NCBI GenBank assembly: GCA_038496445.1
Contig: JALMLS010000279.1
Span: 84,903-148,902, forward strand
Length of the DNA: 64,000 nt
From: Trichosphaerium sp. ATCC 40318
Lineage: Eukaryota; Protista; Tubulinea
Direction of reading: 5' to 3'
This document shows, piece by piece, positions 1 to 64,000 of this stretch; positions within the stretch are counted from its first letter, which is position 1, and each line of letters opens with the position of its first letter. The notes under the pieces were generated by a model, which searched no databases, had not been told where the DNA came from, and saw only the letters and a program-made list of their open reading frames with translations. The position numbers were made by a program, and so were the translations under genes.

Positions 1-298
1 GCTATTGCAAGATGGTGGTGATCTTCTCTTTAGCAATTAAAAACCTTTAAGACAACTTCCCCATGTATTAAATTATGGTTTCTTGGCTTGTCACCTTTTT
101 TGTTGATCAAAAGTTATTTTGACTGGTTTTTATTTAATACAACACAAACAGATACTTTTTCCTTTTATTTGGTCTGCTTGAATTCACTTATTCCTGTACC
201 ACAAAGGGCAACTAGCTCAAAAGTACTCTAAAGAAGAGAAATCAGAAAACAAGAGAAAACTAAGCCGAGAAATTAAAGACAATAGTGAACGCCAAATG

Positions 299-3200
299 TT
301 ACATTGTGTAAATGATGCAGTTAAGAATGTCACCCAAAGTAATGAGTTTTTGGGCAAAAAACGTAATACGCAGTTTATCTTGAACTACTTGCGCAACAGT
401 GGCTTCAAAACCAAGCTTGCTTTTCATTCTTACAAAAAAAAATCTTTTTTCAAAAAAAACACTTCTATGAGTTGTACCTGAATGCCTGGTTGATATGTGC
501 ATGGCACAATTATATATGGCTTATTTGCCTTAAATGATGTTTCTATGGTTACATATTGACTTGTGATAAAGTCAGTATACTCTACGCCCATGAATTCTAT
601 TTTCTTCAAAGACCGACCTGAAAACAACATCAACAAAAAAAACCCGGTTTTTGTCTTCACAACGTACTGCTTGCATTATAAATGTATAGTCCAATACCAG
701 GAAACTTTGCATGTTTTGGAGATGTATTAATGAGTATAATTTTAGCTTGTGCATCTCCAGAAGCACGAACTAGAAACTCTGGATTGCTATTGAAAGTCAA
801 CACGCTGAAAAAAAAAGAAACAAAAATGTGTACTCATTAAAACTGGCAGTATTTGTCTTACAACCGCCTGCATTAGCTTGATTCCATTCGCTCTAACAGA
901 ATATAAGAACAATATAATTTGCGAGTATTAATTCTTGGCTTTACCTGTAAACGTTGGACATCCCAACCAGATACGCTTTCGGAACGAATAATATTTTCAG
1001 TCGGCATACATCCTGTTTGTTAATTGTAAGCAACAGAGTTGTGAGGTGTGACATTAAACATACGTGCTGACGATAATGTTGCAACAGGTCCGCCTCTAGA
1101 TAATTGAGAAAGACCTTCTTTAAGTGCCCTATCATGAGAAAAGGTTAAGAAAAAAAGAAGAAAAAAAAGCCACATCTTTCTTTATACTTACGCATCTATG
1201 TTTTTTAAAGTTGTTGAAATTGTGCCAACAGATACCTTATATAGATACCCATCTTTGCTCTGCGCAGCAGAAAGCAAGTCTACAAACGCATCACATAGTT
1301 TATCGCCCAAAAGAAACAGTTGAGGTTGGTGTGAAGGGAAGAATCGACCAAGTACTGATAAGTATAATATGACTTTACCAAAATATGAGGTAAAATCTAC
1401 ATAACATATAGGCCGAACCTACTAGGTTGTAAGAGATGCTACATCGAAGATATTAACAAACTAATATTATCTTACCCTAAACTGCTCTACCAGCTCTGAT
1501 ATAATCTCACCAATCACAATCATTGCGTCTTTAGCATCACTAGCAACTTGATGTGGATGAAACAATTGTTGCTCTTCAATCGTCGTGAACTGAGCTTAAC
1601 AGGACAACAGACGTTAGCTTAATGATTTGAGGATAGAGTAAATTTAGTACTTCTCATGCGCTGTGCAAGTCCCGATACAAGGGTATCTACGATAACACGC
1701 ATGTTACCGTTAACACCAACATTTCCACAAAGAGTTCTTAACTGTTGAAGACAAAAAAAAGTAAGCATTACGTTGAAGGCGGTAGATTTTGGTGACGTAC
1801 AGCGGCATGTTTTGGATAGTAAGCTTTCATTATCTTTAGTATAGATGGTAGTAATTCAGTTACAGGTGTAACAAAGAATACAAAGTCATCACCTAACCAG
1901 TAAAATCAATACACGAAAAGAACCATGCACAGTTTTTTTTCAAGCAACCCAAAAAAAAAAAAAGAAAAAACGAGATAGTAATACACTTACGTCTCATTCT
2001 TTTATGACCTATATCGGTAACATCTGCCAGCCTATCTAAGAACTCTATATATTTCTTTATATGAGGTACAATTGTTGCAATATAATCAAAGAAATCATGT
2101 TTTACGCTATCTTCGAATATCAATGCAAGATTGTTACCAATATTATCTATATGAGTAGCTACAACATTCACAAACCCTTTGACATACCTAAACCAGTTAT
2201 AAAAGTGATATAGAAGCAATTTTCTTAAAAGCAATCCGATGTAAAGTAAGTGACATACGCTAAAAATTCATCATTGTTCAAATTTATAATCAACTCATAG
2301 TCTTTGTTGCAATAGCCCACCATAGACTTTACATCACCGGCAATAAGTCTTAATAACTCTGATAAATCTTGAAGCTGTGACACGTCTGGTGGAGAACTCA
2401 TTCTATCCAAAGACGACTTGATATGAGAAAACAAAGCGCCTCTGTCAATCTGACAACAAAATCCAATAAATATCAGGTAAAGGTTTCTAATTAAGTGCTA
2501 CTAACCCCAGAAGATTGTTTGCCACCTGATACTGCAGCATCTTGTGTGCGTTGAGAAGACGCATTTATACCAATAATAGGTCTAGTAGTCGTCTTGGTTG
2601 CCTGTCCAATTCGTTATTAGATTGACAGATTTTGTCTAGCTAAATGTTGTTTTAACTCACTGTGAACATCGGGGAGGTTATAGGTGCTGTTTTAGGTGCG
2701 GTTTCGGTTGTGTTTATCGTAGCTGTATACATAGCTGGTGATGTGGTTTGTTTTTGTGGTTTCTTGGACGTGACCTAAGTGACAAAATCAAAACAGAGGA
2801 AAGACATCTGATAGCCAGAAAAAAAAATATATCGTACACCAAACAGTTGTGGTTTTTTCACGACTGGTGCAGGAGGTTTATACTGTTTCTGTACTGGAGG
2901 TGATAGAGGGGTTGGAGGATGAGGTGGTGGCGTTGTTTGCACAACAGGTTGTTCCGCTTGGACCTGAGGTTTCTCCGCTTGAAATGTTTGTTTCTGAACG
3001 GCTCGTTCTATTACAATTTGCTTTGGCGCCTCTGCAACCTTCTAAAATAATACAAACTGTCAGGTAACACTTTGCAGAAAAAAAATACGCACTTCTTGCG
3101 TTTGTGCTGGTTCTTCGTCAAAAAATTGATCCATAAGATCATCAAGGTCATCAGTCATGCCTGCCTGCGGTTCGGAGTTAATATAGTCCAAACAAAGGAC

Positions 3201-3576
3201 GTTTCGTTTTACTAGGCCGAAAAACTTGCAAGGTGGCGACCGATCGCTACATTATAGTCTTTGCGTACGTTTACAGTAGATTGCCTTGGGTCATCAAAGA
3301 AATCATCTAACAGTTGGTCTAAAGCATCTTTTTCGCCCTTTTGCGTATTTTAGAGCAAAATACGTAAAAGAGACGTTTTTGTCACAAAGTAAAACAGGCA
3401 AAAGCGCGTACAGCTTCTTCAGGTACAACAACTTTCTTTTGTGGCTCTGTAGGAGCTAATAGATTGTTTTATGCTTAATTGGTTACTCAAACGTTCGTAC
3501 CTGTGTCTGGTTTCGAGTATACAATGTCGTTTAGCTCATTAAGCATACTATCTAAATCATCACCAAGTTCCGCCAT
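299..3576 (-). CDS. Multi-exon protein: three N-terminal LD-like motifs, Pro/Thr-rich linker, helical middle region, C-terminal calpain domain III (C2L)
   Basis: ATG at 3576 gives MAELGDDLDSMLNELND. Later exons give DALDQLLDDFF and DDLDDLMDQFF. 3' exons give GWDVQRLQ|SEWNQANAGGC and YIIVPCTYQPGIQ|DKLRITFF, typical calpain_III motifs. No catalytic CysPc motif seen. Internal exon boundaries are approximate. Confidence 0.65.
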
Positions 3577-4273
3577 GATTTAATTATGTAACCACAAAAT
3601 AAATTTGGTGCGGTTAAGCCTAATTCTAACTACCGTTAATGTAACCCTCGCCTTACAGTTCCTTTGGGCTAATGAAGACGTTAGCTAAACCACTTGAAGT
3701 AAGCGGTTAAAAGTTGAAACAAAAAAAAGCATGCCCAAACTTAGGTTCTCAAGCGTATCCGAGACTATCTGTGCGCTTAGGCTACTGCGAGTCGAAATAC
3801 TGAGGGCCTAGTGATTGTAACGCCTTAAAATAACCTGCTTTTACCGTACGTTAACAAACGTGGCGACCTCCAGCAAAAATTCAACAAATCGAAAAGGTTT
3901 GTATCCACCTTTCTTATTTTTTTCTAAGTTTAAAATAGCCGTTTGGGTAACAAGTCGAAGTACTATCAGAAAACGTTTTAGAAAAATATGTTATACGATA
4001 TTAGAACAATTTACATAATTTTTCTAAACGTTTAGAGTTTGTAAGTAAAAATAACTCACAATTCTATCTCATTTTTTTCCGTGTTTTTATGCACTGAGAA
4101 AAAAATTCATTATTTTCAAGCTTTGCGCTTTTAAACACGTACGAAGGTATGTATTTTATACTAATACGTGCTTTTAAACACTCCGCACGCCTACAAACGA
4201 CAAAAGGACTCTTTTCTCCTGATTTTCGTTCCAACTCGCTCTAAAGCTGTTCTAGCCCCACTTGCAATTTAAT

Positions 4274-6240
4274 ATGAGTTACGAAGGAGAACCACAAACC
4301 ACAGAAGAGCAACCTAGCAACCCTTAGTAAGTTTCGTCACATCTTCAGTTCTGTATGCTTATAATAAAAGCGAGGACAATGCTCCTCCTGCTGACGAGGC
4401 CCCTGAAGCCGAAAACCCTTACGAGGAGGGAACTGCCGAATCTAACATCGAGGACGAAGCTATTGACTCTTTCGATAACATGGGCTTGAAACCTGATCTC
4501 TTGCGTGGTATTTACGCTTACGGTTTCGAAAAACCATCTACCATTCAACAACGCGCAATTCTTCCATTCACAAGGTATTTCAGCGTTATTGAGACGTTTT
4601 TTACTAAATATTACGCTTATTTCCTTGCTTTTCCTAACTTGTATTTCCCATTTAGAGGCCGTGATATCATTGCCCAAGCTCAATCCGGTACCGGTAAGAC
4701 CGCTACTTTCGCTGTTGGTATTTTGCAATCGATCGACAACAACGTCGCACAAGCACAAGCTCTTATCCTTGCACCAACCCGCGAACTTGCTCAACAAATT
4801 CAAAAAGTAAGCACAAAGTTATTCTCTTTTAAAAAAATCAAAAAGTTGAATTCCAGAGTTTCCTCTTTTTACTTTATTCTAACATTGTATTTTAGGCCAC
4901 CCAAGCTCTAGGTGACTACCTTAAAGTCCGTGTACACGCCTGTATTGGTGGTACTCGTGTCAGAGACGATCTAGCTGCTTTGCGCCAAGGTTAGTTTAAA
5001 ATAGATAATATAACTACCAAACGGCGAATTCAGAACTAATTTGTTTATATTAGGTGTCCACGTAGTTGTCGGTACCCCTGGTCGTGTATTCGATATGCTT
5101 TCCCGCCGCGCTCTCCCTCCATCGTACATCAAGGCTTTCGTACTCGATGAAGCCGATGAGATGCTTTCCCTTGGTTTCAAGGAGCAAATCTACGAAATCT
5201 TCAGGGTACACTAAGTTTAATTTGTTTTTTCGTCTATTTCTCTCCAATACGCTTTAGCCTTTATTAAATCGTTTTTAGAAATTGCCATCTGATGTCCAAG
5301 TCGGTCTTTTCTCCGCTACCATGCCTCGTGATGCTTTGGAAATCACCAAAAAATTCATGAACAAGCCAATCCAAATTTTGGTAAAACAAGACGAACTTAC
5401 CCTTGAAGGTACGCTTTATAACGCGATTGTTGGAAAATATTTTCTTGATTGGATAAAATCCATTTATTGCGCTTTTGTTTTTAATTTGTAGTGATGCTCT
5501 TATATTGCGTTTCTAATACTTGTGTAAGGTATTCGTCAATTTTTCATCAACGTCGAACGTGGTGACTGGAAACTCGAAACCCTCATTGATTTATACGAGA
5601 CAATCTCAATCTCCCAAGCTGTTATTTTCTGCAACACCAGAAGGAAGGTCGACTGGCTCACCGACCAATTGCGTGGAAGAGAATTCACAGTATCTGCCAC
5701 TGTACGTTTACATTCTTTGTTGCGTATACTTCTATGTTGCATAGTTTTCTTTGCTTTTTGTTTAAGTTGTTTTCATTCGCTCATGTTTTTCCGTAGCATG
5801 GTGATATCGACCAAAAAGAGCGTGATGAGATTATGGGCGACTTCAGAAGCGGTCAATCCCGTATCTTGATCACCACTGATCTTCTCGCTCGTGGTATTGA
5901 TGTACAACAAGTTTCTCTCGTTGGTACGTTTTTTGGATTTTAAAGCATAGTGTTATCGTTGCTTGTCTTCTAGTGTATTGATTGTTGTTTTAGTAAACTA
6001 CGATTTACCACGTAACTTGGAGAACTACATCCATCGTATCGGTCGTTCTGGTCGTTTCGGTAGAAAGGGTGTTGCCATCAACCTTGTCACCAAGGATGAT
6101 CTCCATACCTTGCAAGACTTGGAGAGATTTTACAACACCAATGTCGAACCTATGCCTGTACGTTTTTAGTTTGAAGAGCAAGGTGTTTTTCTTTATTTAC
6201 TGATTTTTGCTTTCAGGCCAACATCGCGGATCTCTTGTAG
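4274..6240 (+). CDS. eIF4A: Eukaryotic translation initiation factor 4A (DEAD-box helicase), multi-exon
   Basis: [75 protein letters not shown]; ends MP|ANIADLL*. Confidence 0.97.
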
Positions 6241-6412
6241 ATATAAATGCATTGTGCATTACGGGAATAATAACATTATACTTTCCCATTTTTAAAAAAT
6301 TCATTGTTGTTTGGTTCGGGTTCCTTGTATTAGTACCGAAATAAAAGGATATTCGTTAATTTGACGTGTTGTTGTTTCCTTTACCTTCCAATTGAAGTTA
6401 TTGTAATATATA

Positions 6413-6890
6413 TTGTCGTACTTTGATATTCCTCAATCATCTCTTTGTGCGGTTGTCAGAACGTGCCGATTGCTTGCACAAGTGGTATGGGAGCACATAT
6501 CAATACGAGAGGTCTCGTTAACACATTGGCGTGATTTGTTAGAGGAAAAGTATTGCAACCTTGCAGGTGTCCACGCTATCAAGTTAATCAATTGTAATAA
6601 GATTACAGGCTCAGGTGTTCAAGCTCTGGTGGTGTGCATTCAATTGATGTAACATTCTGTGGCGTAGTTACAGACATAGGATTTAGTGCGTTGAAAGGTG
6701 TATATGGACTATGTGCTAATTACAGCACTAATATTAGATGGATATCTCTTTCTGGTATATCAATACTACAGGTATCTAATTGTCCAAGAGTTACAGATGT
6801 TGGTGTGTCATCGCTTGTTGGTATCAAAGAGCTCTAATGTGTCATGGTGTAACTTGTTAATGATAATGATATAAAGGACTCACTAGCCTA
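6413..6890 (+). pseudogene. Frameshifted intronless F-box/LRR relic of the 'AGVHTI' LRR family
   Basis: LRR pieces LAGVHAIKLINCNKITGSG, HSIDVTFCGVVTDIG and VSNCPRVTDVG lie in different frames with no splice sites; resembles 39331-40410. Confidence 0.6.
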
Positions 6891-7198
6891 TAATATTGTA
6901 TTGCTTACAAGAGCATAGTTTTTGTCACCTCGCCAAGAGCTTTGTTTGCGACATTTGCATTCGTGTAGGTCACGTGCCAGACTTGGGAAAGAGTTTACAG
7001 GCTTGTTAAAAGTGAATTTGACAACGTATTAGTACTCTTCGTGGTGCGGCTCGAGTTAACGAAATTGATTCAAAACTTAACTTTGCAAAGTTCTCTGAAA
7101 TTCTAGCGACATCATACTATCGTTTTTAGATTTTACACCAGTACTCTGTGTTCTCAGGGAACGACTAGTAGTTTGGTAGAGTTTTGTACGCGGGAACG

Positions 7199-9875
7199 AT
7201 GGCAGATACGCTACGTAAGCGCAAACGCACGAAAGAAGAGAAAACAAACGATGAGGAACCCAGTAGTACAACTAGTGACGACACAGATGATACCTCAGTA
7301 AAAGCTAGCGATTCACAAATCAAAACGTTGGAAAAGCGTATACAGGATGCCAGACGTGTATTTGAGCGGCAACTGACAAAAATACGCGAAGAACACGAGC
7401 AAAAAATATATGTCGCAATCATTGCCGGTATCGCGCTTACCTTAGCAGTGCTAGGAGCTTTAGGTACTAATAGCGCTCTAAAACTTATGCTTACCTCCAA
7501 AAGCCGTTATTTACGCGCCAGACACGATTAAAGAAGGCTGGGACCCTTTACTTAACGACACTGTAGCATATGTAAATGGCACAGCAGGTACAAAAAAAAT
7601 TAGTTATAAACGTTTAAAAACGCCTGGCAACAACCTCAACGCGTACTAGAAATACTATCGAGCTACTGGAAAAACGCAACTCAACCGTTTGTGTCACGAA
7701 CAGTAAAAGATCGGCCCGGAGAGACACTCAGTAAAGCAGGATACGGTGTCCATCATCCAGTTATTATGATACCAGGCAAGAAGCAGAGGAAAAAACACTT
7801 TCACATGATTTTGTTAATTTGTTTTAAAGGTTTGGTTACCTCTCATTTGGAGCTTTGGAAGGCTAATGATGATTGGCCGGGTTTCTTTCGTCAAAGACTT
7901 TGGGGATCAATTGACATGGTACAATGCTTATTACGTAATCCTGCACTTTGGGTAAAGTACATGCAGCTTAACACAACAACTGGTACGTTTTGCTTTTTTT
8001 TTTTTCGCTTCTGAACTTTTCTTGGTTATTAATTGTCTTCCAGGTCTTGATCCAGATGGTATTAAACTGCGTGCTGTTGAAGGATTTTCTGGAGCAGATT
8101 ACTTGTTACCGAGTTACTGGGTGAGTGGAGTACCAGGAACTGAGGATACTTACCATACTATTAATAGGTTTTTGCTAAGCTGATTCAAAATCTTGGAGAC
8201 TTAGGTTATGATTCATCAACCATGCACATGGCCAGTTACGATTGGAGGTTAGCTACACCATTGCTAGAGAAAAGAGATAATTATTTCTCGAGACTAAAGG
8301 TACAACATGTTTATACTTTACGGCATAACCGCCGTTAGTTAAAAGCTCATTACTTAGAACACATTTTCTGACTTTTTTCCTTTAGAGTACTATACAGGAG
8401 CTAGTAAAATTCCGTGAGAAGAAGGTAGTCGTGTATGCTCATAGTATGGGCACAAATGTATTTTATTACTTTCTAAATTGGGTCAAACATCGTGATCCTA
8501 CATGGGTGGCACGTGATTTTTTTGTAGAAGAAGTTTTTGACTGTGTACTTACTTTATGACTAGGATAAACATGTTGATTCGTTTATTCCTATAGGAGGAC
8601 CATTCTTGGGTGTATCTAAGGCAGTGTCAACATACTTATCAGGTAAGACTAGATTAAGAACTTTTTTTTCGTATACGTTTGAAAAAGTCACTGTTTCTTT
8701 TATTTTACTACACCTGTTGATGGAAATCGTTTTTTTATGACTTTTTTTGCGTGTGCTTATGTGTTTTTGTAGCTCAGATGCGTGAGACTTCACAATTTGC
8801 TGCTGTTATGCCAATAATCAATCAGATTGTTACTCATAAAGATCGCTTACAAATCTTTCGAAGTTTCTATTCAGGTGGCTCTATGCTACCTAAAGGTAAC
8901 TTGTTGCAATGACGTATATTATATAAACTATAAATAGGTGGTAATCTCGTTTGGGGTGACGAATCCGGCGCTCCAGATGACTTGGAAGGTTTCAGCGTTA
9001 AGCACTTTTTAAAGTTTGACGAAGACGGCACAGCAAAGAACTTGACATTAGATGAGTCTCTTGAGTTCTTGTGGGATCAACTTGGTTCTCCATATGCTGA
9101 GTTACTACAAAATTGGTAAGCACTCTCGAAGCAACAGAGTTCGTTTTTCGCAAAACTGTACAGAATACTTACAAAAAAAAAAGGTATTCACTTGGCGTTG
9201 CAAAAAACCTTTCAGATCCGAAGTATGACAACGAAAAGTACTGGACAAATCCTCTTGAATCATCTCTACCGAATGCGCCTAATTTTAAAATATTTTGTTT
9301 GTATGGCGTTGGTCAAGACTCTGAGAGGTAATCCTATAAAAAAATTCTGCAAAAGAAATTAACATCTGTTTTAGAGGTGCTTGGTACACAAAGGCTGCTT
9401 CTAACAGTTCTGCAACTGAATACGTTGTAAACGCATCCAAAAATAATAAAGAATGTAATATAAGCTATGGTATGCAAATTGGAGAGGGAGATCACACAGT
9501 ACCATTATTATCCCTTGGGTACGAGCTTGAAGAAAAAAAAAGTGTTGTTGCTGATATTCTTGTTGTAGCTACATGTGTGTTAAGGGTTGGAATATAAAGA
9601 GATATAATCCACATGGCGTAAAGGTTATAACTAGAGAATTTGAACATAAACCTGAGTGGGGAACATCAAGAGGAGGTGGTTCTTCAGCTGATCATGTTGA
9701 TTTACTTGGAAACGATGATTTCTTAACTCATGCTTTAAAAATCGCGTCTGGGCGCATAGACGATATCAGCGATAATAGAATATTCAGCAAGTACGCAATT
9801 TATATTTAGTAAAATACACAACTCACTGTATGCTATAGAATAGAGGAATACTCAGAGAAGGTGAAGCTATCGTGA
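7199..9875 (+). CDS. Phospholipid:diacylglycerol acyltransferase (PDAT/Lro1, LCAT family), N-terminal TM helix
   Basis: HHPVIMIPG|LVTSHLELW, FRQRLWGS, DPDGIKLRA, ASYDWRL, AHSMG nucleophile motif (~8437), YWTNPLE..LPNAP..KIFCLYGVG, GEGDHTVP, ADHVDLLGN. Confidence 0.92.
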
Positions 9876-10082
9876 AGCCAATAAAAAAAAAAACTACAAA
9901 CTAAAATAAAAAAAATCTAAAAATAAGTTGGCATTTCACTCGACATCAAAAAAAACCGAAGACGAACAAAAGTTGTGTAAATAAATACAATAAATACAAC
10001 TCTTTTATTTCTTGTTTAAATTACAGTTAATTGAATATGTACAAGTCAGTCATTGACTATTATTATAATACAAATCGAACTT

Positions 10083-10596
10083 TTATGAAATGGGTGGCAT
10101 AGATTTTCTGATATTACGAGCCCTATCACGTGTTCTACATGTTGGGTTTTCCTGAAGCTCTAAAAAAATTGTTGTTAGTCAAGCGCGCCTTGTGTTTTTA
10201 TGTTGTGTACATACCAGATGATTTATCCAACCAGAAAACTGCACGTTCCGCCTTTTTTTCCGCTTGTAATACCATAGCAAAGGCAAAGCATAAATTTGCT
10301 AAACGTAAACCTTGCTCTTTGCTTGATATCATTTTTTGAGTCTTTAGGCACCATTGCTGCGCTTGTATATCCCTTGCTGTCATCCACATCTGTTAAATCA
10401 AATGTTAATTCCTAGCTCCCAAAACACGTGGTTCTAGACGTACTTGAGTTACATCTAAGTTGAGGGCAAAGTAGTCTTCGTGTACTTTTGGCATTGTTTG
10501 CATAGTTACAGCATGTACCGAGCGGTTCAATACAGATGCATGGTCAATCAGCATCTTTCTAATTGGCGCGCTATTCGCTCTTCTTCTTCTGCTCAT
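10083..10596 (-). CDS. Small 3-exon hypothetical protein (~135 aa), possible TPR-like helices
   Basis: Exons join in frame through GTACGT/GTATGT...AG introns: ...LNLDVTQ|MWMTARDIQ...AVFWLDKSS|ELQENPTC...MPPIS*. The 5' end may extend further. Confidence 0.45.
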
Positions 10597-11490
10597 CTCA
10601 CCGTTGGTTTTTTGTAATTTTATGTATGACTGTTGATGACGTTAATCTACATAGTTCTTTTCTCAATACAGTATTTACTTCAGTTGTACCTATGTAGTTT
10701 ATTCTCCGATTTCAACACATTCACGTTGTTACACGTTGGTATACATATTTGAGCACGTGATTCCTCCGGGACATTGTATTATAAGTGTGGTCAGGTATAG
10801 AAGCGGCTGAGAGCCTGGTAGATGTATCGGAGTTGATGTAAGTGTAAAACTAGCTTCGACTTGGTGTACGAGGTTGCGTGTATAGTCTAGTTTTTGTTTC
10901 TTAGTTGTCTCTGTATTTCATCATGGAGTCCAGCTCCAGAAATGAGTATCTCCGTAAATGTCCGCTTCAGGGTTCAAGAGTGTTTGAGCGGTTACAGGTC
11001 TTTTTGAAACTATATTCTCGGTTGGAATCGCCGAATAGTACAATGTGACTCATTTCCCTTGCGAACTTTACGGTTCGGTTTCTGAGTTATCAACAACTAA
11101 ATAGCCAATCATCCCTGTTGCTGTAGACCGTCGACACGTCGTGTTAAACTGTACTATAGAAGTTATAACTCTGACGTTTGGGAAAGCTACCGACAATGTA
11201 TAAGTGGGAACTAGCACGGGCGGTGGTTACATTTTTATACTTCGGACGAAGCAACAGAGCCTAGGGGGTATTTAGAAAGACAATGAGATTATTATCGTAA
11301 CCTAAAATTACTTGTCAGTGATAGCTTTACAAGAATAAATCAAGAACTGTTTGTATACAAGTGTATTATAGATAGCGGAGTAATAGCGGTTAATACCATC
11401 GGTATTAAATGCGATATGTCAACTGCTTGCCATCGCACTAATCTTACGAGAAAAGCACAAACCATTCAATTCGTGCCTAAAAATTCTCTT

Positions 11491-11596
11491 GTCACGTGTC
11501 ACCAATAGTCACTTCCATCAACACCACAGTTTTTCCGTGTGTTCGTTTAAACATGTTTTACCATAGTTTGTCCGTGTGTTCGTTTAACCATGTTTT
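11491..11596 (+). promoter_or_regulatory. Putative promoter of protease copy A: E-box plus CCAAT block and a 37-bp tandem duplication
   Basis: GTCACGTGTCACCAATAGTCACTTCCATCA is conserved upstream of copy B (~18591-18620). Tandem units at 11523-11559 and 11560-11596; copy B has a single diverged unit. Confidence 0.45.
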
Positions 11597-11614
11597 TTTT
11601 CACAAAAGCACACG

Positions 11615-14600
11615 ATGAGCTTCATCTCCGTCGCTTTGCTATTCGTATCCTGTATCTTTACCAGTGTTATGCTAGCGGATCAAACTAGCCACAAGCTGAC
11701 AGCAAAAGAGTTTGTGTTCTCTTATCAAAATCTTCGAACCAAACGTGCTGTTGAGTCCAGGTATGTGGTTCCAGGCTTGTAAGGAGGTTGATGGTTTTTT
11801 AGTGATGTATTGGAGATATCCGACGTGAGATATGGTCTAAAGGACATTACACTGTTTCTTAAACGCTCTATGAAAAGTAACCCAGGTACACAGTTTTCTT
11901 TTGATTGTAATTTTATTTTTCCGGCGCTGACGGAATAGTCTATGTAAAAGGAGACCGGGTAAACACTACTAAGGCCAAAGCTGCTATATTTACTGGCCAT
12001 ATCATTGGAGACTCTGATAGTATAGTGGTACGCTCGTTTTCCTGTCGTTTCAGGCCAAAACACGTGTACATTGTGGGTTGACCCTACATTTTTTTAACAC
12101 TGCCTGTTTTATAGGAGATTGTGAAGTGCAGGTTTTAGTTTTTTTTTTTAAAGTGTGTACTAACTATAAATAGGTTGTCCTACTGCGAGACTCTAAGATC
12201 ATGGGTATGGTTCATCTATCGGATGGCGAGGATCATTCTCTTACTTTTAACGAAACATTGTATCTCGTACCTATTGTGTACAATGTGTCACGCGATCACC
12301 CAAAGCATCTCAACAGCTGTGCTACGCATGTTGACAACAAATCCGCTTGGCGAGGATACAAACGAAGTGTCCAGGCCACCAAACGCTCGTTGATTCCAAC
12401 TTGTTCTACAAATGGGGTTTCAAACTTCAACGGAAAACAGTACAACCTTCGACTAGCCATAGAATCAAATCCAGCTTATTTGGCTCGGTTTGCGTCTTCA
12501 ACTGAAGCATCAGACTATATGGATCTTGTTGTAGCTACGGTACGATTTACTGCGCTTAAGGTTGTGATTTCTAACTCCTTTCGCACAGGTTTCAGCTATC
12601 TACCTGCGTGACTTTTATGCCACTGTAGATCTTGTGATACACAATCTAGACAGTCCTCACGGGGAAGACAGAGATGTAATGAAAACTCATTATCTTGCAA
12701 ATCCACCTACACAAGACTATGACTTTGGTATTGCGGTACGGGGTGGAAGCGGTGGTGGCTATGCAACAGTTGGTAAGTAATTTTACACGGTATATTTGAA
12801 AAGAATTACTAAAACATCAAAAAAGGAGGTCTGTGTTTGACTAACAAACAGTTTGGACATGTCGGATTTGCGACAACTTATGCAACCTCTGCTTACAATG
12901 CAAAACATGACATTTACATTCTTGGACACGAGGTACTTTCAAAATCCAATTACCACAAAATTCACTACAGTTGGCTAACATTTTGTTAGATCGGTCATCT
13001 TATTGGTTCTCAACACACATTCCATTCTGATTATACTCCTAAAATAGATGATTGCGATTATAATGGTATCAACCCTGCACCCGCTGATGGAGGTATAGTG
13101 TTTTTGTGTTTGTTTGTTGCTGCTTACAAATGTTTACTTGCTTTAGGTACAATTATGAGTTACTGTCATACTACAGGCTATCATAACATCAACTTGTACA
13201 TGGGAAAAGTTGGAGCATTTGGTTACCAGCACGTGCAAACTTGATTACTTGTCTAAATACTAACACGTTTTTTCTCTAAAAATAGGAGCGAAAGAGTAAA
13301 TCAATTCATTCGTGATTATCTTGAAGACAAAGAAACATGTGCCAACCTAGCTTCCGAACCTTATGTAGTACGGTCAAATATCATTACTCGTGCCTTTTCT
13401 AAATCAACAATCGTAGGCACCGACACCTACCCTCCCTACTTTGTCAGGATCTGTTCCAGGAAGAATTGATGCAATTGAGTTTGTGGCGTTTTCAGATACA
13501 ACTCTCGGTTCACAAAGTACGAATTAACCAATTTATAAATGAATTTACAACCTTTGCATACACAGCTTCTTTGTCAGTCTGCTAGCGAGGAAACACTTAA
13601 TTTTGTTCTTTAAATTTTTTAACAACGTTTTCTTCTAGGATCCACATTTGGAGATTTGTGTTGTAAACAAGACTATTATCAAGAATTTAAGTCTTCACAA
13701 TACCTTCCAGATATTATACCAAGAGATGCTAATGGAGATTGCGCTATTGGGAACATAGAGGCAAACGAATATATCGAGTACAATGTAGATTTTGGTGAAT
13801 CAAGCCAATATACATTCGAGTTGTCCTATGCGCGAGGCGACTCATGTGATACATCTGTTACAATAATTGTAGATGGAGTAGAACTGGAAACACTAAACGC
13901 TCCAAGTACTGGAGATTGGAACACGTACAGCACAGTATCTGTACATCTCGGAAATTACAAGATTGATGATGGCGAAAAAACTGTTAGACTTCTCTTTCCT
14001 GACGGCGGCTTGAACATTCAGTGGTTTGATATGCAAACAGCTGTACCCTTCCTAGAGACTATATCGGGTACTATACCTGGTCTTATTCGTGGTTCTGACT
14101 TTGTTGATTTCTTGGATGATACTCTTGGAGTACAAAGTACGTTTGTTGTGAGCATGTGAATCAATTTCGATGTTTTAAAGTGCACTTTTACTTTGTACTT
14201 ATCACACTTAACAGATTACCAACCCCAAGAGGATTATTGTGGCAAAAACCCGTACATTGACGCCAATAGAGCTACAACGAATCTCCCTGACTTATCCAAA
14301 AAAAATGCGGATGGATATTGTATCGTTCTAAGAATCAATGCAAATGAGTACATTACTTATCGAGTCCATGTTGATGCTCCAGGAGAATACGACTTTGAAA
14401 TCAAAATCTCTAGAGGTCAGCCAGGGTGGAAGAATTTCGAGATTCTTGTGGACGATGTGTCAGCGGGTGTATTCACTATGATCCCTAATCTTAGTTGGAG
14501 TACCTTCGTTACAAGAACATTTTCTCTTGATCATTATTTCACAGAAGGATTACATGACATCAAACTGCTTTTTCTGCAGAGTGGTACTATCAGCACTTTC

Positions 14601-15311
14601 TATTATCAATGGTTCGATATGCAACTAAGAGCGCCTTCTCTTCCTTTACACTCAGGAAACGCACCAGATCAAATACGAGCTGTTGACTTTGTTGGTTTCC
14701 TTGACGATTCCCTTGGTTCTGAAAGCACGTGATTTTTCATTTTTGTTCTGATCGGATGAACGGCCAACTATTACATTTTTACAACGATTTTTCATGATAG
14801 CGCCTCAAATTGCTTTTTGAATATTTAAAACTCTAGATGAATTGTCGATAGCTATTAACAATTCATCTATTTGATATTTACAAGATTTTAAACTAATAAC
14901 ATAATAGAGCCAATTGATGGAGACTTATGTGGCCGCGAGTACTATTACAACACATTTCATTTACATGCTAACCTACCTGATATTGTTCCAACAAACCTTG
15001 ACGCTGATGGTCTCTGTGCTATTGCTCACATAAATAATCTTGAATACGTAGAATATATTGTAAACACAGACACAGCAGGTGTATACACATTCGAATTGAA
15101 CTATGCCAGAGGGTTTTCGGGAAGTGTTACTGTGGACATAGTTGTTGATTCAGTAGCCATGGCAACATTTACTGTTTCTAGCACAGGTGGTTGGTATTCG
15201 TACACTACAAGTAGTATATCGCTTGGATCGCTTTCAGTAGGGGATCATAATATTAAGCTTGATTTTAACGCAGGGGTTAACTACAGATGGTTTAAGTTAG
15301 AACTAGTTTAG
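11615..15311 (+). CDS. Secreted M12/reprolysin-like zinc metalloprotease with three C-terminal CBM6-like modules (copy A)
   Basis: Signal peptide MSFISVALLF; propeptide Cys (HLNSCATH); HE|IGHLIGSQHT zinc motif split by an intron at ~12932; Met-turn GTIMSYCH; three repeats of ..ANEYIEY.V...Y.FE...RG...I.VD...TG.W.TY...W. Confidence 0.85.
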
Positions 15312-16806
15312 AAACTGTTTATCTGAGGATTTTTTTACTTGCTTGATACACAGCTTGATGTTTGCGATCATGAATAAAAATGTAAAGAATTAACCACCTC
15401 AGGCAATCTCCAAAAGTTTTCTTCATAGTGGGTTTTTCTTCGTTCTTCCAGTAACTACAATGAACTCAATCAAAAATTCAATAAAATTCAGTTACACACT
15501 TCTTGAACAAACAGAAAGGAGCTACAGGTACATTAACAGCAGTTCACCTGCTTAAGTTTATCATCACAAATCACTTGCATGCTAAGCTTTTCATGAACTG
15601 AATCAAATGTACCTGCTGAACATGCAAGACGTACTGAGTTTCATACTGTTCTAATACACCAAACTTTGCAGCCTGAATAGTCTTATACGCAGTTGAAGCT
15701 GCAGCAACTGTGGTAACTTTGCAATCTTGGATGACAAATAGTGTTTTTCAACTGAAAACTTCGTATTGATGAAACCTTCGGGTGTGCCAAGAATCATAGT
15801 ATCCATATATTATAATAGAGTCCAATTGTTAATTAGATGTAAATTTGCACTCCGTGTATGTAATCCAAGCAAGTCATTCTCCTTGCATCAGATCAACCAT
15901 GTAATCACGTGTTGTATCACTTTGATCATTCCAAAGTTAAATTTATCAACACCATGATTTTGTACTAGTAAAAAGTAGAATAAATAGCGATCATTGGGTT
16001 GTTGAATAACTGCCAGTATGAGTTAAATTAGTGTTGTTAGTTTACATTTATACTATCCCTGCGCCTGGTGTTGTGAGTACCTGTTGAACAAAAAGAACAA
16101 TCGTAGACTGCTATGCAGCGCCTAGTTAAACTGTCTGTGGCTCCTTTTAATTCAAATTCCCTTCAGTCGAACAGGTACAAAATAATGTCTAGGAAGTGTC
16201 CATTCCTAAAATTACGTTTTATTAATCCAGTCTTTTACACATTGGTTGTAAACATTAGAAGTACCTTACATCACGAGACAACGCCAATACCCCTTTGTAG
16301 CTACTGCTTTAATTGTATGGAGCTGCTTAATATCCGAGTACTTGGAGATACGTTTTCTATGTAACAAAAACAAAAGTATCCTCCCTAGGTGAGGACACGG
16401 TATTTTTATTTGTTTTCATTCAGATGCACTTCCTAGGTAAGGCCGCTGGTTTTTGTTTTTGAGAATTCTTTTTTTTTTTTTGGGTACCAAGTAAGTTCTA
16501 TGTTCACCGATACTTTAAGATCACGGAAGCCGCTCATATATTTGTTACTTTTTTTTTTTTTTTTGGATTTTTTATTGGTTTTATAGACCGACCATTATGT
16601 GTCTACTTTCGTCAGCCACTACGAAAGGTTTAAGGGTTTTATGTGAGTCGCTTCGGTTAGTCAAACCGAAACTAGCTGTGGAGAACTACTTCCATCTGAT
16701 ATCTAGAATATTTTTGTTTCTTTTTATACCCATAAAAACTACACAAAAATAAATTGTGGTATTAATAGAAGCTTCTAGAAGGTTACTTCACTGAAATTTC
16801 TATTTT

Positions 16807-17013
16807 AATTACTCAAATATGGATAATGCACATTTCAAAACGCTCCCAAAGGCCTGTGATAGCTATTTACGCCCGTGGAAACCACATTGGACAAGTTTTG
16901 TATCTAAAAGCGTGCAACTAAACGAGAACTTCTTTTTTTAGATACTGTTTAGCAATTACTCAAATATGGATAACGCTCATTTGGAAAAACCACAAACCTT
17001 GTACTAGCTATTT
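16807..17013. repeat. Imperfect ~60-bp direct repeats
   Basis: AATTACTCAAATATGGATAA...TAGCTATTT starting at 16807 and 16954 (147-bp spacing). Confidence 0.6.
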
Positions 17014-17178
17014 TCATGTATTTAGAACTGTTTTGGCGGTATTTTATAAAAAATGTGGTGCTAGTGCAGGAAGAGGTAATCTTGAATCATAACATTTTAA
17101 TCTTCTTCATTTTTTGTAAAAAGTAAACTTAAAGCTTTGAACATTTATTTGTCTCCCAAGTTGCTTGTGGCCTAAATC

Positions 17179-17979
17179 TCAAACAGAGAGAATAACCATA
17201 GCTAACACAAGTACTACATCAAAAAATACACGTGAAGTGCTACTTGGAGGCGAAGTCGGCGCGACAGTAGGTGCAACAGTTGCTGCAATGGATGGATTTT
17301 GAGTGGATGTTGGTGTTGCAGTAGTAGGAGAATTGGTGTTAGGATTGGTAGGAGACTCAGTTGTAGGGGGAGGAACAATACTTGGGTTTGGATACAAAGC
17401 CATATCATAGACGCCAACAGTAACGTTGTTTTCCAAAATGGGTGAAAACACAAATAGTCCGATGTTGAAAACTATAACTGATGAGTTATCACATACAATG
17501 AGCAGAATTTCATCATCCAAGGTTGACAATCCTAGACAACATAATTAACATCCGATGGCTCACGATGCATAATCTAGCTTGAGAACTGAGTTGTTTACCT
17601 GTAGGTTGTGTACAAAAATCTGGCATTGATTCAGTTCTTGTTGTTTCACAATTCACAATGAGATTATCTTGAGGAATCGAAGCTTACATGATCATACCAG
17701 AGGTACCAATACGATACAAAAAAGTACCGACGACAGCAGCTTAAACAAGAGTGAGTACAAAACTTTGTTTACATGTGCTTATAGCGTTCGTACCGTGCTG
17801 TGTGTCAGAATGCCTGTGACAATATCATGACATCTCTTTGTTACATTACAAGTATCGACATCAAGTTCAGCAAGGCCAATGTTCGTATTTGCGGATGACA
17901 TTTCACCCCATATGAACAACTTTCCGGAAATGGGATCAACACTCAATGAAGTGTATGCGCTTACATCACATTCCTTCAA
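17179..17979 (-). CDS. Cell-surface protein 3' part: S/T/P-rich stalk and hydrophobic C-terminus (TM or GPI signal); probably 5'-truncated
   Basis: ORF 17179-17529 ends PPPTTESPT...SRVFFDVVLVLAMVILSV*. Upstream exon at 17779-17979. No start codon or signal peptide found. Confidence 0.5.
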
Positions 17980-18680
17980 CTAAAAACGCTTGGTAAGTAA
18001 CAGTGTGCCAACATTTAGAATAACCACTTTCTATGGTTTGGGTTACAATCTTGTGAAAAGTTGTTACATTTTAATAATGACAACAATAGGTGGTAAGGTA
18101 CGCCAAATTAAAACGTTACATAAGTTTTCAGTGTTTTCTCGCCATCTCACGGATTCCCGTTAAATCTAGGAGCGTTAGCTGAATATCTTCTTCACGTTAC
18201 AAAAGATTGCGCTCTCGAACAATCGGCCAGCTGAAATTCAGACAACTCGTTCAAATTGTCGTATGGACAGAAATACGCGATTTGTTGGTTACTATCACAA
18301 GGACGTGAAGCAACAGACACCACTTAAAAGCGTTTAGAAAATGAACATTCTTAAGAAGTAGAGGATGTGTTTTACCGTCTGTAGTGTAGTTTTGTATTAA
18401 TTTTGTAGCAGTTAGGTTTGCTTTAGTAATTCGTACTGAAGTCTCTTTTTTGCAACGTTTCGTTACATGTTGGATACAGTTCCGACACTCAATGACGGGT
18501 TTTTTGGTATTGCTATTCCGTCATTTAAGTTTTTTGAAACAGACGGGAGCAATACACAAAATAATTCAACTTTCACCTAAATGTTCACCTGTCACGTTTC
18601 ACCAATAGTCACTTCCATCACCATTCATAGTTTTTCTGTGTGTTCGGTTTCAGCCATTTGTTTTTGTTACGAAGCACACA

Positions 18681-21600
18681 ATGAGCTTCACCTCGGTAGC
18701 TTTGTTATTCCTATTATGTATCTTCACCAGCGTTATGCTAGCGGATCAAACTAGGCTCAAGCTGACAGCAAAAGAATTCGTTTTTAATCATCGAAACAAA
18801 CGTAATGTTGATAATAGGCATGTTTCGGTGGGGCGCGGTTCAAGACATTATGAGGAGGTTAATATCTTTTTAGCGCTATCTTGGAGGTCTATGGCGTTCG
18901 GCATGGTACAAAGGATATTACACTGCTTCTTAAACGCTCTAAGCAAAGTAAACCAGCAGGTACTCACACTTTTCTTTTGATTGTATTTTTGTTGTTCCGG
19001 CGCTGACGGAATAGTCTATGTAAAAGGAGAGAAGGTAAACGCCACGAAGAATCACGCTTCTATATTTACTGGCCATATCACTGGAGACTCTGATAGTATA
19101 GTAGTACGCTTGTTTTCCTTTCGTATTAGGCATAATTTGATGAAAAAACACAACAAAACACGTGGGTGGACAAAGTTGACCCTATTTTCAACATTCATGG
19201 GATTGAAGTGTAGTTTTTAAGGGTTTTTAAGTGTACACTAACTATAGCTAGGTTGTCCTACTGAGAGACGCTAAGATCATGGGCATGGTTCATCTATCCA
19301 ATGGCGAGGATCATTCTCTTACCTTTAACGAAACATTGTATCTCGTACCTATTGTGTACAATGTATCACGCGATCACCCAAAGCATCTCAACAGCTGTGA
19401 TACGCATGAAAACAACAACAAATCCGCTTGGCGAGGTTTCAAACGAAGTGTCCAGACCACCAAACGCTCGTTGATTCCAACTTGTTCTACAAATGGAATA
19501 TCAAACTTCAACGGAAAACAGTACAACCTCCGACTAGCCATAGAATCAAATCCAGCTTATTTGGCTCTTTTTTCATCTTCAACTGAAGCATCAGACTATA
19601 TGGATCTTGTTGTAGCTACGGTACGATTTATACAGTGCTTAAGATTGTGATTTCTAACTCCTTTCGCACAGGTTTCAGCTATCTACCTGCGTGACTTTTA
19701 TGCCACTGTAGATCTTGTAATACACAATCTAAACAGTCCTCATGGTGAAGACGACAAAGTAATGAAAACTCACTATGAGGCAAATCCACCTTCACAATCT
19801 TATGACTTTGGTATTGCGGTACGGGGTGGAAGCGGTGGTGGTTATGCAACAGTTGGTAAGTAATTTTACGCGGTATTTGAAAAGAATTACTAAAGCTTCA
19901 AAAAAGGAGGTCTGTGTAACAGTAACAAATTTGGATATGTCAAAGTTGCCACAACTTACGGAACTTCTGCTTACAATGCAAAACATGATATTTACATTCT
20001 TGGACACGAGGTACTTTCATTGTCACAAAATTCGTTACAGTTGGCTAACATTTTGTTAGATCGGTCATCTTATTGGTTCTCAACACACATTCCATTCTGA
20101 TTATACCCCTAAAATAGACGATTGCGATGATGATGGTATCAACCCTGCACCTGCTGATGGAGGTATGTACTATTGGGATATCGTTGTTTACAAATGTTTA
20201 CTTGCTTTAGGTACAATTATGAGTTACTGTCATACTACAGGCTATCATAACATCAACTTGTACATGGGAAAAGTTGGAGCATTTGGATACCAGCACGTGC
20301 AAACTTGATTACTTTTATTTGTCTTAATTACTAACACGTTTTTTCTCTAAACATAGGAGCGAAAGAGTAAATCAATTCATTCGTGATTATCTTGAAGACA
20401 AAGAAACATGTGCCAACCTAGCTTCCGTACCTTATGTAGTACGGTCAAATATCATTACTCATGCGTTTCTAAATCAACAATCGTAGGCACCAACACCTAC
20501 TCTCCCTACTTTGTCAGGATCTGTTCCAGGAAGAATTGATGCTCTTGAGTTTGTTGCGTTCTCTGATACAACTCTTGGTTCGCAGAGTACGCCCTATTAG
20601 CTTTTAAAACTGTTATTCAATTACATGATGCTGTATTCATCGCTATTGCTTCGAAATTCATTTATCTCGTTTAACGGAGCTTCTTCCAGGATCCACATTT
20701 GGAGATCTGTGTTGTAAACAAGACTATTACCAAGAATTTAAGTCTTCACAATACCTTCCAGATATTATACCAAGAGATGCTAATGGAGATTGCGCTATTG
20801 GGAACATAGAGGCAAACGAATATATCGAGTACAATGTAGATTTTGGTGAATCAAGTCAATACTCGTTTGAGTTGTCCTATGCGCGAGGCGACTCATGTGA
20901 TACATCTGTTACAATTATCGTGGATGGAGTAGAACTAGAAACACTAAACGCTCCAAGTACTGGAGATTGGAACACGTACAGCACAGTATCTGTACATCTC
21001 GGAAATTACAAGATTGATGATGGCGAAAAAACTGTTAGACTGCTCTTTCCTGACGGCGGTTTGAACATTCAGTGGTTTGATATGCAAACAGCTGTACCCT
21101 TCCTAGAGACTATATCAGGAAGTATACCTGGTCTTATTCGTGGTTCTGACTTTGTTGACTTCTTGGATGATACTCTTGGAGTACAAAGTACGTTTGTTGT
21201 GAGCATGTGAATCAATTTCGATGTTGTTCAATTTTAAAGTGCACTTTTACTTTTGTACTTATCACTTAACAGATTACCAACCCCAAGAGGATTATTGTGG
21301 CAAAAACCCGTACTTTGACGCCAATAGAGATACAACGAATCTCCCTGACTTAGCCAAAAAAAATGCGGATGGATATTGCACAGTGCAAAGAATCAATGCA
21401 AATGAGTACATTACTTATCGAGTCCATGTTAATGCTCCAGGAGAATACGACTTTGAAATTAAAATCTCAAGAGGTCAGCCAGGATGGAAGGATTTCGAGG
21501 TTCTTGTGGACGATGTGTCAGCAGGTGTATTCACTATGATCCCTAATGGAAGTTGGACTACGTTCGTTACAAGAACATTTTCTCTTGATCATTATTTCAC

Positions 21601-22406
21601 AGAAGGATTACATGACATCAAACTGCTTTTTTTAGAGAGTGGTACTGTTAGCACTTTCTATTATCAATGGTTTGATATGCAACTAAGAGCGCCTTCTCTT
21701 CCTTTACACTCAGGAAACGCACCAGATCAAATACGAGCTGTTGACTTTGTTGGTTTCCTTGACGATTCCCTTGGTTCACAAAGCACGTGTTTTTTAAAAG
21801 AACTGAATTTATGTCTTTTCAAGTGATGATATTTCTTTGATACAAATCCAACGCACCACCTTTTTTGTTTTTGAACTTGACACTTTTTTACGATAACTTG
21901 TCTTGAAAACAACATTATCAAACACATTCCGTAAGATACTCGCTAGAATTTAAATTAATTATAACGTTATTCACAAGATTTTAAAAACTAATGACATTAT
22001 AGAGCCAATTGATGAAGACTTATGTGGCCGCGAGTACTATTACAACACATTTCATTTACATGCGAACCTACCTGATATTGTTCCAACAAACCTTGATGCT
22101 GATGGTCTCTGTGCTATTGCTCACATAAACAACCTTGAATACGTAGAATATATTGTAAACACAGACACAGCAGGTGTATACACATTCGAATTGAACTATG
22201 CCAGAGGGATATCGGGAAGTGATACTGTGGACATAGTTGTTGATTCAGTAACCATGGCAACATTTACTGTTTCTGGAACAGGTGGTTGGTATTCGTACAC
22301 TACAAGTAGTATATCGCTTGGGTCTCTTTCAGTAGGGGATCATGATATTAAGCTTGAGTTTAATGGAAGACTTAACTACAGATGGTTCAAGTTAGAACTA
22401 GTTTAA
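18681..22406 (+). CDS. Secreted M12/reprolysin-like zinc metalloprotease with three CBM6-like modules (copy B)
   Basis: Same exon structure as copy A and near-identical exons; HE|IGHLIGSQHT at ~20005-20090; ends NYRWFKLELV*. Confidence 0.85.
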
Positions 22407-22570
22407 AAAACTGTTCATCTGAGGATTTGGTTCAACGTTTTTTTTGATATTTGATGGCTTGTTAACATGTTTGTTTTGATAAAGAATAAATATGTCATCA
22501 TTTGAAGAAATTAATAGTTTACTCAGTATTTTGCGTTACATACAATTTTTATCAGGGTTAATGTTTTTAT

Positions 22571-24913
22571 TTATCCTCGCTGTTTTTTGAGTTTGTACCG
22601 TTGTATTTTACCTGACTCCGTCTTTGGGAGGTCATCTATAAACTCAATTTCTCTCGGATATTCATGTGCTGATAGACGTGTCTTTACATGGTTTTGGAGA
22701 AGCTTCTTAGTTTCCTACACATCCAAGTTAAACAATCTAAATGAGACAACAAAAAGCACTTTTACCTCCGATTTTTTGAATCCTTCTCTGAGTACAACAA
22801 ACGCTTTTACAACTTCACCTCTCTCTTTATCAGGTGACCCAATAACAGCACAATCTGCAACAGATTCATGGGCTATCAATTCTGTTTCAACTTCTGCGGG
22901 CCCTATACGATAACCAGCGCTAGAAGTGACTGAACAAAACTAAAGTTCCTTAAATGATTGAAACGTACCTTAAAATTATGTCATCAACTCTACCCAAAAA
23001 TGTAAAGAATTCACCGTCTCTTACAACTTTATCTCCAGTACGACTCCAAATTCCAGTATTCTTCAAATTGGTTTTTTCTTCGTTCTTCCAGTAACTACAA
23101 GAACTCAATCATACAAGGAGTCAAAAATTCAATGAATAAAATCACATACTTCTTGAACCAATGGAGAGGAGATTCTGGTACATTAACAGCAAGTTCTCCT
23201 GGCTCGTCAGTTTCTTTGAGATTATCATCAATCACGTGCATGCTAAGCTGTTTAGAATTCTTTCATTTGTTTCGCAGTCACATACCTGAATCCAGGCATA
23301 CAAACGCCCATAGATCCACTTGGTGATTCTTTTCTCAGGTCCGGATGACCGTGATTAATAATCATCATGCCATTCTCAGTTTGTCCGTAGTGATCACATA
23401 TTCGTGTTCCCCATACCTTTTGAAAGCATTCTATTACTTCAGTGGGTAAAGGTTCTCCTAAACAAATTTGTTTTGAGTTCAACCGTTTTCCATAAACCTC
23501 GCATTGCATCATTTGAATCAAATGTACCTGCTGAACATGCAAGACGCACTGAGTTGTCATACTGTTCTAATACTCCAGACCCTGCGGCGCGAATAGTCTT
23601 ATACGCAGTTGGAGCTGCAGCAACTGTGGTAACTTTGTAATCTTGGATGACCTAAAGTCATCAGTATCTAAAGCCTTACAAACTTGTTTACCTTCAATGT
23701 TTTTTCAACTGAAAACTTCGTATTGATGAACATGGCGGGTATACCAAGAATCATAGGTCCCCATACGTTGTAATAGAGTCCGTAAGCCCATCCAGGATCA
23801 GCGATATTATAGTAAGATTCCTTACAATCGCCGTGAAGATTGAATCCTTCAAGCTATTGTAAGTCGGAACTTTACTATTATTGTACCAAATTGCATGTAA
23901 GCAGAGAAAGATGCAAGGGATTTAACAGGTATTTCAACACCTTTCTATTAAATAGGTAAATCAAAGAAAGAAAAATGGTTGTACCGGCTGTCCTGTAGTA
24001 CCACTATAAGATATCAAAAATTAATGTTAAAATATGCAGTAAAATTGCACCTGGTGTATATAATCCCAAGCAAGTCATCTCCTTGCATCACTTCAGGATC
24101 AACCATATAATCACGTGTTGTATCACTTGAACTTTCAAAGTCATGTGTCTTAAAATCCAACGCCTTTTTCATATCAAAGAAATGTACTCAACATCATGTT
24201 ACCTCTGCTGTATCATCCAAGAAAGGAACAGCTATTATTGCTGGTTGATCATCACTTGATGTAAACATGCCTTTAAACTTGAACAAGTGATCTCTATGTA
24301 CCACAATGGCCTTGCATCCACTATCTTTTACACGATAGCTTATCGCATTAGGTCCCAAAGCAGTGAATAAAGGAAGGTATACAGCACCAATTCTTGCAAG
24401 ACCACATGCACTTTTTTGACAAAAAAATCAGTTGCCAGGTTTTTTTTTTCGTTTAACAGTTTTGATTGACGCACGTGGAGTACAATGATGGTATCTTTGG
24501 GAGCATCACTGCTACCTGTATATGGGGTTAGAGGCCTATTCTTGTTGATGTTGATATTACCCTGTCTCCTTTGGAAACACCAAGAGATCGCAAGAGAATC
24601 GCTATTCGAGATGATTCAGATTGAAGACTATGAAAGGAAATTGTTGATTTTGTCCCGTTTAAATCATCGTATTGGAGAGCAATACGCGATTGCTGGTGAC
24701 CATCGCAAAGACGTGAAGCAACCGGCACTGTTTAAAAACGTTTAGAAAATGAACATTCTTAAGAAGTAGAGGATGTGTTTTACCGTCTTTAGTGTAGTCT
24801 TTAAGTAATTTTGTAACAGTTCTGTTTGCTTTGGCGTAATTTGTGCTGAAGCCCCTTTTCTTATGCTTTAATATAGTGTAGCGTTTCGTTGCATGTTGTA
24901 TACGCGAAAACAT
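22571..24913 (-). CDS. Acyl-CoA synthetase / acetate-CoA ligase (AMP-binding, ACSM-like), likely mitochondrial
   Basis: Arg/Lys-rich presequence [11 protein letters not shown]; YTS|GTTGQP|KG P-loop; ADPGWAYG; DHYGQTE; [10 protein letters not shown]; [11 protein letters not shown]. Confidence 0.92.
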
Positions 24914-25156
24914 GGCCAATAATTAATTAAAATCGGTTGACAGTTCCAACAGTCAAAGATGGTTTTTCTTGAAATTTCAAAAAGTTGACGCCACTGTTGA
25001 TGTTTTATCCAAAAGATTACTTCAATCGCCATTTCATAGATGTTGTCCAACACCACGATGAACGTAGGAACGTCTGAAAAACAGTCAAATCACGTTTTTG
25101 AGTTAAGTTGTGTCTGTTTAAGGTTCATGTCCAGTTTATCCGGTTGAGTACTCATC

Positions 25157-25841
<685 letters not shown>

Positions 25842-26081
25842 TGATATCGATAAAAACAATAATAAAAACCTTCATTTTTGGAGTATTTGTTTTATTTCAA
25901 TATCATGCTAGTTGTAGACTCTCGAAGATTATGAGGTTGTAAATGGGCGCCTTGTAATGATGTTATTGCTTATAATAGTTTCAATTGCTCTTAAGAGTTT
26001 CAGCAAAGCATTCATTATAACAAGTCAGCGGTTTACAGGTCCGGACTTTATTGTTTACATAATGCTTGTGATTATGTATGA

Positions 26082-26546
26082 TCAACAAAAACTGTCTATA
26101 CAAGCTTGATCAAATACAATTGCGAAAAAAGCAGGTAGATGAGTATGCGATACTACATCCCCAAGCTGCCCACAGAACCTTATACAAGCAAAAGTCCAAT
26201 CCCAACCATTGGGTATAAAGTTATCACCGACATCACTTGTTTTTTTTATGTTGACGGTTTGCTTTAGCTCATGACCTTGTCGTAGTCCTTGTCCTTGCTG
26301 TATCTCATGACCTTGTTGTAGATCGTGCACTTGTTGTATCCCTTGTTCTTGTTGTAGCTCATGACCACTGGGTGCCATTGTCTTGCATGTTTCAACGCAT
26401 TTAGAATGTGTGACTATGCATGCTTTAGGATTAACCATTGTAAGGTTGAGGCACAGTTTATTAAATGTAATGCATTCTTCTTTACATGTTTTAGCGGATG
26501 ATAGATATACTACAGAAGAAAGAATAATTGCAATAAGTACGCGCAT
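26082..26546 (-). CDS. Small secreted Cys-rich protein with six 6-aa Gln/His repeats, intronless
   Basis: Signal peptide MRVLIAIILSSVVYLSSA; six Cys in CxxxC/Cx6C spacing; GHELQQ-type repeats at ~26262-26370. Confidence 0.7.
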   Translation of the reverse strand: MRVLIAIILSSVVYLSSAKTCKEECITFNKLCLNLTMVNPKACIVTHSKCVETCKTMAPSGHELQQEQGIQQVHDLQQGHEIQQGQGLRQGHELKQTVNIKKTSDVGDNFIPNGWDWTFACIRFCGQLGDVVSHTHLPAFFAIVFDQACIDSFC

Positions 26547-27188
26547 TACTTTAATCGAAGAGGTGTTGCGTTAACAGTTTGAAGTTGTTTTTTTAGAAGT
26601 ACTTATTAAAAACCGGAAATTGGACTTCAGTTGTTCGCTGTAGACTGCAATTATAGCCGTAATACACCTGAGATAAGTAGCAAGCGGAGCGTGAGAGTTA
26701 TTCCTAAGGATGTACGAAGGAGTTGACCCGGATCATTGATAAAAAAGATTACAAATAATCCTCAATTTTAGTTCGTCATTGCTCTAACAAGACTATGTAT
26801 GTGCACGTGCTCGTAGATCTTACAGTGAGCAATAGTGAGTCCTAAAATTTCCACCGGAGGAATTCTTATTTTTTTGAGTTTGTGAAAACGAATCTAAGAA
26901 CTTGGCTGTTCTGCAACTGTAATATCTAGGTAACGCCTTGGAAACAAAAAGTAGCTGAAGCAGAGGAAAACGTGTTAAGCAACACTTAATCGCTGAACAT
27001 CTGCGTCATTTACCCATAGACAAGTGCAATTGAACACCTTCTTTGAAACTTTATCTTTCTGTTACGCATGTTGACACTTAAAGCTATGAGGTTGATTGGT
27101 TTCACTACCACAAAAGACATTTATTCATTAATTTAACGTGAGCTCTACAAAGAGGAAGATGAGTTTATTAGTCAGACTTGATGAATGT

Positions 27189-29343
27189 CTAAGTGAGCCA
27201 TGGTGCAAAATAGCCACCATTTTCTTGTATCACCTTACAAGCTCTTTCATCTGATTTACCCCTATTCGGATTATAAACTGTCTTACCTAATGCAAGGGAT
27301 TCTTTACGCATATCTTCAACAAGTTGTGTTTGAGTACTAGCAAGATTTTTATGCTCTTAGTGAACAAAGTAAGAAAAAAAATAGTCGTTCGTTATTAAGT
27401 TATTGATTTACCGTATGGGTCATTGATGATATCAAAAAGACATCCTTCTTTACAATCCTTCTTCTCAGATAAACTTATAATCTTTCCAGTATTATTCGGA
27501 TAACGTTCACCTTAGGAATATGTAAGAAAATTGTTTGAACAGTGAAAAAAAACTCAACACTTTCAACAAATAATTTTGGTTACCTTGCCATGCGTTTGCT
27601 CTTATTTCTCCAAGTAAAAGCTTATAGTTGCCTTTAATAAAGTTTACGTATAGATCGCCTGTTACACTTGTACTGGATAAAGGAACAACAGATCTAGGAC
27701 TAGTTTGATTTGTGCCATTAATGTAATCCCACATATTAATGCTGTCAATACCAGGAAGATTCTCTGGATTATCAGAAGGATCCACGCCTGCCAAATGACA
27801 GAACTATTCAAATTGAGTATTCGTGCTGGGTTGGTAGGAAGAATTTTTTGTCGTACAGTAGCATACCAATCGCAGATGTGAATGAACCCATTCTAGGAAA
27901 ATAAAACGATTAGTCTTTGATCATGAAAGTGTACAGCCATACACGTTTTTGACCAACTTGAGATTTCACAACTCCCCCAGTTACAAATGCATTCACTCTT
28001 ACACCTCCTTGAAAATCAGAAAACTTTCCACCACGCATAGGATAGTTGTTTGCAGCGATTTGGACCTAAAAATAAACTTGATATTTCCTTTCAGCAAAGT
28101 CGTTGTACCGGCCCTCCATTATCACTACTGACAACTAAAAGAGTATTATCCCACATACCAAGATCCTTGAGCTTCTGTTTAAATAGTTAGATCACTTATT
28201 ACTTTAGCAGAACTCGTACATTTGTAAGAAGCTTCAAATTATCATCAGCGTACGAAATCATTGCTGTGTAATTTCTACGAGGTTCATTGTTTATGTTCTT
28301 AAACTCATCAATGTAACTCTCAGGCACTTCCAATGGACTATGAACCTGGACAAATAATTAGTTTGCAAACATTATTTAAAGGCATGGTACGTTTTGCATT
28401 GCATAATACAAAAAAAGAGGTTTAGATTTATCGTGTTCTTCTAGAATTTTTTGAACACGTGTTCTGTAGAGATCTCCAGCGTATACAGTATTGTTCATAT
28501 TATAAGCGGGCTTATTTGTATCCCACAGATCTATAAGAGTTAAAATTTATAACATAACAACAAAAACGAGTACCTGTATGAACGCCACATGGACTTGTAC
28601 GAGTTTCTAAAATCCAATTTAAGATGAAAAATTTATGTAAAACTGGTTACCTGTCCAGTGGTCTTCCATGCCTCCGAAGTATCCCAGTGAAGTTTTAAAT
28701 CCTCTACCTGCCGGTATGACTTCCTTGGACGACTGTCCAACATGCCTTGATCCTTCAATTAACAACAGACAGGCAAATAGTTTAGCTTGTATTTTACGTT
28801 ACCATTTTCCTACTTGATGTGAAACGTAACCAGCTTGAGACAATTTCTTTGGAATTGTCGTCATAGCTTCTGGTATTCCAGCAAGTGGAAAAGTCGTAGG
28901 GGTATTATCTTCATTCACATGGATAGGTAAACGACCACTAGTGTTGAACAAGTGAGTGCATCGTAAAACAAAACTACAGTACCTCAAAAGCGAGCTTCTA
29001 GTTGGAGAGCAATACTGAATGCAAATTAGAGCGTATTTTAAATAATAAAGGACATACCTGGTAAGTATAGTGTTGGGATAATACTATACCCTCCTTTAGT
29101 GCCAACTGATCTATTGTAGGCGTTTTAACCTCTGTGTTACCTAAGTTTGATGAATCACGTGATTTTTTGTAACGAAGTGCGCGAACCGTGGTATCCCACG
29201 TTGTAGTGTCCTAAATCATCAATCTATGTGGAATTATATTTAATACCTTTAATACTACGTACCAATGCTACTATGATATTTGGTAACCCATACGACGTTT
29301 GTAAAGCACACAAAAGAAGCGCGAAAACCAACAAACTTTTCAT
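27189..29343 (-). CDS. Arylsulfatase B/I/J-like sulfatase, secreted or lysosomal
   Basis: Signal peptide; PNIIVAL|IDDLG; YCSPTRSSLL (CxPxR formylglycine motif); VGKW|HVG; VHSPLEVP; SDNGG; HICDWYAT; GGYFAPWLT*. Confidence 0.93.
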
Positions 29344-29927
29344 TTGTGACACTGTAGTTGCTCAACAAAGAATGTAGTTTGACTTTTATTAGCATGGAGC
29401 TTACAAGAAAAGGTGCGAATTAGAGTTTAACGGCAGTAGTGAACCAAAGAGAGCATCATGAATGCGCCGAATATTATCCAGATGAAGCTTGTATTGTGTT
29501 TTTATTTTATGTTTCATTTTTATCACGTGATTGTTTGAAGAGACCTTTTCTAATGCTCCCAACCAATAAAAACGAAACTCAAAAAAGAGAATCCAAAACG
29601 CTTTCTTTGCAATTACGTGGCTATTATCCAAAGGAAAAATAAAAAGTACGTATGCGCCCAAGACGATCATTTCAATCACATACAGGGAACAGCTTGAAGG
29701 TTATCATAAACACAACTCCAAACTATCACGTGACATTCAACTTGAGAGTATGAGTACCAAAGACAGTGATTGCTTTACAACCACAGCCCAACATTGCCTG
29801 TTACGGTAATAGTACTTCACGCATAAGACGAAAAATTACTGTAGGCTTTTGTGACATGAAATTTTATTTATTTCTTCTTGTGAGCAGAAACTATCAAACA
29901 ACACAATATGTTATCAATTCCATACAA

Positions 29928-30046
29928 TAGAAGAGAGATGGAAAGCATTTAGTTTTATCCACCTAAGACACATTAGACCGTAGGATTTCACAAACTGAAA
30001 CTTACCTTTATCTGGATAGAATTAAATCGCTTTTATCTCTCTTCTA
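29928..30046. repeat. Imperfect inverted repeat (hairpin) downstream of the cassette gene, copy 1
   Basis: TAGAAGAGAGATGGAAAGCATTTAGTTTTATCCA ... TGGATAGAATTAAATCGCTTTTATCTCTCTTCTA. Confidence 0.75.
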
Positions 30047-30099
30047 GTTGTAAGTGATCGATTTGTTTTCTAGAGGATTGCAAGAAAACAAGATAGTCC

Positions 30100-31627
30100 C
30101 TACAAGAACTTTAAAGCGTTTTATGCTTTGAAGTTGTATCACAAGAATTAGCCCAATCATCAACATCTTGGTCATTAATCGGCGTATCTTCCATGAGTGT
30201 ATCTCGAATGGAATTGGAGCGTGCTACACCATTGTCTGTGATCTTTTTCAAAGTTAGAAGAAGAAAGGCAACGAAAAAAAATTGTACATATCACTTACCG
30301 CATTGGATGGAGTACTGCGCTCGGGCGTTGGGTCACTGCTATGCACAGTACCCAATTTTGGGGAATTATGGCAAGTGCTTGCGTCGTGATTATAGATTGC
30401 GCCAGTGTTTGCGTCACAGTGTTCTTTGCTGCCAATAACCTCTTGTTTTTTGTTTCTCTTGAGTTTAGCAATTTCTTTTTTTAACCTCTTATTCTCTTGT
30501 TTTAAACTCTTATTCTCTTGTTCCAATCTGTCTAGTTTATCTTCAGTTGAGAATGAAGGATCCCTTTCATGGCTGTATTCCCGTGGAGTATTATTCTTTG
30601 ACATAACAGTGATACTACGAGGCTTTTTGAACGATAATCTACATATAAAGTAAGAAATTCACACGTGAAACTACAACATAAAAAACTGATATTCTGTACG
30701 CACTCATACACTTTATCGTTTTCGTGACAAAGGCGCTCCTTTTCTTCATCTGATAAGAACACGTGGATCTTGCCTTCCTCAAATAGCTTTCTCCAATATT
30801 TTGATATGCAGTTCAGCTTGCCTCCCATGTATAGCATATAAAACTCAAACAACGTAGCTATGTGATCACCACAAGTTTTTTCACTACGATTTAGAATTAG
30901 TTGGTGTTCAAAGAGTTTTATACGCACTTTAAAGTTAAACTATCTCCTAAGTCCCACTTTGCTTTACTTTTCCTATTGGGAGATTCGTCATGATACCATT
31001 CCAGCCAATTGCTTACTCCATCTGGTCTAACAGATTTCATTACCTTGTAGAGAGGCCACAACCGCTCTATACAAGTGCGAAGTCCTTTTTTGGTGCTAGG
31101 CCCTCGATAGAACCCAACCGGGATCGTTGTAGAGCACGTCCTACACTTTGAAGTGATCAGGACGTAAGAAGTTTCTTTTGGTCTATTGTTTAAACGTTAG
31201 GGTTCAGCGTATGAAGGGTATGACAATACGTACTGTCTTGCTGAAAGAGCTTCAGCAATATTTATCTTTCCGTCATTGTTTACTGCTAAACGCTGTTCAT
31301 AGCCAACCGGCTTTCGTTGTTTCTACGACATCAGGAATTAAAAATTGGCCAATAAACAAAAACTTGTACGTTTAGGTGTTGACACGTGACAAAGTCAACT
31401 GGTTCTCCATTAGACAATTTAACTGTAACATTTAAAGGTCCAAGCTTCCCTGTCTCCGTCTAAAAGTTTATTAGGATTATCCAGATAAGCTGTTGTTGTA
31501 CCTTATCTAATAGCTTACAAAGCAGAATATCCGGTGTTAGTTTAATGCCAAGAGGCGCTTTGTGCCGTTTCGCGTTTCTTGGGATGTTATCGTCAGTCAG
31601 AACCCTTTTTCTAGTTTCAGGGTTCAT
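30100..31627 (-). CDS. Unknown protein (NLS-like N-terminus, CxxC, coiled coil), cassette copy 1
   Basis: Exons splice in frame: MNPETRKRVLTDDNIPRNAKRHK, FVTCQHLN|KQRKP, SKCRTCSTT, NWLEWYHDESP, LEQENKSLKQENKRLKKEIAKLK; stop at 30100. Confidence 0.7.
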
Positions 31628-31959
31628 TTCGTCTGCAGCACTCAATGCGAAAGAAGTTTAATATTATTTGCTGTAACATTAAGCCAGGAACTCACGAAAA
31701 AGGCTCGCAGAGTAACCGTGACTTATGTGCTATCGATTAAGGACTCTTTGGAATTTTGACTTCAAATACTAGGTTTTTTTTCAACTGGGAGAAACCCGAA
31801 TTTCTTTGCTCTTTTTGTCACTCACTTCGTAACAAGCACGTTCAAAAAATTAAGCAGCATTGCCAAGAAACTAAAGTACGTTTATTTTATGCATTTGGTT
31901 ACCACACTTTTCATTTAAAAACGTGCCAAGTTCATATTTATTTATTACGAGATGATAGG

Positions 31960-32315
31960 GCTGACTTTAAAAAATATCTTTCAACTGCTTATTCTATTCG
32001 CAGCATGAAGGAAAATGTACATGAAAGCTTGTCAAAGCCTTCATACAATTGATCTTAGTTTTACTAAAGTGAGAGATGAAGCCATTAAAGCTTTAGCTGG
32101 AACTCATACAATTAATCTTAGTTTTACTAAAGTTACAGACGAAGGCATCAAAATTGGCTGGCGTTCATACCATAAATCTTAGTAGAACTCGAGTGACAGA
32201 TAAAGGTCTCAATGTGTTGGCTGGCGTTCACACCATTTACCTTTATGAAACTCAAGTGACATATGAAGGCAGAAAAGAATTGCATGGAGTTCGTACATTT
32301 AAACTTTCATGTTAG
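31960..32315 (+). pseudogene. Truncated, frameshifted intronless LRR relic ('AGVHTI' family)
   Basis: HTIDLSFTKVRDEAIKALAGTHTINLSFTKVTDEGIK, frameshift near 32150, then LAGVHTINLSRTRVTDKGLNVLAGVHTIYLYET. Confidence 0.75.
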
Positions 32316-32813
32316 AATAAAGTATTGTAGCTTTTACGTGAAGTCCATTCGCAAAAAAACATAAAATGAGTTTACCTGTCTTTATAGCCAATCAAAAACT
32401 TTGTGGAACAAATGAAACATTGCTACTAACGCTATTCAACGGAGATTTGTTGAACGAGAATATAGTGTCTTTGCCAAGTGTCTATTCAACAAAGAAACAA
32501 ATCCTTTTTGTGTAACTAGAGGAGTTTCTTAGTGCGCTTAAGCATGGAGTATCTCAAGTTACTGAAACGTTTCACTACAGTTCTATTTCGTAAAATATCG
32601 TATGGTTAGTTAAAGCGTTGAGCATACTGATAATGTGGTGTGGCTCTGTTACATCAAACCACCTTAAGCAGAATAGTCTTCTTAAGAATCTTGGCACATG
32701 CCAAAGAGACTACCGATATCAAAGCCAGCTTTGCTAGCAGTTCAAGTCCTTATATCACAGTTAACCACTTACTTAAAACCGCAATGAAGTTGTTAAATGT
32801 TGAGAAAGGTATA

Positions 32814-35026
<2,213 letters not shown>

Positions 35027-35209
35027 TATCCGTTGGTTTGAGAAGTATTGTTCGTCACTAAGCCAACCCAGATCCAGGCTTAACCTAATACTAGCAAATT
35101 CATCTGCCGTGACATTGAAAAATACAGAATGGTATCTTTGGAACAAGATGTGCTCAAATACTCCAAGCATTTTATTATTGAGAATAAAAAGTCCAGGATT
35201 GTTCAAGGT

Positions 35210-38200
35210 GCAGGGATGAGAAATTCTACTGAATCTGGAGCAAAATCCACTTGAGTAGATTTTGATACAGTTACCCCAAACACGCCACTACACTGTAAAT
35301 AAAAATTTTGTTGGCTCATAGCCAAACAAAGTAACATGAGACGCAAGTTAGGAAAAGTAGTTAAGATTTATTTGTCAAATTTTTTTTTTTTGTATTTTTC
35401 CGCTACGCTACAAAGTCTATTGATGCTCTATTGTGATGCGGAGCTAGCATTAGTTGACCTATTCTGAGACTAAACACCAGGTGCTTTTGTTGAACTTGAC
35501 AGCAGAACTCGTCCTATCACCCCAGTCTACAATGACCATCAAAGATTTTGGCCAAAATCGTGAAGTGCGAATTACAGTGATGTTGTAGCAGATGCCTTCG
35601 TACAAAATATTCCAACAAGATCCAGATGTTACCTTGTTGATGATTGGCGCCATTACAAAGGCATCAGGTGCTACTACATTACTTCTTGTGTTGTAGGACT
35701 TGAGAAAACAATTAATACTTCAAAAAAAATAGAAAAATTAAATTCACGAAAATACATACACGAGATAAGTTTGGCTTGTTGTCTTCAAGTGGTACAACAT
35801 GTGTTGCCATAGGTATGACAGCATGAGGTGGTATTATTGGTTCTACAACATCTGTTGGCGGTTCCTAAAAATAAGTAAATTTGTGAGAAACAAAAAAAGA
35901 GAAAACATACCTCAGCTTCATTATCGCTGTCCAAGTTTAAACTTAACGCTCTCTCTGAAATCCAGGTCATTATTGAGTCATCACTCAACGAGATCACTGG
36001 AGAGCCATTAATACACAAATCCATGCTTTGAATAGAAGATGGGCTTCGTGTTGATGCTGGACTCAACAAAGACATTGGGCTGTTTGTTGTTGGAAAAGAA
36101 ATACTAGAACTGTTGCTTTTAGGTGAATCACCAATAGACGCCAAACTAAACACGTTATTAATCAGAAAAAATCAAAAAAAAAAAAAGAAAAGAGGTGTAC
36201 TCAAGAGATGCAAATGGAGCGAACGATTCTCCAGAGGCAGTAGGTGCAATAGCAAATGCATTGCATCTATTAACAGTTAGTTGAGATGTTGTAATTGGTG
36301 TTCGTACACAGAGCCACTAAAAAAAAATTAATACACAAAAATTAAAACAAAAGTAAACGTACGTTGAACTTTGACTTTGCGACTCACTTTCGTCATCACT
36401 AGAATACAAAATACGAGCTGGTCTTCTAGATTTCTTGACTGGTCGTTTTTTTGCGCGTAATTTGGCCACAGGTGCAACATCCGCTTCTTCTAAAAAAAAA
36501 TAAAATAAAATAATTAAAAAAACCAAATACTTACCATGAATAGAAGAAATAGTGCCTTCTTCACGTATGTCTCTGGTATTTAGGCCCATCACAAACAATT
36601 TAGCAGCAATGATATGTTTGCATATTTTGCCAAGCTGCACAAAATAGAAACAACCACACTTTTCATCAATAATGTCCACTGGATATTTTAAACCTAAAAG
36701 ATGTGTTAATACTTACAAAAACATGTCAAAAACTAACCTTGAGTTGTAGCGGATTCAACCATAAAAAACCGATCTTCACCAGTTTGAGGTTCCAAAGCTT
36801 GTACACTGTCAGCGAGTACAAGAGCGCGAGCACGTGCATCCAGTTCTTCTCTCTTTCGCAGCGCCTTTGATTTTGGGATTATGTTGCTGTCTGTCGCTTC
36901 GATGTCACGTTGTACAACCAAGTGCTGCTGCAATATCGCAGGCATTATGCGCAAACACTTGGCAAGTCCAAAACGATAGCCACCAAAGCCTATGTACACG
37001 AAAGTCAACAAACTTGCCATAACAATGACCAAAAAGAACTAAAAAGAAACCAAAGATGCTTTGTACAATTCTCCGAAGAATACTCAATGGAGAATAGCTA
37101 CATGAAGAATACTCAATGTGTAGACAATACGAGCAATGTTGATTTAAAAAAAAGGAAAAAAAAAACCACGTGATAAAGTGTAAACGTACCGTATACCTTA
37201 ATAAACTGTCTCCATTGTGTCTCCACTTTGTTGTTCGTATTCCAGAGACCGATACGGCACAAACGACCATAATCAGTCCAAGAATCAACCCAAGTGGCAG
37301 AAAACCTACGTATGGATTAAAGGTACGTAATATAAACAAAAAAAAACCAAAAACTATTAAAACGTACCAGTTTTTCTTGAAGTATAAGTACAGTTGGTTT
37401 GCAGGAGATATCTTTTTACCTGCTCCATCAGTGGTCCAATTGTTTGAGTTTGAGATGCACCATCTCAAAAAATCACTTTTCAATTGGTTTAAGTGTTTTT
37501 TGGATGTCGCACGCTCTAACTTGATAAGCTGGTCCATAGCACTGGTAAAATGGTTAGCGGCATTGTGTTGTGAAAAAAAAATCACAACACAAAAATCTCC
37601 CCAAACCCCAAAAAAACCGTACGCGTTCTGATGCTCTACCCTGAACAACTCACGTATCTTTTGACGCCATGTGGAGTGATAGTGGTATTGGCATAAGATG
37701 TAGCGAAAGCCGACGCGCACTATAGCGGCCCTTTCAGCTGGATCTTTGTCTATCATCACTACCGGACTCCAAACGTGTACATGCGCGACTAGGTAAGTAA
37801 GGCATTAAGTTGTGATTTTATTTTATTTTCTAAAACTTACCTCTTATACTTTCAATGCGTCTCTTTACCACAGTAAGAAACGCTGTGATGTTCTCTTCAT
37901 GGGAAGAAGAAGCAATACACAGAAAAGCCAAGAAACCGCGACCAGTAGTTACATCTTCACATACCAAACCCCACACGGGGTATTTATTACTAAAGGTACG
38001 AATTAGTAATACATTTTCAGAAAAAACCCCAATTTTGTTTTTTAATTTTTCTTTTTCAACCAAACGCATTTTACGCCAAAAAAAAAACCAAAAAATTTAA
38101 ACCACGTGTTTTCGTACCAATTCAATTTGTACACTGAATCTAACCCCACTATTTCAGACCCATAGCGCGCAAGGATGGATAAGGACTCTGTGGTTGCGAA

Positions 38201-39272
38201 TACAACCACAAAGTTTCCTTTACCATCTTTGGCTACAGGAAAGTTTTCTTTGTGCTTGGGGTATAAAATGAATGGTGCCATGGATTTGTCTGACAAAAAC
38301 GCATTCACCTCATCTATTGTGGTGACCGTACTTAAAAAAAAATTAATGTAAATAAAAATTATTTTCTGATATTGTTTTTTTTTGTACCTCGTTGTTGTTA
38401 TATTGGCTCTGCCCCAAGTAGCAACCATTTGGCGTGAGATCCGCCAATTTGTTGCTTGCACCATAGTCATGAGGCCTTCGTTTACCAAATCTCGCTTTAT
38501 TTTTGGAATAGTGTTGCATACGAAAGAACCAGCGTTTAGGTTACCAAAAAGATTGGTGACTCCAAACTCATCTTCTTCCATAGCACGCAACCGACACTAA
38601 AATAGGTAAGTAGTAAAAAATAAAAGTAAGTACAGAAAAAAAAAAGACGTACAAGTACTTTAAACTGTACTTTAGTTAAAGGTGAACCAGGAACCATTCC
38701 AGGACTGTGTGAACCTTCAATGTACACAACAGCCGTGTGCTGGTTCGCACAGTAAATGATGATGGTTACCTTTACAGTGCAGGTTTTTGGTTCACAGCCA
38801 TTTTTTAAAGCGCAGCACAGGCGCTCCTTGCACAAAAACCTGTCGGAGAGAGAATTTGCAGCAGGTACCTCATAAAAATCTCGGTACCTCTCTCCAACAA
38901 ATCGCGGATTGGAGAACTGTGGTCCTCCAGGTGCTGGTATTTTTCTGGTGCCTGGTCCAGCGCGAACACCGTATGGTTTCTTGTTAACCGTGCCGTACAG
39001 AACCGGTTCCAGTTGACACTAAACGCTTGTTAGGATTCACTAATTAGATAAAATCTCGTACTCGAAGTATGCCAAGAGTAGGCCGAAGAAAAAAGTCAGG
39101 GAGGTCACCAACCTCCACTTCGTGTGTTAGCATTGGTTGTTGTATTTGTGATTGGGTTTTGGGCTAAAAACAACGAAATCTAAGATATTTTTAGCAACCC
39201 AAAACCAAGAAATGCACGAGAATCCACTGATGTGGATTCTCGTGCACATTTAGTAGAATTTTAGTCGTCTGC
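35210..39272 (-). mobile_element. Mutator-like (MULE) DNA transposon, 4063 bp, with degenerate TIRs and a 9-bp TSD
   Basis: TSD GTTCAAGGT at 35201-35209 and 39273-39281. TIRs: left GCAGGGATGAGAAATTCTACTGAATCTGGAGCAAAATCCAC; right (reverse complement) GCAGACGACTAAAATTCTACTAAATGTGCACGAGAATCCAC. Encloses a transposase gene. Confidence 0.9.
35459..38990 (-). CDS. MULE transposase with N-terminal Cys/His region, DDE domain and SWIM zinc finger (multi-exon; start codon unresolved)
   Basis: IVGLDSVYKLN (D1), MIDKDPAE (D2), ILCQYH (CxxH), NTNNKVE (E), SWIM KCGCFYFVQLGKICKHIIA, Ser-rich tail, final exon 35459-35700. Confidence 0.85.
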
Positions 39273-39330
39273 GTTCAAGGTAGTTGGGTTGGTGTTATAT
39301 ACCAGATAATGTGAAACAGTTGTACATTGT

Positions 39331-40410
39331 TTACTGAAAGTCAAATCTCATTTTATAGCTTCTTGTTATTACTTTTACATTTCTTTCTTTAAGCGACTTT
39401 ATACATTCTCCAGAAATTTTATGTAGATTTCCTTCCAACCATATTTCACGTAATCTAGATAATCCTTTAATACCTTTATCTGTTATGTCATTACAAGAAG
39501 TAATGTCTAACACTTCAACATTTGAAAGTGGAACAAGCCAATCATTTGTTGCTGTTGTGTACGACAGATCAATGGTGTGTGCACTTGCAAGGTATTTCAT
39601 GCATGTCCCAGAAATACCACAGCGAGTTAAGTTGATATTTTTTACACCCACAAGCATAGCAATGTAATCATCTGTTACATTTGTTTCATATAAATCAATG
39701 GTATGCACACCTGCTATACTACCAAAAGATTTACCAGTGATACCTTTACACTGGCTCAAATTGATATTATGTACACCTGAAAGTGGTAAAAGCCAATCAT
39801 CTGTTACATTTGTTTGTGATAAATCAATTGTGTGTACGCCTGCAAGGTATTTCATACATGATCCTGTGATTGCCTTGCAACACAAAAGGTCTATGTTCTT
39901 AACACCTGCCAATGCTGAAACACCCTTATCAGTGACGCTTGTTTGATACAAATTTATGGTATGTACACCAACTAAGGCTGAAATACCTTTATCCGTTACG
40001 GAGGTTCGTTCTAAACCAATGGTATGTACACCAGCTAATGTTGAAATACCCACATCTGTAATGCAGCTACAATACCCCAACTTAATGGTATGTACACCAA
40101 CCAGTTCTGAAATACCTTTATCTGTGACTGAGGTGGCAAATAAATTTATATTGTGTAGCCCAGATAACATAGTCAACGCATCATCTGTAACTTTACAGTT
40201 TGACAGGTTTATACTTGGTATTCCAGCAAGTGTTTTAAAGCCAACATCTGTAAGGTGCTTCATCTCGCTTAAGTTAATATAATCGAGGTGTTTAGATTCT
40301 GGCAGATAGGCAAATTCTTTTTGCAATATCCACCCAAAGTCCAACGCTCGTACACACAAAGCTCCTTGTTTTGTGAACCCTGCATACACTACATATGTTT
40401 TACATCCCAA
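39331..40410 (-). CDS. Intronless leucine-rich repeat protein (~13 repeats of LAGVHTIxLxxTxVTDxG)
   Basis: 359-codon open frame with 22-24 aa LRRs. The track start is TTG, so the true N-terminus is uncertain. Confidence 0.8.
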   Translation of the reverse strand: MGCKTYVVYAGFTKQGALCVRALDFGWILQKEFAYLPESKHLDYINLSEMKHLTDVGFKTLAGIPSINLSNCKVTDDALTMLSGLHNINLFATSVTDKGISELVGVHTIKLGYCSCITDVGISTLAGVHTIGLERTSVTDKGISALVGVHTINLYQTSVTDKGVSALAGVKNIDLLCCKAITGSCMKYLAGVHTIDLSQTNVTDDWLLPLSGVHNINLSQCKGITGKSFGSIAGVHTIDLYETNVTDDYIAMLVGVKNINLTRCGISGTCMKYLASAHTIDLSYTTATNDWLVPLSNVEVLDITSCNDITDKGIKGLSRLREIWLEGNLHKISGECIKSLKERNVKVITRSYKMRFDFQ

Positions 40411-41293
40411 GTTACGTTGTCACTGTACGTTTTCCGCCCAGCACACAGCGATAAACAAAGATCAGTTCAACGATAAAAGAAACACTATTTGAGCATCCCT
40501 ACTGCCCTAAACGCATCTAAAAATGCTTAATACACGTCCTTTTGTTTCTAGTTTGGGTTTTTAATTGTACATGGCACAAAGAATCGTTACTAATGTTATT
40601 TATAACATGTACCTTGTGATGGTACAATTTTGGGGAGTAAAAGTGACTTGTGCCTGATTTAGGTTTTTGTTACCAGTTACGTGAAAACCAAAAGTCTCGT
40701 ACTCTCGTACAACAAATGACCTGTAATTCCTTAAAACCATTCTATTAGCTAATGTACATGTAATTGGAGTGTGTCAGTACAAAAGGTAGAGTTTACACTA
40801 TAAAACAAGCAAAGTTCCTCCCAACCACATTACTTATGCATAAGAAACGTCACCAAATAGTTTTGATTACGCGAAATGACCGAAAATAATAGCTCAAAAA
40901 AAACGCTTTTACAAATAAAAGTTACTTTGGCGTTTGCCGTGTACGTGAGCTCATACAACATTTTTAGTATGCACAAAGTGATCTTGACGTACAAACAACT
41001 AATTCAGTTTGCACAAACAGAATAAATAGAACTATTTCGTTTCCCTACGTACAGACTCCTTCAAAATTTCCAGAGATAGTTTTTTTGGATGTTTACAGCG
41101 TACTGGCAATGGTTTGGAGCCATTACGACCATACACATGCACTTTTTTCCCAGTGGGGCCAATAAGACGCACGTACAGAGATAATTTTACCCTCAGGAGC
41201 TACAAAACTTCTGCACATAGCGATATAGGCACTTAGAGAGCAGTGGAGTACAAGGAAACTTTGTGTTTGGAAAAATACCGTGAACGATTTTGA

Positions 41294-41746
41294 CTATCTG
41301 CGCGTATCTACGAGGTGTTTAACAAGAGGCAATAGTCCAAAGTCTGTAATATTCTTACAATACATGGTAGTCAGCTCACGTACACCGCAAACTTGCTTTA
41401 ATCCTTCATCTGTTATGAACCCGTATATGATCTTTAAAGACCTAACGCCAGAAAGACATAATAACTCTGTGTCTGCTCGGCGGAATAACACTATTTCGGT
41501 GTTGTTTAGGAGTGGGCTTCCAGAAAGGCGAGAAATATTTGCAGCTGAGCCAAGCGTAATAGAGCCATACCCAACATGATAGTGAATAATGTCTGATAAA
41601 CGTCTGCAGCTTTGAGAAACGAGAAATCGCGATGAACGGTCCACAAATGATAGTAAATGAGCCAATATCTCTGTTGGTAGATTTAAAAGCTCAATATTTT
41701 CTAATTCGCCCTCAAACAGAGTGTCGCGGTTGTTTATTCTTTCCAT
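41294..41746 (-). CDS. F-box plus short LRR protein, possibly a truncated pseudogene
   Basis: F-box LLNLPTEILAHLLSFV...LVSQSCRRL; LRRs LSGVRSL..ITDEGL and CKNITDFGL. Coding-like sequence continues past the stop in other frames. Confidence 0.65.
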   Translation of the reverse strand: MERINNRDTLFEGELENIELLNLPTEILAHLLSFVDRSSRFLVSQSCRRLSDIIHYHVGYGSITLGSAANISRLSGSPLLNNTEIVLFRRADTELLCLSGVRSLKIIYGFITDEGLKQVCGVRELTTMYCKNITDFGLLPLVKHLVDTRR

Positions 41747-42586
41747 TGGTAGACTATTGTTGCTTCAATCGTACTACAATGGTTGTCTCTTCTCAGCTGT
41801 TTTGAACTGTACCACGCTTAGTCTTCATTGTTCAAAACAGAAAACTGTCACGTGACTTTTAGATTTACAAAACTATTTGTGTAGTACAATTCTAGAGGTG
41901 GGCGTTTTACAACTATGGCTGGTAAGCGTGAAATCTTTTATCTGGCAAGCAAGCGGGAGTAGACTGTCGAAATACAACTCTGAGTCTCGGTAAAACAATG
42001 TATTTCTCAGACATTTCGACTATCATCTATTAGTGATTTTCTATTTGAAGAGTTGTGAAGTTTCAAGTTTTTCTTGAACGAGAAAATTAAGAAACATGAT
42101 AATATTCTCAAACCTTGAGTATTTGACACTTTTCTAAACTTGGAACGTAGGTTGTATTTTGCAACCAATAAGGAACGCAATGTGCTCTTGAAAATAGTTT
42201 CAAAAATAACATTATTCAGCATTGTTCATGTCCAGTCCCGCCGCTGATAGATGCCGTTTAAGGGCTTCGTTACAGTACATCTTAAACAATTTAAAAGGTT
42301 GCTTGGTATTCTTTTTACGTGGGTAATAATTGCAAGCAGGATCCTCGTGACAACTAAAGTATCACACAATCAACAGCCTAAGGTTTGCAGATAGGCAGCG
42401 AACACTGACGGAAAATTTGGAGCGAGGCTGTAGAGGCCATTGTAAGTATGATAGACCAGACATATAGTGTCACACTCACCATTTCTTGTAGATTGTGCTT
42501 TGCGTGAAAAACTAGGTTTCTCAATTCCGTTTTGATTGATGCTCCAAGATTGAGTGATAGCGCAAAGATTAGACAGTCTAAATCAA

Positions 42587-44303
42587 ATGAATACGCAGTT
42601 TACGCTCTCCAGGGCACTCAATAGTAAACAAAGAATGTACTATCAACACCTAGTTGAAGTTTCAGACTTTACTATACTCTCTTACATAGTTTGCGTTATC
42701 ACTGTCTATTACCTCTTATTTACATTATACCAATACATAACACAAAAAAATCGTTCAAAACTACGTTGGAATGAATACCACCGTATAATTAGAGCGTGTA
42801 TTCGACCAAATGAACGACTTCCAATAATAAATCAATCATATTACATTCACCCAAAAATGTTGATGGAGTTTGTAACCAACGCTGTACAACGAAGACCTGA
42901 AATGATATTGGTTCCGTACGTTCCCATGATATGTCCTCCAGCGATGCCATATAGAGGTCTAAATCCTGTCATGCCAGTGTACGTTTAAAAGAAAGAAAAG
43001 GTAATGCTAAACTAAAAAGGCCTGACGCTAGGAGGGTGCCAGAAACGGACTTATACGAACAGCTTGATAGTTTGATTAATAACTTTCGAGACCTTAGTAG
43101 TCACGGAAACGAGAAAAAGGAAGGATTAGCAACTGAGAAACTATCTCCTTCTTCGAACGTGGTGGCTTTAACAACGCCATCTACTACAGTACCACCAACT
43201 ACATCTCCTTCAACAGTAATACCAGCTGCACTTCCTTCAGCTGCTCTACTTCCAACAGCAGCTCCGACACTGCCACCAGCAACAGTACAAAGAACTGACG
43301 TTCGGAAAAAAAAGGAAAAAAGCAAGAAAAAACGACCAACGGTAAGAAAAAGCAATAACCAAATTATACAGATACAACTTAATATTAATTAGGTATCGAG
43401 TTCTACAGCAAGCAAAGCATCACGAGCAAAACAGAAAGTTTCAAAGAATAAAGCCGTTCATTCTTTATCCAACTATTTTAAACAAAACAAAGGTGCAAAG
43501 AAAAAACAAAAACCAACACTCAAGCGTCCTTACAACAACCTCACCAACAAGAAAAGACGCCTGTCATTGCAATTAAAACAAGGAGGCTTAACAGTGGCCA
43601 AAAAGCGAGTAGAGAAGAAAGAAACTCCATCAACACAGCCTGCTGCACCACAAAATTCTAAAGAAAAAAAAGAAACTAAAGTCCAAACAGAACGTGCTAC
43701 TAAGAGAGATCAACGAAAACAAATGAGAGAACAGCGCAAGAAGGTATCTTTGACTTTTACAATATTATATATGTAAGTTAAACTGCATTCAGGGCTCCCG
43801 GTCTAAAGTTGACAAAGCTCAAGTTGCAAAGAACCAATCAAAACCAGATCCCAAACTACCTAAAGATAACATCATCAAAGCCAAACAACAAGTGCTCTTA
43901 CAACTGAAAAAAACAGCTTCAGACAAGGCCAAGAGAGCTATATTGAAGAAAAAAATACCTCAAGTGGCTAAGCCAGAAACTAAGGAGGAAAAAGAAAAGA
44001 GATTAAAAGAAGCGCGAGCCAATAAAAGAGATAAACGGAAACACAAGCGACAGAAGGTACCATAAAAAGCAAATTAACAAGTACCGTATTTTTCTTACAT
44101 TACTACTCAAGGGATCTAGTTCTAAAGCAGATACATTGCAAAAGATGGCTCAGAAAAAGTCAAAACCAGTGCAAGCTCCACATCAAAAAACCAAACTTAA
44201 AAGAAAAAGGAAGTTCACTAATCCTACACCAACACCAAACAAAAAAAAGAGCCGAGGTCCTAAGAACCCCGATGATAAAAACAACAAAAAAGAAAAACCA
44301 TAA
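42587..44303 (+). CDS. Hypothetical Lys-rich protein with N-terminal TM helix and internal duplication
   Basis: Hydrophobic ILSYIVCVITVYYLLFTLY; introns at ~42980, 43342, 43744 and 44057; related blocks LQLKQ..AKK..RATKRDQRK and LQLKK..AKR..RANKRDKRK; ends KEKP*. Confidence 0.55.
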
Positions 44304-44404
44304 AAATACTTACAAAACGTGTCATTATTGATGAACAAAAGACAAACTTCGAGGTTTTTTTTTCTCAATTTTTTCTTGATTACCTTGGTTTGTTTTATTT
44401 GTAT

Positions 44405-46824
44405 CTACTCCCTAGCAAGGAAATGATGTATCATTTTTGGTATACTATGGCATGAACTCAGTAACTGAGTAAAATCATCTGCTCCTGAATTTTTAAATGG
44501 AGAACCTTCTGGACACTTGACATTTATAACACCGTTTTCCTCAACATTTACTTCAATAGTAACCATTACTGGTAATAAAGTTACTGAAAATGATGTTCCA
44601 CCGGTTCCACCAAGTTCAATGACATCCGAATCTATATGGGAAACACAATGTAAGTACGGAGAAACAAGAGTAAGGATAAGAATCACGAGACATAAAAATA
44701 ACTTTTAGAAAAATCAAAAAAGTTGTAATATCAACTAGTTGTTCTTCCGTACTCCCTACTGCGTTATTATCCATTTCTGTAACTTCTCCGTCAAAGCAAG
44801 ATTTATACAGCTGAGACCACACTGCACATTGTCTCAAAATCTTACCAGTAAGTGTAAGTAGAAAGGCTTACATATAATTAAAAACCAAAACGTGGTGTTG
44901 AAAGAAAGCACCTTTGTTAGAGGCAATATCTCATCTGATGATTTAAATGGTATTTGATTAATTAACACGCCGTTAGGTAATGGCGCTCCAGTAGCATAAC
45001 GTCTGGTAATACCATCTAATGACTGCACAAACAAAGTTAAAAAACAAGAAAAAAAAAAAGCCTGTACAATTATGTTGTTCGTAGACTTAGCAAGAAGTGG
45101 TTGTACTGAACCTCCAACAGGATAATCTACTACAGGCATTTCACCTTGATTTCCTAAACGATACATCAACATCAGGACACAAGGTGGATTTTTTCTTGTT
45201 CTTTTTTTTACCTTTAGCAATGTGATGAATCTTATTCATGTAGTATCGTGGTACAACAACAGGAGGTGTTAATTCCATGATAAATTGTATTGGTAAACTA
45301 ACTCCATTTGCTCCAATTACAGGGCTTGGTTTAAACTGTGTACGTAACTTAAAAGAAACTGAGTATTCTTCTTTTAAGCCAGCTAAAAGAAAAGTTATAA
45401 GTTTAAGTTCATGAAACAAGTAGAAAATGACTGTCTAACCTTGTACTACATTTACAATATCTGAATATATATCATATTTATTTGGTGGTACATAAAATGT
45501 AAAACCTGCAAAAGAAATAAGACAAGACACAAAAGAAAAACAAAGAAAAAAAATTCTCAATGACACTTTTTTTTTGAACGTATTTACAATGTTACTACTT
45601 ACCAACACCAATACCTGCAATTACAGGTTTTAAAATACCATGTAATTCGTTCAAACATCTTATATAATCTCCTCCAGAACTAAGAGAAAGAAGTAAGGAG
45701 TTACAACCGCATAAAACTAAAAGAAAGAAAGCATAAAGTTAAACAGCTTCATAGACAGCCAATCATCACCTATCATTAGCATAAAGCTGTTCTATTTGCA
45801 TTCTCAATGCTCTATACAGTTCTAAAGCGCTCTGATCATTAACATAAGGAGGCTTGCTTATCAGAGAGTTAACTCTTTGTATAGTACTACTTCGTTCTAT
45901 CAATGTGACTACTATATCTCTTAGCCTCTGATAGTCAGACTCCCTACACGCACAAACGTAAGTCGATATATCAACTCTACAAAAACATACTCGACTGCTC
46001 GAAGGACCAAGTTTGAAACCAAATTAAACAGTTCAGGGTTCTCCTCTCCTGTTATAGCTACGATTGCAAGCTTTGGTTCATGTAAAGGAAAAGGTCCAAC
46101 AGTGATATCGATCATAAGAGAAGGATGGGAAAGAGTTATCTTCTGGTTCATTGTAGATTGGACTGTGATAGATAGAGGGTACACGTTGAGGTGTTGTATA
46201 CTCGCCACAGCTGCCTTTAGTCGTTGAAGTAGAAACCGCCTGTCAGTTCGTTGTGTAGATTTATCAAGCTCATCCCAGTGCTCTGACGCCTCATTACGCA
46301 TAAATTTGACCTTGTGTTAACGTTAGGGCGTAAAGTGTGGCAGTTACTATGTTTGAGTCCGTACCAAATCTAATACCGTAGATGAGGCTTTCTCGCCAAC
46401 GCCACGATCTTTTATATGCGTTAGAAGCCGTTTTCTGTTCTTTTCGTCCAATCCAGCCGTTGTGTTCTGCCATGATTCTAATATCATCCTTATATCCTGA
46501 CAGGCAGCCGATAACTACACTCTAGGGTCAAACCAGTGGAAAATAACGAACCAGTTGTAAACAAACGAACTATGTACATTTTGTAGGCTTTCCGCATTCG
46601 CTGATCCATATGCGTGCGCTAGGGTATGGTTAGTAACCCATAGCTCCAAATAACACGTGTGCGTTAAATAGCAAACAGTACATGACTCAGTTAGTACTAC
46701 AGACGCGCCACAGGCTCAAAAACGGTATAAAACCAACAAAATGCTCAACTTTACCTGTAGCGGGGTCTGGCTTGGGCAGACTCTTCCTTATGGTATTAAC
46801 CAGAGATTCGACAGATGCTGCCAT
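44405..46824 (-). CDS. MED1: Mediator subunit MED1 (conserved domain only)
   Basis: FIMELTPPVVV, IPFKSSDEILPLTK|ILRQCAVWSQLYKSCF and DDFTQLLSSCHSIPKMI parallel MED1 motifs as I recall them (IPFxHP..LIRHQVAYNTLIGSC; DDFIAKVVQRCMSIPVTM). Confidence 0.7.
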
Positions 46825-46901
46825 GCTGAGAACGAACAAACAAAAGCTTAACTGCTGAAAAAACGGATCAAAAACACTTGACTTCGTTTTACTTTGTTAG
46901 A

Positions 46902-48987
46902 TTACACTTCTGGATCTTCAGGATTACTGGACGCTTCAGACTTTGCAGATTTTTTTGACCGCGCAGATCCTTTTGAACGTGAAGACCTTCTCTTTGCGGA
47001 TTTCTTAGCAGATAGTCCTTTGTTCTTTTTCTTTTTGGATTTCTTCGATTTCTTTTTAATCTCTGGCTCTGTCACTACTAGTCTATATGTTACATTCTTA
47101 CTCCTATAAACAATCACACAGTCAGACTCTTGTGATACAATAATAAATAGAACAAATGCGCACCTCATGTAGCTGTAAGAATTATCAAACTTAATCCAAT
47201 AAATTCCTGCCTTATCTGTTATTAGACTGTCCTAAAACAACGTTAGAGATTTTATTATCAATCAAAGTAAAGCCGTACTTGAATAAAATCAAAAGAACTA
47301 TCTTCAGGCTTCTCAGGACCACGAATGATTTCCCTACAATACCAATGTCAGAAATTTGCCAAAAAAAAAAAAGAACCAAAAGTATCTTACCGTTTAGAGT
47401 CTTTATCAGCTTGATAAGCAATACTGAAAGATATATTGTACGCTTCAGTTTTATACTCCCAAGCAATTATAGTAGCCTTAGAAGATACATCAACTTGTCT
47501 TTCGAAAAAGGCTAAAAGAAAAAAGTGTCAATAAAACAGCGATCCTTCTTTTACATACATCCAGCCTTTACAGTAATCTGTTCACGTTGTGCAATAATTT
47601 CATCGTAGCTAAATATAATAAGCAAAATTCCAAAAATATTGCGCCATACGCATCAGTGCCTAGATCATCAGAATCAATTCTACACTTTCCTCCAGTCCCC
47701 ATAATATTTTTTTCTAAAAGTCATCAGTTTTGCACGACATAAATTTTCTCGCTTACCATTTCTCTCACCACCAAGATATGTTGGAATATACTTCTTATCT
47801 ATTACAGAGAATACATCATCTTGCCATCCTTTTTCACCGTATATTCTGATCTATAAGTGTTGTTAAAAACTATTTCAAAAAAGATTTCGATAACGATACC
47901 TTTTTCAATGTATTTTTATCAAATGCTGGTTTGACAATACCCCAAAGCATCGTGAATATAGAAGGTGCATTAACAACGTATAGAATACGGACTGATTCAG
48001 GGTAATTATCAGCATCCAAGCTAGACATGCGCTTTACAACTTCCAATGCTAAAAAGAAAATCAATTAAAAAAACATAACAATTAATCAATCTGTACCAGG
48101 TGTGTAACAATGTTGCCAACCAAGACCAGATAGATCCTAACAAAGATAACAAACAGTAAGTACTTATAAGGTAAAAGATCATAGTACCTGGACAATAACA
48201 GTACCAGTAGAGTTACCCTTTTCTTGTCGTATTTTTTCGCGTCTGAGGCCACAACATTAACGATTTGTGCGAATTGACGGTTTTAAGTTGTTCTCACGTA
48301 CCTTCTCTCTAAGGTCTCCATCTCGTAGAGATGTACATCGAGTATAAAATCCATTGGGAAAACATTCATACAACTCTTAGGGTCAACTGCTCCCAGTCGT
48401 TCAAAATATACTGGAAATCCATCTACTGTCTCTCCTTCGCATGTTGCTACAAGTTATGAGTTTTGTTGTACTATATTGTCTAGATTTGGAAATAGATGTC
48501 TTATTATGATTATAACCGCTCACGCGATCTCTGGCGCATTCGTTTTGTAGTTTAAAAGCCGAAAAAGAATTGTAGTTTGATACTAAAATAACAAGCGACT
48601 AAATTAGCTTTCGGTAACTCGTACAAGGCCAGTAAGACTCGAAAGGTTCAAAGTACTTTCGGTCGTGAATGCGTTCGACGAGTGTATCGATTTCTTTATC
48701 CTTACGCCATTTCATCGACTTTGCGAACATATCGGCAGCATCCTCGATGACTAAGTCGCGTGCACGAAGCCATCGAAGCAAAAATTCGTCCGAATGCTTC
48801 TCTTGGACCCACTCTTTCACTAATTTGTGTTTACGAAAGGTTGCAATCGCCTAGTAACATTAATACGTAAATAAACCGTTTATGTAACCTCTTTCTCCTC
48901 AGGCGTCCAAGATACATTATCAGGTGGTACTAGTCCCTTTTTTTTAACTTTAAGTTCCGGGGCAACGTCTTCTTTAGGTTCGGCCAT
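46902..48987 (-). CDS. SEC14-like lipid-binding protein (CRAL-TRIO_N, CRAL-TRIO, GOLD) with basic tail
   Basis: DEFLLRWLRARD; GFPVYFERLGAVDP; DNYPESVRILYVVNAPSIF..LWGIVKP; IPTYLGG; GIYWIKFDNSYSYMR|SKNVTY. Confidence 0.9.
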
Positions 48988-49151
48988 TTTTTTTATGCGT
49001 CAACTAAGTGTTGTACATGTTAAGGCATGCCCTCAAGTTACGCTACGTTGTGGCCTTACGTACCAATTGCTTTCCGTGTTTCTACGTGTTTAGTTATTGC
49101 GTAAGGCAGTATTCTGTGAAGCGGATTTCATATCGCAATAAAAAAACACAA

Positions 49152-50869
49152 ATGTTGCGTGCTGTGCGGCTAAATTCGCATAAACGGTACTACCAATTTG
49201 CTAAAATGCGTATTCACATAACTCAGAGCAGCGTTAAAGCAATTTGGCGCTAAACAGGTCCGAAGAATAAAAATACCAACCAGAGCATGTTCTACTGTTG
49301 AAACTCGCCTGCCAAGCGATTCAGTGGTCAAAACAAAGCTATTGTTTGGCTCTGATACTGAATTGCGTAGCAATTACATAAACATATTCGGAGACCTCCG
49401 TTTTGGCCTAATACTTGAAAAACTCGATAAGTTAGCTGGAGCAGCAGCGTATAAACACTTCGAAGGAGGAGCTAGAAATGTAACGCCACATAGCTCTTTA
49501 ATCGATAATCTGCTAGCGCCAGGGACAACACCAATGAGTGAGAAGAACCCATCAATCGCTATAGGTAAGTATTAACTCACTGAAATCGCTAAAAATTATG
49601 TCAAAAGTTACAGCGTCATGTGACAGAATTGGCCTAATAGATCGCCTACAACCTACAGTTGACATTCAATGCCAAGGTAATACTTTATTTTGACGCATAC
49701 AAGCAGAGTTCTTGTTTTGTCTTTGTCTTTCTGAAACACGTCTAGGTCGTGTTGTATACGCAGGGAGATCATCTATGGAAGTGGGATTAGATGTATTTTC
49801 TCTTGAAAATGATAAACCTGTCAAAAAACTAGTACAAGCAACCTTTACAATGGTGAGCGCTCATCGTGATGTCAACGTATTTAATATTATTCCGAAAGGT
49901 CGCTAGAGCTAAGGATAATACACGCGTTTATGTACCACAAATTAAACCTGAAAGTGAAGAAGATCAGAAAGTGTACGAAGCTGCTAAAGGTACGTGACAC
50001 ATTCCCATAAAAAACATAAAACAATGTACACGTTTTTAATTTTTTTTTTTCAGCTAGCAATAAAGAACGTGTTGCTCGTGCCAAGTCGTCACTTGCTCAA
50101 GTTCCGCCAACGCCAGAAGAGCGTTTGGTTATTCATGAATTGTTCATGCAAAGAAATAAAGCAACAGAAAAGTGGGTTGATATGAAAGATACAAAGCTAG
50201 AATCTACACTGTTGATGCAACCTCAAAAGCGTAATATTTACGGCAAGGTTAGTATCGTTGTTCAAATAGTAACAGTATATACAATACTCACACTTTGCAC
50301 TAGATATTTGGAGGATATTTAATGAGGATTGCAGTTGGTCAGACATTGAAACACTTTAGTTGTTCTAATTTTTTTTTCTAGAACAAGCATGGGCTGCTGC
50401 CATGTTGTATGCAAATGCCAAGCCTGTTTTCACATCTATCGATGAATTTTCTTTCCACGTGCGACTTTTGTAGTTTTTTTTCCGATCACGTTAACACCAC
50501 AAATTTAGAAACCTGTGGAGATAGGAAGTGTTTGTCAAGTTCACACAGGTTAGTTTTTAGAAATCCCTTTTGCTGTTTCATACTTATATCGTTCAAGTTG
50601 TTATTTATGCTACTGGCAACCAAGCGATTACTCAAGTAAAGATTGATGTTGTTGATCCTACGACTGGTGATTGCACAACTACAAATACTATGTATTGTAC
50701 ATTAAGATTTCCTAAAAACGTCAAATTGACAAAAATACTGCCAGTATATTACGACGATGCTATGTTGGTACACTACTTTTTCTTGCTTTTGTGTGAAATT
50801 ACTATTAACCAATATTAACCCAACGTGTAGTACTTGGAGGGGAAGCGAAGGGAACACTTACATACATAA
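49152..50869 (+). CDS. Acyl-CoA thioesterase, ACOT9-like double hotdog fold, mitochondrial
   Basis: YINIFGDLRFGLILEKLDKLAG; VTASCDRI; YAGRSSMEV; MQPQKRNIYGK|IFGGYLMR; Arg-rich presequence. Confidence 0.9.
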
Positions 50870-51455
50870 TAAATTTACGTAAGAAACTTTTTTATCAGTT
50901 GCTATAAGAGTTTACATTTGTTTTTGGACATGCTCTAAAGTACAGCCACTATACGAACTGATATGTACAATCTCATGTAACTAATCCACAAACAAGAAAT
51001 ACACCATGTAAATACTCAACTGTACAGGTCAGAAATGTGCAACCTCAGAATGTTCTTCAGTTGAACACTTGAAAAAAAAAGACCCATACAGGCGAACCTG
51101 TAAAGCAAAACCGGATGTGAGAATAAATTACTAATGGATCTGGAATATAACCGGAGCAAGTTTTCTTTAACAATTTTGTCTTATTTAAATAAACTATTGT
51201 GGGAAACATAAAAACATGTTGTTAGCATTAGTAACCTCAAAAGAATACTTATGTGATTTCGTTCTTTTTTTTTTCACAAAAGCAGAAAACTAACTGTTTT
51301 TTGACGACCAACAACTCATTGAAAGGTTGAATTTGAACAGAAGCTGTATTTTTTACCATAGTGAGTGAGTTTATAAGTCGTTGTCAGTTGTAAACTTGAC
51401 AAACAAGTATGAAATTTAGGAATATATGTACAATGTCTATCTGTAAACTTTTGCT

Positions 51456-52766
51456 TTAAAACACTAACCCAATGATAGAAATTAGCACAACCATAAATGT
51501 GCTTGTAGTCTAGGAAAGAAGTAAGCGAAGATACGAGTAAATTGTTTGTTTAACGTACAAGAGAAGACGCAGCTGACAAGTTTCCAGAATCAGGTGCTAG
51601 CGTAGATCCACTTGTAGGTGCGATAGTGGTACCCATCGTAGGCGCTACAACTCCTATTGTAGGTGACGCTGTCATGGTAGGAGAATCATTTGGTGCTTCA
51701 GGAGTAGTGTTTGAAGAAGTACAATACCCGGAATCAATAGGTAAACCATTTGGAAATGAAATAGAAGCAGAAAACCCAGGCAAAACACCAGAAATAGCAG
51801 TACCCGTGCAGGTAGTTAGGCCTCCTCTGATGTTATATGGAGTGTTATCTGAGCTGTCAATACATCCTTTGAGACACATTGGCACAAATGGGAAAAATTC
51901 TGGTGTTGGAAGCGGATCAACAGGTGTAGTGCAGTCGTCCTCGCTGCTAGCTTTGTGATATTGTCCCATCATATAGTAACGATAAACGTAGTCATCTATA
52001 GCACCGGTATCATCAAAGTAACCACCACATTCGTCAGCGCATACAGTGGCACCAGCAGTACTGAGAGAGCATTTCTTCATCATAACACCTCCTGGCCCAC
52101 GTGGCCCATACACCGGAAATCCATCTAAGGCGTATCCAAGAAGTGGTGAGTGATCTGTCTCGGTTTGATTTAGTTGAGCCATTAAACACGATGGAGGGAT
52201 ATGAGAATGATAAGAACCAACGCCTTAAAAAAAAGAAACTTAGACAAAAGATTAAAAAAAAGAAGAGCGAACATACCTTGTGCTGCATGACAACCGCATT
52301 CATCAAACGTGTCACCTTCTACAGCTGCAGCTGTAGTATCATAGTCAATAGCAGCAGTCTTACCTCCGTAGGAAGACCACAACATAGCATTACTGAAGAG
52401 CATTCCAATAGCACCAGGATGATCGCTTAAATCTTGGTTTACAGCTGGATCATACTTTGGTGTTTTAGGTATTACAAAGGTAGTGTTTCCAAACGAAGCC
52501 GGGTTCGGATTAATCCTTGTGTACTTATGGTTTGGGCAATGGTTTGTTGATATTGTTCTCGCTCCAGTGTTAGAATCGAAGTACTCACGGTAGTAGTAAT
52601 CAGTGCCGTCTGTAGCACAAGGAATGATTTCTGCTGTAGGCGGTTCGTTCATTGTTGGCCTTTGACAGCTACATAGTGCAACAAGTGCTTAAAACGCATT
52701 AGTATGCGAATAACATTGATTTCCTTGCAATATACCTGTTAATAGTATGAACGTTTTAGTATCCAT
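51456..52766 (-). CDS. Secreted or surface YHYH-domain protein with S/T/P stalk and hydrophobic C-terminus
   Basis: Signal peptide; ISTNHCPNH; GAIG...N; FDECGCH..|..YHSH..P; HSPLLGYALDGFPVYGP; ADECGG; YRYY; FPFVP.CLKG; C-terminus TTSTFMVVLISIIGLVF*. Confidence 0.8.
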
Positions 52767-53848
52767 TCTATAAGAGTTGTGTTGATATGTGTTTGCGTAT
52801 TGAGAAACTTTCTATTTTGATAAGTTTCAATAAATTGCTTAGTTTGTAACGCTATATTTTGTCCGAAACCTGCGGACACAATAAAAGCTGATTTCTCTTG
52901 GTTTAACCACTATAACCCCCTAGGTAGCATGTTACAAGTAAGAGGAATAGTGTAACGGCCATTCCTAGAGCAACAAACTTATTCGCTTCCCGTTAGCTAC
53001 ATACGCGCCCACTACATTTTAGTAGCGGATAGAAGCAATTACAAGTAGTTTTGTAGTTTTATTTTGTTTGGCTTCTACTGTATTGTGGCAATAGTCGGTG
53101 TTAGTGTAAAACATGGCGTATGCCGCTGGTATCGGTACATACTTGCCGAAAAGTTCGGACCGAAACTTGTGTACTAAACCTATACCTAACTGAGGCTCAT
53201 CGTTTTCCAGGCTATCTAGAGATGTTAATGCAATTACCACTGAGAGTTGTTTGGACGCTTGTAAAGCAAACTGTTAAAATGCCCGCAACTTGCCTCGTAA
53301 AATGTGTACAATAAAACGGAAAGTGACGTAACGATCGATCCGTCAATTGTTGTACACAGCCTTCTAAGTAGTTTGGTATACCAAAGAAACATCCACGTTC
53401 ACCCACATAACATATTGTCATTGAGTGACTTGATTTAAATTTCTTTGATGAGTCTTGTTGAAGCAAACTCACCAAAGTAAACAAAGCACCAAAATTGTTT
53501 CAAATACACGTACATTTCTTATTAACACGTGCAGGCTATGTTTGCTATTATTCTTTGTAGTATAGCTCTTGGAGGTATCTACAGGCTACTGGAGGCGTAA
53601 GGCAATTCGAAAAAGGTAACCACGTGCACAGGAATACGCATTTGGTTTATGGCGCAACAGCCAGACCAACTCCTCTTCACCAAGTACTTTCCAACAAAAC
53701 CACACAGTATTCTCTACGCATAGAGTACTTCTCTAGCTTCTTTTGCAACAAACAGTTAGATTTGGGCAGAGACCCGATTTGGCTGGAAAATTGTCTGTAC
53801 TTTTCTTGCCAAAATTAGTGCTAATATTACGTTAGAATTGCTTCGCTG

Positions 53849-56146
53849 ATGCAACTTCACCGCGCATTGTTAGTTGCGACATGCATCGCCCTCACACTAG
53901 CCGCTGTAGCTTTACCAAAGGCTAATAGCGATAGAAGCTTCGTAGAAACCCACAAGCCAAAGAAAGTTGATCTCGGTACGCTTTTGTGAGGTTTTGAAGA
54001 TTAGTAACGTTTTTTAGGCTGGTCTTTCCACGCCCACGCTGATTTTAGCCAAAAACGCAAGTTTATCCTTGCGGTACAACAACAAAACGGAGATGAGCTC
54101 GAAAGCATCTTTTGGTACGTTTTTTTTGCTTGTGCGTCAAAACAAACCCGCGCAATCTCAGCAACCACCACTCGCTCTAACTAATCATTAGGGAAGTTAC
54201 CAACCCTCAACACCCAAACTATGCTAAATACTTATCCATCGATGATTTGACCAATCTCCTTGCTCCTACTGATAGCGACCTCTTCGTTGCTGTCAACTTC
54301 TTACGTAAAAACGGTATCTTTGAGTACTCTCTAACCAAGAACCGCGATTTCATTTCATTCGAAACAACCCTCGAACACGCTCGTGAGCTCTTTGAGGCTG
54401 AGTTCCATACATTCAAACATGCTGATAGCGGTCGCACTTATGTCACCTCTCTTGGCCCTTACACACTACCAACAGAGGTTGCTGGTGTTATTGACTTCGT
54501 TGCTGGTATTACTGGGTAAGTATGACTCCTACAAATTGATTTTGAAGTGAGATATTAACTGTTTTGTTTATCATTAGATTTCCATTAATGAAAAAATCAA
54601 TGCTCACCAAGCAAAGAAAGTTTGGAGCATATGAACTTGGTCCTAAGGATCTCATCCGTCGTTACAACGTAACAATGACTGGTGGTAAAGCTAAAGGAAA
54701 CGCTCAATCTGTAGCTGAATTCCAAGTACGTCAAGAGAGACTAAACACTCGCCAAACGCATGTACAAGTACTCATTTTTGTTTAGGGTCAATACTACAGT
54801 CCAGCTGATTTGAAAACATTCTTCAAACAATTTCAAAAGGAATACACAGACTACGATACTGTAACAAAGGTAGTAGGCCAAAATATTGGTTCCTCACCAG
54901 GTCCAGAAGCTACTCTTGATATCCAATACATTATGGGTGTTGCACCTAAAGTACCAACATGGTTCTGGAGGTTAGTTGTGCGAATCTGATTTTTTTATTT
55001 TTATTTCCGTCTCTACTCAACAAAACTGTCTTTTGACGCTTTCTTAGTAACCCTCAAATGGACTTCTGGGGTGATATCACTGCTTGGTTATCTCAAATGG
55101 ATGATGAAGCAAACAATCCTCTAGTACACTCTGTAAGTTACGGTTTACAAGGAAACTATCCTTCTAAGGCATACCGTGCACGTATCAACACTGGATTCAA
55201 GAAACTTGGTGTTCGTGGTATTTCCATCATCTTCGCTTCAGGAGATTCCGGTACTGGTTGCAACCTTTGCTATTACTTCGAACCTAGCTTCCCAGGCACG
55301 TTTTATCCGATTACTACCTCCTACTGACTTATTATTTAGCTACTTCTCCTTATGTAACATCTGTTGGTGCTACTAGATTCTTGTACGATCATGTCGGACC
55401 AGAGGGTGCCGTAGAAGCATTCGGTATGTAAATTTTTTTTGCGATTGGCTCTTTTTTGTTTTCTGATTTTTTTTATTTGTTAGGCTCTGGTGGTGGTTTC
55501 TCTTGGGACTTTACAACTGCTCAGTACCAAGCTACTGCTGTTAAGAATTTTTTTGCTACTGCAAAGAACCTTCCAAGCGCTCACTACTACAACGCTGCTG
55601 TACGTCAATTTTCATGACTTTTGACCACTAGTTGTGGCTAGTTTACAATCACGTGTACTTATCTTTTATTCTTCTTAAGGGACGCGGTACTCCTGATGTT
55701 GGTGCTATGGGTATTGGATTTAGTATTATCCTCAACGGGGATACAAACAGGTTCGTAGTTGATTAAAAAGAATCATTTATAAAAAAGCTTCTAACTTTGC
55801 ATGTTTATAGCATTGGTGGTACATCTGCCTCCGCTCCAACATTTGCTGGTATTGTATCTCTTCTTAACGAAGCACAACTACTTGCTGGAAAGCCTCCACT
55901 TGGTTTCTTGAACAACTGGATCTACCAAGTACGCTAAAACAAACACAAAACAATTTAAAAACCATCCAACTAATATTTTTCTTCTAGACTGCCGCTGCTC
56001 ATCCTGATGCATTTTTCGATGTAACCAAAGGTAACAACCGTCATGGTTGCTGTGGACTTGATGGATTCATCTGCCAACCTGGTTGGGACCCTGTAACAGG
56101 TGTTGGTACACCAAACTTTGGTGTATTGAAGACACTTTTGCCTTAA
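53849..56146 (+). CDS. S53 sedolisin-family peptidase (TPP1/physarolisin-like) with pro-domain
   Basis: Signal peptide; EATLDIQY; SVSYG; FASGDSG; FP|[12 protein letters not shown]; GSGGGFS; RGTPDV; [12 protein letters not shown]; FDVTKGNN; [13 protein letters not shown]. Confidence 0.94.
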
Positions 56147-56659
56147 AAAGCCAAACAATTACATAGCCATTTCGTTTTGTCATAGACAAAAAACAATAGT
56201 TTTATTTTAAAGGACGTAGTCCACATTATGTGATAACTGAACGCATAAAATAAACGCACTGAGTTCTTGGCAATGCTGCTTGATTTATTTGAAGGCTTGT
56301 TACCAAGTGAGTGACAAAAAGAGCAAAGAACATTCGTTTCAAAAAAACCTCGCTAGCAGTACAAGCGCAGGTTATGCTCAACTGTACAATCTACTCTATT
56401 TATTGAAACAAGTGCCTAAAGAACTAATAGAGAACTGAGAGAAAACTGACACCATTTAAACAAAAGTAAAGATAAGGAATTTCTTCTTCTTTGTTCGATG
56501 AAGCAATGTACCTTGTTGTACGAACAAGGATTTAAAGATTGGAAGCGATGAGTCCCATTTGTTGAATTTTTACTCTGAGAGCCTTTTTCGTAAGTTCCTG
56601 GCTTAATGTTCCAGCAAATAATATTAAACTTCGCATTGAGTGCTGCACGTGACGTAGAA

Positions 56660-58248
56660 ATGAAAACTGGTAGAAAGAGGGTTCTGACTGACGATAACAT
56701 CCCAAGAAACGCGAAACGGCACAAAGCGCCTCTTGGCATTAAACTAACACCGGATATTCTGCTTTGTAAGGTTTTAGACAAGGTACAACAAAACCATATC
56801 TAGATAAGCCTAATAAACTTTTAGACAGACAAAGGGAAGCTTGTACCTTTAAATGTTATGGTTAAATTATCTAATGGAAAACCGGTTGGCTTTGTCACGT
56901 GTCGACACCTAAACGTACAAGTTTTTTGTGAAAACAAAAAGCCAATAAATAATTCTTACTGTCGTAGAAACACGGAGAGCCGGTTGGCAATGAACAGTGT
57001 TTAGCAGTAAACAATGACGGAAAGATAAATATTGCTGAAGCTCTTTCAGCAAGACAGTACGTATTGTCATACCCTTCGTACGCTGAAACCTAACGTGTAA
57101 ACAATAGACCAAAAGAAATTTCTTACGTCCTGATCACTTCAAAGTGTAGGACGTGCTCTACAATGATCCCAGTTGGGTTCTATCGAGGGCCTAGCACCAA
57201 AAAAGGACTTCGCACTTGTATACGCCGGTTATGGCCTCTCTACAAGGTAATGAAATCGTGGCCAAATTAGTCTCACAGGTTTTTTAGAAATCTGTTAGAC
57301 CAGAAGATATTCCTGGTGGAGTACGCAATTGGCTGGAATGGTATCATGATGAATCTCCCTATAAGAAAAGTAAAGCAAAGTGGGACTTAGGAGATAGTTT
57401 AACTTTAAAGTGCGTATAAAACTCTTTGAACACCAATAAAGTAATTCTAAATTGTAGTGAAAAAACTTGCAGTGATGACATTGCTACGTTGTTTGAGTTT
57501 TATATGCTATACATTGGAGGCAAGAACTGCATATCAACATTTTGGAGAAATCTATTTGAGGAAGGCAAAATCCACGTGTTTTTATCAGATGAAGAAAAGC
57601 AGCGCCTTTGTCGTGAAAACGATAGAGTCTTTGAGTGCGCACAAAGACTACCATTTTTTTTGTGGAAGTAAATCACTTGCTAATTTCTGACTTTTCTATT
57701 TAGATTATTGTTAAAAAAGCCTCGTTATATTACTGTTACGTCAAAGAATAGTACAAAACAGGAATACAGCCATGACTATGAGCCTTCATTCTCAACTGAA
57801 GATGAACTAGAAGAGCTTAAACGAACCCATGCAATACTACTAAACCACACCGACATAGTGGAGAAAGAGAATGCGAGGCTTAAAAAAGAAATTGCCACAC
57901 TCAAAAATGTTGCAAAACAATCTATGATTGGCAGCAATGAACAGCGTGACGCAACCACCTGCAACCCGACCAAAACTCAAAACTTCGACAGTTTGAATAA
58001 TGCCACAATATTACCTGCCACTGATGGCACAAGGTTAGAAATCAGCGCTCCATTCAATAGGGTAGGAGAATACAATTTTTTGCGTTAGTTTTCTTTCTTT
58101 CTAACTTTTGAAAAAGACCTCACAAGATAATGAAGTAGCAAACGTCAATTCTAGTATTGGTCTTACTCCACCTGGATACACCCCTGGACTTGAACCGTTA
58201 TTTCCCTACATGGAATCTGTGACGAACTTTAATGCAAACACGCTTTAA
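56660..58248 (+). CDS. Unknown protein (NLS-like N-terminus, CxxC, coiled coil), cassette copy 2
   Basis: Eight exons splice in frame from MKTGRKRVLTDDNIPRNAKRHK through SKCRTCSTMIPVGFYRGP, GVRNWLEWYHDESP and LFEFYMLY to ...NFNANTL*. Confidence 0.72.
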
Positions 58249-58319
58249 AGTTCTTGTAGGGACTATAGCTGCGCTTGTTTTCTTGCAATAAGCTTGAAGA
58301 CAAATCGATCACTCACAAC

Positions 58320-58517
58320 TAGAAGAGAGATAAAAGCGTTTTAATTCTGACCACCTAAGGTACGTTCCTTGACCGTAGCCAATTCCTAACTCAGCCACAT
58401 GTCCATGTGGCACTACTCTGGTAGTAACTGGCTGAGTTAGGAATTGGCTGAAATCCTGTGGGTCAACTGGAACGTACCTTAGGTGGTCAGAATTAAAACG
58501 CTTTTATCTCTCTTCTA
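58320..58517. repeat. 198-nt nested fold-back: perfect 49-bp outer stem and perfect 21-bp inner stem
   Basis: 58320-58368 is the exact reverse complement of 58469-58517; 58377-58397 is the exact reverse complement of 58429-58449. Confidence 0.95.
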
Positions 58518-59343
58518 TTGTATGGCATTGATAACATAATATTATGTTGTGCTTCGATAGTTCCGCTCACAAGAAGAGCCTAAAAATAAATAAATAGTAT
58601 ATCACTTAAAACCTTGTTTCTCGTTTGAACAACAAATCAGTAACAGTTTCTAGAAAAATTCTGGGTCCATTTTCGTACTTTACGCTCCTTGTAGCGCAAC
58701 ATAAAAAAGTCGAATACCTATTATATAAGTATTGTTTGAAACAGTGAAGTTTTAAAATATTGTAATTTTCACTATTTCAGTTTCCCATACCATCTCTAGT
58801 GCTTTTAGCTCATTGAAAACTCTACCGCGTACAGTTTGCGTAGTAAAATTTGCGATTATTCTTCCTCAATTGAAACTTACATTGAAAATTTTGTTATCAC
58901 TAAGGTGCGTAAGTCATACTATGAAGGATAGCATTGTCACGCATATAGTTCACATTGCTATATATCTACACCATTTGCAGAAGTGTCAGATCTTGCTAGA
59001 TCTGCTAAACCAAAGTTACAATAAAAACTAAGTCACTTTTTTTCCCTTAAGTGACGCAATGAACTATGTAAGTGGCTATTGAATGAATGCAATCAAATAG
59101 AACGATAACAACAGTAGTTACATACATAACATAAGGAAGAAGGAGAACGCAAGCGTAGTATGCCAGAACTGGCAATTCTTGCCATATCTGCTAAAAATGG
59201 TAAAAAGCACAATCTAACATACTTGACTGATACAAAAATAAAATGCGATTCTGGTACGGACAATAATAACACGTGTTAGTTTATTTATGAAGTCGCAGCC
59301 ATTAAACTCCATCATTTCTCAGATATCCTTTGGTTGTCTGACG

Positions 59344-59916
59344 TTATAACGTATCACGCTGATCTGTATGACATGTTTGTAGGGCGTCCCTACATTCTTG
59401 AAGATCTTCTCCATTTTCGTTACAATCATTGTACTCTTTAGTACAAGTATGTGGTAGTGCAGGGTCTGAGGTATGATGTGGTGTTGATTTTGAGTCAGAG
59501 TCTTTTTGGCAATCTTTAAAATCACGTAAACATTGGTTTCTCCCATCAACTGTACTTGATTTAAAACACGCTTGGAAGTTGTGTCGGCATTTGACGAACC
59601 AGTTGATATCTGAGTCTTCAGATGTTACCACATCGTTTGGTTGATATGTCAGCGTATCTGTAGGCTTATCTGTTTGGTCTTGGCTACAAGCTACAATGCA
59701 CATGTTGCGAATTGTTTTTCTTTGCGTACTAGAAGCACCAGAAGCAAGGATAGCCATACAATCATCTATACAAGGAGTACTAGTTTCTCGGCACTACATT
59801 AAAGAGTAAATTCAACATTGGGTCCTATTTTCAATTGCTATTGTTACCGTACGAAAGAATACAACGCAAGTAAGGATAATACCAATGAAAGAAAGTACTA
59901 GCGATAACTGATTCAT
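59344..59916 (-). CDS. Small secreted Cys-rich protein with repeated Cx6C helical-hairpin-like units
   Basis: Signal peptide MNQLSLVLSFIGIILTCVVFF, one intron, then CIDDC..CIVAC, CRHNFQAC..CLRDFKDC, CTKEYNDC..CRDALQTC. Confidence 0.7.
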
Positions 59917-62900
59917 AGGTTTTCAGTTCTATATAACGTTGTCTCCCCACCACAGACTAAGTGAATACAAAGTGAGGTCTTAATGTTGTAAAACAGGTTT
60001 TTAAGCTTGTCGTGCACGCGCCAGTCTGAGAAAATGTCCATTGTGAATTGGCTTCGTAAATGCATTCAACCACAACAGCGAAAGACACACTTATATAAAC
60101 TAGACTAACCAACAACCCCCAAAAAGGTGGCGTGAAAATCACGTGTTTAAGCGAGATTTTCCAACTTTCAAAAAATACGACGTGGCGTGATTTGAATAAT
60201 ATTTCTCCGCTCGGGTATGAAACTATCTTTCAGTGTTTGTGCGTCAATAGCCCATGTATCAGTCGTAGGTACGTTTTTTGGTGGCGTTTTAGTTTTTTTG
60301 CCCAATTGCTTTTATGTTCACGCGTCAACGTACAAGGCTAATATTTAATCATTAGATAATAGAATAATTTTTTTGTAGCTTTATCTTCAGTATATTTAAT
60401 TCGCTTCTGTGTAGTCTGAGACTGAGATTTTTTTTTCCCAAATGAAGTATTTCGAGCGAACTAGAATTTATTTTTAGACGGATGTCTAGCCTGTTGCTAC
60501 CTGAAAATGTTTGTATCACTTCACTAGATTTCACGTTATGTTATTGTAATACTACAAAAAAAGGGCACGCTAGACACAGCCGCATTCTCCTACTGTTGGT
60601 ATTGTAGCGCCAGTTTTTCCTTTGGTACTTCCATTGTGAGTTGAACCTACTTCGCTGTATGTGAACCAACCAACATTTTATTGGCGCTTTGCGTCAACAC
60701 GTGATTTGAAAAACTTAAGACTATGCACAGCATGGAACTTCTAGCTGCATTAACCTGATATCGGGTTTTTGCTGAATGACACAATGTGGAGAGAAAAGAT
60801 CAATATCCTTACCAGCAAAAGCTACACCATGTAATCATTATAGACCGAGCTAAAAAACCGATTTAAACGCCCAACAAGTTATTATCTTTGCTTGTGTACA
60901 TACAAACGAAACAATGGGTCAGTTTGTTCTTTCCCTGTTGTCTTCTTATTAATACTCATCTGGTAGGATAGAATTGGCTATTTAACAGAGTGAAGATATT
61001 TCTTGCTGATCAAACAAGTGTTCTTCTGAAGGTAGAAACCTTTCGTATGCTGTAAGGACGTACCCCTTGTAAAGTTTGTGAGTGTACTCCAACCAACACT
61101 TGTTCTGGCTTGTGGTTTGATGTGGAACTACTCTTGCTTGCCCAGCAGGCCAAGAATGTGAAAATCTGTACGGATCAACCAAAACCTTTCGGTCGTTTTC
61201 GATTAGCACAAATCGTATTAGACCTGACCCACTCACACCTAGGAATGCGATGAACTTGTACAACAAGAAATATCTACTGTGGTGGTGTTACTGAATGTCT
61301 CGGATATGTTTGTGGTGCTTTTGTAAGCGGCGAAATGTGTTCAAACTTGCCAATGTGTCACATGAAGGATTACGCTCAAGCAACATGTGATCTTTCTGGA
61401 TCATCTCCACAATGAAATGTGTAATTGAAAACGAAGGAGATGGGAAAGAGACTGCAAACCAAATACATATCAATGAGAGGCTGTTGTTTAAACTTCTCAG
61501 CCGCTAATTGGGCCAGTTTTGCAGTTACATGTTCGTTACTTTTTAGAAATTTAAAAACTTAGATTTATTGAACCACATTATTAAGCAGTACAGATACAAA
61601 CTCGTTTGTAGACAAAAATAAAGAGAAACTTCCCAAAAAGTGCTATCAAGAATTCTATTGATTTCGAACGCAAGGATTAATTAACTTTCTTATTTTGACG
61701 AATGCTTATAGTGGTCAAGGTTATGCTATCGTAAACGAATTTTTACTGAAGAGTTACCGCTTGAGTTTGTTGGCATTGCTGCCATAGCTGTAGTTGACAA
61801 AGAAAGGAGATGTCATTTGATTTAAGCTGTGATTTCTTTATATTATAGGCAGGCGCTAGGCCTGTACCCTCTTTAGTTTTTTACAAAGAGAGCAAGAGAC
61901 GTTCAACATGCCTATGCATTCGAACAACTTCCATTGACCCAATGTTCGCGGCTAAAAAAATAGAACGTCTCTCAGTTCTTGGGTGACCGTGAAGTCATAT
62001 TTCAAAGAAGTTACTTTTAATCTCTACAAACAGTTTAATGTACACTTGTTTTGATAAAAAAAGTATGGAACATACATCTCAAGTTATCTTGTAATCATAT
62101 ATTCATTGAGGTGTTTATTGGGCATTTAAAACGGCAGATTTTGTTGACATGTATCATCCTTAATTTTTGTCAGTTTTCTATCACCCAGAAATATTTTCCT
62201 GTTCCCTATTGATCCTCCTTACCTCCCTTTCAGGTGCACCCTTACGTATCTTCAGACACGTTTGTAAGTCTACATTCGTTTGATTTCATGCAAAAACGCT
62301 TTGAAAGTTCTGAATGATAAGAAACAGCTTTCGAACTGTTTTTCACTGAATGTACTCACTTCACAGCGCTGTCTTTGCTTTAAACTTCTCTGGGTTTATA
62401 TAAAAGCTACCTGAGAAGGTTTTATAACAAAGACACTGACTACGCAAGGACTACACGTGACCCAAATTGTTATAAGCTAAACGACATGAACAGGCAAATG
62501 AAAATAAACATCGGTTTAGCAATAATTTGTAATTCGAAACGAGAGTCCATTACTAGAAATTCATTGGGTCTATTATGCTTTACCAACTTCAAAACAAAAG
62601 TCTGGGCATGTCTGAGTAAAACTCTAAGGGTGCTAAATACCTTGGAGAATCACTAATTGAATACATGAACCCCTACCCTCGTTCATTCCTTTACATGAAC
62701 TTGTTTTATGTCCTACCGTACTTGTTTGAAATCCAAGTCTACTCCCTCAACTCATTAAAGTATGTCTGAACTCTTTTATTACAAGATACAAACACCATTG
62801 AACTTTTCTTAGTGTATGAACGAAGCAACTGAATGAACAATCCGCTAACTTTTTCGCATAAGTTCGTACAACGTGTTACAGAGTTTATGCTCCCCTACCA

Positions 62901-63061
62901 GCAGTAAATAATTGCCAACAATATACTAATATATACACGTGACGCTTTTATTTTTGAGAATTTAACAAACAAGAAATAAAGGAAGGAGTAGATGCTTGTA
63001 CAATTGTTCTAATTTACTGTTCTTTTTTTTTTTTACGGTTTTTTTTTTTGCTTGTTTTGAC

Positions 63062-63850
63062 TTACGAGAGGTATGATGTCAATTGTATTAACTGGTTCAT
63101 ATTAATAGTTATCCAACCACTTCTATTCTTGTCATTATACTCAAACATTGATCTACAGTGTGCAATATGCGCCGCAAACTAGATAAAAGTGTTAAAACAG
63201 AAAGCGAGAAAAAAACGAGAATGGCACTGTCAGCTGAATGTTCCAAAAATAACCTTACCATTAAGAATTCATTCCAAGATAATCCTGTACGAGATGTATC
63301 ATATTTATGAAGTAATTCAAGAGTAGTATCAAGCGTAACAAATCCAAAACCAGCCTACAAAAAAAAAATTAACAAAAAACACAGAAAAACACTCAAAACT
63401 TGACATGTCATCAATTTCTTTGAATACAATCCAGCACAAAACACGTGTATAGAAAAAAATAAAATTCTGGTTTTCTTACAAAGTGGATTTGGAAGAAACA
63501 GGCTGTCTATGACCAAAGACTGTAAAGAAAAAAAAACAAATAAAACTCACATTGTTCAAAGCGGAATGAATCTCTCTTGCTTCAATCCTACCGGAACGAT
63601 CCGCATCCGCTGTAATAAAGGCTGTACGCATCCTGTTTATGAATTGATGCATAGAAGCATACTCCTACAAGTTGCATAAGCAAACGAACGCGCAAGAACA
63701 ACTGTTCCGTAAGAAAAGCACTGTGTTTTTACAACACGTACTGGAAAGTCTATTGCACCATTTCTATCCTTGTCAAATACTTTAACGAGCTTTGCAGCAG
63801 CTACAGTACCAAGCTGAACGCCATTGAACGTAACTAAAAGCGTTAACAAG
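63062..63850 (-). CDS. Penta-EF-hand Ca2+-binding protein (ALG-2/peflin-like), 5' part not resolved or outside the window
   Basis: FDKDRNGAIDFP|EY, ADADRSGRIEAREI, YDTSRTGLSWNEF, NDKNRSGWITINMNQ; stop at 63062. Confidence 0.85.
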
Positions 63851-64000
63851 GGTTTACAATGGCGGTTAAGTCAAAAAAGGCAATACTGGTTTGTTTGAGT
63901 TTGAAGTAACGAAACCAGTTATCAATGTGGGTTTTTAGGGCGTTTGATGAAATACGCGGACAAATAGCTTGTTTGATTTATATTTTACCTTGTTGTAGTT

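Follow-up and report, generated by a model that had tools for sequence, protein, structure and literature searches.

A long fold-back lies directly past the stop codon in four of the five loci (A, B, C75 and C28) of a small gene family of Trichosphaerium sp. ATCC 40318, and it looks like an inherited control element. Loci A and B are inverted paralogues 25 kb apart in the window, that is, the whole 64,000-nt stretch of DNA analysed here; the other loci are called after their contigs. We hold with moderate confidence that the two are an old, non-mobile duplicate of a small-family gene whose inherited 3' fold-back would act in cis. The A/B pair itself is an ordinary duplication, and its value lies in the family-wide hairpin.

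The gene of copy A has eight exons (Table 1), all of them open in copy B as well, and their translations reproduce the protein features from which the original prediction started (GRKR-x10-AKRHK, TC[R/Q]HLN, CRTC and WLEWYHD, plus leucines at heptad spacing and a tail that diverges). Where intron 6 begins and ends is uncertain. Past GAG TGC, exon 6 has a GC donor in A, whereas B, C28 and a further copy on contig C519 have GT there; an alternative donor for copy A is found at 57667/57668 and an alternative exon 7 acceptor at 57703/57704. Homology between A and B runs in the pairwise alignment from ~56236/31895 to ~58580/29870 and spans the upstream block, the introns and the 3' UTR. Inverted repeat blocks I1–I9 pair 29897-31715 with 56570-58548 at 77-95% complementarity. 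Together, repeat blocks and alignment confirm the predicted inverted two-copy cassette with a common upstream region, introns, gene and fold-back. The claim that the two copies share their introns stands for six of the seven and fails for intron 4, which copy B has lost through a 35-nt genomic deletion leaving 6 in-frame bases. A second deletion in B, of 12 nt, also keeps the frame. A retroposed copy is ruled out, since six of seven introns are kept and the single loss is a genomic deletion; the earlier argument from retained introns thus stands. The shared upstream block suggests that locus A was the parent of the duplication. This block contains an AATAAA ~105 nt past the stop of the upstream sedolisin-like gene. 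At the other end of the unit, the layout of a hairpin followed by AATAAA recurs in copy B (29872-29863) and in paralogue C28 (L024:4008-4013).

Table 1. Features of the duplicated gene unit, in window coordinates
Feature	Position	Strand	Basis
Copy A, whole duplicated unit (upstream region, 8-exon gene, 3' UTR with hairpin, AATAAA)	56236..58600	+	limits of A-B homology
Shared upstream block, A vs B 86% identical	56236..56330	+	alignment, per-feature identity
Exon 1: start codon and basic NLS-like motif GRKRVLTDDNIPRNAKRHK	56660..56782	+	translation
Exon 2	56825..56914	+	GT-AG borders, frame continuity
Exon 3, ends in phase 2	56968..57056	+	sequence and translation
Exon 4: most conserved family motif, P[VI]GFxRGPxxGLxTC[IV]xxxWP	57108..57246	+	own-genome matches, family alignment
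Intron 4, deleted in copy B	57247-57287	+	A-B alignment
Exon 5: WLEWYH motif	57288..57409	+	alignment, translation
Exon 6: helical block F..LY...K.....W	57458..57638	+	family alignment
Exon 7: leucine zipper of 5 heptads (L/V at every seventh residue) and start of divergent tail	57720..58061	+	translation; weak HALZ match
Exon 8, stop TAA at 58246-58248	58117..58248	+	translation, per-feature identity
Copy A fold-back; outer perfect arms 58320-58368 / 58469-58517; inner A-specific perfect stem 58377-58397 / 58429-58449	58304..58537	+	fold; inner part genome-unique
Two overlapping AATAAA hexamers, 48-66 nt past the hairpin, end of A-B homology	58585..58594	+	sequence reading
Copy B, inverted counterpart of the copy A unit; divergent placement beside an LRR gene	29863..31895	-	repeat search and pairwise alignment
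Intron 4 remnant in copy B: GTAATG, read Val-Met; deletion between GAAATC direct repeats	31038..31043	-	alignment (columns 1290-1324); 84 codons stay open through the site
Copy B fold-back: 39-nt arms, 77% complementary	29928..30046	-	fold and arm comparison

A DNA search of the 70-Mb genome recovered A, B and one further copy (C519:5128-7394), and no others. Contig C519, which shares a 99.7% identical overlap with the end of contig C58, is collinear with window positions 51096-64000 at ~95% identity. Since its copy of the gene sits in this 13-kb block, it is, judging by the alignment, either a haplotig or a recent block duplicate. The contig follows locus A collinearly on either flank, which rules out an inversion isomer. 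Up to ~57066 the C519 copy matches A at 99-100% identity; between ~57066 and ~57760 it differs from both A and B (85-98% to A), and from ~57860 to 58700 it is 94-100% identical to B. It carries a frameshift in exon 1 and has no CRTC motif. A and B themselves are 94-96% identical from exon 3 to intron 5, versus 70% in introns 2, 6 and 7, and the exon 8 tail is just 54% identical at the DNA level. Likewise, dS rises from 0.116 in exons 1-6 to 0.53 in exons 7-8. By their patchwork identity A and B are evidently old duplicates that patchy gene conversion has reshaped, and they still exchange sequence. The dN/dS ratio is 0.55 in exons 1-6, which indicates weak constraint only, and 0.93 in exons 7-8, which looks neutral. 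From the ratio in exons 1-6, together with the frame-keeping deletions of B, we conclude that the gene is probably functional.

Exon-wise and profile searches of the genome revealed three distant single-copy paralogues, on contigs C75, C38 and C28, and nothing more. The family therefore comprises five loci, with paralogue proteins just 30-50% identical, and it is not the expanding family that had been proposed. All five have an RKRK/KRKR basic NLS-like motif near the N-terminus and the conserved core of ~200 residues, which is followed by a leucine zipper in four loci (C28 appears to have none) and then by a fast-changing tail. A and B have a single CxxC each, the paralogues none. Scanned singly, the eight exons gave coiled-coil noise alone in Pfam, including a HALZ match in exon 7 below the cut-off (E = 1.5e-4, 22.3 bits versus 28.1), and coiled-coil matches alone in PHROGs; these single-exon scans uphold the earlier impression that no known domain is recognisable. 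A PDB sequence search with a profile of exons 4-5 returned nothing below E = 0.6. A word-index protein search with the 228-residue open C519 frame gave no match within a length window of 125-399 residues, which a protein of ~405 residues may just escape. An exhaustive profile search of 1.84 billion representative proteins produced three matches, none accepted as a true relative. The best is a repeat-rich surface protein of 2202 residues in which a short LAGxLTC motif was matched many times, and was judged spurious; the other two proteins (2876 and 3619 residues) were matched over short stretches. A scan of metagenome contigs yielded 125 pattern matches, none of them confirmed, and the best score of an ESM Atlas search, 0.78, is uninformative. 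These searches found neither relatives outside the source genome nor a match to a well-known host family, the outcome named in advance as speaking against the prediction. AlphaFold2 models the 84 residues of copy B exons 4-5, the only natural contiguous piece of the core, as a beta-hairpin, a helix and a beta-hairpin (pLDDT 69), for which Foldseek found no match in the PDB at E <= 0.001. The neighbouring YHYH-domain gene, used as a control, likewise has no same-species protein in the collection, so the absence of family transcripts is uninformative. The family is probably a small, amoeba-specific one of nuclear leucine-zipper proteins. We read the protein as dimeric, nuclear and transcription-factor-like, and infer both its localisation and its dimerisation.

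The pairing of the gene with its own fold-back proved real and extends to two distant paralogues. In copy A the fold-back has two nested perfect stems (49/49 and 21/21) and a predicted energy of -144.4 kcal/mol (z = -20.4). Copy B has a shorter, degenerate one (-46.4 kcal/mol, z = -4.8). C75 has a ~45-bp stem overlapping the stop codon (-58.8 kcal/mol, z = -10) and C28 two adjacent hairpins 15-180 nt past the stop (-116 kcal/mol for 301 nt, z = -9.6), with stop positions taken from hand-made gene models in both. C38 has merely an 18-nt palindrome past its stop, which counts against a family-wide hairpin. As background, ~110 kb of scanned sequence contained just two unrelated regions reaching -50 kcal/mol per 130 nt. 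The strong stop-proximal hairpins of C75 and C28 thus make the structure a family trait. In A, B and C28 the AATAAA comes after the hairpin, which in turn follows the stop codon, so that the hairpin should belong to the mRNA 3' UTR. The sense strand folds better than the antisense in C75 (-70 versus -61 kcal/mol) and C28 (-42 versus -28 kcal/mol); in copy B the antisense is better (-55 versus -46 kcal/mol), which counts against the RNA reading. The 73 nt from stop to hairpin are 91% conserved between A and B, compared with 70% in adjoining intron 7 and 54% in exon 8. Rfam gave sub-threshold, generic miRNA-like matches alone on the hairpin. Comparison of the arms showed that copy A agrees with the left arm of B alone at 11 sites and with the right arm alone at three. 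Covariation between the A and B arms, considered as a sign of RNA selection, was dropped after this site count, which arm-to-arm homogenisation explains better. The perfect palindrome of copy A is accordingly best taken as the product of recent arm-to-arm homogenisation plus an inner insertion. RNase III domains (PF00636) score above cut-off at at least five loci in the genome, which also has a Piwi gene.

The original prediction had offered a DNA-mobilised element family as one possibility. A mobile element or its cargo, with the hairpin as an end or recognition structure like the 3' hairpins of Helitrons or IS200/IS605-type ends, would account for copies in opposite orientation that share promoter, gene and fold-back; we consider it extremely improbable. 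The genome-wide check of copy number, shared ends and target-site duplications yielded two loci and the one 13-kb-block copy, and neither terminal inverted repeats nor target-site duplications are present at the homology limits 56236/31895 and 58580/29870. The TA that flanks the hairpin left and right belongs to the palindrome, and the ends of the unit coincide with the promoter region and the AATAAA signal. Pfam and PHROGs scans of each exon singly, rather than of the joined protein, showed no transposase, recombinase or Rep/Hel domain, and Pfam no RuvC, zinc-ribbon or OrfB/TnpB-type match. A 28-nt hairpin-arm pattern with <=3 mismatches matches the genome at A, B and C519 alone, and neither the inner part of the copy A hairpin nor the hairpins of C75 and C28 have another match in it; a MITE origin is ruled out by this lack of other copies. 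A Helitron would have a short 3' hairpin lying 10-12 nt ahead of a CTRR end and would insert between A and T; it was rejected because here the stem is 40-96 bp, ~60 nt separate the hairpin from the end of homology at CACAAGAAGA, and CTRR is lacking. The divergence of the single-copy paralogues likewise speaks against mobility. As far as sequence can tell, A and B instead go back to an old duplication, local and inverted, that took in a complete cellular transcription unit with its promoter and poly(A) signal; they are not a mobile element. That the family consists of decaying or never-functional reading frames, protein and hairpin both irrelevant, is very unlikely. The lack of relatives among representative proteins and of transcript-derived family proteins in the collections, the frameshifted C519 copy and a tail dN/dS near 1 would fit such pseudogenes. 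However, the eight exons have stayed open in A and B at a dS of 0.12-0.5, the deletions of B respect the frame, conservation is higher in the exons than in introns 2, 6 and 7, motifs persist across the distant paralogues, and the transcript argument loses its force with the neighbouring-gene control.

Two further alternatives concern the hairpin. It is unlikely, in our judgement, that the hairpins are functionless palindromes arising and decaying at AT-rich 3' ends, through template switching or as fold-back relics, and recurring by coincidence or mutational bias. The perfect arms of copy A do look like recent copying of one arm, the hairpin is decaying in B and C519, C38 has none, and B folds better in antisense. 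Yet strong hairpins are rare (~2 unrelated regions reach <= -50 kcal/mol in 110 kb), whereas they appear in three independent family lineages, each within ~100 nt of the stop, for which we roughly estimate a chance of < 1e-5. The conservation of the pre-hairpin 3' UTR above that of intron 7 and exon 8 also argues against this explanation. We regard as quite unlikely that the hairpin acts as DNA or is bound by the encoded protein, whether as a cruciform or dsRNA target of self-recognition or as a break-prone palindrome driving gene conversion and diversification of the tail. Breakage is expected at a long, perfect palindrome like the one in copy A, the hairpin adjoins both exons 7-8, where the coding sequence diverges most, and the B-like tract of C519, and the putative nucleic-acid-binding character of the core would suit self-recognition. 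On the other hand, the 91% conservation of the 73 nt beside the hairpin means that there is no simple divergence gradient around the palindrome, and the paralogue hairpins are imperfect, with G-U pairs that favour sense RNA.

Under the preferred reading of an inherited cis-acting fold-back, the structure would have passed down from the family ancestor and, if transcribed, would form part of the mRNA 3' UTR. There its most likely role would be that of a cis-acting double-stranded RNA element, such as a site where cleavage by an RNase III-type enzyme would limit the mRNA. More tentatively, and with considerable doubt, each gene of this lineage-restricted nuclear leucine-zipper family may have carried its own long 3'-UTR dsRNA since the origin of the family, as a self-limiting RNase III/Dicer module or as the RNA partner of the protein, with its sequence free and renewed by arm-to-arm conversion and its position kept. 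If the hairpins are transcribed and processed, a whole gene family would have kept an inherited structural self-control in the 3' UTR through deep divergence. It would then offer a clean natural setting in which to study how RNase III controls mRNAs beyond animals and yeast. Independently, the locus shows ongoing gene conversion in an amoeba, both between inverted paralogues and within a palindrome, and a protein core whose fold has no detectable relatives in the searches described.

Several known systems resemble parts of this arrangement. In TnpB/Fanzor (OMEGA) systems a protein gene is followed at once by a structured RNA, and the layout here is similar: an intron-bearing gene with an NLS-like motif and a structured RNA-like element directly past the stop. 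Unlike in those systems, no exon encodes RuvC or a zinc ribbon, the core is too small, the hairpin is plain, and transposon ends and multiple copies are lacking. With HD-Zip and bZIP proteins the family shares an NLS-like basic motif, leucines in heptad spacing behind a putative binding domain and the weak HALZ match. However, the stretch before the zipper is acidic (SFSTEDELEEL) rather than basic, no homeodomain or bZIP match was found, HALZ stays below its cut-off, and the core is without detectable relatives. Inverted duplicates homogenised by gene conversion are familiar as the palindrome arms of sex chromosomes. The patchwork identity of the inverted paralogues, the third copy that is part A-like and part B-like, and the homogenised hairpin arms recall these, although the scale here is small (2.3 kb) and the baseline divergence old. 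As a long, near-perfect inverted repeat and would-be Dicer substrate in a genome with Piwi and RNase III genes, the fold-back also resembles hpRNA and miRNA precursors. It differs from these in being embedded in the predicted 3' UTR of a coding gene and in having no Rfam match above threshold, and, as its arms match no other place in the genome, it has no target in trans. RNase III also cleaves stem-loops within mRNAs, the targets of yeast Rnt1 among them. Drosha cleaves stem-loops of Dgcr8 mRNA and of the mRNA for the transcription factor Ngn2, where the structure is part of the 3' UTR (PMC3814725). The present case, in a host that encodes RNase III domains, would share with Ngn2 and Dgcr8 a stable stem-loop in the mRNA of a regulatory, transcription-factor-like gene. 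The predicted stems here are far longer (40-96 pairs) and are inherited across a family of paralogues.

The window, with ~38% G+C and short GT-AG introns (40-80 nt), is the end of contig C154 in a 70-Mb genome assembled into 642 contigs. The two inverted gene-plus-hairpin copies of the original prediction, copy A (forward strand) and copy B (reverse strand), are borne out: repeat blocks I1-I9 pair 29897-31715 with 56570-58548 at 77-95% complementarity, pairwise alignment shows unbroken homology from ~56236/31895 to ~58580/29870, and both copies carry a fold-back. The duplicated unit starts with an AATAAA-bearing block ~90 nt past the stop of the upstream sedolisin-like gene and reaches its 3' limit at AATAAA hexamers; it is therefore a whole transcription unit. 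The further suggestion of a DNA-mobilised element finds no support. Copy A as a DNA query against the whole genome recovers only A, B and C519:5128-7394, a third copy, on another contig, that does not mark a separate insertion site. There are no terminal inverted repeats or target duplications at the limits of A-B homology, and the hairpin sequences are not dispersed: a 28-nt arm pattern (≤3 mismatches) is present in the genome only in these three copies, and the inner 113 nt, specific to A, occur just once. A and B are an ordinary, non-mobile inverted gene duplication with gene conversion.

Over window 51096-58366 and 59006-64000, contig C519 (18.2 kb) runs collinear at ~95% identity, the rest of it overlaps the final 10 kb of contig C58 (C58:287800-297874) at 99.7% identity, and C154 terminates exactly at window 64000. 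The third copy therefore lies in a haplotig or in a block of 13-18 kb recently duplicated from locus A. The overlap of the contig ends reflects either heterozygosity left as an unresolved bubble or a recent segmental duplication, possibly inverted, at which the assembly broke. The extra 2.4 kb of C519 includes a ~520-bp dispersed repeat (9360-9882) with more than 50 genome copies, 75-96% identical, which is missing at the matching window position. The third copy matches A at 99-100% as far as ~57066, is unlike both A and B over 57066-57760, and matches B at 94-100% from ~57860 across the hairpin and into ~130 nt of B's 3' flank. In E1 it lacks 1 nt, and a 6-nt deletion removes CRTC; the copy may be dead, or both losses may be artefacts of assembly.

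Identity between A and B is likewise patchy by feature: 94-96% from E3 to I5, 88-93% in E1, E2 and E6, 70-72% in introns 2, 6 and 7, 68% in E7, 54% in E8, and 91% in the 73 nt from stop to hairpin. dS is 0.116 in E1-E6 (dN/dS 0.55) and 0.53 in E7-E8 (dN/dS 0.93). From this patchiness and the A-like/B-like mosaic of the third copy, we read the history as follows: A and B duplicated long ago, gene conversion has since overwritten short tracts, and in the C519 copy one B-like tract is very recent.

The eight exons of copy A were placed by reading the sequence, and their translations give a predicted protein of ~405 residues. All exons are open in copy B. There, intron 4 has been lost by deletion of 35 nt between GAAATC repeats, which leaves an in-frame GTAATG, and a further 12 nt are deleted in frame from E5. 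Because both deletions preserve the frame, they speak for the intron calls and for selection on the reading frame. The boundaries of intron 6 are uncertain: its donor after GAG|TGC is GC in A and GT in B, the C519 copy and paralogue C28, and in A another GT that could serve as donor lies 29 nt downstream.

Copy A gene model (whole codons; E, exon), distant paralogues and neighbouring genes
Feature	Position	Strand	Remark
E1	56660-56782	+	
E2	56825-56914	+	
E3	56968-57054 (+2)	+	
E4	57109-57246	+	
E5	57288-57407 (+2)	+	
E6	57459-57638	+	
E7	57720-58061	+	
E8	58117-58245	+	stop 58246-58248
Paralogue C75	~100.4-102.0 kb	-	exon/profile search
Paralogue C38	~151.4-152.9 kb	-	exon/profile search
Paralogue C28	~156.9-158.3 kb	+	exon/profile search
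YHYH-domain protein gene	51550-52652	-	two exons; relatives carry PF14240
Sedolisin-like peptidase gene	54247-56146	+	multi-exon; author's reading of C-terminal motif; ends 90 nt upstream of copy A

Genome searches with individual exons and an E4-E5 profile revealed three more family loci, named here after their contigs and modelled by hand, and nothing beyond. All five proteins start with a basic RKRK/KRKR motif and share the core motifs P[VI]GFxRGPxxGLxTC[IV]xxxWP, WLExYH and F..LY...K.....W. A heptad leucine repeat is found in A, B, C75 and C38, and is apparently absent from C28. Intron positions vary (E1-E3 are fused in C38, E1-E2 in C28), as expected of an old family. Pfam, PHROGs and PDB sequence searches, exon by exon or with the E4-E5 profile, gave nothing beyond coiled-coil noise; a word-index protein search found no match, a scan of metagenome contigs gave no confirmed match, and the Atlas search was uninformative. 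When a profile was run exhaustively against 1.84 billion representative proteins, only three matches came back, all very long with short aligned stretches. Inspection of the best showed a surface protein rich in repeats that aligns through a short LAGxLTC motif, and all three were thus treated as spurious. AlphaFold2 predicted a beta-hairpin, helix, beta-hairpin arrangement (pLDDT 69) for E4-E5 of copy B, the sole natural contiguous piece of the core, and Foldseek found no match to this model. A control search with the neighbouring YHYH gene likewise yielded no same-species protein, so that the absence of family transcripts is uninformative. Within reach of these tools the family is an orphan, and the NLS-like motif and zipper suggest a nuclear, dimeric, transcription-factor-like protein.

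Among the neighbours, the YHYH-domain protein has a best relative at 57% identity and several relatives from algae and marine samples. At 31990-32300 (+) lies a gene with tandem leucine-rich-repeat units of 61-63 nt each (..THTINLSFTKVTDEGIK.LAG..); its transcription diverges from that of copy B, and the two probably share a promoter region. Elsewhere in the window, a tandem segmental duplication of ~4-5 kb (11459-15742/18559-23658; spacing ~7.07 kb; families D1-D19) has blocks 76-98% identical, a further block is duplicated at 18282-18424/24690-24832 (spacing 6.4 kb), and an 88-nt direct repeat, 80% identical, occurs at 39518-39605/39773-39860 (spacing 255 nt; family D18).

The hairpin is a family trait. 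The fold-back of copy A (58304-58537) consists of nested perfect stems (49/49 and 21/21) and folds at -144.4 kcal/mol versus -53.7 +/- 4.4 for shuffles (z = -20). Copy B has only a short, imperfect fold-back (-46.4 kcal/mol, z = -4.8). In the hand-made models, C75 has an imperfect stem of ~45 bp over the last codons and stop (-58.8 kcal/mol, z = -10), and C28 two adjoining hairpins from ~15 nt past the stop (-116 kcal/mol for 301 nt, z = -9.6), each unique in the genome; C38 has a palindrome of only 18 nt. As background, the 64-kb window holds just two other inverted repeats (arms ≥20 nt, ≥80% complementarity, loop ≤120 nt), and when ~110 kb was folded in sliding windows, just two unrelated regions reached -50 kcal/mol or lower per 130 nt. 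One of them is part of a MULE element (35210-39272), where 130-nt windows over 37541-39330 run at -44 to -52 kcal/mol; at C519:15261-15530, an unrelated strong fold (-50 to -53 kcal/mol per 130 nt) occurs on a single strand only. By a rough estimate, stop-proximal hairpins (≤ ~100 nt) in three independent lineages are far beyond chance (<1e-5). AATAAA follows the hairpin by 48-66 nt in A, B and C28, which predicts that the hairpin is in the 3' UTR. What remains of interest is an orphan NLS-plus-zipper family that keeps a long fold-back directly after the stop codon.

Strand evidence for a role in RNA is weak. The sense strand folds better in C75 (-70 versus -61 kcal/mol antisense) and C28 (-42 versus -28), both with more G-U pairs on that strand, but copy B folds better antisense (-46 versus -55); copy A gives -144 and -140. 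A role at the DNA level, or in self-binding, is one rival. Another is a functionless palindrome. A's perfect stem has 49 positions: 31 are identical throughout, 3 differ on both sides, 11 match only B's left arm and 3 only its right arm. The right arm of A thus appears to have been copied recently from the left, and these counts led us to reject A/B arm co-variation as a sign of selection; the recurrence of the hairpin across lineages stands on the other side. The family genes might also be decaying, a reading to be set against the frame-preserving deletions of copy B.

With moderate confidence, we prefer the reading that the hairpin would act in cis as a dsRNA element, perhaps as a target of RNase III. 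The genome encodes RNase III domains at ≥5 loci and a Piwi gene, and there is precedent for such an arrangement in Drosha, which cleaves stem-loops in the Ngn2 3' UTR and in Dgcr8 mRNA (PMC3814725).
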